DNA from: Escherichia coli | GTDB taxonomy: Bacteria > Pseudomonadota > Gammaproteobacteria > Enterobacterales > Enterobacteriaceae | NCBI RefSeq assembly: GCF_024223415.1 | Contig: NZ_CP100500.1 | Strand: one strand, 5' to 3' | DNA length: 64,000 bases | In this document: positions 1 to 64,000 of the stretch, in pieces | Layout of the letters: each line of letters opens with the position of its first letter | How positions within the stretch are numbered: position 1 is the first letter of the stretch | Notes under the pieces: model-generated | The model's database searches: none | What the model was told of the DNA's origin: nothing | What the model saw: the letters and a program-made list of their open reading frames with translations, nothing else | Made by a program: the position numbers and the translations under genes

Positions 1-158
1 GAGAATAGCATAGCGAAGCGCATTATAGAGCCGTTTGTGCAGAAGTTTATCCTGCTCCTGACCCATTCTGAACAGCAGCAGATCGCCTATGAATGCCCTC
101 AACTGGATCCCTCAGATAATCAAAATTGGTACTCGATTATAGTGCCATCGCCTGCCTA
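1..158 (+). CDS. 3' end of an upstream gene running off the window (about 52 codons, stop at 156-158); product unknown
   Basis: Open frame from position 1 (ENSIAKRIIEPFVQKF...IVPSPA*); no start in window, not in the ORF track. Confidence 0.25.
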
Positions 159-220
159 AATAAACAACACAGCGTCTCATTTGTTGCAGTTAAGTGACAT
201 ATTTAACAGGAGAGTCGGGA

Positions 221-1486
221 ATGAAAAATTCTGAACTGAATCATCGTCGCCAGCAGGCGACTCCCCGTGGTGTGGGGGTAATGTGTGACTACTTTGTCGG
301 GAAAGCGGAGAACGCCACGCTGTGGGATGTGGAAGGCAATGAAGTTATCGACTTTGCCGCCGGTATTGCCGTACTGAACACCGGCCATCGGCATCCAAAA
401 ATTGTGGCGGCGGTAGAGCAGCAGTTGCAGTCGTTTACCCATACCGCTTATCAGATTGTCCCTTATGAGAGTTACGTTTCGCTTGCAGAACGTATTAATG
501 CTGTCGCCCCTGTCGATGGACCTGCCAAAACGGCATTTTTTACCACCGGTGCCGAAGCAGTTGAAAATGCGGTGAAAATTGCGCGCGCATACACCGGTCG
601 TCCGGGGATTATTACTTTTGGCGGTGGGTTCCATGGTCGTACATTCATGACCATGGCACTCACGGGCAAAGTCGCTCCCTACAAAACAGGGTTTGGCCCG
701 TTCCCGGGCTCAGTTTACCACGCCGTCTATCCTAATGATGCCCATGGCATTTCCGTTGATGATGCTCTCAGGAGTCTTGATCGTATCTTTAAAGCAGATA
801 TTCCTGCTGATCAGGTCGCCGCGATTGTACTGGAGCCCGTTCAGGGAGAAGGCGGGTTCAATGTCGCTCCGGCCGCTTTTATGCAGGCATTGCGTGAGTT
901 GTGCGATACACACGGGATCCTGCTGGTTGCCGACGAAGTACAGACCGGTTTTGCCCGTACTGGCAGGCTATTTGCGATGCAGCACTACGCTGTGAAAGCC
1001 GATCTGATAACAATGGCGAAAAGTCTGGCTGGCGGCTTCCCGTTATCGGGGGTTGTGGGGCGTGCCGAAGTCATGGATGCCCCGGCTCCGGGAGGACTGG
1101 GAGGTACTTATGCCGGTAATCCGCTGGCAGTAGCTGCTGCGCATGCGGTGCTGGATATCATTGAAGAAGAACAGCTCTGCCAGCGTGCCGATCAACTTGG
1201 CGAACATCTGAAAGAGGTGCTCAGTCAGGCCCGGGCAGGATGTCCGGCAATTGCGGATGTGCGTGGACTGGGTTCAATGGTGGCAGTGGAGTTTAACAAT
1301 CCGCAAAGCGGTGAGCCGTCGGCGGAATATGCACGACAGGTACAGCACAAAGCCCGGGAAAACGGCCTGCTGCTGTTGAACTGTGGTATCTACGGTAACG
1401 TTATCCGTTTTCTCTACCCTTTAACAATCCCGGATGCTCAGTTCAGCAAAGCGCTGAATATTCTGACCCGAATTCTGCGTACCTGA
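221..1486 (+). CDS. Class-III PLP aminotransferase, 4-aminobutyrate aminotransferase family (GabT/PuuE-like)
   Basis: Full-length similarity by eye to E. coli GabT/PuuE (…GIAVLNTGHRHP…, …TGFARTG…); start moved to ATG 221, which follows AGGAGA. Confidence 0.85.
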   Translation: MKNSELNHRRQQATPRGVGVMCDYFVGKAENATLWDVEGNEVIDFAAGIAVLNTGHRHPKIVAAVEQQLQSFTHTAYQIVPYESYVSLAERINAVAPVDGPAKTAFFTTGAEAVENAVKIARAYTGRPGIITFGGGFHGRTFMTMALTGKVAPYKTGFGPFPGSVYHAVYPNDAHGISVDDALRSLDRIFKADIPADQVAAIVLEPVQGEGGFNVAPAAFMQALRELCDTHGILLVADEVQTGFARTGRLFAMQHYAVKADLITMAKSLAGGFPLSGVVGRAEVMDAPAPGGLGGTYAGNPLAVAAAHAVLDIIEEEQLCQRADQLGEHLKEVLSQARAGCPAIADVRGLGSMVAVEFNNPQSGEPSAEYARQVQHKARENGLLLLNCGIYGNVIRFLYPLTIPDAQFSKALNILTRILRT

Positions 1487-1620
1487 TATGCACGGAAAAT
1501 TGCCACAACGGCAGGGAAGCCTTTCTTTCCCACGTGTCGTTTGTGCCAGGCGTGAGTGATTTATTCCTGATATCACCTTTTTCCGGCGGCAATAGTCGCC
1601 GGTGTAATACGGAATCTGTT

Positions 1621-2865
1621 ATGTCTGAAAATGCCACCTTTTCCCCTGAACAGTCATGCCGCAAACATACCGCTGCGCCGGCGAAATCCCTGAGTTTCGT
1701 TGAAGGTGTGTCGATGATTGTCGGCACGAACATTGGCGCAGGTGTACTGTCTGTGGCCTACGCCTCCGGTAAAGCCGGTTTTCTGCCGCTGTTATTCTGG
1801 CTCGTGCTGGTCGGGAGCCTGACCACCATAACCATGCTGTATGTGGCTGAATCGACTTTACGTACCCGTAAACATTTGCAGTTAAGCGGATTGTCACATC
1901 GTTATGTCGGACGCTGTGGCGCGCTGATAATGTTCCTTTCCGTCTGTGTGAACAGCGTTGGCGCTCTGATTGCATATATGAGCGGAAGCGGTAAGCTGCT
2001 GCACTCACTGCTGGGCATTTCTCCAGCTCTGGGTAGCATGTTATTTTTCATTCCCGCCGCAGGAGTGCTTTATCTCGGCCTGAAAGCGATAGGTCGCGGG
2101 GAAAAATTTATAAGTATCGGTATGGTGGTGATGCTCACTATCCTTATCGTCGCCACAATGCTGAAAGACACAACACAAATGCGTTACCTGCTGGATGGCA
2201 ACTGGCTGTATATGGTGCCGGTCTTTAACGTTGTGGCATTTTGTTTCTCGGCACAATATATTGTTCCGGAAATGGCGCGCGGTTTTTCTGATAAACCAGA
2301 AAAATTGCCGAAGGCAATTATGGTCGGGATGGGAATTACCTTCATTCTGCTGGCTCTGGTGCCTATGTCTGTCATAGCACTCAACGGGCTGGACAATATT
2401 TCTGATGTGGCGACCATTTCCTGGGGACGTGCGCTGGGTGAGTGGGCCTTTTTCTCTGCGAATCTGTTTGCTCTTTGCGCGATGCTGACTTCTTACTGGG
2501 GACTTGGTGGCAGTTTTCTGACCAATATCGTTGACCAGTTCAGTCCGGGCGATGACAGCCAGCCTCTAAGACGCTTTCTGTTACTGCTGATCGTTGTCAT
2601 ACCACCGTTTATTCTTGCTTATAGCGGCATGGTATCGTTTGTAAATGCGCTTTATTTTGCGGGGGTCTTCAGTGGCGTGGTCCTGTCTGTTATGCCCATT
2701 CTGATACTGAAAGGGGCGCGCCAGCACGGTGACCTGACACCTGGCTGGACGTGTCCTGCACTCATTATTCATCCGCTACTCCAGAGCTTTATTGTGTTGT
2801 TATATCTCTGTAGCGCTGCGTATGCAATTGCTTCTGCGCTGGGCCATCTCCCGGCAGGCTGGTAA
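1621..2865 (+). CDS. Amino acid permease, hydroxy/aromatic amino acid permease family (TyrP/Mtr/TnaB-like)
   Basis: Polytopic hydrophobic protein with the TyrP-like N-terminal motif (IVGTNIGAGVL); start chosen at internal ATG 1621. Confidence 0.7.
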   Translation: MSENATFSPEQSCRKHTAAPAKSLSFVEGVSMIVGTNIGAGVLSVAYASGKAGFLPLLFWLVLVGSLTTITMLYVAESTLRTRKHLQLSGLSHRYVGRCGALIMFLSVCVNSVGALIAYMSGSGKLLHSLLGISPALGSMLFFIPAAGVLYLGLKAIGRGEKFISIGMVVMLTILIVATMLKDTTQMRYLLDGNWLYMVPVFNVVAFCFSAQYIVPEMARGFSDKPEKLPKAIMVGMGITFILLALVPMSVIALNGLDNISDVATISWGRALGEWAFFSANLFALCAMLTSYWGLGGSFLTNIVDQFSPGDDSQPLRRFLLLLIVVIPPFILAYSGMVSFVNALYFAGVFSGVVLSVMPILILKGARQHGDLTPGWTCPALIIHPLLQSFIVLLYLCSAAYAIASALGHLPAGW

Positions 2866-3424
2866 ACATAAAGGAAAAGTATTATCGACCTCCTGTATAT
2901 TAAAATTGAGTTAGCATAGTGACGAACAGATTTGGCAGGGCATATGTAGCCTGCTCCCCTCCGGGGTTTAAAGCTCTTTTTGTAAGCAACGGGCGCATGT
3001 GCTGACCCACTCATTTGACATCATGACGGTTTATCTGTACGTCACCATAACGCATTTTATAAGAATGTTTTTTGTCCCATAACAGGTGTCCACTGGTTAA
3101 AAAGGTGGGCACCTGTCGTTACCAGTACTGGCTTAATTGCTACATACGGCTGTCGGTTTACGCTTACTTTCAACTTGTGGGTAAGGGGATGGAGTGCGAA
3201 TAAATGATCGAGCTTCGTGCGAATCACTGATCGAATACATCGGAATGCGCACTCTGAAGCAAACTTAAAACATCTCTGCACCATTCCATGCACGCATAAA
3301 AGTCATTCCGGCATTTCATTTTACATAACATAAACAGAACAATAATAATTACAACAACATTCACACCAGCATTACAGAACACACTCTGTCTGTTGTTATC
3401 ACCAGAAATATCAGGAGTATTTAA

Positions 3425-4591
3425 ATGATTATTTCCTCACCTGCAGATTACAGGGACGCCGCAAAACACAGACTGCCACGCTTTCTTTTTGATTACATAG
3501 ACGGCGGGGCTGTTACTGAAAAAACCATGCATGAAAATATGACCTCTTTATCTTCGGTCAGCCTCCGGCAGCAGGTGCTTTGTGGCGCCGGAGCCCCCGA
3601 ACTGAACACCACCATCCTTGATTCAGAATGGGCCATGCCTGTTGCTCTGGGCCCCGTCGGTGCCACTGGCATGTACGCCCGTCGTGGAGAGGTGCAGGCA
3701 GCCAGAGCGGCCTCAGCAATGAACATCCCTTATACTCTCTCAACCGTCTCCGTCTGCCCGATCGAAGAGGTCGCCGGACACGCTGACGGGCAACTGTGGT
3801 CCCAGTTATACGTCCTTCGGGATCGTGGTTATATGCAAAACGCACTTGAACGCGCCTGGACTGCAGGTATGAAAACCCTGGTATTTACCGTCGACATGCC
3901 TGTGCCGGGCTCCCGGTACAGGGATAACCATTCAGGGATGTCAGGTCCCCACGCCACACTGCGTCAGTATCTTCAGGCCGTTCTTCATCCCCGCTGGGCG
4001 CTGGATGTGGGAATTGCCGGTCGTCCTCTGTCATTTGGTAACATCGAAACGTACACCGGGCATAAAATGTCGATGGATGACTATATGGGCTTTATCAGCA
4101 AAAACTTTGATCCCTCTATTGCATGGAACGATCTCGAATGGATCCGTGATGGCTGGAAAGGTAAACTGATAATAAAAGGGATCCTTGTTCCGGAAGATGC
4201 AAAAAATGCTGTACGGCTTGGCGCGGATGGCATCATTGTCTCCAATCATGGCGGACGTCAGCTTGATGGTGCCATCCCCACGGCCAGGGCATTACCGGCG
4301 ATAGCAGATGCAGTGGGTGATGACATCACGGTACTGGCGGATTCAGGTATTCGTTCCGGTGTGGATGTGGTCCGGATGCTTGCTCTGGGGGCAAAAGGTG
4401 TGCTGCTGGGAAGAGCGTATATTTACGCACTTGCCGCTGCGGGAAAAAAAGGCGTTGAGCACCTGCTCAGACTTTATGCTGAAGATATGAAAGTCACCAT
4501 GACGCTGATCGGCGCTTCTTCTCCCGCTGATATCAGCAGCAGAAATCTTGAATATCTGGAAAAAGAATTCTCCCGACATTCATCATCCTGA
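3425..4591 (+). CDS. FMN-dependent alpha-hydroxy-acid dehydrogenase, L-lactate dehydrogenase (LldD) paralogue
   Basis: Collinear with E. coli LldD as recalled (…[12 protein letters not shown]…, …[11 protein letters not shown]…). Confidence 0.85.
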
Positions 4592-4667
4592 CCAAAGTAA
4601 ACCAGGCACATATCCTCCATGCTCCCGGGACAACAGAGCGCAGTTCGGGCACTACAGCCTTACTGGT

Positions 4668-4958
4668 TTACCAGTATGGTCTGCATTCAGAAGGGACCGA
4701 CAACAACTCAGCCAGCTCCGCCACAAGGCGGTTGGTTTCCAGTAATTTCCGCAGTCTCACCGAAAAATAGCCTTGTGCCACATCGTGATTTTCACAGGCT
4801 TCCCTGCGCGTCAGCCCCAGAACAAAATAATCCCTCAGCGCCAGGATAACCTTTTTACTGTTAACGGGAGAAAGCGCTGCAAGTATTTCAAAATGTGCAT
4901 CTGACATGCTTCCGGGCGTGTCATATATCCCGGCAACACGACTGTGATATATCCCCAC
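4668..4958 (-). CDS. PapB/FocB-family small transcriptional regulator (fimbrial-switch type)
   Basis: PGSMSDAHFEILAAL…VILALRDYFVLGLTRREACENHDVAQGYFSVRLRKL matches the PapB core; long AT-rich region upstream. Confidence 0.6.
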   Translation of the reverse strand: MGIYHSRVAGIYDTPGSMSDAHFEILAALSPVNSKKVILALRDYFVLGLTRREACENHDVAQGYFSVRLRKLLETNRLVAELAELLSVPSECRPYW

Positions 4959-5839
4959 GGATACCCCCTGATTACCGCCTGCCCTTATTCCCCGGGAGAC
5001 TGAGAACAGGCTGAGATATAAGTATATTTATATAATATTATATTTCGGATTATTCGCAGAATACTGAAAAAACCGGTCGGGTCAACCGCAGGAAAACAGA
5101 AAGAGCCTGTAATAACGCATAGAAACGATATTTAAAACCAGAACAACCATCAAAAACAGAACATAAAGTCACAAAAACCGTCAAAAACGACCAGGTACTG
5201 CATTTTTAACACCTTTTTTAAATTTTGGTATCTTTACAAAAAACACCACCTGAAAATCATTTATTTAATTAAATAAAGTAAATTGCTTAGCCTGATAAAT
5301 ATTGTTCTGCAACACTCCGGTTCAGGCAGAATGTATTTTCATGGCTTACCCATTCAGGCGTAAATGCGATATTCCGCACATGACAGAGACCACACAAAGA
5401 AAAACAGGCGCAGACAGCCGGATACAGGATAAATTAACACTTCACAATCCGGCATTATTACGCTACAACATTCACGGGCAACTGCCCTTGTAACGAAAAC
5501 TTCCTTAATTTGGGTATTTGTGTGCCGTACGTCTGTGGTGTACGGCTTTTTTTCATTTTTTTATAATTTCTATAAATAAAGATATAATCAATACGTATAT
5601 ACCGTCGTATAAGATCCTTCTTCACCTTTCATTAAAAAGATCCGGAACAAAACAGACGATGAGATTGTGGTACTACCAGATTTACACCCTTACTCCGGAT
5701 AATTCACAAATCCTGAAATTACGACCTTCCTCCCGTTGCCGGACTGAAACAATATGCAGACACTCTGACGGACATGTCAGCAATGCACTCGCTCTCTGCT
5801 GTACAGGTATTACACCATACTTCACCAGGAGGTCTGTTC

Positions 5840-7483
5840 ATGGATATCTGGTCACAGGACTATGATCCCGTCGGAAATATCTGGCTGTCCAGCCTGACAG
5901 CATCGCTTCCCATTCTGTTTTTTTTCTTTGCCCTGATTAAGCTGAAGCTTAAAGGCCATGTTGCTGCCACATGGACTGTCATTATCGCGCTCATCGTGGC
6001 CCTTCTTTTTTATAAGATGCCTCTCACAGCCGCACTCGCTTCCGTGCTCTATGGTTTCTTCTATGGCCTGTGGCCCATTGCCTGGATAATTATTGCCGCA
6101 GTTTTTGTTTATAAAATTTCTGTAAAAACCGGACAGTTCGATATCATTCGCGCTTCAGTGCTGTCCGTTACGCCTGATCAGCGTATTCAGATGCTGATTG
6201 TGGGGTTTGCCTTTGGTGCCTTTCTCGAAGGGGCCGCCGGTTTTGGAGCACCTGTGGCCATAACAGCAGCACTGCTCGTGGTGCTTGGGTTCAGACCACT
6301 TTACGCGGCCGGGTTGTGTCTGATCGTCAATACAGCTCCCGTGGCCTTTGGTGCGATGGGGATCCCCATTCTCGTCGCAGGCCAGGTTACCGGGCTGGAC
6401 AGCTTTGAAATCGGTCAGATGGTTGGTCGTCAGTTACCCTTCCTGACCATTATTGTGTTGTTCTGGATCATGGCAATTATGGATGGCCTGCGTGGCATTA
6501 AGGAAACCTGGCCCGCCGTTCTGGTTGCCGGAGGTTCCTTCGCCATAGCCCAGTTTCTCAGTTCCAACTTTCTGGGCCCGGAGCTCCCGGACATCATATC
6601 ATCACTGGTGTCGCTGGTTTGTCTGACGCTTTTCCTGAAACGCTGGCAGCCTGTACATATTTTTCGCTTTGACAACACCCCGTACCAGAATACGGACTCA
6701 TCACCACTGAGCCGTTCACAGGTGATACGGGCATGGTCGCCATTTCTGTTTCTGACTGCCACGGTGACACTCTGGAGTCTTCCTCCCTTTAAAACACTGT
6801 TCGCACCGGGCGGTACACTGCATGACCTGGTGATTACTGTTCCTGTGCCGTATCTTGATAAACTCATTGCACGTATGCCTCCGGTAGTCAGCGAAGCCAC
6901 TGCTTATGCCGCGGTGTTTAAGTTTGACTGGTTCTCTGCCACCGGTACCGCCATCCTGTTTGCAGCATTGCTCTCTGTGATCTGGCTGAAGATGAAACCG
7001 TCAGATGCTGTCAGCACCTTTGGCAGTACACTGAAAGAACTTGCCCTGCCCGTCTATTCCATCGGCATGGTGCTGGCTTTCGCCTTTATCTCTAATTATT
7101 CGGGGCTTTCATCCACACTTGCCCTGGCTCTGGCACAGACAGGCAGCGCCTTTACGTTCTTCTCACCGTTTCTGGGCTGGCTGGGCGTATTTCTGACGGG
7201 ATCAGATACCTCATCCAATGCATTATTTGCATCACTCCAGGCAACGGCAGCTCATCAGATCGGGGTCTCCGATATTCTGATGGTTGCCGCCAACACCACA
7301 GGGGGAGTAACCGGCAAAATGATTTCTCCACAGTCCATTGCCATCGCCTGCGCAGCAACCGGACTTGTTGGCAAAGAATCAGAACTCTTTCGTTTTACTG
7401 TTAAACACAGCCTGATCTTCACCTGTATTGTGGGAGTCATCACCTCTCTCCAGGCATGGGTATTCACCTGGATGATCCCATGA
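5840..7483 (+). CDS. L-lactate permease (LctP family), LldP paralogue
   Basis: Near-collinear with E. coli LldP from [10 protein letters not shown]; start at ATG 5840. Confidence 0.85.
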
Positions 7484-7658
7484 AATATTTGTTGTGCCGG
7501 ATCTTTTCCGGCATGATGATGTGTGTTACAGCCTCTGGCTTATAACACTCTGCAGTAGTGCTGGCTGACGTGACTGCCGGATATTCTGGTTTTCTTAAGT
7601 CACGGATATACTGACGACAGGGTTTCACATTCAATATTCAACTGACAGGTATGTTTAT

Positions 7659-8951
7659 ATGGCACACCGCTACCTGACACGACAGGATCACAGGACCTTA
7701 TCTCTGGCTGCGCTCGGAGGCGCACTTGAATTCTATGACTTCATCATTTTTGTTTTTTTCGCCGCCGTCATTGCTGAGCTCTTTTTCCCGCCGGATATAC
7801 CGGAATGGCTCCGTCAGCTCCAGGCATTTGGTATATTTGCTGCCGGGTACCTGGCACGACCTCTCGGCGGAATAATTCTGGCCCATTTTGGCGATATACT
7901 TGGGCGAAAGAAAATGTTCACCCTGAGTATTTTGCTTATGGCAGTACCGACACTTGTTATCGGTATTTTGCCAACCTACAGCTCTGTGGGTACCCTGGCT
8001 CCTGTGCTGCTTCTTCTGATGCGTCTGCTTCAGGGCGCAGCGATTGGCGGTGAAGTGCCCGGTGCCTGGGTTTTTGTTGCTGAGCATGTACCGGAGCGCC
8101 GAACCGGTATTGCATGCGGAACACTGACAGCAGGTTTAACCGCCGGGATCCTGCTTGGTTCAGTGGTTGCCACACTTGTCAATTCAGTATTGTCTCAGGA
8201 TATTGTTTACGATTACGGCTGGCGATTCCCCTTCCTTCTTGGTGGTGTTTTTGGCCTGGCAGCAATGTACCTGCGCCGCTGGCTGGAGGAAACTCCGGTA
8301 TTTCTGGAAATGAAAGCCAGAAAAAAACTGGCTCAGGAATTACCGGTAAAAGCTGTCGTTTTAAGACATAAAAAAGCTGTTGTGATTTCCATGCTGTTGA
8401 CATGGCTGATATCCGCAGGGATTATTGTGGTGATACTGATGGCACCGGTCTGGTTACAGAAACAGTATGACTTTTCGCCGACAGTCACCTTACAGGCTAA
8501 CAGCATTGCAACTATTATGCTGAGTCTGGGATGCCTGCTGGCCGGTATGGCCATTGATTCTTTTGGTGCCGGAAAAACCTTTATATCAGGCAGTATTCTG
8601 CTTGGATGTTCAGGATGGCTGTTCTATCACACTGTCGGTGAGTATCCTGAAATGTTGTTCTGGCTGTATGGGCTAGCGGGATTCAGTGTGGGCATTGTCG
8701 GGGCCGTCCCTTATGTTCTCGTGCGTATTTTCCCCGCAGAGGTCAGGTTTACCGGCATTTCATTCTCTTACAATGTCGCTTATGCAGTGGTGGGGGGACT
8801 GACTCCTGTTGTGGTCACGATGTTAACGGAAATCTCCCCGATGGCTCCAGCATGGTATGTTATGCTGTTATCACTTGTGGGATCAGGACTGGGAATATGG
8901 TTCTGCAGGGATCCCCGTCTTTTTATCTGTCACGCAGACAAAGACAAATAA
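7659..8951 (+). CDS. MFS transporter, metabolite:H+ symporter family
   Basis: 12-TM-like hydrophobic profile with MFS motifs (GDILGRKK). Confidence 0.8.
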   Translation: MAHRYLTRQDHRTLSLAALGGALEFYDFIIFVFFAAVIAELFFPPDIPEWLRQLQAFGIFAAGYLARPLGGIILAHFGDILGRKKMFTLSILLMAVPTLVIGILPTYSSVGTLAPVLLLLMRLLQGAAIGGEVPGAWVFVAEHVPERRTGIACGTLTAGLTAGILLGSVVATLVNSVLSQDIVYDYGWRFPFLLGGVFGLAAMYLRRWLEETPVFLEMKARKKLAQELPVKAVVLRHKKAVVISMLLTWLISAGIIVVILMAPVWLQKQYDFSPTVTLQANSIATIMLSLGCLLAGMAIDSFGAGKTFISGSILLGCSGWLFYHTVGEYPEMLFWLYGLAGFSVGIVGAVPYVLVRIFPAEVRFTGISFSYNVAYAVVGGLTPVVVTMLTEISPMAPAWYVMLLSLVGSGLGIWFCRDPRLFICHADKDK

Positions 8952-8992
8952 TGTTTCACCGTTATATAACGGTATCATTCAGTTTTTAAAAA

Positions 8993-9016
8993 TGGCGACA
9001 GGTTAACCTGTCGCCA
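8993..9016. terminator. GC-rich hairpin (TGGCGACAGG-TTAA-CCTGTCGCCA) after the MFS gene
   Basis: Perfect 10-bp inverted repeat; T-run lies on the minus-strand side. Confidence 0.4.
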
Positions 9017-9585
9017 TCCGGTCAGATGCTCACCAGACCGCGCCCCCCATCAGTCTCCATATCCTCCCCCTTGCCCTGCCGGATGATAGCGCCACGCGAC
9101 ATCACCAGGTAGTGGTCCGCCGTAATGTTCCGGTGAAATCGTCCTGACACGTTTCCGGGCTCGTTATCAGCGGTTTTTGCGAATGATCGCCGCCCTGCGA
9201 TGGTTGATTTATTTTATTGCGCCCCGGCGTCTGCCTTGCCAGGTACCGGAGGCGGGCTCTGAAGTACTGAGTAGGGTGAGCGCGTCAGGCCACGAAGTAC
9301 TGACACGGGAGTTTGTGGCAGGCAGTGAAGTCCTGACCAGGGTAAGGGAGGGGCTGACGTGCATGCCCTGACTGTCAGCCAGGGCGCGTGGTGACTGACT
9401 TTCTCAATAACCCGCTGTCAGGCGCTCAACGCCCGACAGCAGGCCATGGCCCGGTGTGCAAAGACCTGACGGCAGGCCTTGTGTCACCCGGATAAGGTAA
9501 ATCCCTCAAGAGGCAGCAACTCAGCCAGTCGGTCCTCAGGCCACTCCGGCAGGCGCGTCAGTACGTCCGTCAGCCAGGCATGTTG

Positions 9586-11300
9586 CAAAATCGCATCGTG
9601 TTCGATCGCCGATTCGCATCGTACTCGATCGCTGATTCGCATTGTCCGATCATTGATTCGCATCCTGCAGTCACTCCTGGAATTAACTTTTCTGCATAGT
9701 CTCTACTGCTGAATTTTCTTCTCAGTAGAGGTCTTGATGGCTAAAAAGAAAATCTCCCGGAGTTCTATGGAAACCTGTTTAAAAATTCTCCAACTTAAGT
9801 TCGAGCAGCATCAGACAAACCGGACTATCGCACTTACACTGAACATCAGTCCCTCGACTGTTTCCGATGTATTGTCCCGCTTTAAGAACACGTCAATATC
9901 GTGGCCTTTGCCTGAATCGATGACAACTCAACGTCTTGAGGTGCTTATCTTTCCTGGCAAGCAAGCCCCGGAAATGACGCCGGCACTGCCTGACTGGCTC
10001 TACATTGATACCGAACTACGTCGTGTGGGAGTCACTCGTCAGCTCTTATGGATGGAATACAAACATCAGGCTGGTGAATATGCTCTGGGATACTCACAGT
10101 TCTGTCGTCGTTATCTGCACTGGAAAAAAAGCGTGCGTTACTCCATGCGGCAGGAACATCGTGCTGGTGAAAAACTCTTTATCGACTTCTGTGGTCCTAC
10201 AGTCCCTGTTGTTAATCCGGAAACCGGAGAAGAACGCAGAGTGGCCATCTTTGTAGCCGTGATGGGAGCATCTAACTATACCTATGTTGAAGCGTGCGAA
10301 GGTCAGGATCTGATGTCGTGGCTAAACGCCAACAGCCGATGTCTGACCTTCCTTGGTGGTGTACCAAAACTGCTGATCCCGGATAACCTTAAAAGTGCTG
10401 TCAAAAAAGTCGATCGCTACGAACCGGTCATCAATGAGAGTTACCAAGCATTCGCAGAGCACTACAATACAGTGATACTCCCAGCAAGACCAAGAAAACC
10501 AAAGGATAAAGCGAAAGCCGAAACGGCTGTACTTATCGTCGAACGATGGCTGCTTGCCCGCATTCGCAACGAGACCTTCTTTACACTCAGGAGCCTGAAC
10601 AGTCGTCTACGCGAGTTGTTGGTAGAGCTGAATAACCGTCCCATGAAAGGATACGGCAACCAGACGCGTGCAGAGCGTTTTGCCCTGCTGGATGCCCCTG
10701 CATTATCAGCCCTGCCAGTATCAGAGTATGAGTTCGCTGAATACAAAACGGTGAAAGTTGCACCTGATTACCATGTTGAATACGCCCACCACTGGTACTC
10801 AGTACCTCATGAACTGATCGGACAACGGTTATCCCTGAAAGCCACTCAGACAGTGATCCAACTCTGGCATCAGGGGCAATGCGTGGCACAACATCCGCGC
10901 AGCCTCCATGAGTACAAGCACACGACCAACCCTCTACACATGCCTGCAGCACATCAGGCACACAGCAGATGGACACCGGAAAGTCTTCAGGAAGCAGCCA
11001 GAAAGATAGATCCTTATACAGCAATGACAGTGGATAGCATGCTGAACAGTAAACGTCATCCTGAACAGGCTTACCGGACAGTCCTGGGGCTGCTGAGCCT
11101 GAAAAAACACTATGGTCGTGAGCGTCTGGAAAAAGCCTGTCATGTTGCCCGGGAGTGCAGAACGTCGGAAAGAAGGTTCATCGAAAACCTTCTGCGTAAT
11201 AACAGGGAAAACCTTTCCCTCCGGAAAAAGAGAGGCAGACGGAGGGAAACGTATCAAAAATCCAGTTAATACGCGTGATGACTGCCTGCATCACGTTTTC
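9586..11300 (+). mobile_element. IS21-family element remnant (istA only; boundaries approximate)
   Basis: Tandem ~21-bp repeats at 9586-9670 upstream of istA; element truncated before istB. Confidence 0.45.
9734..11269 (+). CDS. istA: IS21-family transposase IstA (cognate istB absent)
   Basis: N-terminal HTH plus catalytic core typical of IstA; no IstB-like ORF follows. Confidence 0.8.
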   Translation: MMAKKKISRSSMETCLKILQLKFEQHQTNRTIALTLNISPSTVSDVLSRFKNTSISWPLPESMTTQRLEVLIFPGKQAPEMTPALPDWLYIDTELRRVGVTRQLLWMEYKHQAGEYALGYSQFCRRYLHWKKSVRYSMRQEHRAGEKLFIDFCGPTVPVVNPETGEERRVAIFVAVMGASNYTYVEACEGQDLMSWLNANSRCLTFLGGVPKLLIPDNLKSAVKKVDRYEPVINESYQAFAEHYNTVILPARPRKPKDKAKAETAVLIVERWLLARIRNETFFTLRSLNSRLRELLVELNNRPMKGYGNQTRAERFALLDAPALSALPVSEYEFAEYKTVKVAPDYHVEYAHHWYSVPHELIGQRLSLKATQTVIQLWHQGQCVAQHPRSLHEYKHTTNPLHMPAAHQAHSRWTPESLQEAARKIDPYTAMTVDSMLNSKRHPEQAYRTVLGLLSLKKHYGRERLEKACHVARECRTSERRFIENLLRNNRENLSLRKKRGRRRETYQKSS

Positions 11301-11395
11301 ACCCGTCATGATTTTCTTTTTCACGGCCTCTCCGTCATCTTCAGTTCACACCTTTGTATAAAAAACAGGGCGTGATACACATCACGCCCTGCGCT

Positions 11396-12391
11396 TCAGT
11401 GGCTGATTTTTTTCAGCTGTTCTTCACTCAGCCCCGTAATTTTCATGATTGTCTGGAAACCCATCCCTTCAGCCAGCATATTACGCGCGGTTTCCAGTTT
11501 GCCTTCCAGTTGTCCTTCGAGTCGACCTTCGGCACGGCCTTCCATTCTGCCTTCCATTCTGCCTTCCAGCTTACCACGCTCCATACCCTGCGCCATGCCC
11601 AGCGCAATGCCTTCCTCGCGTCCGCTCTGCTTCAGTTGTTCAGCCAGTGTCATTATGTTGCCCTCGTGCTGTGGCAGCCGCTCCGCCAGCGTCTGCAAAA
11701 ACCTTACCGTCACATGTTCACTGCCGTTCAGCAGATAGTGGAACAGAACCTGCGCCAGCTCTTCATTCAGCGAAGTCTGTATCAGCTGAACCAGCCTGTC
11801 CATCTGCAGCATGATGTCGCGGCTGCGGCTGTGTTTCATCAGCAGCGTCAGTGCCCCCATACGACGGTGCTGCATTATTTCATCGTCATCCAGTACCGTC
11901 ACGTCCACCAGGTGGAACGGTCTGGTGTAGATTTTAGCAGCAAGTTCCGGATTTCTGAAACACTCCAGCCAGTTCATGCTGTACGGGTACGGACTCCGCT
12001 CACCGTGGTAGAATAACAGCGGGATCACCAGCGGCAGCTCATGGTGCTGTTCAAAGTGACGCTGCATCGCCGCCACCGCATATCTGAGCATCCTGAACGC
12101 CATAAACGCGTTTTCCGTGCTCTGGTGTTCCGCGAGGCAATAAATATACCCCTCCTCACCGCTGACGGTCTTCATGCTGAACAGCGCATCGCACGCATAC
12201 TGTTTCAGATCCTGGTCCACAAAGGTACAGGGCTCCAGCCGCAGCGTTGACAGATCACACAGCTGCCGGTATTCCGCCGGAAGATGCAGTTCAACAAAAT
12301 CACGGGCCACCTCTGCGGAGGCCATAAACGCCCTGAAGGCAGCATCATGCGGCGTGGGGGTATTTTTCTCTTTCCTGCTGCTCACCGTCAT
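11396..12391 (-). CDS. Rpn-family recombination-promoting nuclease (YhgA-like putative transposase)
   Basis: Rpn/YhgA-like N-terminus and the characteristic C-terminal EGR(M/L)EG repeat tail; hairpin 11368-11393 just downstream. Confidence 0.75.
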   Translation of the reverse strand: MTVSSRKEKNTPTPHDAAFRAFMASAEVARDFVELHLPAEYRQLCDLSTLRLEPCTFVDQDLKQYACDALFSMKTVSGEEGYIYCLAEHQSTENAFMAFRMLRYAVAAMQRHFEQHHELPLVIPLLFYHGERSPYPYSMNWLECFRNPELAAKIYTRPFHLVDVTVLDDDEIMQHRRMGALTLLMKHSRSRDIMLQMDRLVQLIQTSLNEELAQVLFHYLLNGSEHVTVRFLQTLAERLPQHEGNIMTLAEQLKQSGREEGIALGMAQGMERGKLEGRMEGRMEGRAEGRLEGQLEGKLETARNMLAEGMGFQTIMKITGLSEEQLKKISH

Positions 12392-12506
12392 CCACTCAAC
12401 TGTCCGGTATCACTCTTTTTTGCAATCATACCAGCCGTAACCATTTCAGTCACCGGTGCAGCCTCCGCCTGAAACCTGTACCGGAGAGAATAACATCGCG
12501 AATGGC

Positions 12507-13079
12507 TTAGCGGATGATGCCGGCCATCACAGGCCAGGATAACGAAAGGCACGCGTTTCTGAATGCCCTGAGTGGCTCAGCGCCTTCAGGTGTGGCTGCA
12601 CGCACCACCCTGTAACAGCATACCACCGTACACTGCCCTTCTGGTGTGAGTGTGGTGCCGGCCTGTTGCAGTAACGCCACCAGGAGCGAATCAGCTGTTA
12701 GGCCGGATCCCGGTGGGCAAATGAGATCCTGGCTGATCAGCAACAGACAACGTATCCCGGTGCTGTCTGTCGTTTCCCGCAGCCAGCGTAACACCACCGG
12801 CAGTAACGGATATCCGGCATGGCTTCGCTGATTCAGCTGTCTGTAAAATGCCCGGTAAAACGCATGAATCTGCCCCCCGTCACGATTTCCTCCTGTTGAA
12901 TGAAGTGTGAACTGAACGGCCAGCAGACGCGGCCAGTGATCCACCGCCTGCTGAATAAAACGCCGGATTTCCACCGGCTCTGAAAGTACGGTTTCGGTTA
13001 TCTGCACGATTTGCTCTCTTTGAATGTTTCTGAACCGGTGTCGGTGCACAGGGAAACGCATACCCACACCACCACGCAT
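12507..13079 (-). CDS. YagK/YfjJ (inovirus Gp2-like) family paralogue with degenerate HUH motif
   Basis: Aligns by eye with ORF 14155-14748, but the HYHLLLL position reads IRCLLLI. Confidence 0.45.
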   Translation of the reverse strand: MRGGVGMRFPVHRHRFRNIQREQIVQITETVLSEPVEIRRFIQQAVDHWPRLLAVQFTLHSTGGNRDGGQIHAFYRAFYRQLNQRSHAGYPLLPVVLRWLRETTDSTGIRCLLLISQDLICPPGSGLTADSLLVALLQQAGTTLTPEGQCTVVCCYRVVRAATPEGAEPLRAFRNACLSLSWPVMAGIIR

Positions 13080-13125
13080 ACCCGGTCACAGCGTCACCGC
13101 CGTAAACTGCGACCGGGAACGCGCA

Positions 13126-13548
13126 TTACAGCAACGAATTGTCCGTCCCGGTATCTTCCATCAGGGGCTCCCGGCGTTCCCTGCTGTACAGCCCGCTTCC
13201 ACACCCCGGGCAGACCTTTTCTCCTTCATAGCTTTCATCACACATCACACAAAACCACCTTCTTACCTTCACCGCATAATCAGGCACCAGCATGCCCTGC
13301 AGATACACACGACGGGATTCTTTCTCTGCCGGGTCAAGCCAGGTACATCGCAGGAGAACTTTCTCAGAGACCGTCATCTGGTCATGTTCAAACCACGGTG
13401 GTTGTCCGTCCGTGCCCCGCTTAAGCGTTAACGGGCAACCACAGGACACACAGCACAAAACGTCCTGGCGGTTGTGCTCCGCAGCTTCTTTCGCGGTGAC
13501 AAAATGGCCCTTGCTGTCATTCGCCATATAGCAGTTCAGAATTCGCAT
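13126..13548 (-). CDS. Cys-rich zinc-ribbon protein, prophage-associated
   Basis: CxxC pairs and a PWFEH motif; start moved to internal ATG to remove overlap with the neighbour. Confidence 0.5.
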   Translation of the reverse strand: MRILNCYMANDSKGHFVTAKEAAEHNRQDVLCCVSCGCPLTLKRGTDGQPPWFEHDQMTVSEKVLLRCTWLDPAEKESRRVYLQGMLVPDYAVKVRRWFCVMCDESYEGEKVCPGCGSGLYSRERREPLMEDTGTDNSLL

Positions 13549-13562
13549 ATCCCCCCCTGAGC

Positions 13563-13949
13563 TTAAGCTGTCCGGGAAATACTGAAGCGCCCGGTCCGGC
13601 AGTGTGTGCAGTACTGCTCCCCATAATAATCGTGGTGACATTGTCTGCAGTGCCGGCTGGCTTTACGCACCACGGGTAAGGCATCCGGTACAAACTGCCG
13701 TAAGCGTTTAATCAGTTGCACCTCCCTGCGCTCAGGCTGTACGTAAGGACACTGCTGACCGTGCTCCGTCAGCCCTTCGTCAGTGTGTTCAAACCAGGGG
13801 CGTTCAGTGTTGTATTGCGGGTGGTATCTGAGCGCACTGCCGCAAAGGTGGCAGGTGTAGCGGTCGTAAGGTGCAGTCTGTGCGGTACGGGCACCGGTCA
13901 GACGTCCGTTGCCATCAAACGCGAGAAAAGATTTTGCGTACATCGTCAT
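13563..13949 (-). CDS. Cys-rich zinc-ribbon protein, paralogue of 13126-13548
   Basis: Shares CxxC…PWFEH with the neighbour; second CxxC cluster at the C-terminus. Confidence 0.5.
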   Translation of the reverse strand: MTMYAKSFLAFDGNGRLTGARTAQTAPYDRYTCHLCGSALRYHPQYNTERPWFEHTDEGLTEHGQQCPYVQPERREVQLIKRLRQFVPDALPVVRKASRHCRQCHHDYYGEQYCTHCRTGRFSISRTA

Positions 13950-14154
13950 ACTCCGGGGCCGCCAGACGACACGCAGGCGTCAGCCGTCCCTTTACGGGCA
14001 GCGTGGACAGAGTGTGAATGGCGGTACAGTTAAGGGTGGAAAATGGGTGGGCTGTTGTTACAGCACTGTGGGTGTCACATCATGGTGTACCAACGTAAAA
14101 AATAATCAGCAGGATGTCGCCGGACATCAGCCCGTCCTGCTGGTTTTGCCGGGC

Positions 14155-14748
14155 TCAGCCCCGACTGCAGCCGAAATTACGTTCACCGGTGCCACAGGCT
14201 TTGGTATGCTCCTTCGCCAGATAGTCAGCCCGTTCCAGTAGCTGCTGAAAGCCGGCGTCATCATCACGCGTCAGCCACAGTGCGGGATGTTCCGGAAAGG
14301 TCGCCAGCGTGGCATGGTATCCGGCATCCACACCCAGGGCACTGCACCACGCCTGTTTAATCATCCCGGCCAGTGACCCCGGAACGCGGTAATCGCCGGC
14401 ACGGCACCAGGTATCCCGGTTGACCAGCAACAGCAGGTGATAATGTTTTTTACCTTTACGCTCCCCGAACTCCCGGGCCCAGGCGTAATGCAGGGTTGTG
14501 GGATGTACGCGTTTACCTTCACGGCGCCTGCGTTTCTGGTAAGCGTAAATTCGGGCTTTCAGGGCATTGACGAAGCGGGATATCACCGCAGCATCGGTCT
14601 CTGCGGGGTGCTCCGGCAGACGCAGATCCACCTGGAGCGCTGTCAGGCGGGGATGCACCGCCAGTGCCTGCTGCACCGTCTCACGGATACGCTTCTGCCA
14701 GAAGCTGTTGTACTTGTGTATCATGGTTGAATCTCCTCCGTGACTCAC
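14155..14748 (-). CDS. YagK/YfjJ-family protein (inovirus Gp2-like, HUH-motif replication-initiator-like)
   Basis: HYHLLLL HUH-type motif; resembles CP4-type prophage YagK/YfjJ proteins. Confidence 0.65.
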   Translation of the reverse strand: MSHGGDSTMIHKYNSFWQKRIRETVQQALAVHPRLTALQVDLRLPEHPAETDAAVISRFVNALKARIYAYQKRRRREGKRVHPTTLHYAWAREFGERKGKKHYHLLLLVNRDTWCRAGDYRVPGSLAGMIKQAWCSALGVDAGYHATLATFPEHPALWLTRDDDAGFQQLLERADYLAKEHTKACGTGERNFGCSRG

Positions 14749-15167
14749 AGACGTTACTTAAGGAAGAAGATGAGCAACAGGCTACACGTACGATAAAAGA
14801 CATTTGGGTCATGAATACACGATCTGGATGGACGACATAAAGGTGATGATCTGCTCAAACCAACCAGCGTTTATGATCGATGCGACAGACAGAAGGAATG
14901 AACTACTACAATAAATAAAATCTGTCGCTGTGTGGCAAGGAAGATTTTCTTCAGGAGTGCTGGCTTATTGGGATTTTTAACACAATTTAGAGTGAGTTCA
15001 ATCAGCCACAAATCTGGATTCCTATGTCCGGATTTTTACCACAATCCCCTTATTGATTTTTATTAATCATTCACAATCTGTGATCTAGCTCGATTGCGAT
15101 TTGTATTTGACTTAATATAATCACCATGATTGTATTAAATCAAATTATAACAACAGGCGTAAAAACC

Positions 15168-16121
15168 ATGAACATTAAAAAATCAATAGAACGAGTACCC
15201 GGCGGTATGATGGTTGTACCACTGGTGATTGGCGCCATTATCAATACCTTTTCACCACAAGTGCTGGAGATCGGCGGGTTCACCACCGCGTTGTTCAAAA
15301 ACGGCGCTGCTCCTCTGATTGGTGCCTTCCTGCTCTGTATGGGAGCAGGGATCAGCGTGAAAGCCGCACCTCGGGCGTTGTTTCAGGGGGGGGCAATAAC
15401 CCTGACCAAACTGCTTGTCGCCATTGCGATTGGCCTAGGTGTTGAGCATCTGTTCGGTCAGGAAGGTATCTTCGGATTGAGCGGCGTGGCAATCATTGCG
15501 GCAATGAGTAACTCAAACGGCGGACTTTACGCGGCGCTAGTGGGAGAGTTTGGCAACGAACGCGATGTCGGCGCTATTTCAATTCTATCTCTGAATGATG
15601 GACCGTTCTTTACAATGATCGCGCTGGGAGCTGCTGGTATGGCGAACATACCAATCATAGCGCTGGTCGCAGTGCTGATTCCGCTGGTGATAGGGATGCT
15701 CCTCGGTAACCTTGATCCCAACATGCGTGACTTCCTGACCAAAGGTGGACCACTATTGATCCCGTTCTTCGCGTTTGCGCTGGGTGCGGGGATCAACCTT
15801 GAAATGCTTCTGCAGGGTGGGCTGGCTGGGATTCTGCTTGGCGTACTGACCACCTTTATCGGCGGTTTCTTTAACATTCGCGCCGACCGTCTGGCTGGGG
15901 GAACCGGTATTGCCGGCGCGGCGGCTTCCAGCACAGCCGGAAATGCGGTAGCGACGCCGCTGGCGATTGCTCAGGCAGACCCTTCGCTGGCTGAAGTGGT
16001 TACCTCTGCCGCACCGCTGATTGCCGCATCGGTGATCACAACCGCAATTCTGACGCCAGTCCTAACCTCTCGGGTCGCCAAAAATCGGGCGCGTCAGATC
16101 TCTGAGGAGAAAAAAGTATGA
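15168..16121 (+). CDS. KdgT-family permease (2-keto-3-deoxygluconate transporter-like)
   Basis: MNIKKSIERVPGGMMVVPL matches the KdgT N-terminus; polytopic membrane protein. Confidence 0.75.
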   Translation: MNIKKSIERVPGGMMVVPLVIGAIINTFSPQVLEIGGFTTALFKNGAAPLIGAFLLCMGAGISVKAAPRALFQGGAITLTKLLVAIAIGLGVEHLFGQEGIFGLSGVAIIAAMSNSNGGLYAALVGEFGNERDVGAISILSLNDGPFFTMIALGAAGMANIPIIALVAVLIPLVIGMLLGNLDPNMRDFLTKGGPLLIPFFAFALGAGINLEMLLQGGLAGILLGVLTTFIGGFFNIRADRLAGGTGIAGAAASSTAGNAVATPLAIAQADPSLAEVVTSAAPLIAASVITTAILTPVLTSRVAKNRARQISEEKKV

Positions 16122-17389
16122 AGATGATCGTTATCGCCGACGACTTTACGGGTTCTAACGATACTGGCGTGCAGTTGGCGAAGAAAGGAGCTCGCACGGA
16201 AGTTTTGCTAACGCCGGAGCAAAAGCCTTCGCGTCGCACGGATGTACTGGTGCTCAACACTGAAAGTCGTGCGGTGCCGGCCGCACAGGCAGCGAAAGCG
16301 GTAACGCATGCTCTGGCTCCCTGGTGCAAAGGAGAGATGCTCCCGCTGGTATACAAGAAAATCGACTCCACATTTCGCGGCAACGTCGGCGCGGAAGTGA
16401 CGGCAGCGATGCGAGCCGCTAAACGGACTCTGGCAGTGATCGCTGCGGCGATCCCAGCTGCAGGACGCACAACCCGTAACGGATTATGCCTGGTCAACGG
16501 TACGCCTCTACTGGAAACCGAGTTTGCCAGCGATCCGAAAACGCCGGTTTTCTCCTCGCGCATTGCGGAACTGATCGCGCTACAAAGCGATATCCCGGTA
16601 CATGACGTGTCGCTTGATGACGTGCGACGCGGACAGCTCAGCGCCCTTCTTAAAGCTTTTGCAGCCCAGGGGGAATGCATGGTGGTAGTCGATGCGGTGG
16701 AAGATCACGACCTGTCTCTGATTACCCAGGCTATTTGTGAACAGGCTACATTTCCTCTACTGGTCGGTGCGGCAGGACTGGCGAATGCGCTACCGGTCAG
16801 AATGTTCATGCAGGAGAAGAAGGCTCTGCCAGTGCTAGTAGTTGCAGGATCGATGAGCGAAGCCACCCGGCGGCAGGTTGAAAAAGCGCTCACCCAGGCA
16901 CACGCCAACGTGGTGGACATTGATGTCTCACGACTGATTTCCTCGAAGGCCGAACAGGAAATAGCCTCTGTGGTGGAACAGGCCAGCGTGTTGCTCAGTC
17001 ACCAGAAACACACGATTCTTCGCACCAGCCGTAGTGCGGATGACCGACTGATGATCGATGCTCTGTGTACTGAAGCAGGCGTAGGCCGCCAACAGCTTGG
17101 CGAGATGCTCAGCCAATGTCTAGGGATCATTACACTGCGCATTATCGAACAGGCGCGTATTGGCGGCCTGTTCCTGACCGGAGGAGATATTGCCACTGCT
17201 GTTGCCAGTGCGCTTGGTGCTGAAGGCTATCGCATCCAGAACGAGGTCGCCCCATGCATTCCCTGCGGGATGTTTGTGAACAGCGAAATCGACGATCTTC
17301 CGGTGATCACGAAAGCTGGCGGATTCGGTTCAGACAGCACCCTTTGTGATGCACTTTATTTTATTGAGGAGATGTACAGTGGTAACTAA
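16118..17389 (+). CDS. Four-carbon acid sugar kinase, DUF1537 family (OtnK/DtnK-like)
   Basis: MKMIVIADDFTGSNDTG N-terminus typical of the family; overlaps the KdgT stop. Confidence 0.75.
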   Translation: MKMIVIADDFTGSNDTGVQLAKKGARTEVLLTPEQKPSRRTDVLVLNTESRAVPAAQAAKAVTHALAPWCKGEMLPLVYKKIDSTFRGNVGAEVTAAMRAAKRTLAVIAAAIPAAGRTTRNGLCLVNGTPLLETEFASDPKTPVFSSRIAELIALQSDIPVHDVSLDDVRRGQLSALLKAFAAQGECMVVVDAVEDHDLSLITQAICEQATFPLLVGAAGLANALPVRMFMQEKKALPVLVVAGSMSEATRRQVEKALTQAHANVVDIDVSRLISSKAEQEIASVVEQASVLLSHQKHTILRTSRSADDRLMIDALCTEAGVGRQQLGEMLSQCLGIITLRIIEQARIGGLFLTGGDIATAVASALGAEGYRIQNEVAPCIPCGMFVNSEIDDLPVITKAGGFGSDSTLCDALYFIEEMYSGN

Positions 17390-18362
17390 AACAATAGCGA
17401 TTACGATGGGCGATCCGGCAGGTATCGGTCCAGAAATAATTGTCAAGGCACTTTGTGAAAATGAACTTAGCGGCGCACCGCTGGTAGTGGTGGGATGCCT
17501 ACAGACCCTACAACGTTTGCAAACCAAAGGACTGGCAGAAGGAGTGACTTTTCGCGCAATTGACAATGTCACGCAGGCGCGATTTTCACAGGGCGTGATT
17601 CACGTAATCGATGAGCCGCTGGCACAGCCCCAAGCGCTGGAGCCAGGTAAAGTGCAGGCCGAGGCGGGAGATCTGGCCTACCGTTGCGTAAAACGTGCGA
17701 CGGAGTTGGCACTGAAAGGTGATGTACACGCCATCGCCACTGCGCCGCTGAATAAAGAAGCACTACATCAGGCGGGACATTATTATCCGGGACATACCGA
17801 ACTGCTGGCGACGTTGACCGGAAGCCGTGACTATGCGATGGTGCTTTACACCGACAAGCTGAAGGTGATTCACGTTTCGACCCATATTGCGTTACGCAAG
17901 TTTCTCGACACTCTCAACAGGCAACGCGTGGAGACTGTTATAGGCATCGCGGATCACTTCCTTAAGCGTATTGGCTTAGCCCAACCGCGCATCGCCGTAG
18001 CCGGGATCAATCCCCATGCAGGCGAAAACGGTCTGTTTGGCGATGAAGAAATTCGCATTGTATCGCCAGCCATTGAAAACATGAGGGCGAAAGGAACAGA
18101 CGTTTTCGGACCATGTCCACCGGATACCGTGTTTTTGCAGGCATACGAGGGTCATTATGACATGGTGGTGGCGATGTACCACGATCAGGGACATATTCCG
18201 CTCAAACTGCTTGGATTCTATGATGGCGTGAATATCACCGCCGGTCTGCCGTTTATTCGTACCTCTGCTGATCACGGGACTGCGTTTGATATTGCCTGGA
18301 CGGGCAAAGCAAAATCTGAGAGCATGGTCATATCGATTAAACTGGCAATGCAACTGGCATAA
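17379..18362 (+). CDS. PdxA-family NAD-dependent dehydrogenase (PdxA2-like 4-phospho-hydroxy-acid dehydrogenase)
   Basis: IAITMGDPAGIGPE plus MYHDQGH/ADHGTAFD motifs; GTG start overlapping the kinase stop. Confidence 0.75.
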   Translation: MVTKTIAITMGDPAGIGPEIIVKALCENELSGAPLVVVGCLQTLQRLQTKGLAEGVTFRAIDNVTQARFSQGVIHVIDEPLAQPQALEPGKVQAEAGDLAYRCVKRATELALKGDVHAIATAPLNKEALHQAGHYYPGHTELLATLTGSRDYAMVLYTDKLKVIHVSTHIALRKFLDTLNRQRVETVIGIADHFLKRIGLAQPRIAVAGINPHAGENGLFGDEEIRIVSPAIENMRAKGTDVFGPCPPDTVFLQAYEGHYDMVVAMYHDQGHIPLKLLGFYDGVNITAGLPFIRTSADHGTAFDIAWTGKAKSESMVISIKLAMQLA

Positions 18363-18371
18363 TTTCCTGTT

Positions 18372-19142
18372 ATGAAAGGACAACACCGTCTGGATAAAAT
18401 AGTGGCGTATTTGAAAAATCATACGCTGGCGACCGTGGAACAACTTGTAGATGTGGTAGAAGCATCGCCCGCGACGATCCGACGTGATCTGATCAAACTG
18501 AATAAACAGGGTGTGATCAGCCGCAGCCACGGAGGTGTTGCCCTGCGGCGTTTTGAACCCGCGCAACCCACAACCAATGAAAAGCAATTACGATCGCCTG
18601 CGGAAAAGCGGGCGATCGCGCGTTTTGCAGCCTCAATAGTACAGGCCGGCGACGCAGTGGTTTTGGACGCCGGCACCACCATGCTGGAGTTGGCTAAATG
18701 CCTGACTCATTTGCCACTCAGGGTGATCACGGTCGATCTGCATATCGCCCTGTTTTTGTCCGAATTTCCCCAGATTGAAGTCACCATTGTGGGTGGTCGT
18801 ATTGATGAAAGCAGTCAGTCCTGTATCGGCGACTTTGGTCGCAAAATGTTACGTAGCGTCTACCCTGATATCGCATTCATGAGCTGTAACACCTGGAGTA
18901 TGGAAAAAGGTGTCACAACTCCGACGGAGGACAAAGCAGGACTCAAGCAGGAGATTATCGCTAACGCCCAACGTAAGGTTCTACTGGCCGACAGCAGCAA
19001 ATATGGCGCGCATTCGCTGTTCAACGTAACGCCGCTGAGCAGTTTTACCGATGTTGTGACCGATGTGCATCTGCCACGCCCTGTCCAGGCAGAGCTGGAA
19101 GCCCACTCCATTGCCCTTACGCTAGTCCAGCCTGGATTTTAA
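18372..19142 (+). CDS. DeoR-family transcriptional regulator
   Basis: N-terminal HTH ([22 protein letters not shown]) with DeoR-type C-terminal domain. Confidence 0.8.
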
Positions 19143-19429
19143 AGGGACCGTTCACAGTTATCAGGACGGACGGCATGTTGCGCCAACAGTCTTACCTGTG
19201 AACTGTATAGTGAACGTCTTTATGCTTATGGCAGTAAATCCACCAGTTGCAAACATCCCCCGCTGACCGGGGGAAAGTATTCATGTACCTGTTGTTGATT
19301 TACTGATGTCCATATCGGACATTCAGCATGATACGCGTTGTCATCCGGAACACGACTCTCTGTCGTATAAATATACCCCCGGATGAACGCTGTTTCGGAT
19401 GTGCGTACCTGGGGGCCTCAGGTGACAGC

Positions 19430-20464
19430 TCAGACGGTGGTCATATCAATAACGATTCTGCCGTTGATTTTTCCTGCGCGCATGCGGCCGAATACAGAGT
19501 TGATATTTTCCAGTGGCTCCGTGGTGACCTCTGCATGAACCTTGTGCTGACCGGTAAAGAAGAGAGCTTCCTGCAAATCCTTACGGGTCCCTACAATAGA
19601 ACCCCTCACAGTTATACCATCAAGCACCATATCGAATATCGACAAATCAAATTTCCCCGGCGGCAGACCGTTCAGTACCATCGTTCCGCCACGACGCATC
19701 ATACCTGTGGCCTGAGAAAATGCGGCTGGTGACACTGCCGTGACCAGTACACCATGTGCACCACCAGTTTCTGCATGAATGCGCTGTACCGGATTTTCAC
19801 GCACGGCGTTCACCACAACAGAGGCTCCAAGTCTGCAGGCCAGCTCCAGTTTACTGTCATCCACATCAACAGCCGCAACATTCATCCCCATCGCGGCGGC
19901 ATACTGAACGGCCAGATGTCCCAGTCCTCCGACACCGGAAATCACCACCCATTCCCCCGGGCGGGCTTCCGTCATTTTCAGTCCTTTGTAAACAGTCACG
20001 CCGGCGCAAAGCACGGGGGCTATATGGTGAAAATCAACATTATCCGGAAGAAGTCCGACATAATTCGCATCCGCAAGACAGTATTCCGCAAACGTGCCAT
20101 TCACCGAATAACCAGCATTTTGTTGGGAATGACACAGGGTTTCCCAGCCCCCCAGGCAATGCTCACAGTAGCCGCATGCAGAATACAGCCAGGGAACCCC
20201 TACCCGATCGCCTTCCCTGATATGTTTTACGCCGGCACCCACGGCCACCACGTGACCTACCCCTTCATGTCCCGGAATAAACGGCGGACGTGGTTTGACT
20301 GGCCAGTCACCATCTGCAGCATGAAGATCGGTATGGCATACCCCCGTGGCTGCTATTCTGACCAGAATTTTTCCGGGTTCAATGGCCGGCACGGTAACTT
20401 CATCAATAACCAGCGGTTTTCCAAATTCTGTGACAATAGCGGCTTTCATGGTTTTGAGTTGCAT
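19430..20464 (-). CDS. Zinc-dependent alcohol dehydrogenase (AdhP-like)
   Basis: GVCHTDLH and GHEGVG zinc-binding motifs, GLGGLG NAD-binding motif. Confidence 0.85.
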
Positions 20465-20494
20465 TTTTGATTCCTCTGTTAGCGAAAGACAAAA

Positions 20495-22015
20495 TCAGAA
20501 CAGACCAGCCGGTGATGTGTCATAACTGACCAGAATATTTTTAACCTGCTGATAGTGGCTGAGAGCCAGCTTATGTGTTTCCCTGCCAATACCAGAATTT
20601 TTATACCCTCCGAATGCGGCATGTGCCGGGTAATAATGGTAACAGTTTGTCCATATACGCCCGGCCTGGATCCCTTTTCCCATTCTCCATGCCCGGTTTA
20701 TATCTGTCGTCCACACACCCGCGCCAAGTCCGTATTCCGTATCGTTGGCGATACTGAGCGCCTCTTCTTCTGTCCTGAACGTGGTTATGCCAATGACAGG
20801 TCCGAAGATTTCCTCCCTGAAACATCGCATCTGATTATGGCCTTTGATCAGGGTCGGCTGAATGTAGAAGCCATTCTGTAAATGTCCCTCGTGGATGACA
20901 GGTGCACCACCGGTGAGTATTTCTCCGCCCTCATCCCTTGCTATGCGGATCCAGGAAAGGATCCTGTCATACTGTTCCCGGGAAGCCTGTGCACCTATCA
21001 TTGTGTCTGTATCAAACGGATCTCCACGGCGGATATTTTCGATTTTATGCAGAACCCGCTCCACAAAAGCCTGAAAGATCGTTTCCTGAACCAGGATACG
21101 TGAGGGACAGGTACAGACCTCCCCCTGATTAAAGAAGCCAAGTACAGCACCTTCAACCGCCTTTTCAAGGTAGCTGTCATCTCCGTTCATCACATCGTCA
21201 AAGAAAATATTGGGGGATTTACCGCCCAGTTCGACTGTACTGGGGATAATATTTTCAGCTGCGCAGGAGAGAATATGCCGCCCGACGGGCGTGGAGCCTG
21301 TGAATGCAATTTTATCGATACGACGGCTGCGGGCCAGAGCTTCACCAGCTTCCTGCCCGAAACCATGAACAACGTTAAGCACACCCGGCGGTAAAAGATC
21401 ACCGATTAATTCCAGCAGTACGCAAATACCCAGAGGGGTCTGTTCTGCGGGCTTCAGTACCACACAGTTTCCTGCCGCAAGTGCCGGTGCCAGTTTCCAG
21501 GCCGCCATCAGCAAAGGAAAATTCCATGGAATAATCTGACCGACCACTCCCACAGGTTCATAGATGTGCCATGCCATCATATCCCTGCCCACCTCTGCTG
21601 CACTGCCTTCCTGCGCCCGGAGACAGCCCGCAAAATAACGGAAGTGGTCAACTGCCAGTGGAATATCGGCCGCGAGTGTTTCGCGTACCGGCTTGCCGTT
21701 ATCCCAGGTTTCTGTCAGTGCCAGGATTTCTGTGTTCGCTTCAATACGATCGGCAATGGCAAGCAGTATATTCGCCCGCTCCGTGACCGGTGTTGCCCCC
21801 CATCGGGCTCTGGCCTCATGTGCCGCAGTGAGCGCGCTTTCAATATCCATCTCACCCGAACGTGGGAATTCAGCAATATTTTCTCCGGTAACAGGAGTGG
21901 TGCTGGTGAACCATCGCCCGCCGACAGGATCAACAAACTGACCGTTGATAAAGTTACCGTAGCGTTTTTTGAATGACACTTTTGAGCCGGGTAATCCCGG
22001 ATGTATGTATTTCAT
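20495..22015 (-). CDS. NAD-dependent aldehyde dehydrogenase (AldB-like)
   Basis: Collinear by eye with E. coli AldB; ELGGKSP and catalytic Cys context GEVCTCPSR. Confidence 0.9.
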   Translation of the reverse strand: MKYIHPGLPGSKVSFKKRYGNFINGQFVDPVGGRWFTSTTPVTGENIAEFPRSGEMDIESALTAAHEARARWGATPVTERANILLAIADRIEANTEILALTETWDNGKPVRETLAADIPLAVDHFRYFAGCLRAQEGSAAEVGRDMMAWHIYEPVGVVGQIIPWNFPLLMAAWKLAPALAAGNCVVLKPAEQTPLGICVLLELIGDLLPPGVLNVVHGFGQEAGEALARSRRIDKIAFTGSTPVGRHILSCAAENIIPSTVELGGKSPNIFFDDVMNGDDSYLEKAVEGAVLGFFNQGEVCTCPSRILVQETIFQAFVERVLHKIENIRRGDPFDTDTMIGAQASREQYDRILSWIRIARDEGGEILTGGAPVIHEGHLQNGFYIQPTLIKGHNQMRCFREEIFGPVIGITTFRTEEEALSIANDTEYGLGAGVWTTDINRAWRMGKGIQAGRIWTNCYHYYPAHAAFGGYKNSGIGRETHKLALSHYQQVKNILVSYDTSPAGLF

Positions 22016-22081
22016 GACATTCTCCCTGAGCGAAATTCAGTGTACGTTCATGCAGGAACAAAACTGTTGCAGATAACCTTA

Positions 22082-22098
22082 AGCAACACCCATGCCAC
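22082..22098 (-). promoter_or_regulatory. Candidate sigma-54 (-24/-12) promoter for the aldehyde/alcohol dehydrogenase operon
   Basis: Minus strand reads TGGCAT-N5-TTGCT with GG…GC spacing as in the TGGCAC-N5-TTGCW consensus, about 70 bp upstream of the ALDH start. Confidence 0.5.
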
Positions 22099-22256
22099 CA
22101 AGTTGTTACACACAGTTAACAACAACAAAAACAGCCTGTTAGCCCAAAAAACAGACAACCGAAAAAGAATCACCACAGGAAAATGTGAAGCAAATAAAAC
22201 ATTTTCGATACACAAATGATACAATCATGCAACACAACTGTTGCAAGGATTGAATT

Positions 22257-24017
22257 ATGTTACGTAAGAGATCTGCAACTGAGTATCAGAAAGAAAAAGC
22301 CACGCTTCCGGTACTCCTGAGTGCATCATGGCAACGATGTACCGGCTATCATCTCGAAAGAGACAGTGCGCCCTCAGTATGTGTTGAGCATGACCAGTTA
22401 CGGGATCTCCGGTCGCACAACGGCTGGTCAGATATCCTTAAACAACAGTTCCCTGAATCAGGCTCTGATTTTTTCAGTAAATCACTGGTACTGGTTATTG
22501 CTGATGCATCAGGCGTGATCCTTGACACCTGCGGTAACAGGAAATTTCTGAATAAAGCCGAAGGTTTTTTCCTTTCCCCCGGTCATATCTGGACCGAACA
22601 ACACTACGGCACAAATGCCATAGGTACAGCGCTGGCTGTACAGCAGGCATGTGAAGTGAGGGGGAGTGAACACTGGCTCAACAGAAATTCAGGACTCTGT
22701 TGTTCGGCATACCCGCTATTTTCACCTGAAGGTTATCTTGCCGGTATCCTGGATTTATCGTCACCGGCAGATTTACCATTCCGTGATGCACCGGTGATTA
22801 TCAGGCGGTTTGTTCAGCAAACCGAATATCTCTGGACAACAAAACGACTCAATGCAGAGAGATATCTGTTGCATCTCCGCCGGGAAAACAACGCAGACAT
22901 CAGTGACAGTAGTGAATTTTTACTGGTCATTGAAGGTGATGTGATTGTTGGTGCCAACAGGCTCGCTGTGAATGAATTTGGCCTTCTTCCACCTTATGAT
23001 TCCGTCACTCTGGATACTCTCTTTACCGGGGGTAACAGACAGTCTGATTTTCTGGAATCGTGCAGCGGACAACGTTATCTGCAGCGACGCACCCGCCCCC
23101 ACAGAGCTGCCGTGAATCTGTCACCCCGCCTCCGTTTTCCATCGCGGCGTGAAGCGGACAACGAAAAAAAGGAAAAAGCACAGCAGTTAATCAACCACGG
23201 AATATCGGTCTGTATTACAGGAGAAACCGGAACGGGGAAAGAATATCTGGCGCGGGAGCTTCACCGTAACAGTTGCCGGAAAAACGGCAACTTTGTTGCA
23301 ATTAACTGTGCTGCCCTGCCGGAACACCTGACAGAATCAGAGCTTTTCGGATACGCTCCGGGAGCATTTACCGGCGCGAATTCCAGAGGTTATCCCGGGA
23401 AAATCAGGGAAGCCAGTGGCGGGATCCTGTATCTTGATGAAATCGGCGATATGCCGGCAACACTTCAGACACGGTTATTACGTGTACTGCAGGACAAAAA
23501 AGTGATTCCTCTGGGTTCAAACACGCCTGTGGACGTTGACTTCGTACTGATATCAGCCACGCACCGTGATCTGGATAAGATGTGTGCAGAAGGGACTTTT
23601 CGGGATGATCTGTTATACCGAATACGGGAATTTCACCTGCATCTTCAGCCACTTCGGGAAAGAAGCGACCTGGGTAAACTGATAGTTAAACTCTGGGAAG
23701 AATCTGAACAGGAGATGAAAAAAACCGTCATGCTGGGCAGTGAAATTATTGAAGATTTAAAACGACATTCATGGCCGGGGAATGTACGTCAGTTGCTGAA
23801 TGTGCTCAGAGTTCTGATGGCGCTGGCACGACCTGGAGGAAGAATCACTCCAGGTGATCTCAGCGTAGTGTCTGAAGATATTTGTCATATCCATAATACC
23901 GTAAAGATAGTGACCGAAAGAAAAATAGTGGATGAGGCCGGAGGAAACATCAGCAGAGCGGCAAAAATGCTGGGTATTTCCCGAAGCACATTATACAGAC
24001 GACTGAAAAGTCTGTAA
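22257..24017 (+). CDS. Sigma-54-dependent transcriptional activator (AcoR-like)
   Basis: AAA+ Walker A GETGTGKE, GAFTGA signature, C-terminal HTH; divergent from the ALDH operon. Confidence 0.85.
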   Translation: MLRKRSATEYQKEKATLPVLLSASWQRCTGYHLERDSAPSVCVEHDQLRDLRSHNGWSDILKQQFPESGSDFFSKSLVLVIADASGVILDTCGNRKFLNKAEGFFLSPGHIWTEQHYGTNAIGTALAVQQACEVRGSEHWLNRNSGLCCSAYPLFSPEGYLAGILDLSSPADLPFRDAPVIIRRFVQQTEYLWTTKRLNAERYLLHLRRENNADISDSSEFLLVIEGDVIVGANRLAVNEFGLLPPYDSVTLDTLFTGGNRQSDFLESCSGQRYLQRRTRPHRAAVNLSPRLRFPSRREADNEKKEKAQQLINHGISVCITGETGTGKEYLARELHRNSCRKNGNFVAINCAALPEHLTESELFGYAPGAFTGANSRGYPGKIREASGGILYLDEIGDMPATLQTRLLRVLQDKKVIPLGSNTPVDVDFVLISATHRDLDKMCAEGTFRDDLLYRIREFHLHLQPLRERSDLGKLIVKLWEESEQEMKKTVMLGSEIIEDLKRHSWPGNVRQLLNVLRVLMALARPGGRITPGDLSVVSEDICHIHNTVKIVTERKIVDEAGGNISRAAKMLGISRSTLYRRLKSL

Positions 24018-24337
24018 GAACAACGTGCTGCCGGATACGTTATTTGCGGGAAATTCCTGTTCTGTAAAATATATCTCAGGTTGTTAAAACCCTGTCATTC
24101 TTCCATGTGAACAGTATGAGAAACATCACACGGGTATATTCACGGCCGGCACAACCACAGACATAAATGATATCCTGCGCATCATTTCCTGATGCTCTGA
24201 TACTGAGTTAACCACTTATTTACATCTGACGATAAATTGTTTATTCATTCTTCAGGGTAAATAAAGCCATAAGGAGTGTGATATTCACGATACGCTGAAA
24301 ATCGGTGAACTGAAAAATGGCAGTTACAGGGGGAAAT

Positions 24338-25822
24338 ATGAGTGATTTAATTAATTTTATTAATGGCATAATATGGAGCCCGGCACTGGTCTGGCTTTGT
24401 CTTGGAACAGGCCTCTGGTTTTCTGTCAGGGGACGCTTCCTGCAGCTCCGGCATATTAAAGAAATGCGCCGTCTGATATTCCGGAGTAAACAGAATGATG
24501 CGGGCGTTTCCTCTTTTCAGGCACTCACGATGACACTGGCCGGACGGGTCGGAACCGGTAATATTGCCGGTGTTGCCACGGCTATCACCTTTGGTGGTCC
24601 CGGTGCATTATTCTGGATGTGGGTGGTGGCATTTCTCGGCGCAAGCTCAGCCTTTGTCGAATCCACACTGGGGCAAATTTATAAGGAAAAAATTAACGGA
24701 GAATACCGGGGCGGACCCGCTTTTTACATAGAAAAAGGGCTTGGGTTACGATGGTACGCATGGCTGTTTGCTGTGGTGACGGTGCTTTCCTGTGGGCTGT
24801 TATTACCCGGTGTCCAGGCGAATTCGATAGGAAGCAGCCTGAACCTTGCATTCGGGATTAGCCCCAATGTGACGGCAGCATTTATCGCCCTCCTTCTTGG
24901 ATTCATCATCTTTGGTGGTGTAAAACGGATTGCTGTATTTACCAGTACTGTCGTGCCTTTCATGGCTCTCGGCTATATCATTGTCGCGTGTGTCATTGTT
25001 GCACTTCATATTGAAAAACTTCCCGGCGTGCTCCTCCTTGTCTGGCGCTCTGCTTTTGGACTGGATGCAGGTTTTGGTGCCATTGTCGGGCTTGCCATTT
25101 CATGGGGGGTCAAACGTGGTGTCTATTCCAATGAAGCCGCTCAGGGAACCGGACCTCACGCCTCTTCCGCTGCGGCAGTGACACATCCGGTTAAACAGGG
25201 ACTGGTGCAGGCCTTTTCTGTATATATCGACACGCTTTTTGTCTGTTCAGCTACGGGATTTATGCTTCTTGTTACCGGTCTGTATAATGTTCAGGGCCCC
25301 GGTGATGTTGCCTTATATACCGGTATCGCCGGTGTGGCAGCCGGGCCCGGCTATGTGCAGACAGCCATGGAAAGTATGATGCCGGGGTTTGGTAATTATT
25401 TTGTCGCAATCGCACTGTTCTTTTTCGCATTCACCACGATTGTTGCTTACTATTATATCGCAGAAACTAACATTGCCTGGATTTGCCGTAAAACAGCACG
25501 CCCCTGGCTTATGATTGTACTGAAGATTATGCTGATGGTTTCTGCGGTATACGGTACGGTCAAAACCGCAGATATGGCATGGGGACTGGGTGATATAGGG
25601 GTTGGTATGATGGCATGGCTTAATATCATCGCTATATTGCTTATGGGAGGGACTGCGTTTAATTGCCTCAGGGACTACGAAAAACAGATGTCACAGAATG
25701 CTGACCCGGTATTTGATCCCGAACGCCTCAGTCTGCAAAATGCTGATTACTGGACAGAACACCGTGATGAAGTTAAAAAATTGAGTGAGCCCGGGCCCAC
25801 ATTCCGGACAACGTCGTCGTAA
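24338..25822 (+). CDS. Alanine/glycine:cation symporter (AGCS family)
   Basis: Collinear with YaaJ-type carriers from MSDLINFINGIIW. Confidence 0.85.
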   Translation: MSDLINFINGIIWSPALVWLCLGTGLWFSVRGRFLQLRHIKEMRRLIFRSKQNDAGVSSFQALTMTLAGRVGTGNIAGVATAITFGGPGALFWMWVVAFLGASSAFVESTLGQIYKEKINGEYRGGPAFYIEKGLGLRWYAWLFAVVTVLSCGLLLPGVQANSIGSSLNLAFGISPNVTAAFIALLLGFIIFGGVKRIAVFTSTVVPFMALGYIIVACVIVALHIEKLPGVLLLVWRSAFGLDAGFGAIVGLAISWGVKRGVYSNEAAQGTGPHASSAAAVTHPVKQGLVQAFSVYIDTLFVCSATGFMLLVTGLYNVQGPGDVALYTGIAGVAAGPGYVQTAMESMMPGFGNYFVAIALFFFAFTTIVAYYYIAETNIAWICRKTARPWLMIVLKIMLMVSAVYGTVKTADMAWGLGDIGVGMMAWLNIIAILLMGGTAFNCLRDYEKQMSQNADPVFDPERLSLQNADYWTEHRDEVKKLSEPGPTFRTTSS

Positions 25823-26084
25823 ATCAGAAACATTTTCCCGTCAGATGCCCGACGTATTCTGACGGTTAAGGGGCTGCAGGAGACGATATGCTCATTCCTG
25901 CAGCCCTGATTATTTCCCCTCCCTCCACAGGAAAAACATGCTCCCCTGTATTTTATACCAGATATTTTTATCTTTATCGTCCGGCCACCTTATGGTATAA
26001 AATCCGCAAACGGCAAGGCTGAACAGTACCTCGTTCCGGGTGGTTTGAGACTTTTCTGCCTTAGCCGTTTTCTGATCTTCAACC

Positions 26085-26303
26085 GTGGTATCAAAAATGA
26101 AAACAAAACAGGACTGGTTATTTCAGTTACGGCGATGCTCCAGTATTGAAACCCTGGAAAAAGTTATTGAGAAAAATCATTACTGCCTGACCCCATCAGA
26201 AATGGAAACATTCAATTCAGCGGCAGATCACCGGCTTGCAGAACTTAAAATGAATAAGCTTTATGACAAAATTCCGCCGTCAGTCTGGAAATATGTTTAT
26301 TAA
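26085..26303 (+). CDS. Hha/YmoA-family nucleoid-associated modulator
   Basis: 72 aa, near-collinear with Hha (…LRRC…[11 protein letters not shown]…[20 protein letters not shown]…). Confidence 0.8.
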
Positions 26304-26585
26304 GTCTGCGCCACATACGGGACAAATTCCCGGGGATACGTGACATATGCCGGTAACACAATCACAAATATCGCGGTTGTATCAGCAATTGTTGATACAA
26401 CGAAAAATTTGCACCTGACAGCGGGCAGAAATGAACAGGAAGAATCAAAGCACAACAACTTATTACAAAACTCCGCACTGCCATATCCTGCTTTCAGGAC
26501 CATGCTGATTTTCATGACTGTTCCGGCAGGAACAGTCATTACGCAAAAAACTCCCCGGTAAAACCATTATCTGCCCTCCTGAAAA

Positions 26586-26774
26586 TCACTTCTTCGCAAG
26601 AGTACAACTGAGTTCAGGTATTTTGAGCTGAACACGCACTTTTTTCTGCGCCGGAAAAAATTTACGGTATTCCTCTTCCTTCAGCACTTCACCGGTATTG
26701 CGCCGCCAGATAAATGGTATGCCATCACTTTTCTGAATAACTGCATTAATCTGATAACAGCTCATTTTTCTCAC
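26586..26774 (-). CDS. Hypothetical small protein (62 aa)
   Basis: ORF only; overlaps the 3' end of the GrlA-like gene. Confidence 0.25.
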   Translation of the reverse strand: MRKMSCYQINAVIQKSDGIPFIWRRNTGEVLKEEEYRKFFPAQKKVRVQLKIPELSCTLAKK

Positions 26775-27195
26775 TTTGTTCCGGCGGCATTTCTCCTGCC
26801 CGACGCGAACACATCCAGCGACGCAGAGCCGTCAGCGTGTCTTCTTCCTGAACGCTGCAGGATTTTGGTGTGGCTGGCTGTGGAGCGGGTTGCCGGTAAC
26901 GTATCCCTGAGGCTGGCACAGACGTCACGCCCGGAGATACTGACAGGATCCGGATGGCACGGATTTTCTGACGGTGCGCATCAATCAGGTTAAGTACTTC
27001 GCTGTCAATGAACTCCCGCGCATCGCGGGTAATGAAAAGCAGAATATCGTGTGCCTCTGCCTGGCTGATGCCGAATGCACGCGCAACACAGATTTCGGTC
27101 AGCAATACTTTTTCTCTCAATCCCCACATGGCAACAGCGACATGCAGCGGAGCATGCTCAAAATCACAGACAATTCCCGGTAACATTTTTCTCAT
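26746..27195 (-). CDS. CaiF/GrlA-family transcriptional regulator
   Basis: PLHVAVAMWGLREKVLLTEICVARAFGIS fits the CaiF/GrlA winged-helix pattern. Confidence 0.5.
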   Translation of the reverse strand: MRKMLPGIVCDFEHAPLHVAVAMWGLREKVLLTEICVARAFGISQAEAHDILLFITRDAREFIDSEVLNLIDAHRQKIRAIRILSVSPGVTSVPASGIRYRQPAPQPATPKSCSVQEEDTLTALRRWMCSRRAGEMPPEQSEKNELLSD

Positions 27196-27603
27196 GCCAT
27201 CATCACCACACTAATCCCGCATGACTGGTAATACTTTAACTTCACACGCCATGGACGACAATATGCTGTAAAATCGCATCGTGCCGATCACTGATTCGCA
27301 TCGCATCATCCAGCACATTTACTTTTCCCGGTGTTGAAAGGAAGTATTTGTGGCAGCTTGTTGAAAATACAACTCCACCGGTCAATCCCCAGGATATAAA
27401 GACAGCAACGATAATGCAGGCCAGCCCCGGAGAATAACCTGCAAGAAAAAATGATCCCCCACCCGGTATTAAGGCTGTATGGGCAGGTTAACACGGTGAT
27501 TACTGTCAGTTAATACCATCACGCCGGCCCCAAAAACCTGTGGGCAAGGGGATGTCGTGCGGATCACTGAGCAAATTCATCGGAATGCGCAGCAAAGCAC
27601 TCC

Positions 27604-29955
27604 TCAGAATAACCCCCCTTCACCATCAGCCACAATCCTGTATCCCATCGCCTTATAACCCCGCTGGCGTTTATCCCACATTCTGAGCAGCACAGGATAC
27701 GCTTTATCCACAAAATCAATGATCCTGACATCGCTTTTACCGGTATACTGTCTGTGCAGACGCCCTGCATACTGCTGTAACGTCCCTTTCCATGACACCG
27801 GCATCGCCAGAATCAGCGTATCCAGCGGTGGGTGGTCAAATCCCTCACCAATAAGTTTACCGGTTGACAACAGAATGCGGGGAGAATCCTGAGGAAGCGC
27901 ATTTAACTCAGAAATCAGCATTGTACGCTTTTTTTTCGATAACCGGCCATGAAGCACAAAGGGTGACAGGTTCAGTGAATGCATTACTGATGCTATATCA
28001 TCCAGATGCTCTTTTCGTTCAGTCAGTACCAGAACTTTACGTCCCTGCGCGAATGCCTTCATGGCTTCTTCAGCTATCGCCACAGTCCTGTCATGATCAA
28101 GCGCAATTTCTCTGAAAATATCCTGGATCCCCGCATCCGATGGTAAATGTCCGGATGTAAAACGGAAACGGAGCTGCACTTCCAGATTATGCGGACTTTC
28201 CTTCGGGCTGGCCGCTGTGTGACGAAGGGCACCACAGTACATAAAAATGATGGGATGCAGACCATCCCGTCGGACAGGCGTTGCCGTCAGTCCCAAAAGA
28301 TATCTGGCATTCGTTTCCTTCAGAACAGCAGAAAATGAAAACGCTCCAGCATGATGGCACTCATCAACTATGACTTGCCCGTAATTCCTGACCACAGGTG
28401 CAACTTTGCCATGCCTGAACAGAGACTGCACAACAGCAATATCAATATTGCCAGAGGGGTTATGTTTGCCCCCTCCGATAATACCAATACCGTCACTGGT
28501 CTGCAGAAATACCCCAAGCCGCTCCTGCCATTGCTTTAATAACTCAGTCCGGTGTACCAGTACAAGTGTATTAACTCTCCGTCGTGCAATCACAGCCGCG
28601 GCGGTAACCGTCTTACCAAAAGCCGTTGGCGCACAAAGTACACCAGAATCATAACGGAGCAATACCGAAACAGCCTCTTCCTGATCCGCTCTGAGGTTTC
28701 CCGTGAACACAGCATGACATTCTGTACCTGCAAATCGTTCATCGATGATTTCTGCAGCAATATTGTTGTCACTGAGGAAGGATAATGCGCTGTCCAGACA
28801 TCCACGGGGTAACGCAATGTGTTGCGGATAATTTTCCGCACAACCTGTAACCCGGGGTTTATTCCAGACAGACATTCTCATGGCCTGAGCCTTATAAAAC
28901 ACAGGATTAGGAAACGCAGCCAGTCGAATAAGCCGGTTGGCCAGCGGCTGAGGTAATTGCGCTTTTTCGAAATAGATCTGGTTTGCCAGCGTGATTCTCA
29001 GCGGCTCAGCAACAGAAACCGTCAGTTTGTTTTCTGATGATGTTTTCCACGGCGTGCTCAGGTCTTCGTCGGTAAAGTTCACATCCAGTGGATGAATACT
29101 TCCTGTAGCCCGTAATATTGTCGGTTCTATATCCTGCACATTCATCGGGATCACCGATGCCAGGAATGCCCACTGATCAGGATAAGGCTGAAAATTCATA
29201 TCAACAAAAACACTGCCTCCCGATTCACGCGGTCTTTTTTGCAGAGGTAACGCGATGAGATTGCCGAATCCCCCTTTTGGCATGGTATCCTGATTAGGAA
29301 ATAATCGGTCATAAGAACTCAACCGCAGTTGCCGGGAACGGCTACACGTATGGCTGATAACGGCTGTCCCCAGTCGGCGTGCATCACGGGCCGAAACCCG
29401 GGAAGCAAAAAATATCCAGACATGCGCCCCCTGACGTGAGCGGGATATTTCCAGCGCTGCGGGTATCCCCAGCTCATCACAGGATCGCATGAATGCGGAT
29501 GCATCCTTCTGCCATTCAGCATCATCAAAATCAACAGCCAGAAAATAACAGGAATCGTCTTCCAGCAGCGGATATACCCCGACTGTATGGTAGCCTGCGA
29601 GATGACGGTAAATGACAGGATCGGATACAGGTAGCAACTGACGGTGTGCGCAGTCACCGCATTTTATCCCGGGCTTACCGCAGATTCCCGGCTTCCATTC
29701 GTTAGCACAGGCCGGCGAATACCCTGATTTACCACTGACCTGACTTTCCCAGCGAAGGGCCCATACATCATCACGCCCACGAAACAACCGACGAAATAAT
29801 GAAACCTTCTGTTCAGCAGATAATGCGGAAACATGATGTACAGAACGCTGCGGTTTACGTCGCCATTCAATCCCGTGAGCTTCAAGTAATGAGGCCAGAC
29901 GGGCATTTTCTGCCCTCAGTGCAGCTAATTCGTCGTTATCAGATTGACACACCAT
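27604..29955 (-). CDS. Putative primase-polymerase / SF2 (DEAD/DEAH-type) helicase fusion protein
   Basis: C-terminal helicase motifs I AFGKT, II DECHH, III TAT, VI QYAGRLHR; N-terminal zinc ribbon CGKPGIKCGDCAHRQ and acidic DFDD motif. Confidence 0.75.
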   Translation of the reverse strand: MVCQSDNDELAALRAENARLASLLEAHGIEWRRKPQRSVHHVSALSAEQKVSLFRRLFRGRDDVWALRWESQVSGKSGYSPACANEWKPGICGKPGIKCGDCAHRQLLPVSDPVIYRHLAGYHTVGVYPLLEDDSCYFLAVDFDDAEWQKDASAFMRSCDELGIPAALEISRSRQGAHVWIFFASRVSARDARRLGTAVISHTCSRSRQLRLSSYDRLFPNQDTMPKGGFGNLIALPLQKRPRESGGSVFVDMNFQPYPDQWAFLASVIPMNVQDIEPTILRATGSIHPLDVNFTDEDLSTPWKTSSENKLTVSVAEPLRITLANQIYFEKAQLPQPLANRLIRLAAFPNPVFYKAQAMRMSVWNKPRVTGCAENYPQHIALPRGCLDSALSFLSDNNIAAEIIDERFAGTECHAVFTGNLRADQEEAVSVLLRYDSGVLCAPTAFGKTVTAAAVIARRRVNTLVLVHRTELLKQWQERLGVFLQTSDGIGIIGGGKHNPSGNIDIAVVQSLFRHGKVAPVVRNYGQVIVDECHHAGAFSFSAVLKETNARYLLGLTATPVRRDGLHPIIFMYCGALRHTAASPKESPHNLEVQLRFRFTSGHLPSDAGIQDIFREIALDHDRTVAIAEEAMKAFAQGRKVLVLTERKEHLDDIASVMHSLNLSPFVLHGRLSKKKRTMLISELNALPQDSPRILLSTGKLIGEGFDHPPLDTLILAMPVSWKGTLQQYAGRLHRQYTGKSDVRIIDFVDKAYPVLLRMWDKRQRGYKAMGYRIVADGEGGLF

Positions 29956-30115
29956 ACCCTGAATCCATATTTCTTATAACCTGCCCCGGGATACTGCGCT
30001 GCACACGACAGAAACTCGTGTCGTCCCCCGGCACTGACAGCTCCCCGTACCTTACGATACATTAACGTTATCCCCTCACGATCCCTTACGGCAATCTTGC
30101 TTTATTCTCCCCCTT

Positions 30116-30679
30116 TCAGTTGTGTCGCGGTCGGCCGCGGTTACTTTTTTCAGGTAGTCTGCTACGCATCAGAATAATACCGTGTTCTTTCTGATCCTGT
30201 TTAGCCAGGTAGCTAAGGGCGTAACGTAAGTCATCTACCGCAGATTTATTACTATAGCGAATTACGTGATCAATACGCACCGGGTATTTATCTTTAGCCC
30301 GGCACAGGTGAAAATAACCATCCCCTTCCGTGATCCGCCTCCAGATATCTCCCAGCAGCCTGGATATCCGGTAAGATTTCTTGTGCCGTTGTCCATCCAG
30401 ATAGCCGATAAAATGAATATGAAGTCCCTTGTTTTGTGTATATTCCATAACCCAGTAATATCCTGCCAGAATCGTTTGGGTTTCGCTAAGTAAGCGCTGC
30501 ATCTCAATACACATACTGTGCTTACAGGAATGACCGAAACTGGGCGTGTCTTTCCTGTAGGCAAAATCAATTCTGAAAGGTAACAGTTTAGAAAAACGTT
30601 GAAACATACCTTCCATGTGTTTATTCACGTCTTTCAGAATCGTGAAATTCATTTCGTAATTGGGATTGGCATTGTACAT
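30116..30679 (-). CDS. HUH-motif protein, inovirus Gp2-like / YfjJ-YagK family
   Basis: GLHIHFIGYLD HUH-type motif; alignable with ORF 14155-14748. Confidence 0.65.
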   Translation of the reverse strand: MYNANPNYEMNFTILKDVNKHMEGMFQRFSKLLPFRIDFAYRKDTPSFGHSCKHSMCIEMQRLLSETQTILAGYYWVMEYTQNKGLHIHFIGYLDGQRHKKSYRISRLLGDIWRRITEGDGYFHLCRAKDKYPVRIDHVIRYSNKSAVDDLRYALSYLAKQDQKEHGIILMRSRLPEKSNRGRPRHN

Positions 30680-31628
30680 TTCATAGTCCTTACTTTATGA
30701 AGGTTGCAGGAAGAAGGAATTACGTAAATACTGAGGGCACAGAAAGGCCGTACCACGGCATTAATAAAAGAGATAACCAGCAGCACAGACAACCTGATAA
30801 AAATGTTTTGTATTACCTCATTACAGCAACGAGGTAATATTTCAGAATACAGTGAGACTCTCTTAAACTGAGGACCAGTACGACTTACAACGGTAAAAAC
30901 ACACCTCATATAATTGAGTTTCAGGAAGCACCATTCAATTACTGTCTCCCTGACATTCACAAAAGTCAGTATCGGGTAGCTACAGGCAACATCGCTATTG
31001 ATACTCCCGCACCATTAAATAAAAACAGAGACTCTGCAGAGAGAGCCTACAGATATTTAACCTCTCCACATAAGAATAATGGTATACAGTCCCCACACCA
31101 TCAAAAGATTGCTTCAGGATAATATTTCCTCATACCTGTAAACAGTACTGAGCCATAACACCAAAACTGAAGATAACATGCACTGATACGTACTTAACAT
31201 CAGTTACGTATCAGACACACATCAGTGGATTAGCTCCCTCAACATCACAGCGAACATTATAATTTATCGCACTACTAAACACTCTCTGGCTGTATGAAGG
31301 CACATGCATTACGCATCTACGGAATGGTCAGCATACAGAGGAGTGACATTGTAAACAGATAACAGATAACATAACTCCCATTAATAATACTAATTAACCT
31401 AAATTATTTATTGAATACGAGAACAATGAGGGAACCTCCTCATCCAGGACTAATGCCAGCAATATCCTGAGCAACACTCTATCCAATAGTAAATAATGGT
31501 TATAACTGTTATATTTACTGACTGACCTGTACCAGCGTTCTGTAATACAACAACGCTGAGATGCTAATGGCATAAGTCTCCTCCGCTATTTACGGAGGAG
31601 ACTATATGTTACTCAACGATTAAGTCAT

Positions 31629-33062
31629 TCAGAGGTCAAAGTTAGGTGCGACATACCACGTTTTATCGTCCATAAGCTGTACAACTCTGTTTTGCTCATA
31701 CAGTAAATCCAGTAACCAGTTGAGTTTATCTTTTTTACGGAAACGATTCGGGCCACGCTGTAAAATGTCATTTTTTTTCATACAGGGAACCCCCTTCTCA
31801 ATGCAATAGCTTTTTATCCAGTTAAAAAGTTCAAGCTCCTCCGGAATGAGTCGCATAGTTACGGTCTGGGCAGAGTTTTCAAACGTTAACGGACTGGATA
31901 ACCGAATATACTCATTACCGTACCATATTGCTAATTCTCTCGCCATTTCAGCTGTGTAGGGGGAAATGTCACCTTCCTCACCGCTGACATGGTGAATAAG
32001 CCCAGCCAGTCTTGCCATATACTCTGCATTTTTAGCAGCATATTCTCTGAAGTCTCTTAAAGGCCCCAGAACCGCCATCTTCGATTCCACATCGTTGTAA
32101 TAGTCCGTCCAGATTCTGGCTGCCTGAGGAGAAAAGTGAAGGCAACGTCGCTCTCCCCTCATAGCCAGGCTTTCATCAATAAGTTCATTGATCCTCTTGT
32201 CAAATAACTCCTGATACTGTGATGAATAATTATCTCCGGTTATTATCCTTGTCCCCTGCGTTGATGTTGGTTGACACATCAAAAACCGTGCATGATGTCC
32301 TGATGTCTTCACCAGTTCTTTTTTTCGTGTACAAAAACCTTTGTGGTAAACATCAGGCTGAATCATCACCGATATCGTCAGTCTTGGGTCCTTCAAAAAA
32401 ATCCCGGGAGATGATTTCCTGTCGATGAAAAGGGAACTACCATCCCATAAAGAGTTAAGTATTCCCAGTTTGCTCATTGCCCGGCTGTCAAAAATCACCC
32501 CGCCCTCACTGGATACAAGAGCAAAAGAGCGATTGCTGTCGGAATAATATTTAAACATTCCCTCTGTCGTCGTATCATTAAAAATTGTCCGATTTATCTG
32601 CGGTGGAACAGGACAACTATTCAGATGCATTCTGAGCTCTGATTCTGTTGCTTCATACTCTTTACCGGCACGAATCTCTTTATGAAGTTTTGACTCCAGT
32701 GCCTTTTGTTTTTGCTCCCATATTTCCTTTTCTGCACTGTAATTCTCAACCAGTTTCGCATATTCTTCCGCAAGAGTTTCATCCCTGAGATAAAATGCTT
32801 TCATAAAAACTTTATCCACGGTCGTTTTCCTTTCGCCGGAATCAGCCAGAATCATAGCGTAAAGATTAGAGGGGCCACGTAAATTACCAGGTCTGCACAC
32901 ATCAATCTGATTCTGACAGGCAACTGACACCGCTGTTAATGCTGCTGTTGCAACCAGAGCCCCGGGCGCCTGTGTATTTTGCTGAGTTTCAATTATTGCA
33001 TTTCTCACCAGAGATGTTAATGCATTTATCGGAAAAGGGGCTTCCTGTTCAAGTAAGGACAT
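31629..33062 (-). CDS. DUF3987-type protein (YfjI-like)
   Basis: Position and composition match CP4-57 YfjI; start set at internal ATG 33062 (GAGG RBS); hairpin 31576-31606 downstream. Confidence 0.7.
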   Translation of the reverse strand: MSLLEQEAPFPINALTSLVRNAIIETQQNTQAPGALVATAALTAVSVACQNQIDVCRPGNLRGPSNLYAMILADSGERKTTVDKVFMKAFYLRDETLAEEYAKLVENYSAEKEIWEQKQKALESKLHKEIRAGKEYEATESELRMHLNSCPVPPQINRTIFNDTTTEGMFKYYSDSNRSFALVSSEGGVIFDSRAMSKLGILNSLWDGSSLFIDRKSSPGIFLKDPRLTISVMIQPDVYHKGFCTRKKELVKTSGHHARFLMCQPTSTQGTRIITGDNYSSQYQELFDKRINELIDESLAMRGERRCLHFSPQAARIWTDYYNDVESKMAVLGPLRDFREYAAKNAEYMARLAGLIHHVSGEEGDISPYTAEMARELAIWYGNEYIRLSSPLTFENSAQTVTMRLIPEELELFNWIKSYCIEKGVPCMKKNDILQRGPNRFRKKDKLNWLLDLLYEQNRVVQLMDDKTWYVAPNFDL

Positions 33063-33321
33063 AAATACCTCAATTTTAGTTAATAAATCAGTAAAGTAGC
33101 AGATATTCCCGCTATAATAGCCAAAATAGCTGCTATGCATAGCCGATATGTTCTGAAAAATACAGTAATCGGGCATACCTGATGTTGAACAAAACGATAA
33201 GGTTGATTCAATTCAGCCTGTATTATTAGCTACGTAACATCATTCACATTGCTCACTCCTGACATCTTCTGATGATTATTTCAACGACGCCTTATTCATG
33301 GTCGTTTTCCTTTTTCATGAA

Positions 33322-33543
33322 TCAAAAAACAACCATAGTGTAAATATTCATGGGTTCACGAAAATTATCTAATCTGCACACATTAGTCAGATCCTGACGG
33401 GAAATTGACATATCTGTTAATACTGGCATTGCCATCAGAGTCAGAGGTACTTGTTTATTATATTGAGCTTTAATCATTGCCTTTCCCATCATTAATGATC
33501 GCGCATATACTGAATACGGCGTATCCGGTTTTATGTAAGACAT
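33322..33543 (-). pseudogene. Truncated tandem duplicate of the YfjI-like N-terminus (73 aa)
   Basis: DNA and protein alignable with the first ~90 codons of 31629-33062 (…VCR..N.R.P.N.Y.M…), then frame break and stop. Confidence 0.5.
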
Positions 33544-33718
33544 AAATGCTTCCTTTGTCGTAATGCGTGTCGGTTATAGCAGCAATTACCGCTACAATAG
33601 CGACAATAGCTGCTCTTTCAACAATGAATGCTGGAAATTCTGTTTATCAATTAAACTTCTGGCTAAATTATTCTTATGCTTCTTTTTCCTCCTGAGGTGA
33701 TCACGTGATGACAAAAAC

Positions 33719-34015
33719 TTATCTGCTCATGGTCATATCTGAAGAAAGCGTATGTCGCACTTCGTCATTAACACCTTTTACTGCTGATCTGGCTGGTACA
33801 GTATGTAAAGTAAGCCATTCGTCAATAGCTGATGAACGCCAGCCCACAGAACCACTACCAAGACGTACCGGCCTTGGGAAGGTTGCATCGTAATATTTCG
33901 ATAACGGATTCATTTTTTCGTAAATTGTCGAACGAGATATACCTAACAATTGGCTCAGTTCAGGCATCCGTAAGATGCGTGAAGGAGTCCAGCAGTGTCC
34001 GGATTGATCTGGCAT
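33719..34015 (-). CDS. alpA: AlpA-family phage regulatory protein
   Basis: …ILRMPELSQLLGISRSTIYEKMNPLSKYYDATFPRPVRLGSGSVGWRSSAIDEWL… matches the AlpA fold; start at internal ATG. Confidence 0.7.
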   Translation of the reverse strand: MPDQSGHCWTPSRILRMPELSQLLGISRSTIYEKMNPLSKYYDATFPRPVRLGSGSVGWRSSAIDEWLTLHTVPARSAVKGVNDEVRHTLSSDMTMSR

Positions 34016-34223
34016 TTTATCCCCCTTAGTGTGGTGAACTGTCGTTACAGTTTGTATTCCTCGGGTAAATTTTTCTGCGTAAAAAAATGGGTTGAGCAAA
34101 AAGACAATAAACAACTAAAAATCAATATGATAGGAAACAACAGCATTATTGTTATTTTACTTTTCCCTTATCGCTGTCGATTCTCATTATCATTCATGGC
34201 AAAAAAACAGTAAAAGAGGCCCT

Positions 34224-34971
34224 AGTAATGACTCCGGTCAGTAGTACATGTGCTTCGATAAATGAACCAATGGCTTTTCGTTAATTTCCACGGAGCGTGA
34301 AAAGCAAATCGTTTTCAGGGATGGGAGTTTGATGTGAGTACGAAGTATCAGATTGTTGCGCTCAATGCGCCGGGTAAATATCCTGCCGACAGGATGCTTA
34401 TCCTGTGGTACTTCTCTGGTATAACTGCACCAGTTTTCACTGGTTATCATGCCTGAGGAGAATGGCTTCAGAAGTTCCGGCAACTCACTACATGTTTCAT
34501 CAGTACGAGGACCAAAAGTGTAAGCCCGCACACCGCCAGATTTGGTGTTATACGCATACCAGAGCCAGTGCTGACGAGCTTTGTTTCCGACAAAGCTCCA
34601 TTGTTCATCAAGTTCGCATATAAGCGCCACATCGGCACTGGCGACTGGAGATGTGGTTACTTTGCATGGTGAGCGTTTTTTAAAGTGCGAATGACTGTGT
34701 TGATACCCACCTTCAGTGTTCTGGAGGTATCGCGAACCCCGGTTCCGTTATGAGCCATTTCAACGATTTGCTCTTTAACACTTGGTTTTCGGGCTTCGCA
34801 GGTGTAATTCAGTTGAAATACACGTTTGCAGGAGCGGCACTGGAAACAGTGCTGTGACCGTGACGGTACACTTTATCGGAATTACAGCGGGGACAATGTA
34901 CGGTAACTGTTGCCATATGGACTCCGGATACCAACAGAATACCCCATTAATCTGCCCCCGGAAGTCATCCC
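34224..34971 (-). mobile_element. IS1-family insertion sequence, divergent copy with frameshifted insA
   Basis: Terminus AGTAATGACTCC at 34224-34235; InsA-like start at 34916; A6C frameshift motif before insB'. Confidence 0.7.
34238..34630 (-). CDS. insB: IS1 transposase InsB' segment
   Basis: ICELDEQWSFVGNKARQHWLWYAYN…RTHIKLPSLKTICFSRSVEINEK matches IS1 InsB. Confidence 0.75.
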   Translation of the reverse strand: MALICELDEQWSFVGNKARQHWLWYAYNTKSGGVRAYTFGPRTDETCSELPELLKPFSSGMITSENWCSYTREVPQDKHPVGRIFTRRIERNNLILRTHIKLPSLKTICFSRSVEINEKPLVHLSKHMYY

Positions 34972-35111
34972 GGTGCCTTCTGACATAATCTGTTAATACA
35001 TGAATTATTGCCCTGTTCAGAAAATATTAATTAAAAAATGAAAACCAGTTAACAGAAAAGCCACATGACATAATGTTAAAATTTTATATCGTGCAATAAA
35101 AGGAGAATGTT

Positions 35112-36938
35112 ATGTACAATTTTATCACTATAATGTATGATGTCTTTTCATGTTTTGGTGTTCTGGCTAAAAACCAGAATATCCGTGACATCCGAAATAT
35201 TAAAAACTTTTCCTCACATCAACATTCACTGGCCGACATGTTTGATGAATTAACATACATTATTGACAAAGAACAGGTACTGAGCACAGAACAACGAAAA
35301 GTTATATTCAGGAGATATGAAGATCTGTATGTTAAACTCATGCACTATTCTGTTTTTACAGACAAAACACATCAAATAATAAAACAAAAATATTTTAATG
35401 ATGTTGTTCCAATGATTCTCGCGCTCGACATCAGGAACACATATCGCCCGGATAATGAGATGGCATTTTACTATCATATCCATTCTTTTCTCACTCAGAT
35501 ACCGGATAATGAGGATGATATATATCATGCTGTAAGGACATATATGAGAAATTATGTTAAGTTATGTTTATCCGGATACACACCAACGAATGCGCATTTC
35601 AAAAATATCTTTGATGGAGTATATGAATTCATTCGTAATATTCGCAAAAACAGTACACCCGGAAAAACAAAACTTATTGCAGCTATCAACATATGCAAAG
35701 AAGCCTGTAAATATCTGCTTTGTTTAAGTGATAAAGACAAGGAAATAATATTTTCCGACTTAGATAAAATTCAGGTTGCATGTTATTCTCTCACTATATT
35801 ACTGGCTTTCGAAAGACGAACATCATTAACAAGTAACCTGGCAACTTTATATAAAATGCTGATAAACGAAAGAGAAGTTTCAGAATATGAATGTCAGCAA
35901 TTATATTTAATCAACCCAATAGATGTAATGAATATACTGAACAAATACATATATTACTTCCCTGGTGAGAATTCACCTCTTTATACACTGAAAATTGACA
36001 GTGCATTATCGTGGGATGCCATTGATGCAATACGAGACTATAGTATTTCTGATATTTATCTTTATCCTGAACAAAAAACAATAAATTGTATCGTTGAGAT
36101 TGAAAACATTGTCTTTGGCGGTTACATTTATACATTGAGCGACGGCGTCACATTACAAAATATGGAAAACACTTTAAAAGATTCCTCATGTCATTATGTA
36201 TTAAATGGCTATACAGAATTTGTTAACTGTTTAAGACAACTTACTTCAGGAAAGACTGAAAGTGTTCAGCGTACCATTAATAAACTGGAGTACGAAAAAT
36301 TACCTTTTGGATTTATCATTGCCGCGTTTGCTATATTAAAAATAGCATTTAAGATAAAGTTCAGTAAAAATCATGTAAATACCAGGGCATTATTAAATGA
36401 CATCAGTTATTTTATGACTTATCAGGGCGAGTCCATTAATCTTATTTCACTGGATCATGAATATCCAGAGTTCCGTCTTCAAAATGACACAAATACATAT
36501 TTATTGGGAAGGATGATATTTCTATATAACTCAATGATCTATAAATTCAGAAACTGCCAGGAACATGAAACCAATAACATTAACTCAGTTATGATAAATA
36601 ACCTATTACAGGAAGTTGATATAGCCCTTGGTAAAATAAATGACATTATAGACAGCAGAAACATATCAGTCCCCCATGAACTGGCAAATATTCTTATCCA
36701 CGAAAAAATACTTACAACACGTGAAAAAAAAGGAAACCTGATAAGCCTGTTTGATGGATTCACTTTATTCCATTGTGTTGGAATGATAACCTTTCTTATC
36801 CATTACCTCAGAACTCCTGAAGAAAAAGTAGAAAATGTATTTATGTTATATGGTGCAGATAAAAACAATAAACTACGCAGAAGACTGATTTATGATGCAC
36901 TAGAAATAATTCAGTCTCAGCAGGAGATGAAACCTTAA
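35112..36938 (+). CDS. Hypothetical protein, 608 aa, AT-rich orphan (no recognisable domain)
   Basis: AAGGAG six nt upstream of the ATG; composition far more AT-rich than flanks; hairpin 36962-36986 downstream. Confidence 0.8.
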   Translation: MYNFITIMYDVFSCFGVLAKNQNIRDIRNIKNFSSHQHSLADMFDELTYIIDKEQVLSTEQRKVIFRRYEDLYVKLMHYSVFTDKTHQIIKQKYFNDVVPMILALDIRNTYRPDNEMAFYYHIHSFLTQIPDNEDDIYHAVRTYMRNYVKLCLSGYTPTNAHFKNIFDGVYEFIRNIRKNSTPGKTKLIAAINICKEACKYLLCLSDKDKEIIFSDLDKIQVACYSLTILLAFERRTSLTSNLATLYKMLINEREVSEYECQQLYLINPIDVMNILNKYIYYFPGENSPLYTLKIDSALSWDAIDAIRDYSISDIYLYPEQKTINCIVEIENIVFGGYIYTLSDGVTLQNMENTLKDSSCHYVLNGYTEFVNCLRQLTSGKTESVQRTINKLEYEKLPFGFIIAAFAILKIAFKIKFSKNHVNTRALLNDISYFMTYQGESINLISLDHEYPEFRLQNDTNTYLLGRMIFLYNSMIYKFRNCQEHETNNINSVMINNLLQEVDIALGKINDIIDSRNISVPHELANILIHEKILTTREKKGNLISLFDGFTLFHCVGMITFLIHYLRTPEEKVENVFMLYGADKNNKLRRRLIYDALEIIQSQQEMKP

Positions 36939-36961
36939 ACAGGAAAATTATTTTTTATAAA

Positions 36962-36986
36962 CAGGGGATTATTGAGTAATCCCCTG
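36962..36986. terminator. Hairpin CAGGGGATTA-N5-TAATCCCCTG between the convergent 608-aa ORF and int
   Basis: Perfect 10-bp inverted repeat; T-run on the minus-strand side. Confidence 0.5.
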
Positions 36987-37122
36987 CTCATCAAAACCCA
37001 CTTTCCTGACAATCTGATAACTATCAGCTCAATACATTTGACATAAAAGAGATCCCTTAATTATTACCGTTACGGTCACAATCACATATCAAATCATGAT
37101 TGTACAATATACATTTTCACTA

Positions 37123-38325
37123 TTATTTATTCATAATCTGAGACATCACATAATCCGCCCATGCCTGCATCATCGGTACACGCTGCTCCAGTAGATCAGT
37201 ACGATGATATGCCGCCTCAACCTTATTTTTCAGCGTATGAGCGAGCGCCCTTTCAGCCAGATCCCGCGAATACCCCTGCTCACTACACCAGTCCCTGAAT
37301 GTTGAACGAAAACCATGTGCCGTGGCGACTCGCCCCGGAATATCACTGACGGCTTTCTTTTTACGCAGAAAACTGGTCAACACCATATCTGAAAGGATCT
37401 GCTGCTTTCTGGGTGAAGGAAACACCAGTTCATCATGCAGACCACGTATATTTTCCAGAATGTAAATAGCCTGTCGGGATAAAGGAACACGATGCTGTAC
37501 CCTGGCTTTCATTCTTTCTGCTGGTATCGTCCATATCTGCTTATGAAAATCAATTTCAGTCCAGCGCATTCCCCTGGCTTCACCCGAGCGGGTTGCTGTA
37601 AGTATCACCATTAATAACAATGCGCGGGTAACATTATAGGGTTCATCGGTATACACACTGGTCGCCACAAAAAGCGGTAACTGCCTCCATGGCATTGCGG
37701 GTTGGTGTTCATCACGTCCTCTTGTCTGCTGGGGAAGCAAATGATCAACCACATCCACAGGATTTGCCACACAAAAACCATGTGCCCATCCCCACTGCAT
37801 AACAACATGAATGCGCTGTTTAACCCGGCTTGCCGTTTCTGACAAAGTTAACCAGACTGGCCGCAGTGTTTCTGCCACGTCCGCAGCCGTAATCGAATCC
37901 AGCGTTTTCGCTCCCAGTTGAGGAAAGGCGTAATTCTCAAGCGTCGATAACCACTGCCGGACATGCTTTGGATTTTCCCATCCAGGAGACAGTTCTGCAT
38001 GTACACGTCTGGCTGCATCGGCAAATGTTGGGATAACAACTTTTTCAGCCTCAGCCTTTTTAATCTCCAGAGGATCATCACCAGCAGCAAGTTGCTCTCG
38101 CATTATCCGGGCAGTACGTGCAGCTTCAGCAATGCTGATCTCAGGGTAAGTTCCCAATCCAGCATTACGCCTTTTTTGTGTCACCGGACTTACATAACGA
38201 AAAACCCATTTACCCCGACCCTTTACTGAAGAAGGATGAAGGGTCAGTCCTGTAATTCCCCCATGGGGCAATGGTTTGTCATCAGGTTTGATATGCCTTG
38301 CTTTCGTATCCGTCAATACTGCCAT
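37123..38325 (-). CDS. int: Tyrosine-type site-specific integrase (P4/CP4-57 IntA-like)
   Basis: IntA-like N-terminus and C-terminal catalytic region (…HGFRSTFRDW…, …LAHTLKNKVEAAYHR…). Confidence 0.9.
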   Translation of the reverse strand: MAVLTDTKARHIKPDDKPLPHGGITGLTLHPSSVKGRGKWVFRYVSPVTQKRRNAGLGTYPEISIAEAARTARIMREQLAAGDDPLEIKKAEAEKVVIPTFADAARRVHAELSPGWENPKHVRQWLSTLENYAFPQLGAKTLDSITAADVAETLRPVWLTLSETASRVKQRIHVVMQWGWAHGFCVANPVDVVDHLLPQQTRGRDEHQPAMPWRQLPLFVATSVYTDEPYNVTRALLLMVILTATRSGEARGMRWTEIDFHKQIWTIPAERMKARVQHRVPLSRQAIYILENIRGLHDELVFPSPRKQQILSDMVLTSFLRKKKAVSDIPGRVATAHGFRSTFRDWCSEQGYSRDLAERALAHTLKNKVEAAYHRTDLLEQRVPMMQAWADYVMSQIMNK

Positions 38326-38343
38326 ACGCTAATTCCTGTTACT

Positions 38344-38367
38344 CTGGTATGCCATCTGGTATGCCAT
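38344..38367. repeat. Tandem 12-bp direct repeat CTGGTATGCCAT x2 upstream of int
   Basis: Two exact adjacent copies; possible integrase arm-type or promoter element. Confidence 0.5.
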
Positions 38368-38485
38368 TATCTTCACGCTTCAGTCAGAATACAGTAGATG
38401 ACATCAGACAGTAAAATATGCAATATACTGTTTATAATCAAATTTTATGACACAACAGGACTCATTCAGATTCATTTCAGGCGGT

Positions 38486-38499
38486 CCCCCTCACCGCCA
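38486..38499 (+). other. 3' remnant of tRNA-Ser (serW-type att core)
   Basis: CCCCCTCACCGCCA matches the last 14 nt of E. coli tRNA-Ser(GGA); the remainder of the tRNA is absent upstream. Confidence 0.5.
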
Positions 38500-38500
38500 T

Positions 38501-38540
38501 ATTTAAAGAAGAGCTCGTACGAAAGTGCGAGCTTTTTTTT
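38501..38540 (+). terminator. Rho-independent terminator after the tRNA remnant
   Basis: GAGCTCG-N10-CGAGC followed by a nine-T run. Confidence 0.6.
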
Positions 38541-38543
38541 TCG

Positions 38544-38692
38544 CATTTTATCTGCCTGTACGGCAGTGAACATGGTGGGCGGGTGGAGTATGTTACCAGT
38601 GAATTTCTAAGCTGCCTGTACGGCAGTGAACGTTTGCTGCAACCGCTAGCCAAGACGGTAGGTTTTTCTAAGCTGCCTGTACGGCAGTGAAC
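38544..38692 (-). CRISPR. Orphan type I-F CRISPR mini-array (3 repeats, 2 spacers, no cas genes in window)
   Basis: Two exact copies of TTTCTAAGCTGCCTGTACGGCAGTGAAC (38604-38631, 38665-38692) plus a degenerate copy ending at 38571; spacers of 32-33 bp. Confidence 0.8.
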
Positions 38693-38850
38693 TCAAATAC
38701 TACACGTTTAGCCCGTTGTTAATAAAGCAAAACCATCCCATTCTCCTGCAGCACCCTTTTTTATCCTTACCTTCCAGCAGCACTAATTATCAACAACTTA
38801 CCTTCACCTCCAAAAATAGGGTTTTCACCGTTCCACCCCATAAATAAAAA

Positions 38851-38878
38851 GTCCGTAACCTCTTTCGAGATTACGGAC
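38851..38878 (-). terminator. clpA rho-independent terminator
   Basis: GTCCGTAA…TTACGGAC hairpin just downstream of the clpA stop, with a T-run on the minus strand. Confidence 0.6.
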
Positions 38879-38903
38879 TTCACCAACCTACCTGACAATC
38901 AGA

Positions 38904-41180
38904 TTAATGCGCTGCTTCCGCCTTGTGCTTTTGTGCACTCTGAAATCCGTAAGTCAGCTCATTTTTCTCTTTATCCAGCGCGACGGTGACCTGACCGCCG
39001 TCCACCAGCGAACCAAACAGCAGTTCGTTGGCAAGCGGTTTTTTCAGGTTGTCCTGGATGACACGCGCCATCGGACGAGCGCCCATTGCCCGGTCGTAAC
39101 CTTTCTCGGCCAGCCAGTTACGCGCTTCCTGGCTCACTTCCAGAGAAACACCTTTCTGATCCAGCTGAACCTGCAACTCGACGATGAATTTATCCACCAC
39201 CTGATGGATCACGTCAGTTGACAGATGATCGAACCAGATAATGTTGTCGAGACGGTTACGGAATTCCGGTGTAAAGATCTTCTTGATCTCTTCCATCGCA
39301 TCGGTGCTGTTATCCTGGTGGATAAGACCAATGGATTTGCGCTCAGTTTCCCGTACCCCGGCGTTAGTGGTCATCACCAGTACCACGTTACGGAAGTCCG
39401 CTTTGCGTCCGTTGTTATCGGTCAGCGTACCGTTGTCCATCACCTGCAACAGAATATTGAACACGTCCGGATGCGCTTTCTCGATTTCGTCCAGCAGCAG
39501 CACCGCATGTGGATGCTTGATGACCGCATCAGTCAGCAAACCGCCCTGATCAAAACCAACGTATCCCGGAGGCGCACCAATCAGACGGCTGACGGTATGG
39601 CGTTCCATATACTCGGACATATCAAAGCGCAGAAGCTCAATGCCCAAAGCTTTCGAAAGCTGTACCGTCACCTCTGTTTTCCCGACCCCGGTAGGACCGG
39701 CAAACAGGAACGAACCGACCGGTTTATGTTCGTGACCTAAACCTGCACGCGCCATCTTAATGGCTTCAGTCAGCGCCTCAATGGCTTTATCCTGACCGAA
39801 GACCAGCATTTTCAGGCGATCGCCGAGGTTTTTCAGGGTATCGCGGTCACTCTGAGAAACACTCTTCTCTGGAATGCGTGCAATACGGGCCACCACGGAC
39901 TCAATATCCGCCACATTAACGGTTTTCTTGCGTTTGCTTACCGGCATCAGGCGTGCGCGAGCGCCCGCTTCGTCGATAACATCAATCGCTTTATCCGGCA
40001 GATGACGATCGTTAATGTATTTCACCGCCAGCTCTACCGCCGCACGCACCGCTTTTGCGGTATAACGCACGTCGTGGTGCGCTTCATACTTCGGTTTCAG
40101 GCCATTGATGATTTGAACAGTTTCTTCGATCGACGGTTCAGTAATATCAATTTTCTGGAAGCGACGCGCCAGAGCACGGTCTTTCTCGAAAATGTTGCTG
40201 AACTCCTGATAGGTTGTCGAACCAATTACGCGAATTTTACCGCTGGAGAGCAACGGTTTGATTAGGTTAGCCGCATCGACCTGACCACCAGACGCTGCAC
40301 CCGCACCGATAATGGTGTGGATCTCATCAATAAACAGGATGCTGTTAGTGTCCTGCTCCAGCTGCTTGAGCAACGCTTTAAAACGTTTTTCAAAGTCGCC
40401 GCGATATTTTGTGCCCGCTAACAGAGAACCGATATCGAGAGAGTAAATCGTACAGTCAGCCATCACTTCCGGCACATCGCCCTGAACAATTCGCCAGGCA
40501 AGACCTTCTGCAATCGCGGTTTTACCGACACCAGATTCCCCCACTAGCAGCGGGTTGTTTTTACGGCGACGGCAGAGAACCTGAATAGCACGCTCCAGCT
40601 CCTTCTCACGACCAATCAGTGGGTCGATTCCGCCCACGCGCGCAAGCTGATTCAGGTTCGTCGTGAAATTCTCCATACGTTCCTCCCCACCAGCTTGTTC
40701 TTCGCTGTTTGGCTGGCTGCCAGGATCAGAAGACTGTGTCGGCTCGTCTTTACGCGTGCCATGAGAGATAAAGTTCACCACATCGAGACGGCTGACTTCA
40801 TGTTTACGCAACAGATATGCCGCCTGCGACTCCTGTTCGCTAAAGATAGCGACCAGAACGTTTGCACCGGTAACCTCATTGCGACCGGAGGACTGGACAT
40901 GGAAGACCGCACGTTGCAGTACACGCTGAAAACTCAGCGTCGGCTGTGTGTCGCGCTCCTCTTCACTGGCAGGCAGAACGGGTGTGGTTTGTTCAATAAA
41001 GGCTTCCAGTTCCTGACGGAGCGCAACCAAATCCACAGAACACGCTTCCAGCGCCTCCCGGGCAGATGGGTTACTGAGCAGCGCCAGTAACAAGTGCTCG
41101 ACGGTCATAAACTCATGACGGTGCTCGCGCGCTCTGGCGAAAGCCATATTTAAACTGAGTTCCAGTTCTTGATTGAGCAT
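38904..41180 (-). CDS. clpA: ATP-dependent Clp protease ATP-binding subunit ClpA
   Basis: Matches E. coli ClpA throughout as recalled ([24 protein letters not shown]…); two AAA+ modules. Confidence 0.95.
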
Positions 41181-41210
41181 AGGCACCTCCCCCAATTTTT
41201 ATGCCTGCAT

Positions 41211-41531
41211 TCAGGCTTTTTCTAGCGTACACAGCAATGGATGCTCATTCTCCCTCGCGTACTTGTTCACCATCGCCACTTTGGTTTCTGCAACCTCGGC
41301 GGTAAAGACTCCGCAAATGGCCTTCCCCTGGTAGTGAACAGCGAGCATCAATTGCGTTGCACGTTCTACATCATAAGAAAAGAATTTTTGTAACACGTCA
41401 ATAACAAACTCCATCGGAGTGTAATCATCATTGACTAATATCACTTTATACATAGATGGCGGTTTTAGCGCGTCGCGAACTTTTTCTTCCGCCAGTTGAT
41501 CAAAGTCCAGCCAGTCGTTCGTTTTACCCAT
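41211..41531 (-). CDS. clpS: ClpS adaptor protein
   Basis: 106 aa matching E. coli ClpS ([43 protein letters not shown]…). Confidence 0.95.
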
Positions 41532-41615
41532 TGTCAGTTATCATCTTCGGTTACGGTTATCGGCAGAACGCCCTGCCGCTGACAAGAGCTTATTTGCCTG
41601 ACCAATCTACTCCAC

Positions 41616-41637
41616 ATGATAGATAACTATCATTTAT
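41616..41637. repeat. Left attachment-site direct repeat ATGATAGATAACTATCATTTAT
   Basis: Matches the right repeat at 52086-52107 at 20 of 22 positions. Confidence 0.6.
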
Positions 41638-42554
41638 ATCATTTAGTTAATTAGTCTTTATTTTTCATTATGTTGCAAATAACAAGCCCGTCAAAAACAG
41701 TGATATTAACTACACCATTAACTACACCGCTTCACGAACAATATCGAACAACCGCGAACAAAGATCAACACGCTTTAATCATTATCATTTTCCGGCTATC
41801 CGTCATGAAGCTGGTGGATGATCTGCGTGGTGATTTCCACCATTCAGAGCAGGTGCGGTCATCATGACCATGCCATAACAAAAACCCCATATTCGTGGTT
41901 TTTCTGTGTCGGGGCTATTCTGCTGTTGCCGTGCTGGTGGATATTCTCCGGTATGCGGCTCCCCATATCGGCATCAGGCCCACCAGCGTGAAGCGTTTTT
42001 CATTTTTCGCGGGTATAAAAAATCGATGGGGCGGGCAGTCCTGAAGACGTCAGGGTACAGAGATTTGACCCGCCCCTCCCTGTGCATGAGCACAATAAGT
42101 AACCGAAGGCGGAATTCCGCCCTCGGTACTTACATATGAGAAACGATATTTCTTCCACCGATACCCTTTATTTGGGTATCGCGAGTAAGCCCCAAAATCT
42201 GGGTGTTACTCTTACTACCCAAACTACGGGTAGTTTCCGTAGTTTCATGGTCGAGTTGCAAATCTGCAACTCACCCACCAGCCAGCGCAATGTCGCATTA
42301 TCAGTCCTCAGATGTGAGGGATGTAGCCAGCTTTTCCCCCAGTGGGGATTATCCAGTTACCGACGGTTTAACCGCCTGTACCAGCACAACGAAAGAATTT
42401 GCGGGTAGCTTTAAACTACTCACAACATCCCATCTTACAGGCCGTGCCTTTCTAACTTTTTACAATGCAATAAGTCAGGTAACGCTATGCGTTCCACCGT
42501 GTACACCGCGCCAGTAAAACCCCCGGATTCGTGGTTTTCCTGAATATCAGGAAT

Positions 42555-42929
42555 CTACCGCCGCAACCGTTCCGGCTTCTTCCACTGATAAGTGTTTTTC
42601 GCGCTCTCCCTCCGTTGTTGAGAACGGCGACGGTATGCCAGCAACTCAAGGACTCTGGTTCGTATGTTGCGCATATCCACGCCGTTAAGCTCAATACCAT
42701 CACGGCGCATCACCTCAGCAACAACACACGCGTAATTTTCGGCTATCACGCTGTCCGGCTGCGTGGCCTCCTGTTCGCCAGCCTGCTGGCTGATTCCGGT
42801 AATACTGCGGATTATCCCGAGCGCTTCGGTCTCGGTCATGGTCATGGCCTCCATAGTGATGGCGGGTCCTCCTTGTGGGGTGCCCTGCCACGGGGCGGGA
42901 GCATCGCGGAAAAAGGCTAGTTTTTGCAT
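42555..42929 (-). CDS. Hypothetical protein (PICI accessory end; start uncertain)
   Basis: ORF only; no motif recognised. Confidence 0.35.
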   Translation of the reverse strand: MQKLAFFRDAPAPWQGTPQGGPAITMEAMTMTETEALGIIRSITGISQQAGEQEATQPDSVIAENYACVVAEVMRRDGIELNGVDMRNIRTRVLELLAYRRRSQQRRESAKNTYQWKKPERLRR

Positions 42930-43090
42930 TTTTATTCGTTATCACCACCAATGCAATATATTGATATGACTTGATGTTTTATTTTTCGGTGTCGATTTCG
43001 ATTGTTTTTTGTTCATCACTGACGCATAACGCCCACCAGCGCAACGCTGAAAGCCAGTCAGTAAACTGGCTTCGGTCATTGTGCACTACG

Positions 43091-43618
43091 TTACTTGTCT
43101 TTATCCGGCTGAAACTTATCAGGCACATTTCCGGTAGTTTCCATCAGATAATCGGACAGCATTCGCGGGATGTTTTCATCAAGTTTTGTGCATGCGTTAC
43201 AGGCTCTGACAACTTCTTTTTTCAGGCCATCCAGCATGGCGGGGGTCATCTGTGGGAAGCTCCTTTGCATAGTAAGCGGGAGGCTGTCCATGATTGATGA
43301 AATCTGACTCGCCAGTTTTGAAAGCGCGTACATGCAAAACTCTGTATCAATCACGTCACCGCGATCGCGCTCGTTTTTAAGTTCCTGCGCCTCCGCCTGT
43401 GCTGTCAGTAATCTGATCCTGACTCGTAAAAGTTCATCATCGTCAATCTCGCCTTTGTCGTTTGTAATCTGGCTGATTGCATTGTTAACCCGATTATCTA
43501 TTACACTGGCGACATCATAAAACGTCTCACGGCCCTTACGCTCGACGGGAATCACTCCCCACTTATCGAACGCAGTGGCGCTTACTCGGCAGCTTTTCGC
43601 CATGTTTTTTTTATTCAT
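43091..43618 (-). CDS. Small-terminase (lambda Nu1-like) homologue, candidate packaging-redirecting protein
   Basis: Collinear with lambda Nu1 as recalled (N-terminal HTH region, then …LTAQAEAQELKNERD…DTEFCMYALSKLASQISSIMDSLPLTMQRSFP…). Confidence 0.8.
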   Translation of the reverse strand: MNKKNMAKSCRVSATAFDKWGVIPVERKGRETFYDVASVIDNRVNNAISQITNDKGEIDDDELLRVRIRLLTAQAEAQELKNERDRGDVIDTEFCMYALSKLASQISSIMDSLPLTMQRSFPQMTPAMLDGLKKEVVRACNACTKLDENIPRMLSDYLMETTGNVPDKFQPDKDK

Positions 43619-43699
43619 CAGGTGCGATTTCATCAATACCCCCACTTAATTAATGCTTCAGGTTGGTGTGTTGGTGTTATCTTTCCATTTTTATTCATA

Positions 43700-43840
43700 G
43701 AGATAGAGCGAACAACAAAACCACCACCAACCCGAAAAGGCTCATAAATAGCGAAAATCCGCAAGGTCGACGCCCCGTAACGGGTCCACATGCCGGAAAG
43801 GACCCATAAAAAATAAAGCCGGACTACTCCGGCTTCGTCT
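43700..43840 (-). other. Lambda-type cos site (cosQ-cosN-cosB-like)
   Basis: Minus strand reads GGGTCCTTTCCGG…GTTACGGGGCGTCGACCTTGCGGATTTTCGCTATTTATGA, near-identical to the lambda cos region as recalled. Confidence 0.7.
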
Positions 43841-43858
43841 CTTCATGTGGTCAGGGTT

Positions 43859-44443
43859 TTATGCTTTCCGTACGCCCGAGGAACTGGCATTTTTCAGAAT
43901 AATATTATGCCCTGCTGGTGGCTTACCGTTATGCTTATTTTCTGCCTTCATGTTTCTGCGCTCCTGCTGTTTTTTCTTCATCTCATCCAGTCGCTTCCCC
44001 GCGTTCAACTGGTGCTCCTGTGTCACCTCCCCGCACGGATGGCCTTTCAGGTCGTAACGCACGCCACCAGCCATCAGGGAACGGTAATATCGCACTGAAC
44101 TGACATAATACGCCAGCGTTGCGCGAAGCGCTCCCTGACCTAATGAAATACCTCTCGCAGTAATATCCTCCATCAGGTCATCAAATATGCCAACCTTAAG
44201 CGGTCTGGGCGATTCCTGGCTGAAAAGTTCAGGCCAGAGCGCGGCAAGGCGTTCAACGCGTCTGATATTTTTTTTCCGGCTCTTTTCTGATTTGCGTTTT
44301 GCTGCCGTCTTCTGTTGTGTTTTCTGCTCGCGGCTCTGCTTTTGCGCTGGTGTGGTTTTATCCGGCTGTTCAGCCTCCTGCGTCTTTTTCTGCGGTGTGC
44401 CGTATATGCCTTTTGGTTTTCGGTTAATGGTCAGCTTTGTCAT
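43859..44443 (-). CDS. ProQ/FinO-domain RNA-binding-like protein
   Basis: Basic Lys-rich N-terminus followed by LAALWPELFS…PLKVGIFDDL… typical of ProQ/FinO domains. Confidence 0.55.
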   Translation of the reverse strand: MTKLTINRKPKGIYGTPQKKTQEAEQPDKTTPAQKQSREQKTQQKTAAKRKSEKSRKKNIRRVERLAALWPELFSQESPRPLKVGIFDDLMEDITARGISLGQGALRATLAYYVSSVRYYRSLMAGGVRYDLKGHPCGEVTQEHQLNAGKRLDEMKKKQQERRNMKAENKHNGKPPAGHNIILKNASSSGVRKA

Positions 44444-44522
44444 GTTCTCCCCCTTTGTGCTGTTCCACCAGCGGCATCTGCTACCCCGTGTCGCTCCCGC
44501 TGGTGTCGTGTTTCCCCGCCTG

Positions 44523-44843
44523 TTAATAACCGTCATCATTTACGTTATCAGGGTAATCACGCCATATTTCATCAGTAAGCGACGGTAGCCCCATCTGTTG
44601 TATTGTCCTGTCTGCGGCCCTTCTGACTGCGTGAACATCATAACGGTTTTCAGGTATCGGGCGCTTTGCCTTCCTGATACATTCCCTTGCTCTCATTGCC
44701 GCAAGTTCTCTGTGCCTGTCTTCCTGAAGAGTAATCATCACATCCTGCCACCTTCTGGCAGCCCGTCGCCACAGTCCCCTGCTCTCGAGTTCTTCTGCTG
44801 TCGCGTCGCTTATTGTCCGGTTCTTCGGTGTGCTGTTGTTCAT
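44523..44843 (-). CDS. PerC-family transcriptional activator-like protein
   Basis: …AEELESRGLWRRAARRWQDVM… PerC-like signature. Confidence 0.55.
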   Translation of the reverse strand: MNNSTPKNRTISDATAEELESRGLWRRAARRWQDVMITLQEDRHRELAAMRARECIRKAKRPIPENRYDVHAVRRAADRTIQQMGLPSLTDEIWRDYPDNVNDDGY

Positions 44844-44860
44844 GTTGCTCCCCGCCTGAT

Positions 44861-45271
44861 TCAGAAGGGTATATCATCTCCGTAGGGGTCATCGCCTCCC
44901 GCTGGTGGCTTATTCCCCTGTGCGCCTGTGGTTTTGCGTGTTTTTCCGCCCGGTCGCACTGTCCGCGCACTGATTACGCTGTCTGCGATAACCTGCCAGC
45001 CCTGCCGCGTTTCCCCGTTCTGTCCGGTCCACTGGCTCACCTGCATGTTACCCGCCACGCTCAGGAGTTCACCCTTGCGGTGCTTTGCCAGTGCTTCGGC
45101 CTGTCTGCCAAACGCCAGCACAGATAACCACATCGTCGCCGTTCCGTCATCTGCCTGGCTGCACGGAAGGGGGACCGCCATACTCGCCATCGCCATTTGT
45201 GTCCCCTTGCTGGTGGTCTTTAACTGCGGGTCAGCCACCAGCCGCCCGTAAGCCGCTATCTGTGCTGTCAT
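44861..45271 (-). CDS. ssb: Single-stranded DNA-binding protein (SSB-like)
   Basis: OB-fold-like N-terminus and Gly/Pro-rich tail ending in the acidic DDIPF motif. Confidence 0.75.
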   Translation of the reverse strand: MTAQIAAYGRLVADPQLKTTSKGTQMAMASMAVPLPCSQADDGTATMWLSVLAFGRQAEALAKHRKGELLSVAGNMQVSQWTGQNGETRQGWQVIADSVISARTVRPGGKTRKTTGAQGNKPPAGGDDPYGDDIPF

Positions 45272-45525
45272 GCTGTATGCTCTCCGGTTTTAACGTTGAT
45301 GGTTGTCACCTGTTCCGCTCCGGCAATCTCCCGTTCTGTCAGCGTGGCAAAATTTGCCGCTACCGTTGTCATGAATGCGCTTATCAGTGCGGGATGTGCT
45401 TTCGCGTATCCTTCTCCCGCGCTGCGGTCGATAATTTTTATCGCCACCCTCAGCCAGTGCTCTGTAAGGTCAATGGCGCGGTTATGTGGTTTCTTCTGAT
45501 TATTAAGTTTTCCTGATGTGTGCAT
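45268..45525 (-). CDS. Hypothetical protein (85 aa)
   Basis: ORF coupled by overlap to ssb. Confidence 0.4.
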   Translation of the reverse strand: MHTSGKLNNQKKPHNRAIDLTEHWLRVAIKIIDRSAGEGYAKAHPALISAFMTTVAANFATLTEREIAGAEQVTTINVKTGEHTA

Positions 45526-45569
45526 TTTTATTTTTACCCCCTCGTTTAAAAAGTTTTGTGTTGTGGTGC

Positions 45570-45805
45570 ACCTCCTCTACCTCTCTACACAATCATCTTT
45601 CAGGTCAGTAATGGCGCGGCTTTCAGCGGGGTAGAGGGCTTTTTTGGCCCTCTACCTGCCATCTACCACCCCCTCACAAATGCCCTGAATTATGGTAGAG
45701 GGTGTAGAGGGCTTTTAAGTACCTTCTACCTGCCATCTACCCAATCTATCAACATGAAATATATGTAATTATTTTCTTAAGGTAGAAGGGGTAGAGGGCT
45801 TTTGT
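45570..45805. repeat. Iteron cluster, candidate replication origin of the island
   Basis: GTAGAGGGCTTTT x3 (45631, 45704, 45790) and CT(C/T)CTACCTGCCATCTACC x2 (45651, 45724), directly downstream of the replication gene. Confidence 0.6.
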
Positions 45806-45811
45806 CTAAAA

Positions 45812-47560
45812 CTATAAAAACGCGTCGCAGTCGTCTGTTGTTGTCACGTTGGTTTGCGTAACCCCTTTAATCCTGCGCGTTATATATTCATGTCCGTAAA
45901 CTTTCGCCGCTGGCTTCATGGCCTTGCTGAACTCAGCCACGTTCAGCGGTTTGCTCCTGCCTGCATACGCCATAAACGCCAGATAGACGCGGTAAAGGCT
46001 GTTTCTGGTCGTGTACTTCACGGAATCGCCACCGCCCCCCATCATCAGGCCACGTGCTTCCTCCAGAAAATTCAGGAACTGGCAAAACTCAATAACCGGA
46101 TCCGTTTGCTGCTTTATCGCCAGTGCTTCATCACCGTCACGCTGTTCCAGTAGTAAAGCCCGCGCCTTTTCAGGGTCTGCAAAGTTCGCCAGTAATCGGC
46201 GGATAATGACGGGGATTTCAGCCGCAATCCTTTCCGGTAGCTCCCTGTCTTTTTCAGCCTCACTGACGATATTGTCGAAACGAAAAATCACGCGACGACG
46301 TGCCACACCTCCGGCCCGTTCGGTGAATATCATCGGGTTATTGTTGGTCGCCAGCACCACCGCCCTGATTACAGCCGTGAAACGCTTTTCGTATTTCGGG
46401 TTAATTTCCACGGGGTCACCGCCCGTGATTTTCTTGATGCCCGTTCCTTCGCCTGTATATTTCGGCTGGTCTGCCAGGACGATAAGACGACTCCCGACAA
46501 CCTGCGCACGCCCACCAGCATCATCAAGCGATGTCATCTCAGCGCTTACCGTGTTCTGTTTCCCTGCCAGAAGGCTGGCTATGTGCGTGAATGTACTTTT
46601 ACCGCTCCCGCCGTCTCCGGTGGCCTCAATAAACATCTGCCAGTCGTACCGGTTCGCCATAATCATGTACAGCGCGGCACATATACGCATCATCTTGCGC
46701 GGGTCTTTTCCGGCTGCGTGCTCAAGCCATTTATGAAAGTTTGGCGCGTTATCGCGGATGTTCTCCCCAGGTGCTGGTGGCGTGTACTCAATGCCATTGT
46801 GCGTGGTGATCCAGTTCTCCGGCGTGTGCGGGGAAAATTCCCCCGTTTTCAGGTCAAGCGCACCATTGGCGAACGGCAGCAAATCGCCGGACGGCTCGCC
46901 CATTGGTTCGGCAATAACTTTTAACGCTTCCACGGCGTTATTGATTACGCGCTTGCTGAAAGTGGCCCTGTGCTCTGAATAGATCGCCACCATTTCGCGG
47001 CTCAGTTCCATTGTGCTGACCGGACACCATACCCCGCCGCGCCATACGTGAACGATTTCACTTTCCGGATGCACACAAACGCCATCAAATCGACCAGCAA
47101 GCATCTGTGCGCGCTCACTGTCTGCCATTTGTGCCAGTTGCGTATTTTTCTGCTCCGGCATGGTAAGCCCTGCAGCAATATTTTCACGCTCAGCATTCAG
47201 ATAACGCCGCCAGTTTTCACACTTCTGACCGTGCATTCCTTCGGGGTAAAAATTTGCGTCCTGTACGCCAGCCGCCGCCAGCTTCTGACCAATCGCCTTT
47301 ATCATTACTGGCGCAAGATATCCGGCCCTGAATATACGCACGGATTTTCTGCCTTCCGGCACAATTTGCAGCTTATCCAGTTCGGATAACTGCTGCTCCC
47401 CAAGCCACACAGGAGGCTCATTATCTCCGGCCATACGCGCGTCATGTTCCTGCCATTGTTTCGCGTGTGCCCAGGCATCACTACCCGCAAAAATAATGAC
47501 TTCAGTTCCTTTGTGTTTTATGCCGCGTGACTGCAGTTTTACGTTCGGTGCCAGTTTCAT
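45812..47560 (-). CDS. Replication protein with SF3-type helicase domain (P4-alpha/D5-like primase C-terminal region)
   Basis: Walker A ATGDGGSGKST and Walker B-like RLIVLAD in the C-terminal half. Confidence 0.8.
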   Translation of the reverse strand: MKLAPNVKLQSRGIKHKGTEVIIFAGSDAWAHAKQWQEHDARMAGDNEPPVWLGEQQLSELDKLQIVPEGRKSVRIFRAGYLAPVMIKAIGQKLAAAGVQDANFYPEGMHGQKCENWRRYLNAERENIAAGLTMPEQKNTQLAQMADSERAQMLAGRFDGVCVHPESEIVHVWRGGVWCPVSTMELSREMVAIYSEHRATFSKRVINNAVEALKVIAEPMGEPSGDLLPFANGALDLKTGEFSPHTPENWITTHNGIEYTPPAPGENIRDNAPNFHKWLEHAAGKDPRKMMRICAALYMIMANRYDWQMFIEATGDGGSGKSTFTHIASLLAGKQNTVSAEMTSLDDAGGRAQVVGSRLIVLADQPKYTGEGTGIKKITGGDPVEINPKYEKRFTAVIRAVVLATNNNPMIFTERAGGVARRRVIFRFDNIVSEAEKDRELPERIAAEIPVIIRRLLANFADPEKARALLLEQRDGDEALAIKQQTDPVIEFCQFLNFLEEARGLMMGGGGDSVKYTTRNSLYRVYLAFMAYAGRSKPLNVAEFSKAMKPAAKVYGHEYITRRIKGVTQTNVTTTDDCDAFL

Positions 47561-47856
47561 TTTTTACCCCTGAATCCGTTAATCATGGTTTTCATCTTCT
47601 GAATATTGGCGCGTGCTTTCTCCCTGCTGGTGGGCACGTTACGCGGTACGGCCTGCACAAGAGAAAAATCACGCACAAACTGATAAACAGGCATCACGCA
47701 ATCATATTCGTAACCTTCATGGCGGTAGGTGATGCGCCGTTCTGCCACGCCTTTAATCGTTACCGTACCGCCGTAGTTATCACGGAAAATATCGCCGGGA
47801 CGGATTTCAGGCCGAGTGAGGCCGCTGGCAGTAAAGCCAGAATTTTTCTTTTTCAT
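47557..47856 (-). CDS. Hypothetical protein (99 aa), overlap-coupled to the replication gene
   Basis: ORF with 4-bp overlap to the downstream gene. Confidence 0.45.
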   Translation of the reverse strand: MKKKNSGFTASGLTRPEIRPGDIFRDNYGGTVTIKGVAERRITYRHEGYEYDCVMPVYQFVRDFSLVQAVPRNVPTSREKARANIQKMKTMINGFRGKK

Positions 47857-48052
47857 GGTTTTATTTTCCTGTCAGTGATTCCGGCTTTATTCCGGCGCGA
47901 ATACAGGCTTCAGAAAAAAAGCCAGAGAACCAATAACCTCATTATTTCTAAGGCGGCATTGCGATTTCACTTTCCCTTTATCCAGGAATATCAAAACGCG
48001 CCCCGTATAATCAGATGGCACATTAAGCACTACAGGTAAGTGCGCTTCATGA

Positions 48053-48340
48053 TTATTCATGGCTAACCACCTCCTGGAATTTTCTTCTGTAACGCGCCTC
48101 TGCCACATATTCAGCATAGTCCGACGCAATATTGAGAATATCGCTACCCGTTCCTGAATGTTCGGCGGTTTCCAGTAAAAAACATGCAGCTTTTACCATG
48201 TCAGCAACACATAACAGCGCAATATCTGTATCTTCCGGTGTGCCATCAAATTCCTGTTTCAGGGCATTAAAACGATCATCACGCATAACCCCATATTCAC
48301 AATCAGCAATCAGGATGGCTTTGGCCTCATTCAGTGCCAT
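48053..48340 (-). CDS. Hypothetical protein (~95 aa; only plausible part of the long ORF 48053-50041)
   Basis: C-terminal segment reads like protein while the rest of the 662-aa frame is low-complexity; start at ATG 48340 assumed. Confidence 0.35.
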   Translation of the reverse strand: MALNEAKAILIADCEYGVMRDDRFNALKQEFDGTPEDTDIALLCVADMVKAACFLLETAEHSGTGSDILNIASDYAEYVAEARYRRKFQEVVSHE

Positions 48341-49381
48341 ATCAGCGGTAAGCTGTGCGTAGGCCAGCAAATGCGGGATTATTGCCCCTGTATATTCCGG
48401 CTCTCTGATAATGTGGTCGGATGTGTTGATTAAATAGTTTGTGCGAAAAATGCACCTGTAACCATCAGTTAACAACGGATATACAGGGGGGACCATGAAT
48501 GATAAGGGGGTGCCGTTTGATGTGCTCCTGCAAAAGCTGAATGCTGCACGCGCCGCAAGGGAACGTGAGCGCATGAGTAATAACCCTGTCCCTCCTGAAT
48601 TACCTCGCCCTGAACATTTTCCGCTTGAGGATTTCATCAGGGGACGAATCCGAACAAAACGATAACCGCCGCCGTGATATGAGGCATCACGACGCAATGC
48701 ATTACAGGTGAGCACCATGAACAAATCCATATTATCCCCCACAGTTCTGGACGTAAACACAAAGCAGCGACAGATATTATTACGCGCCGTCATTAAAGCC
48801 AGACACGAGAAATTAAACCAAATCTTAAAATAAGATACGCCGCTACCGCTGTAAGTCTTCATCAGAAACAGAAAACGCCAGAGCAGATGAGCACGGAGGT
48901 AACTCTTTATGAAAATAAACGAATCAGGGGAAATTACCGAAGCCAGCGTGGTACGCCAGCGGAGGCGGGAACGACGGGTACGGCCCCCCGCGCCATCCGA
49001 TAATTTCCCGCTTGAGCGCTTCATCAGTGAACGGCCCCGCATACGCTGGAACGGCACAACCCCATACCCCGAGGAGAGACAGACAAAAAACAAACAGCGA
49101 TGATGAAATCTGGAGGCCAATACCATCACCCAGCCAGTCGGGGATTGCTGGCGGGCTTCCTGTTCGCTGGTGGCCCCGATGGTAATAACGCGTGGTTGTG
49201 CTGTGCTCAGGGCGATAAAACGCCAGATGTATTTATTCAGGTTGTGCGGGTCCCGCCCTTGCGGGTGTGTGGTATGATTTAACATAGCTACCTCGATACG
49301 CTTTCTATCGTTGGTGGTTAGAAGCCCCGTTACTGCTCCAACAGTGCGGGGTTTCGTCGTTTCTGCACCTTTCATCAACAA

Positions 49382-49435
49382 GGTGTTGAACACCAATTTA
49401 AGCCTAGGTGTTAAACACGCCAAGTGTTGAACACT
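49382..49435. promoter_or_regulatory. Three operator-like palindromes (GGTGTTGAACACC / GGTGTTAAACACG / AGTGTTGAACACT)
   Basis: Three 13-bp near-identical inverted repeats within 55 bp, in the regulatory region downstream of alpA. Confidence 0.5.
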
Positions 49436-50051
49436 TATTTTTTTTCCTGCATACTGCATTTGTTTTTTGTAAGGGGTACACAACATGGCGACAAAAGCAG
49501 TAAACGCAAAATCACAAACAGTTGCGGCAAGGGTTCCGCATGAAGTTATGAACAATGTTGAGGCGGTAAAAATGCCTGGTGAAAGTACAGGGCAGTTTGT
49601 AACAGCAGCATTAAAGCGAGAAGTTGAATACCGCCAGCGCCGCAAGGCCAAAGAATCAGAATAATCACTATCAGCGCCGTGGTGTGAGGTACTGCGGCGC
49701 ATTGTTTTAAAGGTGATAATTATGAATAACCAGGAACTACAAAATAAAGCATTATCAATTATCATGCGCCAGCGTGAGAAAACCCGCAGGGAAATAAATA
49801 AGGCATTAACCCGTACTGAAAATCTTAAAGTTCCTGATAAGTTCGCCCTTGATCCTTTTGTCGAGAAATACCCTCGGCGCTTAAAAGCAAACAAAAACCG
49901 CCCACCTGGCTGACAATCCACCAGCAAGCCACCACACTGGACACATTGCCCACCAGCCAGCAAATCGCTATGATGTTCGGGCTTATGTTTAGTGTTTTCC
50001 CATTGGCGACCGCCCCCGGTCGCCTTTGTTTTATGTGTCATATACTCCCCT

Positions 50052-50348
50052 TTACGCTGCCTTGCCTGAATTAATGCGATCCCGGCTTTTAACCCATTCC
50101 ATAACCTCGGACAGCAGCCAACCTACAGAACGCCCACCAAGATTACGGCGAGACGGAAAGCTCCCTTTTTTCTCCAGTTCGTAGCGTGTAGTGCGACACA
50201 CTCCAGTTAACTTACGACATTCATCCTCACGGATTACGCGATCTTCATTTATTTCACGCATACAAAAACCTACATAAAAATTACGTATATAAACTTTTCT
50301 CTTAGCTGTAGATATATGAGATCGGATATTACTTAGATTCTTTTTCAC
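50052..50348 (-). CDS. alpA: AlpA-family regulator/excisionase-like protein (start uncertain)
   Basis: …RKLTGVCRTTRYELEKKGSFPSRRNLGGRSVGWLLSEVMEWV… AlpA signature; the 50348 start is GTG. Confidence 0.6.
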   Translation of the reverse strand: MKKNLSNIRSHISTAKRKVYIRNFYVGFCMREINEDRVIREDECRKLTGVCRTTRYELEKKGSFPSRRNLGGRSVGWLLSEVMEWVKSRDRINSGKAA

Positions 50349-50680
50349 CTCTTAAATTAAAAACACAACCATGCTAAAGGCTTTGTTCGCTAAGGTTCGT
50401 AGAAGCTCGTTAGTGTTTAAAATCGTGTCACGAGTTTTTAAGCGACGCAACAAAAAATGTCGTCATTTGGCATGTCACCTGAATTACCTCATTAAAAACA
50501 AATAGATAAACCATCAGATGTTGGAACAATCAAGAAACAGAGAATAAGAACTCAGAAGAAGACATTTCAATTTTTTTCGATAGTTGACACATATAAAGAG
50601 AAGATATTTGCAGATATTCCCCGATATTCTAAGATCTATTCACGGCTGTAATCTCTTAAAGAAAAAACAGCCGTAATTTG

Positions 50681-51919
50681 TCAAGAATTTTGGGGGTAAA
50701 TTCGCGGGGTCATAACAACGATTTTTTCATCATTGTTCTGGAGAAGCTCGAGACGGTCTACCCATAGATTAAGAGCGTCACGCTTTGCATCGAGATAACG
50801 GGAGTGGTTATAGACGCGTTGCATTCCTGGCATCTGGTGGGCAGTAAGCTGTTCAACAATATGCGGATCCACGCCTAAATCGTTCAGCATGGTTGTAAAT
50901 GTGTGCCGGATGTCGTGCAACGACCAGGGGGCTTGATTAATGCGTCTGTGTGCCGTTCTTCCGTACTCTGCTACGGATGATTGCCCTTTCAGTTCTCCAA
51001 GCAATAAGCCCGTGTGCCTGTTCTGCTCCACCAGCTTCATGACGAACGGCAAGATCGCTTCCGGTATTGGCCTGAATATTGCTACCTTCGTTTTGCTGTG
51101 TTCTTTCGGCACAGTCCAGAGCATTTCTTTAAAATCCCATTCCCGAACCTCGGAGCGTCTTAGCTCAGTGGTACGGCATCCGAAGACAATCAGAAGGCGA
51201 ATTAAAGCGCTGTAGTACGGCGGGAAAATTTTTTCATCCAGTGCGCGGAGTAGCTCGCCAAGCTCCTTGTTTGTTAGCACTCGCTCGCTTATTTCTGCTT
51301 TTTTTCCCACATCACCTACGACCATATCATCAAGAACGTTACTGACGGCGTAGCGACGTTTACGGCAGTACTTAAGCGCCTGTTTGCATACCTGCAACAA
51401 AAAGCCGGCTGATACCGGATTACGCTTAGCAAGCTGGTCAAAACAGGCCAGCCAGTGGCGTAGCTCGCATTTATCCAGCGGCATAGCACCAATCTGGCTG
51501 ATTATGTGCTTATTGATACGGCTTTTCAGTGATTCGTGGTCAGTGCGCTTTTCCTTCGCATACGACTCAAGCCAGTAAGTGAGCGCGTCCTTAACCGTCA
51601 CGGGGGCTAACGCTTCCTGCACTGTGTGATTAAGCTCATGGCGTGGATTTTTCCCCTCCGCCAGCCAGGCGCGACACTGTGCCGCTTTTTCCCTGGCTGC
51701 TTTCAGGCTCAGATCGGGATAGTTGCCCAGTCTCAGGCGTTCCGGTGATACCTGCCTGCCAGTTCCGGCCCTGTAAGTGAAATACCAGGTTAACAGGCCG
51801 CTGGTGGAATGTCTTACGCTAAGATTGCCACCGTCATTAAAAAAGGCGTTTTTTGTGGTTGGTGATCCGCTTAATTTTCGTAAAAGAGTGTCGCTAAGTC
51901 TATGAATTGCGCTGCTCAT
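50681..51919 (-). CDS. int: Tyrosine-type site-specific integrase
   Basis: C-terminal catalytic region with …LHDIRHTFTTML… and …VYNHSRYLD…; hairpin 50644-50676 downstream. Confidence 0.9.
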   Translation of the reverse strand: MSSAIHRLSDTLLRKLSGSPTTKNAFFNDGGNLSVRHSTSGLLTWYFTYRAGTGRQVSPERLRLGNYPDLSLKAAREKAAQCRAWLAEGKNPRHELNHTVQEALAPVTVKDALTYWLESYAKEKRTDHESLKSRINKHIISQIGAMPLDKCELRHWLACFDQLAKRNPVSAGFLLQVCKQALKYCRKRRYAVSNVLDDMVVGDVGKKAEISERVLTNKELGELLRALDEKIFPPYYSALIRLLIVFGCRTTELRRSEVREWDFKEMLWTVPKEHSKTKVAIFRPIPEAILPFVMKLVEQNRHTGLLLGELKGQSSVAEYGRTAHRRINQAPWSLHDIRHTFTTMLNDLGVDPHIVEQLTAHQMPGMQRVYNHSRYLDAKRDALNLWVDRLELLQNNDEKIVVMTPRIYPQNS

Positions 51920-52085
51920 GTTTCGCGTTTCCGGTCATCAAAATTAACTACACCATTGACTACACCGTGCATCGTACAAGGGCAAACCGTGACGAACAAG
52001 AGCGAACAAGTAAAACAAAATTTTCCTTTATAATCATAGCGATGAATGCACACAAAACACTACCACGAACACCCGCGAACACTAG

Positions 52086-52107
52086 ATGATAAATAACTAT
52101 CATCTAT
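52086..52107. repeat. Right attachment-site direct repeat ATGATAAATAACTATCATCTAT
   Basis: Pairs with 41616-41637. Confidence 0.6.
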
Positions 52108-52323
52108 CGTTGGCATCAGCGACATCTGTCACATTCCTGTCAATAGCGTTAACTGCTTCAAATTTTTGATTCATACCTGCCCCCTGTCCCCTGTCAAATG
52201 CTTGACGGCTCGCCCTAATTCTCTAAATTGTATTTCTAGAGTTGGCGAGGTTTTGAACAGCCCCCTCTCTGACCCCGGTTTATTCCATCTTACTTGTATA
52301 AGATTTGCGAAGGATGTCGAAGC

Positions 52324-52548
52324 ATGGAAAAGGGTACTGTTAAGTGGTTCAACAATGCCAAAGGGTTTGGTTTCATCTGCCCTGAAGGCGGCGGCGAAGA
52401 TATTTTCGCTCATTATTCCACCATTCAGATGGATGGTTACAGAACGCTAAAAGCTGGACAATCCGTTCAGTTTGATGTCCACCAGGGGCCAAAAGGCAAT
52501 CACGCCAGTGTTATTGTGCCCGTCGAAGTAGAAGCGGCAGTCGCATAG
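52324..52548 (+). CDS. cspD: Cold-shock-domain protein CspD
   Basis: MEKGTVKWFNNAKGFGFICPEGGGEDIFAHYSTIQMDGYRTLKAGQSVQFDVHQGPKGNHASVIVP matches CspD. Confidence 0.9.
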   Translation: MEKGTVKWFNNAKGFGFICPEGGGEDIFAHYSTIQMDGYRTLKAGQSVQFDVHQGPKGNHASVIVPVEVEAAVA

Positions 52549-52620
52549 CTCTTCTGTCTCATTGTGTACATCCTAAAGGCAAAATGCCAGCCCGATCGGC
52601 TGGCATTTTTATCTCAAAAA

Positions 52621-54567
52621 TTACTCTCGTGCCAGAGCATCTACTGGATCCAGTCGTGCCGCATTTCGTGCGGGTAACCAGCCAAATAAAATCCCGGTGA
52701 CCGTCGAGCAGAGAAACGCCAGCAGCAGTACCAACGGTGAAAAACCAATCTCCCAGCCGGGTAAGAAAAGCTGCAAGGTGAAAGCAATTAACAGTGACAG
52801 TGTTATTCCCAACGCGCCACCGACCAGGCAAACCAGTACGGCTTCGATCAGGAACTGTTGCAAAACATCGCTTGCTCGCGCACCTACAGCCATGCGAATG
52901 CCAATTTCCCGCGTCCGCTCGGTCACTGACACCAGCATAATATTCATTACACCAATACCGCCCACTACCAGCGAAATCACCGCCACCAGCGTCAGAAACA
53001 GTTGTAAAGTACGTGTGGTCTTTTCAACGGTTTTCAAGACGCCGTCCATGTTCCAGGTAAAGAAATCCTTCTTACCGTGGCGCAGTGAAAGTAAACGCGT
53101 GAGTTGCTGTTCCGCCTCGGCGCTGTCAAATCCTTCTTTCACCCTGACAGTAATGGAGTTCAGCCACGACTGGCCCATAACTCGCCCGGACATCGTGCTG
53201 TAAGGTAGCCAGACACGCAGCACTTTACTGCTACCAAACATCGACTGTTTTTCTTCCGCCACACCAATGACTCTGGCGGGCATATTGCCGACCAGAATCA
53301 CCTCGCCAACCACATCTGCTTTATGGGGGAAAAGCTGGCGGCGAGTATTACTGTCGAGAACCACGACCTGCGCACGACCGTTCAGCTGTTCCTGATTAAA
53401 GGTGTTTCCTTCACTGAAGGTCATGCCATAGACATTAAAATAATCGCCGCTCACGCCATTGGCACTGGCAGCAACATCAACATTGTTGTAACGCAGGCGC
53501 AGGTTTTGCGAGACGGCAGGTGTGGCTGAAGCGACCCACGGTTGTTTTTGGATGGCGATTAAGTCATCGTACTTCAGCGCCTGCTGATATTGCGGATCGT
53601 CATCGCCAAAATCTTTCCCGGGATAGACATCAATAGTATTCGTACCAATAGAACGAATATCCGCCAACACCATTTGTTTGGCGGCGTCGCCCACCACGAC
53701 AATGGAAACCACCGACGCAATACCGATTATAATCCCCAGCATGGTCAGTAAAGTACGCATTTTATTCGCTGCCAGCGCCCGCCATGCCATCGTCAGCGCC
53801 TCGTTAAAACCGCTGACAAACTGCCGCCAGCCAGACACCGTGTTGACAACAGGTTCCGTCCCGCCAGCAACATTCACTTTTTCAATGGCGGGAGGATTGC
53901 GCACAATTTCGCCGTCGCGAATTTCGATCACCCGCTCGGCCTGAGCAGCGACCTGCGGATCGTGGGTGACGATAATCACCGTATGTCCGCGATCGCGCAG
54001 CTGATGCAGGATCGCCATCACCTCTTCGCCAGAATGGCTGTCCAGTGCGCCGGTTGGTTCATCGGCAAGAATTACCTGACCGCCGTTCATCAATGCCCGC
54101 GCGATGCTGACGCGCTGTTGCTGACCGCCCGAAAGCTGTGCCGGATAATACTCTGTACGGTCTTCCAGCCCCAGCCGTTGCAGCAACTCCTGGGCGCGAA
54201 GCAGCCGCTGTTTCCGCTCAAGACCGGCATAGACGGCGGGTACTTCAACGTTCTGCTCGGCGGTTAAATGCGAAAGCAAATGGTAACGCTGGAAAATAAA
54301 GCCGAAATGCTCGCGGCGCAGTTGCGCCAGCGCATCGGCGTCCAGCGTGGCAACATCCTGACCGGCGACGCGATAGGTGCCGCTGGTGGCCTTATCCAGA
54401 CAGCCGAGAATATTCATCAGGGTCGATTTACCGGAACCCGAAGCGCCAACAATCGCCACCATCTCACCAGCATAAATATCGAGGGTGATGCCCTTCAGCA
54501 CCTCAACCTGCTCATCACCGGCAGGATAGCTGCGACGAATATCCTTTAATTCGAGCAAAGGCGTCAT
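52621..54567 (-). CDS. macB: Macrolide export ABC transporter ATP-binding/permease MacB
   Basis: 648 aa matching E. coli MacB as recalled; Walker [13 protein letters not shown] signature LSGGQQQR. Confidence 0.95.
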
Positions 54568-55679
54568 TGTGCAGCTCCTGGTTTGGCCTCACCAATCACC
54601 ACTTCATCGCCCGCTTCCAGCCCTTTGACAATCTCAACATCGGTATCGTTACGTGCGCCAATCGTCACTTCACGCTCACGTGTTTCACCATTACGCAACA
54701 ATTTGACTTTATAACGATTATCGCCAACCGGATCGCCTAACGCCGACAGAGGGATCGTCAGCACATTTTTCACATCGGTGAGCTGAATATGCACTTGCGC
54801 AGTCATATCCAGCCGCAGCAAACCATTGGGGTTGGGGACTTCAAAACGGGCGTAATAGAAAATAGCGTCGTTAACCTTTTCCGGCGTCGGTAGTACATCC
54901 TTGATTTGCCCCTCGTAGCGCGTCAGTGGATCGCCAAGTACCGTAAACCAGGCTTTTTGCCCCGGCTTCAGGTGGATTACATCCGCTTCAGAAACCTGCG
55001 CTTTTACCAGCATGGTGCTCATATCTGCCAGCGTCAGAATGTTCGGTGCTTGTTGTGCGGCAATCACCGTCTGGCCTTGCAGAGTGGTGATTTGCGTGAC
55101 TTCCCCGGCCATCGGGGCAACGATGCGAGTGTAATCGAGATTGGTTTTAGCCGTATCGAGAGAAGCCTGATTGCGCTTGATTTGCGCGTCAATGGTGCCA
55201 ATTTGCGCCTGTTTCACAGCCATCTCCGTCGCGGCGGTGTCGAGATCCTGCTGTGAAACCGCCTGCGTTTGTGCCAGACGTTGCTGACGGGAATACGTCA
55301 CCCGCGCCAGTTTCAGCTCCGCTTCCGCCTGCTGCCGCTGCGCGCGTAGCTCCATCAGCGTTGCTTCGACCTCCTTGATCTGGTTTTCAGCCTGTTCAGG
55401 ATCAATGGCCCCTAAAAGCTGGTCTTTTTTTACTTTATCGCCAATCGCCACCGACAGCGTTTTCAACTGACCGCTGACCTGCGCGCCCACATCAACCTTA
55501 CGCAGCGCGTCCAGCTTTCCGGTCGCCAGCACGCTTTGCTGTAAATCACCGGGGCGCACAATCAGTGTCTGATAAGTCGGCACGGGTGCGTTAAGAATTC
55601 TCCATAACGTAATCAGTCCGGCGATGACTATCACCAGCGCAATAACGTAACGCTTCTTCACGGTTTTCCGCTTTTTCAT
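54564..55679 (-). CDS. macA: Macrolide efflux periplasmic adaptor MacA
   Basis: [26 protein letters not shown]… matches MacA; overlaps macB. Confidence 0.95.
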
Positions 55680-55793
55680 AAATATTCTGAATACTCCATA
55701 TGCCAATCCGGGTCATTAACTTCAACGAAATATCAACAAAACCCTAAAATTTACGTTAGTAATCACACTATTGATGTTTGGTTAAGATACGCA

Positions 55794-56786
55794 ATGGTGA
55801 AATCGACGTCATGTACAACCATTGATTTCATGAATATGTCGCAGCTAACTGAACGGACCTTTACGCCATCTGAATCTCTCAGCAGCCTGTCACTTTTTCT
55901 TAGTCTGGCACGTGGACAGTGTCGGCCGGGTAAATTCTGGCATCGCCGTAGTTTTCGCCAGAAATTTTTGCTGCGCTCGTTGATTATGCCGCGTTTAAGC
56001 GTTGAGTGGATGAACGAACTTTCCCACTGGCCTAATCTCAATGTGTTGTTAACGCGCCAGCCGCGACTGCCTGTACGTCTGCATCGCCCTTACCTTGCGG
56101 CGAATCTTAGCCGTAAGCAATTGCTGGAGGCGTTACGTTACCATTATGCGTTACTCCGCGGGTGTATGTCGGCGGAAGAATTCAGCTTATATTTGAATAC
56201 CCCCGGGCTGCAACTGGCGAAGCTGGAAGGCAAAAACGGCGAGCAGTTCACGCTTGAGCTGACCATGATGATCTCAATGGATAAAGAAGGTGACAGCACA
56301 ATCCTGTTCCGCAACAGCGAAGGTATTCCTCTGGCAGAAATCACGTTTACCCTGTGTGAATATCAGGGGAAAAGAACGATGTTTATTGGAGGACTGCAAG
56401 GCGCAAAATGGGAAATTCCACATCAGGAAATCCAGAATGCGACGAAAGCCTGCCACGGGCTATTTCCCAAACGCCTCGTGATGGAAGCGGCCTGTCTGTT
56501 TGCCCAACGTTTGCAGGTAGAGCAGATTATTGCCGTCAGCAATGAAACGCATATTTACCGCAGCCTGCGTTATCGCGATAAAGAAGGCAAGATCCATGCC
56601 GATTACAACGCTTTCTGGGAATCGGTTGGCGGCGTATGTGATGCTGAACGCCATTACCGCCTTCCAGCACAGATAGCACGAAAAGAGATTGCCGAAATCG
56701 CCAGTAAAAAACGGGCTGAATACCGTCGGCGCTATGAGATGCTCGACGCTATTCAGCCACAAATGGCCACGATGTTTCGCGGTTAA
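55794..56786 (+). CDS. ybjX: VirK/YbjX-family protein (DUF535)
   Basis: Position between macA and ybjD as in E. coli; 330 aa. Confidence 0.75.
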   Translation: MVKSTSCTTIDFMNMSQLTERTFTPSESLSSLSLFLSLARGQCRPGKFWHRRSFRQKFLLRSLIMPRLSVEWMNELSHWPNLNVLLTRQPRLPVRLHRPYLAANLSRKQLLEALRYHYALLRGCMSAEEFSLYLNTPGLQLAKLEGKNGEQFTLELTMMISMDKEGDSTILFRNSEGIPLAEITFTLCEYQGKRTMFIGGLQGAKWEIPHQEIQNATKACHGLFPKRLVMEAACLFAQRLQVEQIIAVSNETHIYRSLRYRDKEGKIHADYNAFWESVGGVCDAERHYRLPAQIARKEIAEIASKKRAEYRRRYEMLDAIQPQMATMFRG

Positions 56787-58441
56787 TCCGCGCGACCGCG
56801 CGCCAGCCACAGCACGCGTGAGAACATTTTTTTCAGCAGCGTCGGTACGGAGTCCACACCACGACGTCCGGCCTCCATTGCCACTTCAATGGCAAGATCG
56901 GGTTTGGAAGAGCGATGGATCGCTTTCGAGATAATTTTGCGCAGATTCATCGGGACATTTTCCGGGATTTGCGCCACGCGGTGGAACACATCGGAAAATC
57001 CCTGGCGATACATAAAATGTTCCATATCCAGCGCCGGTAACGCCGTTAAATGTTCTCGTTCGGCTTCCCGATCATTATTCAACAGGCTGCGTACCGTAGC
57101 GGCATATTTCTTCCCTGCTTCATCGCCATCGACCAGTACATGCCATTCAATCCCCATTCGGCGGGCAAATTTAACCAGTGGCTTTAGCCCGGACTGGGCA
57201 AACTCAATGACCTTGATCCCTTCGGCATCAAAATGATGTCCGCACTGACGCGCCAGTTCATTGATAACCCAGGTTTCCGTTTCCCCTTCCACCAGCAACC
57301 AGCAGCGAGCAAACAGCGATGACGGACGATTAAAACGAATGTGAAAAGAGATGCGGCGGCTGTCTTCGGTGCTCAAGCCACTTGGCCCCAGACGCCAGGC
57401 GGCAACACGAGAAGATTCACGCACCAGGCGGCAAACATGTTCCACTGGAGTTAACGAAAGCAGCTCGCCAGAGTTGGTGGTAGCAATACGTTGTAAAGGC
57501 AAAAGATTCAACAGATGCCAGGCAACTGAAAGCATAATGGGGTGTAAACGCGTTTCTGGATCTTCGATCAGCAACAATGGACGGGCGTCTTTATCCAGTC
57601 GCAATGTGCCTTTTGCCTGCAATAAAGTAGCAAACAGGCCGAGCAAAATAACCCGATACGAGCGCCCTCCAGGTCGGTCAATCATCCGGTTGATGATGTC
57701 CAGATAGCGCCAGCTTCGTTGCTCATTGCTGGCCCGCCGCCGCATTAAACGATATCGCGCCTGTCCAGCCCCCTGCTCAGAGAAATAATGCTCAAGCAAC
57801 TGCACCATTGCGGAAAGTCCCTGACGAATCTGTCCATCAGAGAGATTTTGCGGATGTGAGGACAACTCACGGGCGAGGAAATCGAGCTGGCGCGCGGTGA
57901 CTTCCACATTGGGGACATTTGGCACCGTGCCGTTACGAATACGGCGCATAAAACGGGCATCACGCAAGCGCAGCACCGGCATTAAACGCACCAGATGGCG
58001 TGCCTGATCGTTAATATCCTCAACATCAATCGGATGTCCGTCTTTATCGAGAAAACTGCGCAGTGTCATCACGCTGCCGTCTTCCGCACTCTCCCCTTCC
58101 AGACGATAAAAAATACGGTGATAGCCATCGGTGCATGGCGTCCAGCACGCTTCCAGCGGCCGATAACGGCGAACCCGATGTCGGCCTGGCAGCGATTCGC
58201 GGAAGGTCAAAATAATATGCAGATGATGTTCTCGCCCGTTGATATCTCCCGGCGGGAACCAGAAATCGTCGCGCTCAAAATGGTAGAGATCTGATTCTGG
58301 CGATAGCAGCAGGGTTAAGGCGTCCAACAAGCTGGATTTACCCCACGCGTTCTCCCCAATCAGGACGTTGTTTTGTTCCAGCATCAACGACAAACGGTTG
58401 ATACCGCGAAAACCCACAATTTCAACGCGCTCAAGAATCAT
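56783..58441 (-). CDS. ybjD: OLD-family ATP-dependent endonuclease YbjD
   Basis: N-terminal ABC-type ATPase (GENAWGKSSLLDAL) with C-terminal Toprim-like region; matches YbjD. Confidence 0.9.
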   Translation of the reverse strand: MILERVEIVGFRGINRLSLMLEQNNVLIGENAWGKSSLLDALTLLLSPESDLYHFERDDFWFPPGDINGREHHLHIILTFRESLPGRHRVRRYRPLEACWTPCTDGYHRIFYRLEGESAEDGSVMTLRSFLDKDGHPIDVEDINDQARHLVRLMPVLRLRDARFMRRIRNGTVPNVPNVEVTARQLDFLARELSSHPQNLSDGQIRQGLSAMVQLLEHYFSEQGAGQARYRLMRRRASNEQRSWRYLDIINRMIDRPGGRSYRVILLGLFATLLQAKGTLRLDKDARPLLLIEDPETRLHPIMLSVAWHLLNLLPLQRIATTNSGELLSLTPVEHVCRLVRESSRVAAWRLGPSGLSTEDSRRISFHIRFNRPSSLFARCWLLVEGETETWVINELARQCGHHFDAEGIKVIEFAQSGLKPLVKFARRMGIEWHVLVDGDEAGKKYAATVRSLLNNDREAEREHLTALPALDMEHFMYRQGFSDVFHRVAQIPENVPMNLRKIISKAIHRSSKPDLAIEVAMEAGRRGVDSVPTLLKKMFSRVLWLARGRAD

Positions 58442-58866
58442 ATCCCCTCCAGAAATATGTGACTTATCCTTTACGCTGGCAGTATAACGGGAAAGGCCTT
58501 GCTAATACGTGATGACATCACATTTAAGCATGGCAAATGTCTGAAAAATGAGCGAATAATCGCGTTATACTCCCTCTTGCTGATAAGTCTGCAAAAACAA
58601 CAAAATCAAATAATTAGCATGATAAATTATTTTTTATTACGCCTAAAGGATTAAATCTTTTGCTTGCACTACACTGTCAATCAGACAAATGACTATATGG
58701 GGCAACCCGCTGTTGCCCTAAATCAAATTTACTGGATTTATTTATCTGGTGAATGACTCGCCTTCGTTTTTAAAATAGCCGCGCATTATTTCCGTCGTCA
58801 CTTTTTTACGACGACCCTATAAAACGACCATATTTTTCACAGGGTCAATTTTTAATTGAGGTGGAT

Positions 58867-59562
58867 ATGTTCAGAAAATTAGCAGCTGAATGTTTTGGTA
58901 CTTTCTGGCTTGTTTTTGGTGGCTGTGGTAGTGCTGTACTGGCCGCAGGCTTCCCGGAATTAGGCATTGGTTTTGCCGGCGTGGCGCTGGCATTCGGTTT
59001 GACCGTTCTGACGATGGCCTTTGCTGTTGGTCATATTTCTGGTGGTCATTTTAACCCGGCGGTCACTATTGGTTTATGGGCTGGCGGACGTTTTCCGGCA
59101 AAAGAAGTCGTTGGCTACGTAATTGCCCAGGTTGTCGGCGGTATTGTTGCAGCGGCGCTGCTGTATTTAATTGCCAGTGGTAAAACGGGTTTTGACGCGG
59201 CAGCCAGCGGTTTTGCTTCTAACGGTTATGGCGAGCATTCACCAGGCGGTTATTCCATGCTTTCCGCGCTGGTAGTTGAACTGGTATTGAGTGCAGGTTT
59301 CCTGTTGGTGATCCACGGCGCAACCGACAAATTCGCTCCGGCAGGTTTTGCGCCGATCGCTATTGGTCTGGCCTTAACCCTGATTCACTTAATCAGTATT
59401 CCGGTGACTAACACTTCTGTTAACCCGGCGCGCAGCACCGCGGTTGCCATCTTCCAGGGCGGCTGGGCATTAGAACAACTGTGGTTCTTCTGGGTGGTGC
59501 CAATTGTCGGCGGCATTATCGGTGGTCTGATTTACCGGACCCTGCTGGAAAAACGTAATTAA
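58867..59562 (+). CDS. aqpZ: Aquaporin Z
   Basis: Two NPA motifs ([14 protein letters not shown]); matches AqpZ. Confidence 0.95.
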
Positions 59563-60019
59563 TTAGCATTGGCATTTTATCTGCCCTGGTTGTTTTATCT
59601 TCGACGTTACAAACCGCACGGGTGTTGGTGGCGTCAAAATCGCTGAAGCGTTCCCCGAAGGCCGGGGCAGCCCACATGGATGTGGGCTGAGGGCGCGTCT
59701 TACAGGACGTTACCTCGCGCCCGACCCGGTAGCAGAAGGGGATAAGCTGAAGGTACCGCGCAGCGGCGATTTTTTTCGCCAGAGCCCGGGGGGGCAGGGG
59801 GCGGCGGCGACTGGCCGCCCCCTGCGCGCTCCCTGCGCCAGTGGCTTTATATGGCATTGCACATGAAAGGAGCGCAACAATGCTAAACACTCATATAGAA
59901 TTAAAAATCCCCCTCTGATGCATAACATTTCCTTTTAATTGCAACTTTACTCGTCCTTCCGCTTTCAGTAGTGTGACATCGCGCATTTCGACTTCTTTCT
60001 TTGCAAGGGCTGGGTTTTC

Positions 60020-60919
60020 ATGTTTTCTGGGCTGTTAATCATTCTGGTTCCCCTGATTGTGGGTTACCTCATTCCGCTTCGCCAAAAAGCTGCATTAAGA
60101 GTTATTAATCAGCTATTAAGCTGGATGGTTTACCTTATTCTCTTTTTTATGGGTATCAGTCTGGCGTTTCTCGATAACCTCGCCAGTAACCTGTTGGCGA
60201 TTCTGCATTATTCTGCCGTCAGTATTACCGTTATTTTACTGTGTAATATTGCCGCCCTTATGTGGCTGGAGCGCGGTCTGCCGTGGCGCAACCACCATCA
60301 GCAAGAAAAACTCCCGTCGCGTATTGCGATGGCGCTTGAGTCGCTAAAACTGTGCGGCGTAGTAGTGATTGGTTTTGCCATTGGCCTGAGTGGACTGGCT
60401 TTCTTACAACACGCGACCGAAGCCAGTGAATACACCTTAATTCTGCTACTTTTCCTCGTCGGTATTCAGTTGCGCAATAATGGCATGACCTTAAAGCAGA
60501 TTGTCCTTAATCGCCGGGGAATGATTGTCGCCGTGGTGGTGGTTGCCAGTTCATTAATTGGTGGTTTAATTAACGCCTTTATTCTTGATCTACCCATCAA
60601 TACCGCGCTGGCAATGGCCTCTGGTTTCGGCTGGTATTCTCTTTCCGGTATTTTATTGACCGAATCTTTTGGTCCGGTAATCGGGAGCGCGGCGTTTTTT
60701 AATGATCTGGCCCGTGAGCTGATTGCAATTATGTTGATCCCTGGGCTGATTCGCCGCAGCCGCTCTACCGCACTGGGCTTATGCGGTGCGACGTCGATGG
60801 ATTTCACCCTGCCCGTTCTTCAACGTACTGGCGGGCTGGATATGGTCCCGGCGGCAATTGTTCACGGTTTTATTCTTAGCCTGTTAGTGCCGATCCTCAT
60901 GGCCTTTTTCTCTGCGTAA
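60020..60919 (+). CDS. lysO: Lysine exporter LysO (YbjE)
   Basis: 299-aa polytopic membrane protein in the conserved aqpZ-ybjE-hcp position. Confidence 0.85.
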   Translation: MFSGLLIILVPLIVGYLIPLRQKAALRVINQLLSWMVYLILFFMGISLAFLDNLASNLLAILHYSAVSITVILLCNIAALMWLERGLPWRNHHQQEKLPSRIAMALESLKLCGVVVIGFAIGLSGLAFLQHATEASEYTLILLLFLVGIQLRNNGMTLKQIVLNRRGMIVAVVVVASSLIGGLINAFILDLPINTALAMASGFGWYSLSGILLTESFGPVIGSAAFFNDLARELIAIMLIPGLIRRSRSTALGLCGATSMDFTLPVLQRTGGLDMVPAAIVHGFILSLLVPILMAFFSA

Positions 60920-61062
60920 TACCTCTCTGGCGGTAGATCCCTGCCGCCAAAATTGCGCTAAATCAATCTCCCTTAAAGTTGCATGAAAAATCCCTTTTAT
61001 CCCCGCGTTAAGCGTCTTAACCTTAAACATGTATATTAAATATAACTTTAAAAGGTGTGATC

Positions 61063-62715
61063 ATGTTTTGTGTGCAATGTGAACAAACTATCCGTACTCC
61101 GGCAGGAAACGGCTGCTCATACGCGCAGGGGATGTGTGGTAAAACGGCGGAAACCTCTGACCTTCAGGATTTACTCATCGCGGCGCTGCAAGGGCTTTCT
61201 GCCTGGGCGGTAAAAGCGCGTGAATACGGCATCATCAACCACGATGTCGACAGCTTCGCGCCACGCGCCTTTTTCTCAACCCTGACCAACGTTAACTTCG
61301 ATTCTCCGCGTATTGTCGGCTACGCTCGTGAAGCGATTGCCTTGCGCGAGGCGCTGAAAGCACAATGCCTGGCTGTAGATGCCAACGCCCGCGTCGATAA
61401 CCCGATGGCTGACCTGCAACTGGTGAGCGACGATCTCGGCGAACTGCAACGTCAGGCAGCAGAATTTACCCCTAACAAAGATAAAGCGGCGATTGGCGAA
61501 AACATTCTCGGCCTGCGTCTGCTGTGCCTGTATGGCCTGAAAGGTGCGGCGGCCTATATGGAACACGCACACGTTCTCGGTCAATACGACAACGATATTT
61601 ATGCCCAGTATCATAAAATCATGGCGTGGCTGGGGACCTGGCCTGCCGATATGAACGCGCTTCTTGAGTGTTCAATGGAAATCGGCCAGATGAACTTCAA
61701 AGTGATGAGCATTCTGGATGCAGGCGAAACCGGTAAATACGGTCACCCGACGCCAACCCAGGTCAACGTCAAAGCGACGGCGGGTAAATGCATCCTGATT
61801 TCCGGTCACGATCTCAAAGATCTCTACAACCTGCTGGAACAGACCGAAGGCACGGGCGTTAATGTCTACACCCACGGCGAAATGCTGCCTGCGCATGGCT
61901 ACCCGGAGCTGCGTAAATTCAAGCATCTGGTCGGTAACTACGGCAGCGGCTGGCAGAATCAGCAAGTGGAGTTCGCTCGTTTCCCTGGCCCCATCGTGAT
62001 GACCTCGAACTGCATCATCGACCCAACCGTAGGCGCTTATGACGATCGTATCTGGACCCGCAGCATCGTTGGCTGGCCTGGCGTGCGTCATCTGGATGGC
62101 GAAGATTTCTCTGAGGTCATCGCCCAGGCGCAACAAATGGCGGGCTTCCCGTACAGCGAAATTCCGCACCTGATCACCGTGGGCTTTGGCCGCCAGACGC
62201 TGCTTGGCGCAGCGGATACGCTGATTGATCTGGTGAGCCGTGAAAAACTGCGTCATATCTTCCTGCTTGGTGGCTGTGACGGCGCACGCGGCGAACGTCA
62301 CTACTTCACCGATTTCGCCACCAGCGTGCCGGATGACTGCCTGATCCTGACTCTCGCCTGTGGTAAATATCGCTTTAACAAACTTGAGTTTGGCGATATC
62401 GAAGGTCTGCCTCGTCTGGTGGATGCCGGTCAGTGTAACGATGCTTACTCAGCAATTATTCTGGCGGTTACGCTGGCAGAAAAACTGGGCTGCGGTGTCA
62501 ACGATCTGCCGCTGTCGCTGGTGCTCTCCTGGTTTGAACAGAAAGCGATTGTCATTCTGCTGACGCTGCTTTCTCTGGGCGTGAAAAATATCGTCACCGG
62601 CCCGACTGCACCTGGTTTCCTGACACCAGATCTGCTGGCGGTGCTGAACGAGAAATTCGGCCTGCGTTCTATCACCACTGTTGAAGAAGACATGAAGCAA
62701 CTGTTGAGCGCGTAA
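61063..62715 (+). CDS. hcp: Hybrid-cluster protein (hydroxylamine reductase) Hcp
   Basis: N-terminal Cys cluster MFCVQCEQT…[11 protein letters not shown]; matches Hcp. Confidence 0.95.
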
Positions 62716-62726
62716 GGAGTTAGCAG

Positions 62727-63695
62727 ATGACGATGCCAACGAATCAATGCCCGTGGCGGATGCAGGTTCATCACATTAAGCAAGAAACGCCGGATGTGTG
62801 GACGATTTCCCTGATTTGCCACGATTACTACCCATATCGCGCCGGGCAATATGCACTGGTCAGCGTGCGAAACTCAGCGGAAACGCTGCGTGCTTACACC
62901 ATTTCCTCCACGCCAGGAGTGAGTGAATATATCACCCTGACCGTGCGGCGGATTGATGACGGTGTAGGCTCCCAGTGGCTGACGCGCGATGTAAAACGCG
63001 GTGATTATCTCTGGCTTTCGGACGCGATGGGGGAATTTACCTGCGACGATAAAGCAGAAGATAAATTCCTGTTGCTGGCGGCAGGCTGCGGCGTCACGCC
63101 GATTATGTCGATGCGTCGCTGGCTGGCGAAGAACCGTCCACAGGCCGATGTACAGGTGATCTACAACGTGCGTACGCCGCAGGATGTTATTTTCGCCGAT
63201 GAGTGGCGTAACTATCCGGTAACGCTGGTGGCGGAAAATAACGTTACCGAAGGCTTTATCACTGGTCGTCTCACTCGCGAACTCCTGACTCGCGTTCCTG
63301 ACTTAGCTTCACGTACCGTGATGACCTGCGGCCCGGCTCCGTATATGGATTGGGTAGAGCAGGAAGTGAAAGCGCTCGGCGTGACGCGTTTCTTTAAAGA
63401 GAAATTCTTCACCCCAGTAGCGGAAGCGGCGACCAGCGGTCTGAAATTCACCAAACTGCAACCGGCGCAAGAATTTTACGCTCCGGTTGGCACCACGCTG
63501 CTGGAGGCGCTGGAAAGCAATAAAGTTCCGGTTGTCGCCGCCTGCCGCGCGGGTGTTTGCGGCTGCTGTAAGACGAAAGTGGTTTCCGGTGAATATACGG
63601 TGAGCAGTACAATGACGCTGACCGACGCCGAAATCGCTGAAGGTTACGTACTGGCCTGCTCCTGCCATCCGCAGGGGGATTTGGTTCTCGCATAA
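62727..63695 (+). CDS. hcr: NADH oxidoreductase Hcr (FAD/2Fe-2S partner of Hcp)
   Basis: Flavin reductase-like N-terminus and C-terminal 2Fe-2S motif CRAGVCGCC. Confidence 0.95.
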   Translation: MTMPTNQCPWRMQVHHIKQETPDVWTISLICHDYYPYRAGQYALVSVRNSAETLRAYTISSTPGVSEYITLTVRRIDDGVGSQWLTRDVKRGDYLWLSDAMGEFTCDDKAEDKFLLLAAGCGVTPIMSMRRWLAKNRPQADVQVIYNVRTPQDVIFADEWRNYPVTLVAENNVTEGFITGRLTRELLTRVPDLASRTVMTCGPAPYMDWVEQEVKALGVTRFFKEKFFTPVAEAATSGLKFTKLQPAQEFYAPVGTTLLEALESNKVPVVAACRAGVCGCCKTKVVSGEYTVSSTMTLTDAEIAEGYVLACSCHPQGDLVLA

Positions 63696-63827
63696 TCGCC
63701 TTATGCCCGATGATATTCCTTTCATCGGGCTATTTAACCGTTAGTGCCTCCTTTCTCTCCCATCCCTTCCCCCTCCGTCAGATGAACTAAACTTGTTACC
63801 GTTATCACATTCAGGAGATGGAGAACC

Positions 63828-64000
63828 ATGAAACAAACGGTTGCAGCTTATATCGCCAAAACACTCGAATCGGCAGGCGTGAAACGCATCTGGGGAGTCA
63901 CGGGCGACTCTCTGAACGGTCTTAGCGACAGTCTTAATCGCATGGGCACCATCGAGTGGATGTCCACCCGCCATGAAGAAGTGGCGGCGTTTGCCGCTGG
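63828..64000 (+). CDS. poxB: Pyruvate oxidase PoxB, 5' part (runs off window)
   Basis: [57 protein letters not shown] matches the PoxB N-terminus. Confidence 0.85.

Follow-up and report, generated by a model that had tools for sequence, protein, structure and literature searches.

What is the role of a cluster of short repeats that lies in a non-coding gap directly behind a replication gene? The question is raised by a 64-kb stretch of Escherichia coli DNA (the window), in which a gap of 286 bp (45526-45811) separates two minus-strand genes and holds iterons within 45573-45798. The gap begins directly after the stop codon (45812-45814) of pri-rep, while on its downstream side lies a gene for 85 aa (45268-45525, minus strand), and beyond it ssb, perC, proQ/FinO and a gene for a Nu1-like small terminase. 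The original prediction of a non-coding stretch of ~230 bp is borne out, the array covering 45573-45798 in a region that is non-coding in the RefSeq annotation of near-identical genomes. A related form of the gap, which is unannotated, occurs in 544 of 5,426 complete E. coli genomes. Judged from its sequence, the array very probably serves as the replication origin of a phage-inducible chromosomal island (PICI), a small phage-parasitic element of 10.5 kb inserted between cspD and clpS.

The repeats consist of a single 9-bp word, GGTAGAGGG, with the invariant core GGTAGA, present in both orientations and in 11 copies in the gap. Two interleaved iteron families, of three and two copies, had been proposed earlier. 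The strings themselves are present: GTAGAGGGCTTTT has three exact matches (45631, 45704 and 45791), and CTCTACCTGCCATCTACC has one exact copy at 45650-45667 and a second at 45724-45741 with one mismatch (TTCTACC...). The division into two families does not hold, since CCCTCTACC is the reverse complement of GGTAGAGGG and all copies therefore belong to one family. With up to one mismatch, GGTAGAGGG has 15 matches in the 64-kb window (7.66 expected over the whole window), ten of which fall in the gap; the eleventh copy, TGTAGAGAG at 45581-45589, is more degenerate. The GTAGA/TCTAC pentamer occurs 53 times in the window, and 11 of these copies lie inside the 286-bp gap where 0.19 would be expected (Poisson P about 2e-16), so that the clustering is far beyond chance. 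Elsewhere in the window, no stretch of 286 bp holds more than two such pentamers.

Read in gene direction, the gap shows the pair s1-s2, an AT-rich stretch, the alternating pairs s3-s4, s5-s6 and s7-s8, the single copy s9, a 22-bp block, the pair s10-s11 and a leader:

45790-45798, plus strand: iteron s1, GGTAGAGGG, the copy closest to the pri-rep stop codon
45781-45789, plus strand: iteron s2, GGTAGAAGG
45742-45780, no strand: AT-rich spacer, 39 bp, 82% A+T, between the oppositely oriented pairs s1-s2 and s3-s4
45733-45741, minus strand: iteron s3, GGTAGATGG
45722-45730, minus strand: iteron s4, GGTAGAAGG
45703-45711, plus strand: iteron s5, TGTAGAGGG
45694-45702, plus strand: iteron s6, GGTAGAGGG
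45659-45667, minus strand: iteron s7, GGTAGATGG
45648-45656, minus strand: iteron s8, GGTAGAGGG
45630-45638, plus strand: iteron s9, GGTAGAGGG
45605-45626, minus strand: conserved non-iteron block, 22 bp, GCTGAAAGCCGCGCCATTACTG in gene sense
45581-45589, minus strand: iteron s10, TGTAGAGAG, degenerate copy
45573-45581, minus strand: iteron s11, GGTAGAGGA
45526-45572, minus strand: conserved leader and ribosome-binding region of the 85-aa gene, AAAACTTTTTAAACGAGGGGGTAAAAATAAAA

The AT-rich stretch is off-centre, with two copies on one side and nine on the other, and the spacer at 45742-45780 is presumed to be the DNA-unwinding element. Copies s8 and s9 together make an inverted repeat whose 10-bp arms match perfectly and stand 7 nt apart. 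The window gap contains no DnaA box, IHF consensus, Fis-like site or GATC.

The element that carries the array can be delimited. The att core of the PICIs inserted between cspD and clpS is ATGATAGTTAT (Table S1 of PMC6092414), and this string occurs exactly twice in the window, at the two ends of a 10.5-kb island lying between cspD and clpS:

41623-41633, minus strand: att core repeat ATGATAGTTAT, clpS-side end of the island, exact match
52093-52103, minus strand: att core repeat ATGATAGTTAT, int/cspD-side end of the island, exact match

The order of the island is int, an HTH gene (alpA-like), an icd-like gene, DUF4222, pri-rep, the gap, the 85-aa gene, ssb, perC, proQ and terS. Its size (PICIs have about 8-12 kb), its integrase and att site, its alpA-like regulator and pri-rep, and the lack of a full set of phage structural and lysis genes all agree with the definition of a PICI, and the set of genes corresponds to that of EcCIIHE3034 and EcCICFT073. 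A near-identical island (99.8% over 1 kb) lies between clpS and cspD in E. coli Br_112_kylling, in the order int, small HTH regulator, Icd-like gene, DUF4222, pri-rep, gap, ssb, perC, proQ, terS. Related PICI copies number up to six per E. coli genome.

The candidate initiator is the product of the gene in front of the gap, whose relevant segments are as follows:

45812-47560, minus strand: pri-rep gene, 582 aa, with D5_N at 151-280, the SF3 helicase P-loop domain DUF5906 at 314-415 and the Pox_D5 C-terminal domain at 485-575
45830-46105, minus strand: segment coding for the C-terminal winged-helix origin-binding domain, residues 486-577, by match to the P4 domain
45926-45937, minus strand: codons 542-545, first turn of the predicted recognition helix

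Comparison with solved structures matched residues 193-430 of Pri-Rep with the SaPI5 PriRep5 helicase (7OLA, E 4e-15) and residues 486-577 with the phage P4 origin-binding domain (1KA8, E 9e-7). A structure model of residues 476-582, of moderate confidence (mean pLDDT 63, with 72-87 in about residues 516-555), has three helices and then a beta-hairpin; its top fold match is again 1KA8 (E 6e-4), and the next are winged-helix domains of ORC/Cdc6 on origin DNA. From these domain matches, Pri-Rep is presumed to be an initiator-helicase. An array immediately 3' of a primase/helicase gene had been predicted; both the position and the helicase stand, whereas the label 'primase' is not supported, as no primase catalytic domain is recognisable. 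Database matches to Pri-Rep cover the helicase and C-terminal DNA-binding parts only, residues 1-150 (47111-47560) match no Pfam or NCBIfam family, and the name 'primase' traces to TIGR01613, a model that lies over the helicase part.

Origins of this kind have been described in Gram-negative PICIs, where rep is directly followed by an AT-rich region between sets of iterons (Fillol-Salom et al. 2018, ISME J, PMC6092414). In EcCICFT073, a fragment with pri-rep and ori maintains a temperature-sensitive plasmid at the restrictive temperature, and deletion of either rep or ori impairs plasmid maintenance; deletion of ori lowered colony numbers, abolition not being reported (PMC6092414). The Pri-Rep of the window shares 94% identity with the EcCICFT073 protein and 93% with the EcCIIHE3034 protein, and the window gap aligns throughout with the gaps of both islands, with the iterons in register. 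Given the 94% identity of the initiators and a gap that can be aligned with its iterons in register, the array can be regarded as the homologue of an experimentally tested origin. The expectation that a pri-rep origin should lie at this place is supported by the correspondence with the origin site described in Gram-negative PICIs and by the homology of the gap to that of EcCICFT073 and EcCIIHE3034.

The three origins have in common the number, the positions and, for all iterons but one, the orientations of the repeats, as well as the AT-rich spacer, the conserved block and the leader; EcCIIHE3034 also has the same att site as the window island. The exception is one iteron near the AT-rich stretch, whose arrangement is >> in the window and >< in the CFT073 class. 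Outside the iterons, the window gap is only about 70-86% identical to the EcCICFT073-type gaps. The bases that follow the core are mostly GGG in the window (GGTAGA-GGG), in contrast to C or T, then A and G, in EcCICFT073, EcCIIHE3034 and EcCIATCC25922. The late module differs too, the window island having proQ/FinO and perC and no capsid genes. The origin type is thus one already described and tested in a close relative, and the prediction is correct but ordinary; within this known type, the sequence sets the window island apart as a distinct iteron subtype with a different accessory module.

Conservation of the array was followed in a scan of IMG/VR that yielded 80 loci with Pri-Rep proteins 89-100% identical. 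Together with the window, the near-identical E. coli island, EcCIIHE3034 and EcCICFT073, these loci give 57 distinct gaps. All but one of the 57 keep 10-11 GTAGA cores (the remaining gap has nine), and their positions and orientation order are nearly constant. In 593 of the 612 sites counted, GTAGA is preceded by G. The six core bases reach a column conservation of 0.91, against 0.78 for other columns of the gap; lowest, at 0.60, are the three bases that follow the core. It is at these last bases that two classes of iteron can be told apart: the window class has mostly G at the second base after the core (typically GTAGA-GGG), and the class of EcCICFT073, EcCIIHE3034 and ATCC 25922 has GTAGA-(C/T)AG. 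In the AT-rich spacer, composition is kept more than sequence, with a mean of 77% A+T in the 57 gaps against 53% for the remaining gap. The 22-bp block at 45605-45626 is nearly invariant among these diverged gaps and has no counterpart in the origins of those PICIs whose initiator is of the RepA type. It could serve as a site for a host factor, in priming, or as part of a transcript. None of the 57 gaps contains an exact DnaA box or an IHF consensus.

PICIs with other initiators carry other words at the same place and in a similar layout. In EcCIRM13514 and EcCI224, which have a second D5/P4-type allele, the origin word is TGTTCACC/GGTGAACA, identified in the annotated P4 record as the P4 type-1 repeat; in EcCI042 and EcCI11128, which have RepA-family helicases, the words are AAAGTGAGG and AAAGTGGGG. 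Initiator type and repeat word thus change together, as expected if the repeats are the binding sites of the initiator. As a separate observation, TGTTCACC/GGTGAACA is present in about 9-12 copies downstream of rep in EcCIRM13514 (L087:7600-7850) and EcCI224 (L088:6093-6330).

The comparison with phage P4 brings in another reading, in which the array would be a cis-acting helper region like P4 crr that binds the initiator and stimulates replication, and not the start site. P4 alpha is also a helicase initiator with a homologous C-terminal winged helix (1KA8), and P4 has short iterons of 8-9 bp in both orientations, with one iteron region, crr, directly behind the gene for the initiator. In the annotated P4 record, crr occupies 4291-4590, 3' of alpha, and the annotated ori is about 4.5 kb away; the window array therefore sits at the position equivalent to crr, behind an initiator whose binding domain is homologous to that of alpha. 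P4, however, combines an ori with a distant crr, whereas the window island has a single iteron cluster, no second one being found in the island or the window at more than two pentamers per 286-bp stretch. The array moreover includes an AT-rich stretch of its own, with iteron pairs in opposite orientation on its two sides, and in EcCICFT073 rep and the adjacent region alone sufficed for plasmid replication (PMC6092414). A purely auxiliary role of the crr kind is thus very unlikely. The two systems also differ in their iteron word, since TGTTCACC, the word to which alpha binds in P4, is absent from the window gap and has two chance-level matches elsewhere in the window, and in their initiators: alpha has 777 aa against 582 aa for Pri-Rep, the N-terminal 150 residues of which have no primase family match.

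Regulation of transcription has also to be considered, as the gap directly precedes the next gene cluster and contains one weak sigma-70-like match on the gene strand (45718-45689) that overlaps iterons. Initiators of other replicons commonly also repress transcription at their own iterons. On this reading the repeats would mainly be operators for the 85-aa gene, ssb, perC, proQ and terS, bound by Pri-Rep or another regulator of the island, and not an origin. The promoter match, however, is at chance level (one found against 0.6 expected). An AT-rich stretch surrounded by eleven sites that face both ways resembles an origin in its architecture, the word follows the initiator type and not the regulator genes, and the homologous region matters for the replication of EcCICFT073 (PMC6092414), all of which makes an array of operators very improbable as the main function. 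A secondary regulatory role is compatible with the origin reading. Hardly any credit can be given to a pattern due to chance or duplication, or to a hairpin or terminator, without sequence-specific function: s8 and s9 can indeed form a 10-bp hairpin and the spacing of some repeats at about 74 bp could reflect an old duplication, but the clustering (P about 2e-16) and the retention of copy positions in 57 diverged gaps while flanking bases drift are against it.

Other candidates for the region were rejected. No terminator-like site was detected, the s8/s9 hairpin being followed by no T run on either strand, and Rfam at permissive thresholds gave no match to an RNA gene in 45200-46100. Instead of a long-period tandem duplication, Tandem Repeats Finder detects only a local periodicity of 8-11 bp. 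A phage origin was also considered, and comparison with a phage collection gave no match. A 70-aa open reading frame on the plus strand (45556-45768, TTG start), located inside the repeats and unannotated in related genomes, is regarded as spurious and is most likely a repeat artefact.

A functional class with which the array can be compared is that of the SaPI origins, which have 6-12 short iterons downstream of rep and an AT-rich region with at least two opposite-facing iterons on each side (PMC9371898). This layout is found in the window, with 11 copies and the pairs s1-s2 and s3-s4 opposed around the AT-rich stretch. SaPI Rep proteins are described as self-loading helicases whose C-terminal winged helix recognises the iterons (PMC9371898), and their helicase core is homologous to that of Pri-Rep, as seen with 7OLA. 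In this class the winged helix binds iterons without ATP and melts the origin; for Pri-Rep, the analysis shows the domain homology and the association of the 3' gene block with the iteron class. SaPI origins nevertheless have no sequence relationship to the window origin, the AT-rich region of which is off-centre (2 + 9), and they belong to another host and another island lineage. Iteron origins of theta plasmids (pSC101, R6K and RK2 type) likewise have initiator-site repeats beside an AT-rich unwinding region. Their iterons are typically of 17-22 bp and mostly direct, and they rely on a non-helicase Rep together with DnaA boxes and host DnaB. The window origin, unlike these, has 9-bp words in both orientations, neither DnaA box nor IHF consensus, and an SF3 helicase as initiator.

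A mechanism can be proposed along these lines. A helper phage would first trigger expression and excision of the island. Using its C-terminal winged helix, Pri-Rep would then bind the eleven iterons with their GGTAGA core, and protein assembled on both sides of the 39-bp, 82% A+T stretch would melt it. Pri-Rep would load itself as the replicative helicase, without DnaA, and the amplified island DNA would become available for packaging. Binding to the sites, melting at the AT-rich stretch and self-loading of the helicase are inferred by analogy with SaPI Rep and P4 alpha. Replication of P4 is DnaA-independent. The absence of DnaA boxes, IHF consensus and GATC from the gap fits the reading of a DnaA-independent, self-contained origin.

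How the two iteron subtypes are matched to their initiators can be approached through the C-terminal domain. Among 71 distinct pairs of protein and gap, 70 show agreement between the subtype (GTAGA-nGG or GTAGA-nAG) and two Pri-Rep residues, A or N at position 542 and S or G at position 545. Mutual information between class and residues 542/545 reaches 0.90 of 0.996 bits, and no residue upstream of 541 comes close. Both residues belong to the first turn of a predicted helix just ahead of the beta-hairpin, and in winged-helix domains the helix at this place usually serves for recognition. Synonymous sites in codons 541, 544, 547, 551, 570 and 573 track the iteron class about equally well, and nucleotide sites before codon 541 do not, which indicates that the last 127 nt of pri-rep and the gap form one inherited block with a sharp 5' edge. 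The association between amino acids and iterons seen in these alignments is therefore consistent with co-adaptation, but it is confounded by linkage and not separable from it. An argument against linkage, that variable residues nearer the gap correlate less with the class, does not hold, as synonymous sites as far as codon 573 follow the class just as closely. The sole exception among the 71 pairs is a recombinant metagenomic locus (IMGVR_UViG_3300029303_000153, L010), in which A542, E543 and S545 of the window type are joined to iterons of the CFT073 type; it could serve as a natural test of whether the pairing of residues and iterons matters.

A further proposal, tentative and at present rather doubtful, is that the last 41 codons of pri-rep and the origin constitute a specificity cassette of ~410 bp, which three substitutions would retarget to give orthogonal replicons. 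The 41 codons would correspond to the recognition helix and wing of the origin-binding domain, with a recombination boundary at codon 541, and the substitutions A542N, E543D and S545G would shift Pri-Rep between GGTAGA-GGG and GGTAGA-(C/T)AG iterons. If this were true, several PICIs could coexist in one cell without cross-initiation or interference. The map of subtype by initiator designates three residues and two to three base pairs as candidates for swapping replication specificity and, with the sharp block boundary at codon 541, goes slightly beyond the literature consulted. The result as a whole marks an unannotated 286-bp gap as a likely origin of a PICI satellite, with exact iteron coordinates, and carries little weight beyond annotation.

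Other features of the island and its surroundings are recorded here as minor observations. The Icd-like gene (48053-49285, minus strand) encodes 410 aa, whereas its counterparts in EcCICFT073 and EcCIIHE3034 have about 66 aa; the match to the Icd model is confined to residues 19-60, the other 350 residues having no Pfam or PADLOC match, and the gene may be an accessory gene fused to Icd. Its open frame reaches upstream to 50041, in a part that overlaps an annotated YlcI/YnfO gene on the opposite strand. Between proQ and the small-terminase gene, GGGCGTCGACCTTGC at 43761-43775 (minus strand) has two mismatches to the string GGGCGGCGACCTCGC of the lambda/phi80 cosN region and could be the cos site of the island; a match of this type arose in 11 of 100 shuffles, so that a single one is not significant alone.

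Beyond the island, the window holds no tRNA genes; the strain with the near-identical PICI has a tRNA-Ser to the left of clpA. Two type I-F CRISPR repeats and one spacer lie beside clpA (38604-38631 and 38665-38692, minus strand; Rfam CRISPR-DR4, 50 bits each) and look like the residual CRISPR array of the E. coli clpA-infA region. At about 36500-38900, a tyrosine integrase is annotated in related genomes, and a second mobile element probably adjoins clpA on its other side.

What the first reader, a model, noticed from the sequence alone, without database searches (positions are those of the whole stretch)
48341..50051. Regulatory region of the satellite with paralogous small ORFs, operator palindromes and a misleading 662-aa ORF
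The minus-strand 662-aa ORF is compositionally implausible except for its last ~95 codons. On the plus strand there are small candidate genes: two tandem paralogues sharing the motif FPLE.FI..R.R (about 48490-48663 and 48909-49103), a 59-aa ORF at 49486-49665, and 49713-49913. Three 13-bp operator-like palindromes sit at 49382-49435. This may be the island's repressor/derepression switch, or a small toxin-antitoxin or anti-phage peptide module.
Basis: inference. Interest (0 to 1): 0.4.

Follow-up and report, generated by a model that had tools for sequence, protein, structure and literature searches.

The report
Stop-free bridge ORF across satellite switch
In this E. coli phage-satellite island the giant "implausible" reading frame is not an accident: selection keeps it free of stop codons, most likely so that ribosomes can follow transcription from the activator gene alpA, backwards through a small repressor-operator module, into the replication genes, as phage P4 does with its eta/kil genes.

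Summary
The plus-strand small ORFs exist, two of them are paralogues, and three GTGTTNAACAC operators sit at 49383-49434. The region lies between alpA and the replication genes of a ~10-kb PICI-type satellite.

On the plus strand there is a ribbon-helix-helix (YlcI/YnfO-type) repressor candidate. Its operators co-vary with the repressor allele in sister islands. There are also members of an Escherichia-only small-protein family with the motif F[AP]LE.F.

The 662-aa frame is not a chance artefact. In 29 of 42 sister-island clusters the whole alpA-to-icd interval has no stop in the icd frame. Other frames carry 5-7% stops per codon. All opposite-strand genes are phase-locked, wobble position facing wobble position, and they avoid antisense stops at synonymous sites. 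The frame starts 10 nt after the alpA stop, behind a strong Shine-Dalgarno sequence.

This is the architecture of P4 eta/kil. The best explanation is a translated bridge ORF that protects alpA read-through transcripts from Rho-dependent termination. That function is inferred, not shown. I rate it a new variant of a known kind.

The parts
50052..50261 (-). alpA, the activator/excisionase-type HTH gene, immediately upstream of the bridge ORF
   Evidence: PF05930 Phage_AlpA, E 4.8e-16. PGAP CDS in the identical record NZ_CP182371.
50541..50570 (-). Candidate alpA promoter (TTGAAA-18-TATTCT)
   Evidence: Consensus scan only. AlpA-autoactivated and helper-induced in other PICIs, according to PMC6092414 and PMC11773190.
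50039..50051 (-). Shine-Dalgarno AGGGGAG and the ATG of the bridge ORF. The ATG lies 10 nt after the alpA stop (TAA at 50052-50054).
   Evidence: Sequence. The same context TAA-AGGGGAG(C/T)ATATGACACATAAAACAAAG is found in nearly all sister clusters. 1-nt indels in the spacer leave the downstream frame open.
48053..50041 (-). The 662-codon stop-free frame. It is a composite of bridge segment 1, the nested icd/kil-like gene, bridge segment 2 and the phrog_2512-family gene, all in one frame.
49286..50041 (-). Bridge segment 1 (252 codons). It runs antisense to the plus-strand terminator, the F[AP]LE.F gene, the RHH gene, both promoters and the operators.
   Evidence: No family hit. There are zero stops in this frame in 29 of 42 sister clusters.
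49100..49285 (-). Nested Icd/Kil-like gene. It has its own SD (GAGGT, 49290-49294) and ATG (49285). The domain spans 49106-49231. Its usual stop is missing in this island.
   Evidence: NF033153, E 8.8e-14, and phrog_6196, E 2.9e-44. The PGAP start is conserved in E2865, where the gene is 68 aa and has a stop. P4 Kil hits the same model.
48497..49099 (-). Bridge segment 2 (201 codons). It runs antisense to the second, partly decayed plus-strand module.
   Evidence: No family hit. The segment occurs in only 9 of 5426 complete E. coli genomes, all at least 99.9% identical. It is absent in E2865.
48053..48496 (-). phrog_2512-family gene of unknown function. Homology reaches 48421. Candidate ATGs lie at 48496 and 48340, and neither has a clear SD.
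   Evidence: phrog_2512, E 6.7e-49, profile positions 32-153 of 154. There is a 154-aa homologue directly after icd in E2865.
49485..49664 (+). Ribbon-helix-helix protein of the YlcI/YnfO family, the candidate island repressor
49383..49434 (.). Three operators GTGTTNAACAC at 49383-49393, 49408-49418 and 49424-49434, centres 25 and 16 bp apart. They sit between hand-proposed back-to-back promoters: leftward -35 TTGGCG 49423-49418 and -10 TAAATT 49400-49395; rightward -35 TTGAAC 49427-49432 and -10 CATACT 49450-49455.
   Evidence: The motif co-varies with the RHH allele, and a conserved GTCAAG (TTGAC on the minus strand) lies next to O2 in sister islands. The promoters are inferred and fall below the scan threshold.
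49324..49352 (.). Conserved hairpin between the operators and the icd SD. A T-run follows it on the plus strand.
   Evidence: Compensatory stem changes across alleles. Its role has not been determined.
49674..49700 (+). Hairpin with a T-rich tail after the RHH gene. It is part of a repeated 55-nt leader (49675-49729, copy at 48670-48724).
   Evidence: Terminator-like site. Repeat D1. The same element precedes small genes in L004.
49722..49913 (+). Member of the F[AP]LE.F small basic protein family (63 aa, function unknown)
   Evidence: PGAP CDS. Family alignment and HMM. 106 protein clusters, Escherichia/Shigella only, no Pfam domain.
50005..50024 (+). Intrinsic terminator of the plus-strand unit (GGCGACCGcccCCGGTCGCC followed by TTTGTTTTAT). 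On the minus strand it has no U-run.
   Evidence: The hairpin is conserved in sister islands.
48495..48665 (+). Distant F[AP]LE.F paralogue (56 aa, motif FPLEDFI)
   Evidence: HMM E 3.7e-5. Repeat D5 links its 5' part to the 3' end of the RHH gene.
48717..48890 (+). Nonsense-disrupted F[AP]LE.F-type gene. It has two in-frame TAA codons, one replacing the Glu of the motif.
   Evidence: Translation. 44% identity, E 5e-14, to the intact 67-aa L004 protein. The minus frame stays open across it.
48909..49103 (+). Distant F[AP]LE.F paralogue (64 aa, motif FPLERFI)
   Evidence: HMM E 4.1e-4. Repeat D3.

Best explanation
The region is the zone between alpA and the replication genes (the 'Bro zone' position) of a Gram-negative PICI-type satellite. 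It holds two interleaved units on opposite strands.

Plus strand, the maintenance unit:
- A ribbon-helix-helix repressor of the YlcI/YnfO type.
- Its three operators, which lie over back-to-back promoters.
- A small F[AP]LE.F protein.
- An intrinsic terminator.

Minus strand, the induction path:
- An ATG 10 nt after the alpA stop opens a frame with no stop codon.
- The frame runs antisense through the whole maintenance unit and into the nested Icd/Kil-like gene.
- In this island it continues through a second, decayed module into the next gene.

The polypeptide of the bridge is irrelevant. What selection keeps is the absence of stops.

Proposed mechanism (inferred): when a helper phage switches on the alpA promoter, ribosomes coupled to alpA translation follow RNA polymerase across about 0.75 kb of otherwise untranslated antisense RNA. 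This prevents Rho-dependent termination, including any terminator inside the icd/kil body, as in P4. Read-through carries transcription past the repressor-controlled promoter into the icd-primase operon. Convergent transcription would at the same time damp the repressor unit.

Shown: the anatomy, the conservation, the selection against stops, the phase locking, and the operator/repressor covariation. Inferred: transcription from P-alpA through the region, translation of the bridge, any role of Rho, and repression by the RHH protein.
For: 1. The frame is conserved.
- In 29 of 42 sister-island clusters, the interval from the alpA stop to the icd start has 0 stops in the icd frame. These intervals are 445-1597 nt long and carry different gene content. 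The other two frames have 7-38 stops each.
- Two more clusters are fully open in another frame. Most of the rest end 5-33 nt before the next same-strand ORF, or overlap it.
- In total there are 0 stops in 12,533 codons, of which 2,441 have no mutual blastn similarity. The other same-strand frames carry 5.3% and 6.7% stops per codon. The same antisense phase of ordinary genes carries 3.3%.

2. The opposite-strand genes are phase-locked.
- Every credible opposite-strand gene sits in the one relative frame where third codon positions face each other. This holds for the RHH alleles, the F[AP]LE.F genes and a SWIM zinc-finger gene.

3. Antisense stops are avoided at synonymous sites.
- The codon before Tyr ends in a pyrimidine in 1 of 34 cases. 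The codon before His/Gln ends in T in 1 of 178 cases.
- In ordinary genes the rates are 59% and 25%. The binomial P values are 4e-12 and 2e-21.
- All three gene groups show the effect: 1 observed against 35 expected, 0 against 15, and 1 against 14.5.

4. The plus frame carries the amino-acid selection.
- Substitution rates rank pos2 < pos1 < pos3 in the plus frame, and BLOSUM scores are higher in the plus frame.
- So the bridge is selected for openness, not for its sequence.

5. A dead plus-strand gene (48717-48890) has acquired stops while the minus frame stayed open.

6. The start context is conserved directly after the alpA stop (SD AGGGGAG, then ATG).

7. The architecture is that of P4.
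- P4 eta (8168-8767) starts in an ATGA overlap with the stop of vis, the alpA homologue.
- It carries Phage_ASH and then, nested in frame, an Icd-like Kil.
- The 596-aa bridge ORF of sister island L004 carries Phage_ASH at aa 423-544.
- Sister islands carry isrK and C4 RNAs on this strand.
[quoted passage not shown] - The P4 Rho-dependent terminator t_imm maps to 8365-8209, which is the kil body (PMC3177188).
- The window's icd RNA is C-rich: 31.7% C against 22.6% G.

8. In EcCICFT073, expression of a reporter fused to the gene after alpA requires alpA (PMC6092414).

9. The repressor assignment rests.
Against: - There are no expression data of any kind: no RNA-seq, Ribo-seq or Rho-inhibition data for this island.
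- Outside icd the minus-strand RNA is not C-rich and G-poor. It has C 21.7-23.8% and G 23.8-27.0%, so there is no obvious rut signature there.
- A few sister islands have 1-3 stops in the best frame, and one (L054) has no bridge ORF at all.
- In 29 of 42 clusters the bridge is fused in frame to icd. This is also what a functional Eta-like fusion protein would predict. Many of these clusters share the same conserved icd-proximal segment, so they are not independent events.
- YlcI/YnfO homologues in lambda, DLP12, Qin and BP-4795 also have few stops in the same antisense phase (0, 0 and 1). Part of the signal in the RHH genes may therefore be intrinsic to the family. Those controls offer only 16 informative sites and are near-identical to one another.
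- The promoters I propose fall below the consensus-scan threshold.
- The sister islands are nearly all from Escherichia, so shared ancestry inflates naive P values.
Confidence: 0.6

Rival explanations
1. The long frame encodes a functional Eta/Bro-network-type protein. The polypeptide itself matters, for example as an N-terminally extended Icd/Kil. It overlaps the small plus-strand genes as a true dual-coding region.
For: - The frame is fused in frame to the Icd-like gene in 29 of 42 clusters.
- L004's version contains a Pfam Phage_ASH domain.
- PGAP calls fragments of such frames 'BRO-N domain-containing' or 'ash family' pseudogenes.
- Mageeney et al. treat this zone as encoding Bro-network proteins (PMC10111431).
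Against: - The window's frame has no Pfam, NCBIfam or PHROG hit outside the icd and phrog_2512 parts.
- Bridge sequences share no similarity between islands that carry different plus-strand modules. 2,441 codons are mutually unalignable.
- Substitution patterns and BLOSUM scores favour the plus frame.
- In several clusters the bridge ends before icd, in another frame.
- A 1-nt indel variant (L007) shifts the frame, and the ORF simply ends at the next gene's start.
- The composition is Cys-rich and nearly Glu-free.
Confidence: 0.15
2. The open frame is a passive by-product of the composition or codon usage of the plus-strand genes, or of chance. It has no function, as the first reader assumed when calling it 'misleading'.
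For: - The small basic proteins have few Tyr, His and Gln residues, so only about one antisense stop per gene is expected.
- Phage YlcI homologues also show few antisense stops.
Against: - Intergenic, promoter, operator and terminator segments are open too. They total 627 nt in the window alone.
- All plus-strand genes share one phase across spacers of different length.
- Stop-making codon pairs are depleted roughly 30-fold relative to ordinary genes.
- Unrelated gene content, such as a SWIM zinc-finger gene or four tandem small genes, is open as well.
- The other two frames carry 5-7% stops per codon.
Confidence: 0.04
3. The plus-strand small ORFs form a toxin-antitoxin or anti-phage peptide module. 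An RHH antitoxin is paired with a small toxin or effector, and this is the main function of the region.
For: - The downstream small gene is always paired with the RHH gene.
- Satellites often carry defence cargo (general knowledge).
Against: - No PADLOC, Pfam, NCBIfam or PHROG toxin or defence family matches any small ORF.
- The RHH gene and its operators sit exactly over the divergent promoter of the icd-primase operon. That is the position of an element repressor.
- The F[AP]LE.F proteins are 56-82 aa, highly basic and without a recognisable fold family.
- Some islands have the RHH gene alone (L013, L031, L037, L044).
Confidence: 0.1

Closest known systems
Phage-satellite P4 eta/kil nested genes with the Rho-dependent terminator t_imm. 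Source: Forti et al. 1999, J Bacteriol 181:5225, which I could not read here. I rely on its summary in PMC10111431 and on the t_imm coordinates in PMC3177188.
   Same: - A long ORF starts at the stop of the alpA/vis homologue. In P4 this is an ATGA overlap; here the ATG follows 10 nt later with a strong SD.
- A short Icd/Kil-like gene with its own start is nested in frame at the 3' end.
- It sits upstream of the primase operon, and a second, immunity-controlled promoter lies inside the long ORF.
- In P4, translation of the long ORF lets transcripts from the upstream promoter escape termination.
   Different: - The window's ORF has no Phage_ASH domain and no CI/C4 or isrK RNA.
[quoted passage not shown]
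- The ORF is 252 codons long before icd, against 134 in P4.
- It is antisense to two real genes, which are phase-locked to it.
- In this island the icd stop is lost, so the frame runs on for 662 codons.
Phage P1 immI operon c4-icd-ant. This comparison comes from memory and was not checked here.
   Same: An Icd-family leader gene whose translation is needed for transcription to reach the downstream genes, because of Rho polarity. The window's gene matches the same Icd-like family model.
   Different: P1 controls icd translation with the C4 antisense RNA. No C4 RNA is found in the window. P1 has no long upstream bridge ORF and no alpA.
The 'Bro zone' of Gram-negative PICIs (Mageeney et al. 2023, PMC10111431) and AlpA-controlled induction (Fillol-Salom et al. 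2018, PMC6092414)
   Same: - The region sits between the integration genes (int, alpA) and the replication genes (DUF4222, primase, SSB), and its content is highly mosaic.
- AlpA-dependent expression of the gene after alpA has been reported for EcCICFT073.
   Different: - This zone contains no Bro-N, KilA-N or ANT domain protein.
- Its genes are on the opposite strand.
- Neither paper, as far as I read them, describes a selected stop-free antisense frame or an RHH repressor. Fillol-Salom et al. state that a global repressor in Gram-negative PICIs is unclear.
Ribbon-helix-helix phage and plasmid repressors (Arc/Mnt of P22, omega, CopG)
   Same: - Several closely spaced short palindromic operators over divergent promoters.
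   Different: - Sequence similarity to solved RHH proteins is insignificant. The best hit is Arc at E 0.79.
- DNA binding has not been tested.
- The family name YlcI/YnfO comes from uncharacterised lambdoid prophage genes.

Membership tests
P4 eta/kil-type nested ORF system | The long ORF is translationally coupled to the stop of the upstream vis/alpA homologue. | tested here: met
   The ATG at 50041 lies 10 nt after the alpA TAA and follows the SD AGGGGAG. This context is conserved in sister clusters. In P4 the eta ATG overlaps the vis stop.
P4 eta/kil-type nested ORF system | A short Icd/Kil-like gene with its own start is nested in the same frame at the distal end of the long ORF. | tested here: met
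   NF033153 matches aa 271-312 of the 662-aa frame, with its own SD and ATG at 49285. P4 Eta aa 146-193 hit the same model. The window differs in that the icd stop is missing and the frame continues.
P4 eta/kil-type nested ORF system | A Phage_ASH (PF10554) domain in the long ORF. | tested here: not met
   The window's ORF gives no Pfam hit at E <= 1. The domain is present in P4 Eta and in sister island L004.
P4 eta/kil-type nested ORF system | The CI/C4 immunity RNA and its target (seqA/isrK) are embedded in the long ORF. | tested here: not met
   No C4 or isrK hit in the window, even with permissive filters. Both are present in 10 of 20 sister loci scanned.
P4 eta/kil-type nested ORF system | Translation of the long ORF suppresses Rho-dependent termination (t_imm in kil), so that upstream-promoter transcripts read through. 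| not testable with these tools
   Only indirect support: selection for an open frame and a C-rich icd RNA.
Gram-negative PICI (phage-inducible chromosomal island) | A small island with co-oriented int, alpA, primase and packaging gene(s), lacking phage structural and lysis genes. | tested here: met
   The genes int, alpA, DUF4222, primase, SSB, PerC, ProQ/FinO and TerS all lie on one strand between clpS and yljB/cspD. A 15-bp direct repeat flanks about 10.25 kb.
Gram-negative PICI (phage-inducible chromosomal island) | Induction and mobilisation by a helper phage. | not testable with these tools
   No experimental data exist for this island.
Ribbon-helix-helix (CopG/Arc/MetJ) DNA-binding repressors | A beta-strand, helix, helix fold. 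| tested here: met
   [not shown]
Ribbon-helix-helix (CopG/Arc/MetJ) DNA-binding repressors | Binds repeated short operators at its own or a neighbouring promoter. | tested here: inconclusive
   Three operators, with a motif that co-varies with the repressor allele across more than 10 alleles. There is no binding assay.
Type II toxin-antitoxin or known anti-phage defence system | A recognisable toxin or effector family next to the RHH gene. | tested here: not met
   No significant PADLOC, Pfam, NCBIfam or PHROG hit for the F[AP]LE.F ORFs.

The most novel reading that the evidence does not exclude
A translated ORF whose only selected property is the absence of stop codons serves as a ribosome 'escort' for RNA polymerase. 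It is threaded antisense, wobble position against wobble position, through a repressor operon, its operators and its terminators. AlpA-driven transcription can then override both the repressor and Rho, and switch on a whole family of E. coli satellites. The icd/operator core of this module is found in about 27% of complete E. coli genomes. The ribbon-helix-helix protein encoded on the opposite strand would be the long-sought repressor of Gram-negative PICIs.
Probability: 0.45. Interest if true: 0.72.

Novelty: new variant of a known kind. Interest (0 to 1): 0.62.

Why it matters
1. It would be an unusually clean natural example of selection acting on the act of translation rather than on the protein. 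A frame of 200-660 codons is kept open across unrelated sequence, and real genes on the other strand adjust their synonymous codons to fit.

2. It offers a concrete, testable model for a stated gap. Fillol-Salom et al. (2018) wrote that a repressor of Gram-negative PICIs is unclear. Here there is a candidate RHH repressor with allele-specific operators, and a route by which AlpA could bypass it.

3. It explains recurrent annotation errors:
- a 410-aa 'Icd-like protein';
- 'ash family' and 'BRO-N' pseudogenes;
- small genes that go uncalled in about a quarter of E. coli genomes.

4. It links PICIs and P4 mechanistically through the eta/kil device, although the two have been described as evolving independently.

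Tried and rejected
- **Rfam.** Scans of the region, both at gathering thresholds and with permissive filters, found no C4, isrK or other RNA family in the window. RNA-based immunity of the P4 type was therefore rejected for this island, though it is present in sister islands.
- **Candidate icd start at 49375.** I rejected it because the ATG is not conserved in E2865, while the ATG at 49285 and its SD are.
- **Genome-contig scan with AlpA.** It returned one irrelevant locus, so the scan was wasted.
- **tblastn of the window's RHH protein against phages.** No match.
- **Control with YlcI/YnfO from DLP12/lambda, Qin and BP-4795.** It has too few informative sites to be decisive: 0, 0 and 1 antisense stops.
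- **Sequence search of solved structures.** Only Arc, at E 0.79.
- **Consensus promoter scan.** It did not report the divergent promoters I infer from conservation.
- **Base composition.** It does not show a C>G (rut-like) bias in the bridge segments, only in icd.
- **Forti et al. 1999.** The paper could not be retrieved. Its content is cited second-hand.
- **Comparative test of the second module (48497-49099).** This was impossible, because all nine E. coli copies are at least 99.9% identical.
Full report
**Context**

The window is E. coli chromosome. A satellite of about 10 kb lies between clpS and yljB/cspD. All of the following genes are on the minus strand:
- int, 50681-51919
- alpA, 50052-50261
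- a DUF4222 gene
- a primase, 45812-47560
- SSB, PerC, ProQ/FinO and TerS genes

A 15-bp direct repeat, ATTAACTACACCATT, at 41705 and 51943 probably marks the island ends. This is the gene order of Gram-negative PICIs: integration, 'Bro', replication and late zones (PMC10111431). In these elements AlpA is the helper-induced master activator (PMC6092414, PMC11773190). The finding covers the zone between alpA and the replication genes.

**Checking the observation**

- The 662-aa minus ORF at 48053-50041.
- The plus-strand ORFs at 48495-48665, 48909-49103, 49485-49664 and 49713/49722-49913.
- Three GTGTTNAACAC sites at 49383-49393, 49408-49418 and 49424-49434. These are the only three in 64 kb, with 0.05 expected by chance.
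- The paralogy. The motif DNA repeats (D2/D3). An HMM built from the wider family in sister islands hits both ORFs, with E 3.7e-5 and 4e-4. The family also includes the 49722 ORF, so the motif generalises to F[AP]LE.F[LVI].
- The odd composition of the long frame: Cys 3.6-4.0% and Glu 0-1.6% in the two bridge segments.

Two points needed correction:
An Icd-like domain (NF033153, E 9e-14; phrog_6196, E 3e-44) lies at about 49357-49103. A conserved SD (GAGGT) and ATG sit at 49285. PGAP annotates a 410-aa 'Icd-like' CDS from this ATG.
- Homology of the terminal gene to phrog_2512 extends to 48421, not just the last 95 codons.

A further ORF, 48717-48833, is a nonsense-disrupted family member.

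**The plus-strand unit**

In sister islands the gene at this position is always an RHH-type allele. The intergenic region always carries two or three copies of a short repeat whose sequence changes with the allele:

| Island | Operator motif |
|---|---|
| L008 | GTGTTTCATG / CATGAAACAC |
| L010 | TGTGCGCACA |
| L026 | TGGATTCCA |
| L031 | GTGTCAGCCAC |
| L049 | TGGTACGTACCA |

The flanking elements do not change: GTCAAG (TTGAC on the minus strand) and a (T/C)ATACT -10 element. This covariation is good comparative evidence that the RHH protein binds these operators. It also suggests that the operators overlie back-to-back promoters, one for the RHH gene and one for icd. The promoters themselves are my inference and fall below the scan threshold.

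A hairpin with a T-rich tail follows the RHH gene at 49674-49700. A strong terminator at 50005-50024 ends the unit just before alpA.

The F[AP]LE.F proteins form about 106 clusters at 90% identity. All are from Escherichia or Shigella, all are 'hypothetical', and none has a Pfam domain. No defence or toxin model matches them. Their function remains unknown.

**The surprise: the long frame is conserved**

A sequence-divergent island, L004, has a 596-aa frame with the same start peptide, MTHKTKAT. It runs antisense through four annotated small genes into its Icd-like gene. I fetched 49 IMG/VR loci with close AlpA homologues and reduced everything to 42 clusters.

- In 29 clusters the entire interval from the alpA stop to icd has no stop in the icd frame. 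These intervals are 445-1597 nt long and have very different content. The other two frames have 7-38 stops.
- Two further clusters are open in another frame.
- In most of the rest, the ORF ends 5-33 nt before the next same-strand ORF or overlaps it. Only L054 lacks a bridge.
- Pooled, the frame has 0 stops in 12,533 codons, of which 2,441 have no detectable similarity to one another. The other frames have 5.3% and 6.7% stops per codon. The same antisense phase of 29 ordinary genes in the window has 3.3%.

**Why this is selection and not a by-product**

- Every credible opposite-strand gene lies in the single relative phase where third codon positions face each other. This holds across spacers of different length.
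- In that phase an antisense stop arises only from NNY-TAY (Tyr) or NNT-CAN (His/Gln).
- Among 35 small genes with at most 80% amino-acid identity to one another, the stop-making arrangement occurs at 1 of 34 Tyr sites and 1 of 178 His/Gln sites.
- In ordinary genes the rates are 59% and 25%.
- The depletion is seen separately in the RHH group, the F[AP]LE.F group and the remaining genes.
- Substitution rates (plus-strand pos2 < pos1 < pos3) and BLOSUM scores show that amino-acid selection acts on the plus frame.

So the bridge is constrained only to stay open. In the window itself the decayed gene at 48717-48890 has gained two plus-strand stops, while the minus frame remains open. For the window alone, synonymous recoding gives P(no antisense stop) of 0.25, 0.28, 0.84 and 0.26 for the four genes. 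A further 627 nt of the frame lie in no gene at all.

**How the frame begins and ends**

The sequence TAA-AGGGGAG-(C/T)ATATG places a strong SD immediately after the alpA stop, with the ATG 10 nt downstream. This context is nearly invariant, and 1-nt spacer indels do not disturb the downstream frame.

In this island the usual icd stop is absent. Relative to E2865, where a 68-aa icd abuts a 154-aa phrog_2512 gene, a 755-bp segment (48357-49111) has been substituted. The segment contains a partly decayed paralogue of the RHH-3'-end / leader / F[AP]LE.F module (D1 and D5). It occurs in only 9 of 5426 complete E. coli genomes, and it is also open on the minus strand. A near-identical locus, L007, carries a 1-nt indel, and there the frame ends just after the next gene's ATG.

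From alpA to the end of the primase gene, the minus strand has no untranslated gap longer than about 30 nt.

**Comparison with what is known**

P4 itself shows the same device:
- Eta (8168-8767) starts in an ATGA overlap with the stop of vis, the alpA homologue.
- Eta residues 22-146 are Pfam Phage_ASH.
- Eta residues 146-193 hit the Icd-like model. These residues are Kil, nested in frame.

L004's bridge ORF has Phage_ASH at residues 423-544. Ten of twenty sister loci carry isrK and/or C4 RNAs on this strand.

Mageeney et al. summarise the P4 mechanism as follows. [quoted passage not shown] Its translation prevents termination, so the late promoter reads through (PMC10111431, citing Forti et al. 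1999, which I could not retrieve). The Rho-dependent terminator t_imm maps to P4 8365-8209, which is the kil body (PMC3177188). The window's icd RNA is correspondingly C-rich. In EcCICFT073 a reporter fused to the gene after alpA needs alpA for expression (PMC6092414).

The window's frame is therefore an eta-type ORF, but a variant:
- It has no ASH domain.
- It has no immunity RNA.
- A protein repressor unit is encoded antisense inside the ORF.
- The overlapping genes are phase-locked to it.

**Proposed mechanism**

In the quiescent state, the RHH protein would hold the divergent promoters, including the icd-primase promoter. Upon helper induction, P-alpA fires. Ribosomes pass from alpA to the bridge ORF and accompany RNA polymerase through the antisense unit and the operators into icd and beyond. 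This would prevent Rho-dependent termination, while convergent transcription would lower repressor expression.

Only the anatomy, the conservation and the selection are shown. Transcription, translation, Rho involvement and repression are all inferred.

**Caveats**
- There are no expression data.
- The bridge RNA outside icd is not C-rich and G-poor.
- Some islands carry stops.
- In-frame fusion to icd is also compatible with a functional fusion protein.
- The sister islands share ancestry.
- Phage YlcI homologues have few antisense stops as well, although that control has only 16 informative sites.

**Verdict**

The interpretation 'regulatory switch' is supported. The 'TA/anti-phage module' reading is not supported. 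Calling the ORF 'misleading' misses the main point. I classify this as a new variant of a known kind, the P4 eta/kil translation-dependent read-through device, transplanted onto a protein-repressor switch in PICIs. The core module (icd plus operators) is present in 1453 of 5426 complete E. coli genomes.

Noticed in passing
window 38544-38692 (-): Three CRISPR-DR4 (type I-F) repeats at 38544-38571, 38604-38631 and 38665-38692, downstream of clpA. They look like a tiny orphan array.
   Followed up: no
window 1-64000; 41705-41719 and 51943-51957: ARAGORN finds no tRNA or tmRNA gene in the window, so the island is not at a tRNA site. A 15-bp direct repeat, ATTAACTACACCATT, flanks about 10.25 kb between clpS and yljB/cspD and is the likely att core.
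   Followed up: partly
window 49324-49352 (and the invariant CTAACCACCAACGATAG on the minus strand, about 49303-49322): A hairpin between the operators and the icd SD is kept by fully compensatory changes across sister alleles. Examples are CCCCGC/GCGGGG, CCCGGC/GCCGGG and GGCUGGAAAGGA/UCCUUUCGCAGCC. A T-run follows it on the plus strand, where it looks like a terminator. On the minus strand an invariant 17-mer follows it. Its role is unknown.
   Followed up: partly
L004, L015, L019, L020, L022, L023, L026, L034, L052, L054 (coordinates): Sister islands carry isrK and/or C4 antisense-RNA genes on the alpA/icd strand, some of them inside the open bridge frame. This means related islands use either P4-type RNA immunity or RHH protein immunity. 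Some, such as L020 and L034, appear to carry both.
   Followed up: partly
L057 (phage P4) 8168-8767 (-): The RefSeq P4 record still annotates a 137-aa 'cI gene product / transcriptional repressor' CDS. This explains the PHROG label 'transcriptional repressor' on Icd/Kil-like proteins. Eta (199 aa) is not annotated in the record.
   Followed up: yes
window 45812-47560 (-): The island's primase gene has a 246-codon stop-free run in the same antisense phase. This is the longest such run among the ordinary genes of the window.
   Followed up: no
L055 6252-6446; L058 601-828; lambda ~48111-48302: YlcI/YnfO homologues sit on the strand opposite to the late operon, just upstream of the terminase genes, in lambda, DLP12, Qin and Stx phages. 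In several lambda records the gene is unannotated. They too have almost no stops in the wobble-facing antisense phase.
   Followed up: partly
window 52219-52612 (+): A sub-threshold Rfam match (41.6 bits against a gathering score of 78) of the cspA thermoregulator model over cspD and its leader.
   Followed up: no
L002 3341-3788; L056 3042-3297; L004 2592-3143: PGAP annotates pieces of the bridge frame as pseudogenes ('hypothetical', 'BRO-N domain-containing', 'ash family'). In the record identical to the window it calls a 410-aa 'Icd-like protein'. These are systematic annotation artefacts of the open frame.
   Followed up: yes

Follow-up and report, generated by a model that had tools for sequence, protein, structure and literature searches.

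We analysed ybjD and its surroundings in a 64,000-nucleotide stretch of Escherichia coli DNA (NCBI RefSeq assembly GCF_024223415.1, contig NZ_CP100500.1), which we refer to as the window. The gene lies between ybjX and aqpZ, and two islands are found to its left (Table 1). Its protein product is identical at 552 of 552 positions to WP_000599806.1 from strain SCU-316, and of 5426 complete E. coli genomes, 5424 yield a full-length megablast match to the gene (95–99.9% DNA identity, median of one copy per genome), annotated there as ‘ybjD: ATP-dependent endonuclease’. The alignment and the genome counts bear out a first-pass annotation of the window, which had named the gene YbjD and called it a core gene. 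It had also called YbjD not novel, and rightly so: the protein served as the seed for the 2019 classification of OLD proteins, where it was put in Class 1 (PMC6755086), and renaming to oldB was put forward in 2026 together with a characterisation (PMC13261556). Published work thus already covers the gene, its family and class, and a first look at its phenotypes. New in our analysis are the fixed synteny across the order, a dN/dS at housekeeping level and the Toprim domain as the most constrained part of the protein.

Table 1. Features of the ybjD locus and of the neighbouring islands (positions in the window)
Feature	Position	Strand	Basis
Island 2, accessory DNA at serW, at least 38 kb, continuing past the left edge of the window	1..38485		No match to island-free strain left of 38486
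Island 2 integrase	37123..38325	-	Abuts serW 3' remnant at ~38486
Island 1, putative phage satellite, ~10.4 kb, between clpS and yljB	41638..52085 (approx.)		Comparison with island-free strain, att-like repeat, PHROGs
Island 1 integrase	50681..51919	-	Within satellite island
ybjX (VirK/YbjX family)	55830..56786	+	Annotation of identical loci; sequence
ybjD (oldB) CDS, predicted Class 1 OLD-family ATPase-nuclease	56783..58441	-	ATG-to-stop ORF, 552 codons plus stop
C-terminal helices, residues 471–552, with invariant D472/E474/K513	56786..57031	-	Invariance; helices in AlphaFold2 model
Toprim core, residues 378–470, with E385/E389/D438-G-D440	57032..57310	-	OLD-like_TOPRIM; residue invariance
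ABC-type ATPase region (DUF2813), residues 1–377, helical insert ~161–285	57311..58441	-	Pfam, motif conservation, profile alignment to GajA and Thermus OLD, AlphaFold2 model
ybjD-aqpZ divergent intergenic region, 425 bp	58442..58866		Sequence

ybjX is convergent with ybjD, and the stop codons of the two genes overlap in a TTAA at 56783–56786; the pair has been described as an RNA-seq-supported convergent transcriptional overlap (‘excludon’) in E. coli (PMC12288877). On the aqpZ side, a predicted ribosome-binding site (GGAGG, minus strand, 58446–58450) lies just upstream of the ybjD start. A simple and insensitive scan of the intergenic region (58442–58866) returned no consensus sigma-70 promoter, which we regard as uninformative rather than negative. 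SOS regulation was considered as a hint to a role in repair, and no LexA box or LexA-box-like site was found in the same interval. An Rfam scan of positions 38000–64000 located nothing in or beside ybjD, its only matches being CRISPR repeats near clpA. The aqpZ-ybjD spacer has been employed elsewhere as a neutral insertion site, according to other literature on ybjD. Three ORFs run antisense inside the gene (56889–57236, 57351–57707 and 57995–58294) and are annotated in no record; they sit in a coding region under strong purifying selection.

The first-pass annotation had placed two mobile elements nearby, and we recover both: island 1 between clpS and yljB, and island 2 with its integrase at a serW remnant. 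Island boundaries were defined by comparison with one island-free strain. The edge of island 1 lies 4,697 bp from the ybjD stop codon, close to the ∼4.6 kb given before. Its junctions carry a 22-bp duplication, with an imperfect ATGATA(G/A)ATAACTATCAT repeat at both ends, and PHROGs matches identify an integrase, a repressor-domain/Icd-like protein, a primase, an SSB, a PerC-like activator and a small terminase, whereas none of the 10 island 1 ORFs scanned matches a capsid, tail or large terminase protein. Because it combines this satellite gene set with a lack of virion structural matches in these ORFs, island 1 is, judged by gene content and PICI/P4-like criteria, a phage satellite, in line with the first-pass annotation. 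Island 2 contains an integrase, AlpA, a DUF3987 protein, an AEP-TOTE primase-helicase and metabolic cargo. Nothing to the left of the serW remnant matches the core infA-aat-cydCD region, and ARAGORN detects no tRNA within the window. Of the 5426 genomes, 5058 have an intact clpS-yljB site (∼7% occupied) and 3169 an intact serW site (up to 42% occupied). The earlier description of ybjD as a ‘conserved neighbour’ of these elements thus holds for the gene but not for the islands, which are variable.

The ABC-ATPase plus Toprim architecture that had been assigned to YbjD, and with it the OLD family, is upheld by Pfam, by a profile search against solved structures and by fold comparison. DUF2813 covers residues 1–375 (E 2e-160) and OLD-like_TOPRIM residues 376–440 (E 4e-16), and several P-loop/ABC/SMC-type Pfam families, including AAA_15 and AAA_21, match the first 50–75 residues. 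A profile built from an alignment of YbjD with 44 relatives (28–91% identity) finds, among solved structures, GajA (E 1e-20) and the Class 1 OLD protein from Thermus scotoductus (6P74, E 1.5e-19), the latter over positions 2–439, aligned with chain residues 1–433. Further matches are the retron Eco8 OLD and the C-terminal regions of the Class 2 Bp and Xcc OLD proteins (6NK8/6NJV), with PtuA, Rad50, SMC, RecF and RecN ranked lower. The AlphaFold2 model of YbjD (mean pLDDT 82.5, pTM 0.79) returns the same ranking in Foldseek: GajA (4e-18), 6P74 (5e-17), Eco8 OLD (∼1e-13), then PtuA, Rad50 and SMC heads. Helices are predicted in the C-terminal region at 473–490, 500–527 and 534–547. Confidence is low only at 162–176 and 221–245, two segments that fall in the helical insert, the presumed dimerisation domain.

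We located the catalytic motifs of YbjD using the lists for P2 Old and Thermus OLD as reference (PMC7049728). The ATPase region contains a Walker A motif (G29-E-N-x-x-G-K35-S), a Walker B motif (E293-D294), a D-loop histidine (H300) and an asparagine (N323) at the H-loop position. The Walker A, Walker B and D-loop positions are kept in 40–45 of 45 diverse relatives (K35 in 40), with the exception of Walker B D294 (Asp in 25, Glu in 13); the H-loop position is Asn in 33 sequences of this clade, His in 6 and Tyr in 4. N323 was considered as a new feature, and the exchange is real, yet a His-to-Asn replacement in the H-loop has previously been reported for Class 1 OLDs (PMC7049728). We also rejected residues 200–204 (‘LSDGQ’) as an ABC signature, as they show no conservation in the clade. 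The profile alignment sets the signature-like ‘SGDG’ of GajA opposite ‘PGGR’ at YbjD residues 256–259, and a degenerate signature has been described in OLD proteins (PMC7049728).

On the nuclease side, E385, E389, D438, D440, D472, E474 and K513 are invariant in all 45 clade relatives. E385 together with D438/D440 would coordinate metal A. E389 with D472/E474 presumably forms the second metal site (metal B), the corresponding reference glutamates being E404 in Bp OLD and E402 in P2 Old, and K513 is the presumed catalytic lysine. From the reference proteins we infer that D472/E474/K513 are equivalent to D541/E543/K550 in P2 Old and T506/E508/K562 in Bp OLD (PMC7049728, PMC6755086). Within Enterobacterales, all listed ATPase and nuclease residues, N323 included, are invariant in 78 of 78 sequences (E. 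coli and 77 orthologues). In the same order, the Toprim core is the best-conserved segment of YbjD (mean identity 0.907, 49 of 93 positions invariant), and conservation is lowest at residues 91–150.

Sampling one genome per species yielded 80 ybjD loci, all from Enterobacterales, with identity declining from 99% to 66% with phylogenetic distance: 97–99% in Escherichia, ∼90% in Citrobacter, ∼85% in Klebsiella and Enterobacter, and 66–68% in Pectobacterium, Brenneria and Serratia. A separate protein search gave ∼90% for Salmonella. The block hcp-lysO-(aqpZ)-ybjD-(ybjX)-macA-macB is kept as far as Serratia; neighbours were found in the 80 loci as follows, some loci ending at contig edges: hcp 70, lysO 67, macA 67, macB 66, aqpZ 56 and ybjX 56. 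YbjD keeps pace with MacB or AqpZ in its divergence, and YbjX diverges much faster (46–60% identity at the Citrobacter/Enterobacter level). Nei-Gojobori estimates of dN/dS for ybjD come to 0.015 in the comparison with E. albertii (dS 0.75) and ∼0.03 in that with Citrobacter, values equal to or below those for aqpZ, macB, macA and hcp. Among 50,697 phage records the sole genuine YbjD match is a local one to P2 Old, with 28% identity over residues 252–440. ybjD does not show the patchy distribution, variable location and association with mobile elements of a mobile defence gene. As read from these comparisons, it has long resided in the chromosome, is passed on vertically and evolves under very strong purifying selection, unlike a mobile defence cassette.

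OLD classes are set by genomic context (PMC6755086, PMC13261556). Annotation of the ybjD flanks shows neither a helicase nor a reverse transcriptase nor a split partner. Pfam places the ATPase and Toprim domains on a single polypeptide, so YbjD is not a split AriA/AriB PARIS pair (Class 4), and NCBIfam models for retron effectors match only its P-loop region, far under their cut-offs, so it is not part of a retron (Class 3). Since there is no helicase, retron or split partner near the gene, YbjD is a Class 1 (stand-alone) OLD, in agreement with the 2019 and 2026 assignments. The best PADLOC models for the protein are GajA (PDLC00094, E 7e-80) and Old (PDLC02358, E 2e-24). That the first of these carries the GajA name, and that GajA also heads the profile and fold matches among solved structures, could be taken as a sign of a degenerate Gabija system, with YbjD as its GajA subunit and the GajB helicase either lost or encoded elsewhere. 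However, the conserved block in E. coli lacks a UvrD-like helicase (the 80 Enterobacterales loci, whose block is conserved, were screened just for the seven named neighbour genes), and YbjD resembles the Class 1 Thermus OLD just as strongly, over nearly the full length. Many relatives align with just the C-terminal half of YbjD, and some of these are among seven distant members of the DUF2813 clade (32–45% identity) that we inspected: all combine DUF2813 with Toprim, all lie in unrelated housekeeping or metabolic contexts, and none has a UvrD-like helicase beside it. The Gabija origin is thereby largely refuted and highly improbable, and the Gabija label on YbjD is a mere HMM resemblance. A functional tie between ybjD and the islands, such as guarding of the serW and clpS-yljB sites or modulation of the satellite, appears equally far-fetched. 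Proximity is the single point in its favour (the satellite is 4.7 kb away, the serW junction ∼18 kb), and we found no functional link to either island. Against it, >99.9% of genomes have ybjD but 93% lack an insertion at clpS-yljB and 58% lack one at serW, macAB, ybjX, cspD and yljB intervene between ybjD and the nearest island, and both ybjD and its synteny are older than E. coli. We take the closeness to be coincidental: serW and the clpS-yljB spacer are the insertion targets, and ybjD is part of the core block alongside. We assign a probability of about 0.88 to the overall reading that the feature is the ordinary, intact, chromosomal E. coli gene ybjD (oldB), a stand-alone member of Class 1 OLD, with islands nearby by coincidence, a mechanism like that of its homologues (see below) and probably no major anti-phage role at native expression.

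The native function of YbjD is less clear-cut. Expression of ybjD has been detected, and the Keio ybjD knockout leaves susceptibility to the BASEL phages unchanged (PMC13261556). Overexpression, at a low level from a plasmid, confers partial protection: Bas18 and Bas20 plaque less well, and Bas64-68 form smaller plaques (PMC13261556). This effect requires the ATPase region, whereas Toprim is dispensable, and a K35A mutant keeps the anti-phage phenotype while being more toxic (PMC13261556). We found no biochemistry on YbjD, either as a metal-dependent nuclease or as an ATPase in vitro, in the literature searched. YbjD, as a Class 1 OLD, could work primarily against phages, in the manner of P2 Old or the OLD of Vibrio cholerae, and so contribute to the defence phenotypes of the hot spot; its membership in the OLD family (by Pfam, profile and fold), the defence models at the top of the PADLOC matches (GajA and Old) and the overexpression phenotype would all fit. 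We consider this rather unlikely: besides the knockout being silent with the BASEL phages, ybjD is universal in E. coli, single-copy, syntenic across the order and slow to evolve (dN/dS 0.015–0.03), the opposite of the patchy, mobile and fast-evolving pattern typical of defence genes. Moreover, the YbjD clade is absent from phage genomes, and the nuclease domain, although unneeded for the overexpression phenotype, is the most constrained part. The first-pass annotation had held ybjD relevant to defence phenotypes of the locus; the partial protection on overexpression speaks for this, but the unchanged BASEL susceptibility of the knockout and the housekeeping-type conservation do not, and at native expression ybjD is probably not a major anti-phage determinant here, although it may act against other phages or satellites. 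Given the silent knockout in the published test, ybjD is no default explanation for a defence phenotype that maps to this region, and because the gene is in every E. coli it cannot explain differences between strains.

A stand-alone OLD protein under housekeeping constraint throughout an order, with a nuclease domain that is unneeded for its sole known phenotype, presents a puzzle. As the Toprim domain dispensable in the assay is the part most tightly constrained, the most economical reading is that the selected function would use the nuclease and that overexpression with phage challenge, as published, missed this native role. We tentatively propose, at somewhat less than even odds, that YbjD may not be a defence protein but a chromosome-fixed OLD protein whose nuclease serves genome or RNA maintenance throughout Enterobacterales. 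The anti-phage effect on overexpression would then be a side effect of the ATPase region. A maintenance role fits the order-wide synteny, the very low dN/dS and the Toprim constraint, and Cran1, an OLD protein of archaea that acts in the cell cycle (cited in PMC13261556), is a possible precedent.

By analogy with Thermus OLD, Bp OLD, P2 Old and GajA, YbjD would oligomerise via the helical insert of its ATPase region, and nucleotide binding at the ATPase head could gate access of nucleic acids to a two-metal Toprim site. Candidate outcomes are DNA nicking or cleavage, or an action on tRNA as for P2 Old. This gating model, which derives from P2 Old and GajA, may not describe the overexpression phenotype, because Toprim and Walker A K35 are dispensable there (PMC13261556).

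Among known systems, GajA from Gabija (Class 2 OLD; 8SM3, 8U7I, 8X5I) provides the best fold, profile and PADLOC HMM match to YbjD, but GajA acts with an adjacent GajB helicase, whereas YbjD is without such a partner in every context examined. The Thermus scotoductus OLD (6P74, PMC7049728) is, like YbjD, a stand-alone protein that combines an ABC ATPase bearing a helical insert with a Toprim domain, and the two share the Walker B glutamate, the D-loop histidine and, presumably, a two-metal site. They are ∼17% identical, and YbjD differs by the Asn in place of the H-loop His and by ∼80 residues of C-terminal helices with an invariant lysine. P2 Old belongs to the same family and class and has an equivalent set of catalytic motifs (PMC7049728). 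It is, however, prophage-borne, triggered by compromised RecBCD and cleaves tRNAs (bioRxiv 10.64898/2026.07.10.737580), while YbjD is a chromosomal core protein whose toxicity, unlike that of P2 Old, is RecBC-independent (PMC13261556). YbjD from E. coli K-12 (b0876, OldB) is the same gene, with the same aqpZ and ybjX flanks, length and motifs and no substantive difference from the protein described here.

Beyond YbjD itself, a representative protein library contains several large sequences of 1000–1900 amino acids (P0149, P0162, P0163, P0165, P0175 and P0196) with a YbjD-like region. This region shares 40–45% sequence identity with YbjD residues ∼255–500, corresponding to the C-lobe of the ATPase and the Toprim domain, and the match falls in 3–5 stretches. 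In these proteins, the OLD module may be part of a large fusion or repeat architecture. The gene for P0184, a distant member of the DUF2813 clade (locus L090/L091), is located 47 nt upstream of a co-directional family-B DNA polymerase gene and is itself preceded immediately by a PhdYeFM-PIN toxin-antitoxin pair. This neighborhood, a single case, is at most a possible hint of a link to DNA metabolism.

The ybjX gene evolves far more quickly than all its neighbors. At the level of Citrobacter and Enterobacter, YbjX shares 46–60% protein identity where YbjD, MacB and Hcp share 85–95%. Across 80 Enterobacterales ybjD loci, one genome per species (L004–L083), ybjX is absent from about a quarter, and the block around it remains fixed.

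The left part of the window (positions 1–25000) is rare accessory DNA, matched at ≥99% identity by just 12 E. coli records, each of which covers at most 45% of it. Its metabolic cargo comprises a GABA transaminase, an aromatic amino-acid transporter, second copies of lldD and lldP, an MFS transporter, an aldehyde dehydrogenase, a sigma-54 activator and a Na/alanine symporter, and the region also bears IS fragments and a PapB-like regulator.

Two further genes of the accessory DNA at serW (the serW island) are listed in the table below, together with the other features described here. One encodes a protein that joins an archaeo-eukaryotic primase domain of the AEP-TOTE type (E = 6e-99) to an SF2 helicase (ResIII/DEAD/Helicase_C) and is labeled PrimPol by PADLOC. 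The gene is intact in the window; its counterpart in strain TUM1886 is a frameshifted fragment adjoining a 4959-nt AAA-domain gene. The protein may belong to a conflict system carried by the serW island. The second, the 608-residue ORF, lies in a strongly AT-rich patch (31–32% GC versus ∼50% in its surroundings). A search of Pfam, PADLOC and NCBIfam returned no match. Of 5426 E. coli genomes, 1036 carry the gene at 90–95% identity, annotated as hypothetical in every case. O157:H7 genomes among the matches listed carry it at two places per record. Position and composition are consistent with cargo of the island that may serve in defense.

In the phage satellite between clpS and yljB, the repressor/Icd-like ORF encodes 662 amino acids, compared with 1434 nt annotated for its TUM1886 counterpart; the length difference may reflect a fusion or a different choice of start.

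Coordinates of accessory and neighboring features in the window
Feature	Position	Strand	Size	Location
AEP-TOTE primase-helicase	27604–29955	-	783 aa	serW island
AT-rich ORF	35112–36938	+	608 aa	directly adjoins serW-island integrase
Direct repeats (n = 3)	38544–38692		28 nt each	between clpA and serW junction
ORF with repressor/Icd-like domains	48053–50041	-	662 aa	satellite island
ybjX	55830–56786

The direct repeats near clpA are spaced by 60–61 nt; two are identical and the third is 82% identical. Two of the three match the Rfam family CRISPR-DR4 (50 bits), and no cas genes were seen near them. The repeats resemble the orphan type I-F CRISPR remnant that is known from the clpA-infA region of E. 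coli.

Follow-up and report, generated by a model that had tools for sequence, protein, structure and literature searches.

The palindromes between aqpZ and lysO in an Escherichia coli genome belong to a reverse-oriented copy of the TRIP1a/RRS-lysO repeat

The intergenic region between aqpZ and lysO (ybjE) in Escherichia coli assembly GCF_024223415.1 (contig NZ_CP100500.1) raises the question of what kind of element its GC-rich palindromes belong to, and whether that element would act as DNA or as RNA. The region was analyzed within a stretch of 64,000 nucleotides, hereafter the window. The initial annotation, made from the sequence alone, had placed two palindromes between aqpZ and ybjE, among convergent or terminating transcripts, and had taken them for REP-type elements or strong terminators. 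The gene coordinates confirmed the placement, with aqpZ (58867–59562) upstream and lysO (60020–60919) downstream of the palindromes; both genes lie on the + strand, that is, they are co-directional, and the convergent arrangement was not borne out. Palindrome 1 (CAGCCCACAT-GG-ATGTGGGCTG, 59668–59689, + strand) was exact in sequence and coordinates; as a hairpin it has 9 bp and a 4-nt loop (DNA folding energy −10.4 kcal/mol), and its loop region is CAUGGAUG (CACATGGATGTG at 59673–59684). Palindrome 2 (GCAGGGGGCGGC-N8-GCCGCCCCCTGC, 59794–59825, + strand) exists and has the perfect arms ascribed to it, but it starts at 59794/59795 rather than at about 59793 (about 2 nt off) and is one pair longer; it forms an all-G/C hairpin of 12 bp with perfect 12-nt arms (DNA folding energy −20.8 kcal/mol). 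A search for arms of 10 nt or more and loops of up to 10 nt gave 18 perfect inverted-repeat matches in about nine places of the 64-kb window, versus a mean of 0.9 matches in dinucleotide-preserving shuffles (n = 40) under the same limits, and arms of at least 12 nt occurred in three places versus a shuffle mean of 0.13. Since these counts exceed the shuffle means, two such palindromes within 130 bp are not a matter of chance.

The identity of the element was established by BLAST. Positions 59607–59880 (+ strand, the G-rich 'sense' strand) correspond to the core common to the paralogous copies of the TRIP1 repeat, a unit of ~274 bp with 90.2% identity over 275 nt to the TRIP1a copy between aqpZ and lysO of MG1655, where the repeat and the genes are on opposite strands. 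Identity was 92.7% to a yohP–dusC copy, 93.6% to an efeU–putP copy and 90.4% to TRIP1c. The window copy thus shows the similarity that marks the family (roughly 84–94% over ~146–273 bp to TRIP1a–e) and occupies one of its five fixed loci, that of TRIP1a between aqpZ and ybjE/lysO. The intergenic region had matches in 5,425 of the 5,426 complete E. coli genomes, at a median of 3–4 places per genome (range 1–10). The TRIP1 repeat goes back to Rudd (1999) and is named in Li et al. (2024, PMC10888264), according to whom TRIP1a is located between aqpZ and ybjE, TRIP1b after putP, with a 125-bp internal deletion, and TRIP1c after yohI/dusC, while TRIP1d and TRIP1e are present in some strains. The same authors report TRIP1a in forward and reverse orientations, with the reverse allele in 1,255 of 4,703 genomes. 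The 'Replication Risk Sequences' (RRS) near lysO and dusC are stated to be TRIP1 repeats in the main text of Pham et al. (2024, PMC11194060). The E. coli chromosome has two GC-rich repeats of ~222–274 bp at a distance of ~650 kb to each side of dif, and RRS-lysO is one of them. Judged by these sequence comparisons, the palindromes are identified as internal conserved stems of TRIP1a, which is the same element as RRS-lysO, and the repeat, its reverse-orientation allele included, has already been described.

The window copy and the published TRIP1/RRS share the locus, 90% identity and the same predicted 'double-Y' fold, together with the G-quadruplex (G4)-forming motif of RRS on the sense strand. 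This motif was found at 59788–59807 (+ strand) as the single match in the window, with none in shuffled sequences; it reads GGGGGGGCAGGGGGCGGCGG here and GGGGGTGCAGGGGGCGGCGG in K-12, the one substitution being a T-to-G difference, and the 5' arm of palindrome 2 is part of it. Unlike the window copy, however, the K-12 copy used in all RRS experiments has the opposite orientation, and the junction sequences differ. Approximately 100 bp preceding the lysO ATG are common to the window allele and K-12, whereas the sequence from the aqpZ stop codon up to that stretch is different: the K-12 allele carries GGCCTGGCGTAATGTCAGGCCTTTTTTT after aqpZ, a separate aqpZ terminator, whereas the terminator scan of the window allele revealed no hairpin-plus-T-run terminator from the aqpZ stop codon to the repeat.

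The K-12-type copy at aqpZ–lysO matches the strand opposite to the genes, and the window copy lies on the same strand as the genes. The GC skew of the window + strand was negative in seven of the eight 8-kb bins, and the G-rich strand of the repeat is the + strand; therefore, unlike in K-12, the leading strand is here templated by the G-rich strand. The window copy is consequently a natural inverted allele in which the G4 strand does not serve as the lagging-strand template, the K-12 arrangement for gap formation. Among 5,426 complete genomes, the aqpZ–lysO locus was of the K-12 type in 4,028 and of the window (reversed) type in 895, and the yohP–dusC locus was of the MG1655 type in 3,308 and reversed in 2,000, the reversed fraction being 16% at lysO and 37% at dusC. 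These counts were obtained with whole-intergenic queries at a coverage of at least 80%; the core alone makes up less than 75% of any query, so the flanks had to match as well. In strain E69, both copies are reversed. Outside the ~274-bp core, the flanks of the two alleles are only weakly similar in element orientation, and a simple in situ inversion was rejected on these grounds; recombination of TRIP1a with TRIP1c was also rejected as a source of the reversed allele, since it is unable to turn a copy around between the genes that flank it.

Length variants were found along with the orientation variants. The span 59651–59791 (+ strand) is bounded by short direct repeats, TTCCCCGAAGGCCGGGG at 59651–59667 and TTCGCCAGAGCCCGGGG at 59775–59791, and a recurrent internal deletion of ~125–127 bp between them removes a core of two hairpins; such alleles are represented by MS20653 at aqpZ–lysO and by K-12 TRIP1b at putP–efeU, and many genomes retain alleles that have lost this core through an internal deletion. 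All 58 sampled intact aqpZ–lysO loci carried some form of the repeat, with inserts of 220–395 bp and no empty site among them, and two other sampled entries matched lysO only.

The folding of the element was analyzed in an alignment of 14 copies from Escherichia, E. albertii and Pseudocitrobacter. In the consensus fold, 96.7% of cells were paired and 15 of the 79 pairs had compensatory changes, versus 1–4 in slid controls, and none of 500 shuffles reached 15. The number of compensatory pairs was 27 of 71 once the alignment also included one copy from Citrobacter and four from Klebsiella. In a K. pneumoniae chromosome, the repeat was found at 13 places; the inspected 'plasmid' records with matches were very large (one of 5.4 Mb, with 13 places) or carried chromosomal-type genes. 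The initial annotation had named a lack of conservation as evidence against its palindromes; the stems proved to be kept across genera, with compensatory changes. G·U combinations occupied 46 cells versus six for A·C, and this excess indicates that the G-rich strand is the folding strand. The bias fits either RNA or single-stranded template DNA, as a G·T wobble also suits a single-stranded DNA fold. The two strands could not be told apart by single-stranded DNA folding energy (−73.2 vs. −71.1 kcal/mol), and the RNA fold reached −143 kcal/mol (z = −5.05).

Domain 1 of the predicted fold (59623–59787, + strand) is multi-branched, with an outer stem and stems containing GA/GA internal loops around two apical hairpins, and its helices 1, 2, 4 and 5 show compensatory changes (RNAalifold, pair counts). 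Apical hairpin 1 is palindrome 1, the stem of which is invariant in the 14 Escherichia/Pseudocitrobacter copies, while an A-U pair is replaced by G-C in the four Klebsiella copies and the Citrobacter copy, the latter also having C-G to G-C and C-G to A-U replacements with the loop unchanged. Apical hairpin 2 (59691–59722, + strand) has the stem GGGCGCG...CGCGCCC and the loop region ACAGGACG at 59702–59709, which reads ACAGGGAUG in most other copies; in the Klebsiella copies, UUACA.GGAYGUUA is replaced by UUGCA.GGACGCUG, with both the pairing and the GGA kept. The loops of both hairpins (CAUGGAUG in palindrome 1 and CA(N)GGAYG in its neighbor) are invariant across Escherichia, Klebsiella and Citrobacter, and their stems co-vary. 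The 3' half of the closing helix (helix 3; 59766–59776, + strand), where GCGATTTT pairs with AAAATCGC at 59636–59643, runs into a T7 tract at 59770–59776, the only T-run, where other copies have TTTTGTT; E69, which has the same orientation as the window at aqpZ–lysO, also reads TTTTGTT at this position.

Downstream of domain 1, palindrome 2 shows a C-G to A-U replacement twice in the yohP–dusC copy of Ecol_867, a G-C to A-U replacement at its base in the four Klebsiella copies, and several changes in Citrobacter. The C-rich arm co-evolves with the G-run, and therefore the 12-bp hairpin, not only the G4 motif, appears to be maintained. Hairpin 3 (59826–59875, + strand), in which GCGCTCC at 59826–59832 pairs with GGAGCGC at 59869–59875, is helix 13 of the fold and has C-G to U-A and C-G to A-U changes in TRIP1d-type copies. 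By covariation, the structure under selection takes in both GGA-loop hairpins as well as the 12-bp hairpin in which the G4 motif lies. The 3' arm of hairpin 3 contains an SD-like AAGGAG (59867–59872) located 7 nt before an ATG at 59880, which opens a non-conserved ORF of 12 codons (59880–59918); the ORF length varies between copies. Coding potential was rejected for this ORF and for the minus-strand ORFs 59516–59890 and 59710–59928: none is conserved, and the single-base indels and compensatory changes speak against it.

The function of the element has been studied in K-12. According to the main text of Pham et al. (PMC11194060), the sense strand of RRS carries the predicted G-quadruplex mentioned above and is an in vitro block to Pol I, II and IV; replication with this strand as the template of the lagging strand produces gaps of ssDNA, up to about 2 kb long and bound by RecA/SSB, and the RecA/SSB peaks are seen in K-12 only in this arrangement. 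Engineered inverted copies gave no gap peak. Double RRS deletion has phenotypes, and both RRS could be deleted only when the insH7-8 region was amplified or when inverted or relocated copies were present, the complementation of viability being independent of orientation and position. The G4 assignment in that main text rests on a predictor and on polymerase stops, and the words 'hairpin', 'potassium' and 'circular dichroism' are absent from it, so the block may be due to a hairpin. Natural inversions do not seem to be discussed there. Pham et al. cite the Neisseria pilE G4 as the other bacterial G4 that triggers gaps. Like TRIP1, it forms a strand-specific structure rich in G that interferes with replication and gives rise to a gap or nick; however, the G-run of TRIP1 makes up one half of a conserved hairpin of 12 bp and has only two runs of at least three G, and TRIP1 is not known to be linked to antigenic variation.

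The reading that we favor, as the rather probable one, is this published DNA-level mechanism of TRIP1a/RRS. In K-12, the G-rich strand, when single-stranded, folds and blocks DNA polymerases at the G-run (59788–59807 in the window); where it templates the lagging strand, passage of the replisome leaves gaps of up to 2 kb in ssDNA form, and the loss of both RRS is tolerated only with compensation. The window copy would behave like the engineered inverted RRS, causing polymerase pausing and no lagging-strand gaps, the latter expected because of the engineered K-12 inversions; it would still supply the orientation-independent function and would be transcribed as part of the aqpZ 3' UTR. Three observations stand beside this mechanism. 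The natural orientation dimorphism at both loci, with both copies reversed in E69, is awkward for a function in which the G strand has to template the lagging strand. The internal deletions of the two-hairpin core that persist in many genomes count against a DNA-level explanation. A DNA-only model also leaves the invariant hairpin loops with co-varying stems unexplained.

These loops bear on the strongest of the rival explanations, a function at the RNA level, in which the G strand would be transcribed, domain 1 would be an RNA of the TwoAYGGAY class, and its GGA loops would form a bipartite, high-affinity site for a CsrA dimer, as a decoy or as a handle in cis; such a function may coexist with the DNA-level mechanism, but on balance it is considered unlikely. 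The Rfam model TwoAYGGAY (RF01731) aligned with 59623–59787 over its full length with 32.1 bits (E = 0.0067 for a 1-kb search), which is below the gathering score of 43 bits, and the match was absent at E ≤ 0.1 when the whole window was searched; other TRIP1 copies scored 29.6–30.9 bits. However, a diverged sister element (~60% identity), located head-to-head with a TRIP1 copy in Pseudocitrobacter and having the same invariant loops, scored 49.2 bits, above the gathering score. In the reciprocal direction, a covariance model of TRIP1 domain 1 reached 35.1 bits on a certified TwoAYGGAY locus of Lachnospiraceae and 41 bits on Shewanella copies, although these loci had been picked by a pattern that contains the core, and a match of the core alone already gives ~31 bits, the outer stems adding little. 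The similarity consists essentially of the two hairpins plus a generic enclosing stem. TRIP1 and TwoAYGGAY have in common two adjacent terminal hairpins of the AYGGAY type joined by AG, stems with GA/GA loops, an outer stem and multiple copies; in contrast, the window element is GC-rich and has a further 110 nt (the G-rich hairpin and hairpin 3), which were not seen downstream of one Lachnospiraceae copy. Its loop 1, AUGGAU, fits AYGGAY, whereas loop 2, ACAGGAC here and ACAGGGAU in most copies, is not a strict AYGGAY but A..GGAY with one or two extra bases.

TwoAYGGAY was described by Weinberg (2010) and proposed as a CsrA-binding sRNA by Gardner and Eldai (2015). The CsrA consensus is ruACArGGAugu, with the GGA in a hairpin loop (PMC5694010), and the loops CAUGGAUG and ACAGGACG (mostly ACAGGGAUG) match it, which suggests a resemblance to CsrA sites. 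In CACAUGGAUGUG and UUACAGGACGU, the GGA motifs lie in hairpin loops and start 27 nt apart, a spacing that suits a CsrA dimer. Apparent arrays of GGA hairpins of the CsrB type were also picked up by the two-hairpin pattern in marine gammaproteobacteria (Alteromonadaceae, Woeseia and Colwellia). The CAGGACG of the window copy equals the CAGGA(U/C/A)G repeat of CsrB. The element resembles CsrB, CsrC, RsmY and RsmZ in its GGA hairpin loops, but it has only two such sites, compared with about 9–22, and no known promoter. The excess of G·U cells relative to A·C cells favors the GGA strand, with the qualification already given that a G·T wobble also suits single-stranded DNA, and the independence of K-12 complementation from orientation and position is what would be expected of a diffusible product. 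Against an RNA product, no sigma-70-like promoter was found in a scan of 59400–60100, and the G strand of K-12 TRIP1a and TRIP1b is antisense to the upstream gene. In CsrA CLIP-seq (K-12 allele, one condition), no peak contained TRIP1 sequence, and lysO and dusC were scored as non-targets, a negative result weakened by the possible loss of reads from near-identical repeats.

A different view of the same copies is that TRIP1 is a selfish or decaying MITE-like repeat without a host function, the structure of which would be kept for its own spread. The variable number of places (1–10 per E. coli genome and 13 in a K. pneumoniae chromosome), the intergenic position of the examined copies, mostly between convergent genes, the occurrence of both orientations with different junctions at the same locus, and the recurrence of internal deletions would all agree with such a history. 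Hallmarks of a mobile element, however, were sought and rejected: there were no terminal inverted repeats or target duplications, no associated transposase and no phage match, and the only boundary inverted repeat, of 9 nt (59563–59571/59878–59886), is within chance (~0.4 expected by our own estimate). The presence of the repeat in all 58 sampled intact loci and the phenotypes of the K-12 double deletion also speak against this explanation, which is regarded as improbable.

Still less credit is given to an element of the transcript end, in which the stable hairpins of the window allele would terminate aqpZ transcription or halt 3'-to-5' exonucleases. Since the window allele has no aqpZ terminator of the K-12 type, aqpZ transcription must run into the repeat, and the repeat may therefore have a role in 3'-end formation or protection; the T7 tract at 59770–59776 follows on from a small CCGC/GCGG hairpin and the closing helix, and the low energy of the RNA fold would agree with such a role. 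However, this tract is peculiar to the window copy, E69 being interrupted there in the same orientation. The strong terminators proposed by the initial annotation were not recovered: the scan of 59400–60100 gave no sites on either strand, and no T-run comes after either palindrome, the next letters being AGGGCG for palindrome 1 and GCGCTCC for palindrome 2. The repeat, moreover, occurs in both orientations and, in K-12, downstream of a separate terminator, and the Term-seq supplementary files examined contain no transcript 3' ends for these loci. In the CLIP-seq and Term-seq data taken together, a lone coordinate match proved to be digits within a p-value.

The remaining proposal, a REP/BIME element, has practically no chance of being correct: the repeat resembles REP in its extragenic position, its high GC content, its palindromes, its repetition and its capacity for stable stem-loops in 3' UTRs, but its sequence is unrelated, with no match in the window at up to three mismatches to a REP consensus and no match here at E ≤ 10 to naRNA4, a REP-derived Rfam model that detects REPs in other loci examined. 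REPs are imperfect palindromes of ~35–40 bp present in hundreds of copies, a unit ~8 times shorter and ~100 times more numerous than this one of ~274 bp with about three copies per genome. The MG1655 RefSeq record carries no annotation in the three K-12 TRIP1 intergenic regions, and a REP-like sequence in one of these regions is also without a feature, so the absence of annotation is uninformative. Thus, what stands of the original proposal is a repeat element that is extragenic, palindrome-rich and repeated (median of three places per genome, in all but one of the 5,426 genomes), whereas its REP, terminator and convergent specifics do not.

As far as the window itself is concerned, the finding recovers a catalogued repeat. 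Its significance lies in the fact that the Ter macrodomain is flanked by two conditionally essential elements, this repeat being one of them, for which the published model is orientation-dependent, and that the window carries a naturally occurring allele with the 'non-gap-forming' orientation, which is common (895 of the 5,426 complete genomes) and is accompanied by at least one strain with both copies reversed. Points that appear to have gone unrecognized emerge from the comparison of copies: the G4 motif is half of a covarying hairpin, the neighboring hairpins look like a protein-binding module of the TwoAYGGAY/CsrA type, and either orientation is present in natural populations at both loci. 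They keep an orientation-independent function in RNA or protein recognition open, at a low probability. In its broadest and equally tentative form, this would mean that RRS/TRIP1 are also, or primarily, RNA genes of the TwoAYGGAY class (or a single-stranded DNA fold) whose GGA loops would be read by a protein such as CsrA; complementation would then reflect that product and not the gaps, polymerases would be stopped by the 12-bp hairpin instead of the G4, and gap formation would not be the selected function, so either orientation would be tolerated. The covariation of the hairpin with the G4 motif, the bias toward the G-rich strand and the invariant CsrA-like loops thus bear on the choice between gap/G4 models and models of RNA or protein recognition for these elements.

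The repeat between aqpZ and lysO (TRIP1a, or RRS-lysO; window 59607-59880, + strand), which is inverted in the window relative to K-12, was also found in other allelic forms in E. coli. In strain E69 (CP089930.1; loci L099 and L100 among those fetched from other genomes), both the aqpZ-lysO and the yohP-dusC RRS/TRIP1 copies were reversed relative to K-12, and this strain is a natural counterpart of the engineered double-inverted strain. Strain MS20653 (L009, 1501-1820 within the locus) carried the allele in the window orientation, with 127 bp deleted between CCGGGG direct repeats, a deletion that removed both apical hairpins with GGA loops; an additional 11-nt deletion destroyed the 3' arm of the 12-bp GC hairpin (window 59794-59825). 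In the genome sample, the 320-bp intergenic length of MS20653 was found in several strains.

At the 3' edge of the window repeat, an SD-like AAGGAG was followed, after a 7-nt gap, by an ATG opening a 12-codon ORF (MLNTHIELKIPL; window 59867-59918, + strand). The AAGGAG bases were paired within the third hairpin of the repeat (window 59826-59875). An ATG was present at the same place in several other repeat copies, with ORFs of varying length and sequence (9 codons in K-12 TRIP1a and 3 in K-12 TRIP1c).

Elsewhere in the window, three CRISPR-DR4 direct repeats of 28 nt each, spaced by approximately 60 nt (window 38544-38692, - strand; model scores of 50.1 bits for two repeats and 29.7 bits for the third), constitute a small CRISPR array. 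The cspA thermoregulator model matched window 52219-52612 (+ strand) below its threshold (41.6 bits; gathering score, 78), and the match probably represents a csp-family 5' UTR together with its gene; a perfect palindrome with 12-nt arms was also located at window 52581. A perfect palindrome with 12-13-nt arms at window 8992-9017 is probably a bidirectional terminator of the ordinary kind; it matched the CsrC model at its terminator end, with a score of 20.9 bits. Further perfect palindromes, with 10-nt arms, were located at window 11366, 26514, 31575, 36962 and 45630.

TRIP1-like elements were also detected in other Enterobacteriaceae. Those of Klebsiella (L130-L133) and Citrobacter (L134) had 74-84% identity and were intergenic, with flanking genes of chromosomal type; four of the five were flanked by convergent genes, and one was located after an ISKpn1 transposase gene. 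A 5.4-Mb K. pneumoniae record contained 13 TRIP1-like places, far above the E. coli number. In Pseudocitrobacter faecalis (L076), a second element (2177-2340, +) lay head-to-head with a TRIP1 copy (1868-2135, -); it was diverged (approximately 60% identity) and retained the TRIP1 architecture, in which a G-rich GC hairpin comes after two hairpins with GGA loops, and its core scored 49.2 bits, above the threshold of Rfam TwoAYGGAY, a proposed CsrA-binding RNA. Element pairs in opposite orientation, separated by a few hundred bases, were also observed in L075 and in Pseudoxanthomonas (L044-L046).

The element of Pseudoxanthomonas spp. (L027-L048, L058, L084, L085 and L091), of which the genome of P. 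kaohsiungensis has over 25 copies, consisted of a long stem, co-varying among copies, around the hairpins GUGGCACAUGGAUGUGCCAC and GACAGGAYGUC. It matched no Rfam family at the gathering score, and these elements are candidate RsmA/CsrA-binding RNAs or a candidate mobile repeat.

The GGA-strand pattern, a two-hairpin search pattern taken from the TRIP1 core, matched the Bacillaceae-1 RNAs of Rfam in the antisense direction relative to the family's model (L013, L014, L016 and L087; L077-L079 and L108), in agreement with the published suggestion of CsrA-type sites on the reverse complement; in Sediminibacillus, the motif abutted the 5' end of the 16S rRNA genes. Marine gammaproteobacteria, including Woeseia, Alteromonadaceae and Colwellia, carried tandemly arrayed ACAUGGAUGU / ACAGGAUGU hairpins that adjoined terminator-like stem-loops (L018, L019, L020, L103, L113, L114 and L122). 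The two arrays compared with Rfam (L018 and L019) gave nothing at the gathering score; the hairpin arrays look like sponge RNAs of the CsrB/Rsm type.

Follow-up and report, generated by a model that had tools for sequence, protein, structure and literature searches.

NsrR is a [4Fe-4S]-containing, nitric-oxide-sensing repressor of the Rrf2 family. Other operators of this family (those of IscR type 1 and type 2, RsrR and RirA) are AT-rich, promoter-overlapping inverted repeats bound by an Fe-S winged-helix homodimer, but the recognition sequences and signals of these other regulators differ from those of the NsrR site at hcp. The closest described system, the NsrR operator of hcp-hcr (nipAB) in E. 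coli and Salmonella, was predicted by Rodionov et al. 2005 (PMC1274295), who derived the motif gATGyAT-N5-ATrCATc by starting with this same operator, a conserved element that lies upstream of enterobacterial hcp and downstream of a conserved FNR-like box (alignment in their Fig. S1). The site was also found positive by ChIP-seq by Mehta et al. 2015 (PMC5320621), in whose Table 4 it ranks second only to ytfE among the 11-1-11 NsrR matches of the E. coli CFT073 genome, with a PatSer ln(P) of -23.87 against a cut-off of -14.28. In the same strain hcp was up 43.7-fold with nitrate (PMC5320621), and the authors cite Partridge et al. 2009 for hcp (ybjW) as an NsrR ChIP-chip target in K-12 as well. 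In Salmonella, mutation of nsrR raised hcp mRNA 284-fold, the operator there being the same 23-mer as that described below. A Phcp::lacZ fusion is used to report cytoplasmic NO in an NsrR-dependent manner (PMC9052748). Both the occupancy of this sequence by NsrR and the NsrR- and NO-dependent expression of hcp are thus shown in the literature. The ytfE operator AAGATGCATTTAAAATGCATCTT, which is the best NsrR site in E. coli, shares its 11-1-11 architecture and its repressor with the hcp site, and the two genes are co-regulated. Compared with ytfE, the half-sites at hcp (AACATGTATAT / AAGTTATATTT) show greater degeneracy and a higher AT content, and the hcp promoter additionally needs FNR far upstream, at -72.5.

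The window (i.e., the whole stretch of DNA analysed, 64,000 nt in length) is E. coli chromosome, as indicated by the 401 nt around the 23-mer of interest, which were matched at 95-100% identity, with the annotation lysO followed by hcp, in 5424 of 5426 complete E. coli genomes. The genes and signals that surround the 23-mer were as follows.

58861-59562: aqpZ, upstream of hcp
60020-60919: lysO/ybjE, upstream of hcp
61026-61048, unstranded: NsrR operator, 11-1-11 inverted repeat AACATGTATAT-T-AAATATAACTT with its dyad centre at 61037 (almost certain, from published identity, a matrix score of 25.0 bits, ChIP-seq in CFT073 and conservation)
61052-61056, + strand: Shine-Dalgarno-like AAGGT, 6 nt before the hcp ATG (read from the sequence; conserved)
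61063-62715, + strand: hcp, hybrid cluster protein / hydroxylamine (NO) reductase (816 bits to NF003658, cut-off 367)
62727-63695, + strand: hcr, NADH oxidoreductase partner of Hcp, co-transcribed with hcp (NF007964, 640 bits)

The downstream gene had been named as hcp in the initial annotation, and this assignment was borne out by the family score given above and by the name hcp carried by the gene at this locus in the 5424 E. coli genomes. A mechanical open reading frame call placed the start of hcp at GTG 61057, which is 6 nt upstream of the conserved ATG at 61063; the latter is the start in the RefSeq annotation and in all orthologues and gives the N-terminus MFCVQCEQT... With this ATG, the 23-mer at 61026-61048, which on direct reading has the letters first reported for it (AACATGTATATTAAATATAACTT), lies 15-37 nt 5' of the gene, exactly as had been stated.

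Farther upstream, a 552-aa open reading frame on the - strand (window 56783-58441) adjoins aqpZ, in the position of E. coli ybjD. Similarity of its product to ATPases of the AAA/OLD type from anti-phage systems (MADS3, PtuA, RecF-like) is confined to the first 45 or so residues and is in every case far under the family cut-offs.

Identity of the 23-mer with the published site was established letter by letter. Mehta et al. 2015 (PMC5320621) give the hcp site in their Table 4 as AAGTTATATTTAATATACATGTT, which is the 23-mer in reverse complement, and the same 23 bases appear in the E. coli and Salmonella rows of Fig. S1 of Rodionov et al. 2005 (PMC1274295). The aligned CFT073 region contains an identical 23-mer, and its coordinate 967958, the published left end of the site, corresponds to window position 61048. 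By the same alignment the NsrR ChIP-seq summit at CFT073 967971 falls on window position 61035, 2 bp from the dyad centre, at a resolution too coarse to part 61026-61048 from an NsrR-like element 50 nt upstream. The summit was published as -22 from hcp (PMC5320621), a figure that fits GTG 61057, apparently the start used in the old CFT073 annotation, and not the ATG, from which the distance would be -28. With respect to locus, bases and position relative to hcp and the FNR box, the window site and the hcp-hcr (nipAB) operator of E. coli and Salmonella do not differ. The 23-mer is therefore an operator that was already known, i.e., the described hcp-hcr NsrR site itself in another E. coli genome, and its presence in the window adds no new knowledge of NsrR or of hcp regulation. 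The initial annotation, made from the sequence alone, had correctly picked out a genuine and experimentally supported operator when it proposed an NsrR-type site for hcp, and we regard 61026-61048 as almost certainly the primary NsrR operator of the hcp-hcr promoter.

Comparison with NsrR binding matrices had been suggested as a check of this proposal, and the result was clear. A symmetrised log-odds matrix was built from 25 distinct sites of the 11-1-11 form tabulated by Mehta et al. 2015 (Table 4, PMC5320621), with hcp and one of two duplicate sites left out of the training set. The 23-mer AACATGTATATTAAATATAACTT scored 25.0 bits with this matrix and was the top match in the 64-kb window, the next match scoring 17.5 bits; a slight circularity remains in these scores in that the training sites were picked with a matrix that at first included hcp. 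Scores of the training sites themselves ranged from 11.8 to 31.4 bits, and 23 of the 25 were lower than that of the hcp 23-mer. A score of 25.0 bits was reached at none of 12.8 million positions of first-order Markov sequence. By hand count, 17 of the 23 bases of the hcp site agree with AAGATGCATTTAAAATGCATCTT, the consensus of the matrix.

A weaker match to the same matrix, 15.1 bits for ACATTTCCTTTTAATTGCAACTT at window 59925-59947, was noted upstream of lysO in the aqpZ-lysO intergenic region. Since the null maximum for this matrix per 64 kb had a mean of 14.0 and a standard deviation of 2.3, this element is within the range of chance and is probably not an NsrR site.

In contrast with the matrix score, the symmetry of the 23-mer carries little weight. 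The partial palindrome that had been described is present, with complementary bases at 7 of 11 positions in the 11-1-11 register, but it is weak: at the local base composition (87% A+T) symmetry of this degree has P = 0.08, it was seen in 4.9% of the AT-rich (at least 80% AT) 23-mers of the window, and the repeat finder favoured a register offset by 1 nt from 11-1-11. Palindromy was rejected as evidence on these grounds, symmetry of the 23-mer alone being no more than expected by chance, and it is the weakest part of the original case for an operator. A 7-nt inverted repeat with arms at 61025-61031 and 61062-61068 was considered separately as an mRNA hairpin that might sequester the ATG and was rejected because its left arm is 5' of the transcription start.

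The promoter in which the 23-mer is embedded has the following elements, for which the centres at -72.5 and -104.5 were calculated from the transcription start in Fig. S1 of Rodionov et al. (PMC1274295).

60920-60935, unstranded: NarL/NarP-like 7-2-7 element TACCTCT-CT-GGCGGTA, centred at -104.5 (read from the sequence; 85% conserved)
60953-60966, unstranded: FNR box TTGCGCTAAATCAA, centred at -72.5, the sole FNR-like match in the intergenic region (99% conserved, present in all 78 species)
60976-60998, unstranded: NsrR-like 23-mer AAGTTGCATGAAAAATCCCTTTT (-56 to -34), 17.5 bits, second best in the window
61018-61023, + strand: probable -10 hexamer TAACCT (-14 to -9), assigned from its distance to the published start (92% conserved)
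61032, + strand: hcp transcription start (+1), experimentally mapped, AAACATG*T*ATATT (Fig. S1 of Rodionov et al. 2005, PMC1274295)

The box at 60953-60966 was highlighted as an FNR site in Fig. S1 and the text of Rodionov et al. 2005 (PMC1274295), who also gave candidate NarP sites in this region. The first heptamer of the NarL/NarP-like element agrees with TACYYMT at 7 of 7 positions and the second at 5 of 7. Chismon et al. 2010 are said to have placed FNR at -72.5 and NarL/NarP at -104.5, in agreement with the positions calculated here. The counterpart of the -10 hexamer in Erwinia/Yersinia is TATGCT. A scan of 60800-61200 for consensus sigma-70 promoters and terminators found nothing; the promoter has no recognisable -35 region, and the scan result fits a weak, activator-dependent promoter and is otherwise uninformative.

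A GC-rich 9-nt inverted repeat (TGGCGGTAG / CTGCCGCCA, window 60928-60949) was noted directly 3' of the lysO stop codon, overlapping the 7-2-7 element of the NarL/NarP type. Across Enterobacteriaceae the arms show about 90-100% conservation and the 4-nt loop only 10-20%; the repeat lacks a T-run and is therefore not a canonical terminator.

These positions bear on the possibility, FNR having been named beside NsrR in the initial annotation, that the dyad is an FNR (CRP/FNR-family) site for anaerobic control of hcp. The gene is indeed FNR-dependent, but the 23-mer contains no match to TTGAT-N4-ATCAA with up to 2 mismatches, the only such match in the intergenic region being the separate, 99% conserved and previously published box at 60953-60966, and activation would not be possible from a site centred at +6. 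The FNR reading of the 23-mer, the probability of which we consider negligible, was rejected in favour of an FNR box distinct from the NsrR operator.

Given the published start at 61032, the NsrR operator spans -6 to +17 and is centred at +6, and a mechanism of repression may be proposed on this basis. In this scheme a dimer of holo-[4Fe-4S] NsrR would bind the 11-1-11 inverted repeat at 61026-61048 and, because the repeat extends from -6 to +17, would mask the start point of transcription together with the -10 region at its downstream edge. RNA polymerase would be excluded, or trapped without forming a productive complex, despite anaerobic activation from FNR (-72.5) and NarL/NarP (about -104.5); this occlusion step is the most likely one from the position of the operator. 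Anaerobic activation of hcp would be supplied by FNR bound at -72.5. Nitrosylation of the NsrR cluster by NO would then cause NsrR to leave the DNA, and its release would allow Hcp-Hcr, a high-affinity NO reductase, to be made.

Conservation of the operator was evident from comparison of hcp loci from 80 species-level Enterobacteriaceae genomes, 78 of which had at least 150 nt of upstream sequence. The NsrR site was present in all 78 of these other species with scores of 21.8-28.2 bits, and in 77 of them it was the best matrix match of the upstream 200 nt; the exception was Trabulsiella, in which the upstream element was the top match and the operator scored 22.1 bits. The match of the 23-mer to the NsrR matrix and its conservation across species are both far beyond chance. 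Measured from the start of the FNR box, the site began at a distance of 73 nt in 76 of 79 sequences and of 72 nt in the remaining 3, whereas its distance to the ATG ranged from 13 to 24 nt across species. Fixed spacing from the FNR box together with a drifting distance to the ATG indicates that the site keeps phase with the promoter rather than with the coding sequence. In the 79 Enterobacteriaceae sequences, the identity to the window, averaged over columns, was 96% for the 23-mer, 99% for the FNR box and 41% for the spacer at 60999-61017.

The columns that varied within the 23-mer were mainly the central, unspecified ones, 61035 and 61037, plus 61032, where the T of the window is replaced in several species by C, which is nearer the half-site consensus GATGCAT. 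Within E. coli, 61018-61057 was identical in 5148 of 5424 genomes. Of two variants sampled, one carried C61028G, a change toward AAGATG, and the other carried T61032C, again toward the consensus, as well as T61037C, which affects the central base, and an altered -10 hexamer.

Part of this conservation could come from the transcription start and 5' UTR that lie in the region, and the 23-mer might in principle be conserved only for core-promoter or 5'-UTR function (i.e., start-site selection, the initial transcribed sequence or an AT-rich translation-initiation region), its likeness to NsrR sites being incidental. Such an explanation could draw on the presence within the 23-mer of the published transcription start and 17 nt of the 31-nt leader, on the conservation (86%) also of the Shine-Dalgarno region that flanks it and on the lack of significance of the dyad symmetry taken alone. 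It leaves unexplained, however, a 25-bit match to a matrix made from other NsrR targets, which was reached by only 5e-5 of simulated 143-nt sequences of AT-rich intergenic composition, as well as the position of the NsrR ChIP-seq summit near the dyad centre, the strong derepression of hcp in nsrR mutants and the shift of natural variants toward the NsrR consensus. Promoter and operator function are, moreover, compatible with each other, and a role confined to the former is very improbable.

Also to be considered was an AT-rich element bound mainly by some other protein (IHF, Fis, H-NS or an Rrf2 regulator such as IscR), with NsrR in a secondary role. The 87% A+T content of the 23-mer and the related binding modes of Rrf2 proteins would be in keeping with this, and hcp reportedly responds to further regulators such as OxyR. 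On the other hand, the conserved positions are exactly those of the NsrR half-sites, NsrR ChIP and nsrR-mutant data account for the regulation, and no result of the analysis indicates IHF, Fis, H-NS or IscR, an IscR-type motif being unnecessary to account for the data. We consider primary binding by another protein extremely unlikely.

In contrast with the operator, the NsrR-like element at 60976-60998 varied by lineage. Its left half reads AAGTTGCATTA in CFT073, a sequence listed among the 'possible NsrR sites' for hcp in Table 2 of Mehta et al. 2015 (PMC5320621). In 30 of the 79 sequences the element scored no lower than the weakest training site (11.8 bits); it was near consensus in Trabulsiella (25.8 bits), Entomohabitans (24.7 bits), several Kluyvera (22.9 bits) and Buttiauxella (22.1 bits), and was absent in Enterobacter and relatives. 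It is conceivable, if rather doubtful, that this element is a real auxiliary NsrR operator that blocks the alpha-CTD/FNR path and has been gained or lost between lineages, with species-specific differences in the tightness of NO control as a consequence. If so, NsrR bound at 60976-60998 would act between the FNR box at -72.5 and the core promoter. The conserved A-tract and CTTTT of the element could serve instead as an UP-like/-35 region, and the A-tract could just as well be a site for alpha-CTD of the UP-element kind.

An insertion was noted in the same part of the promoter in E. coli O169:H41 strain 2014EL-1345-2 (NZ_CP024223.1), in which an IS4-like IS421, with a 1113-nt transposase CDS and what appears to be a target duplication of about 10 nt, is inserted at window positions of approximately 60993-61002. 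The insertion separates the core promoter of hcp from the FNR box, which is shifted about 1.4 kb away, while the NsrR operator and the -10 hexamer are intact. From this arrangement, hcp of this strain may have lost FNR activation.
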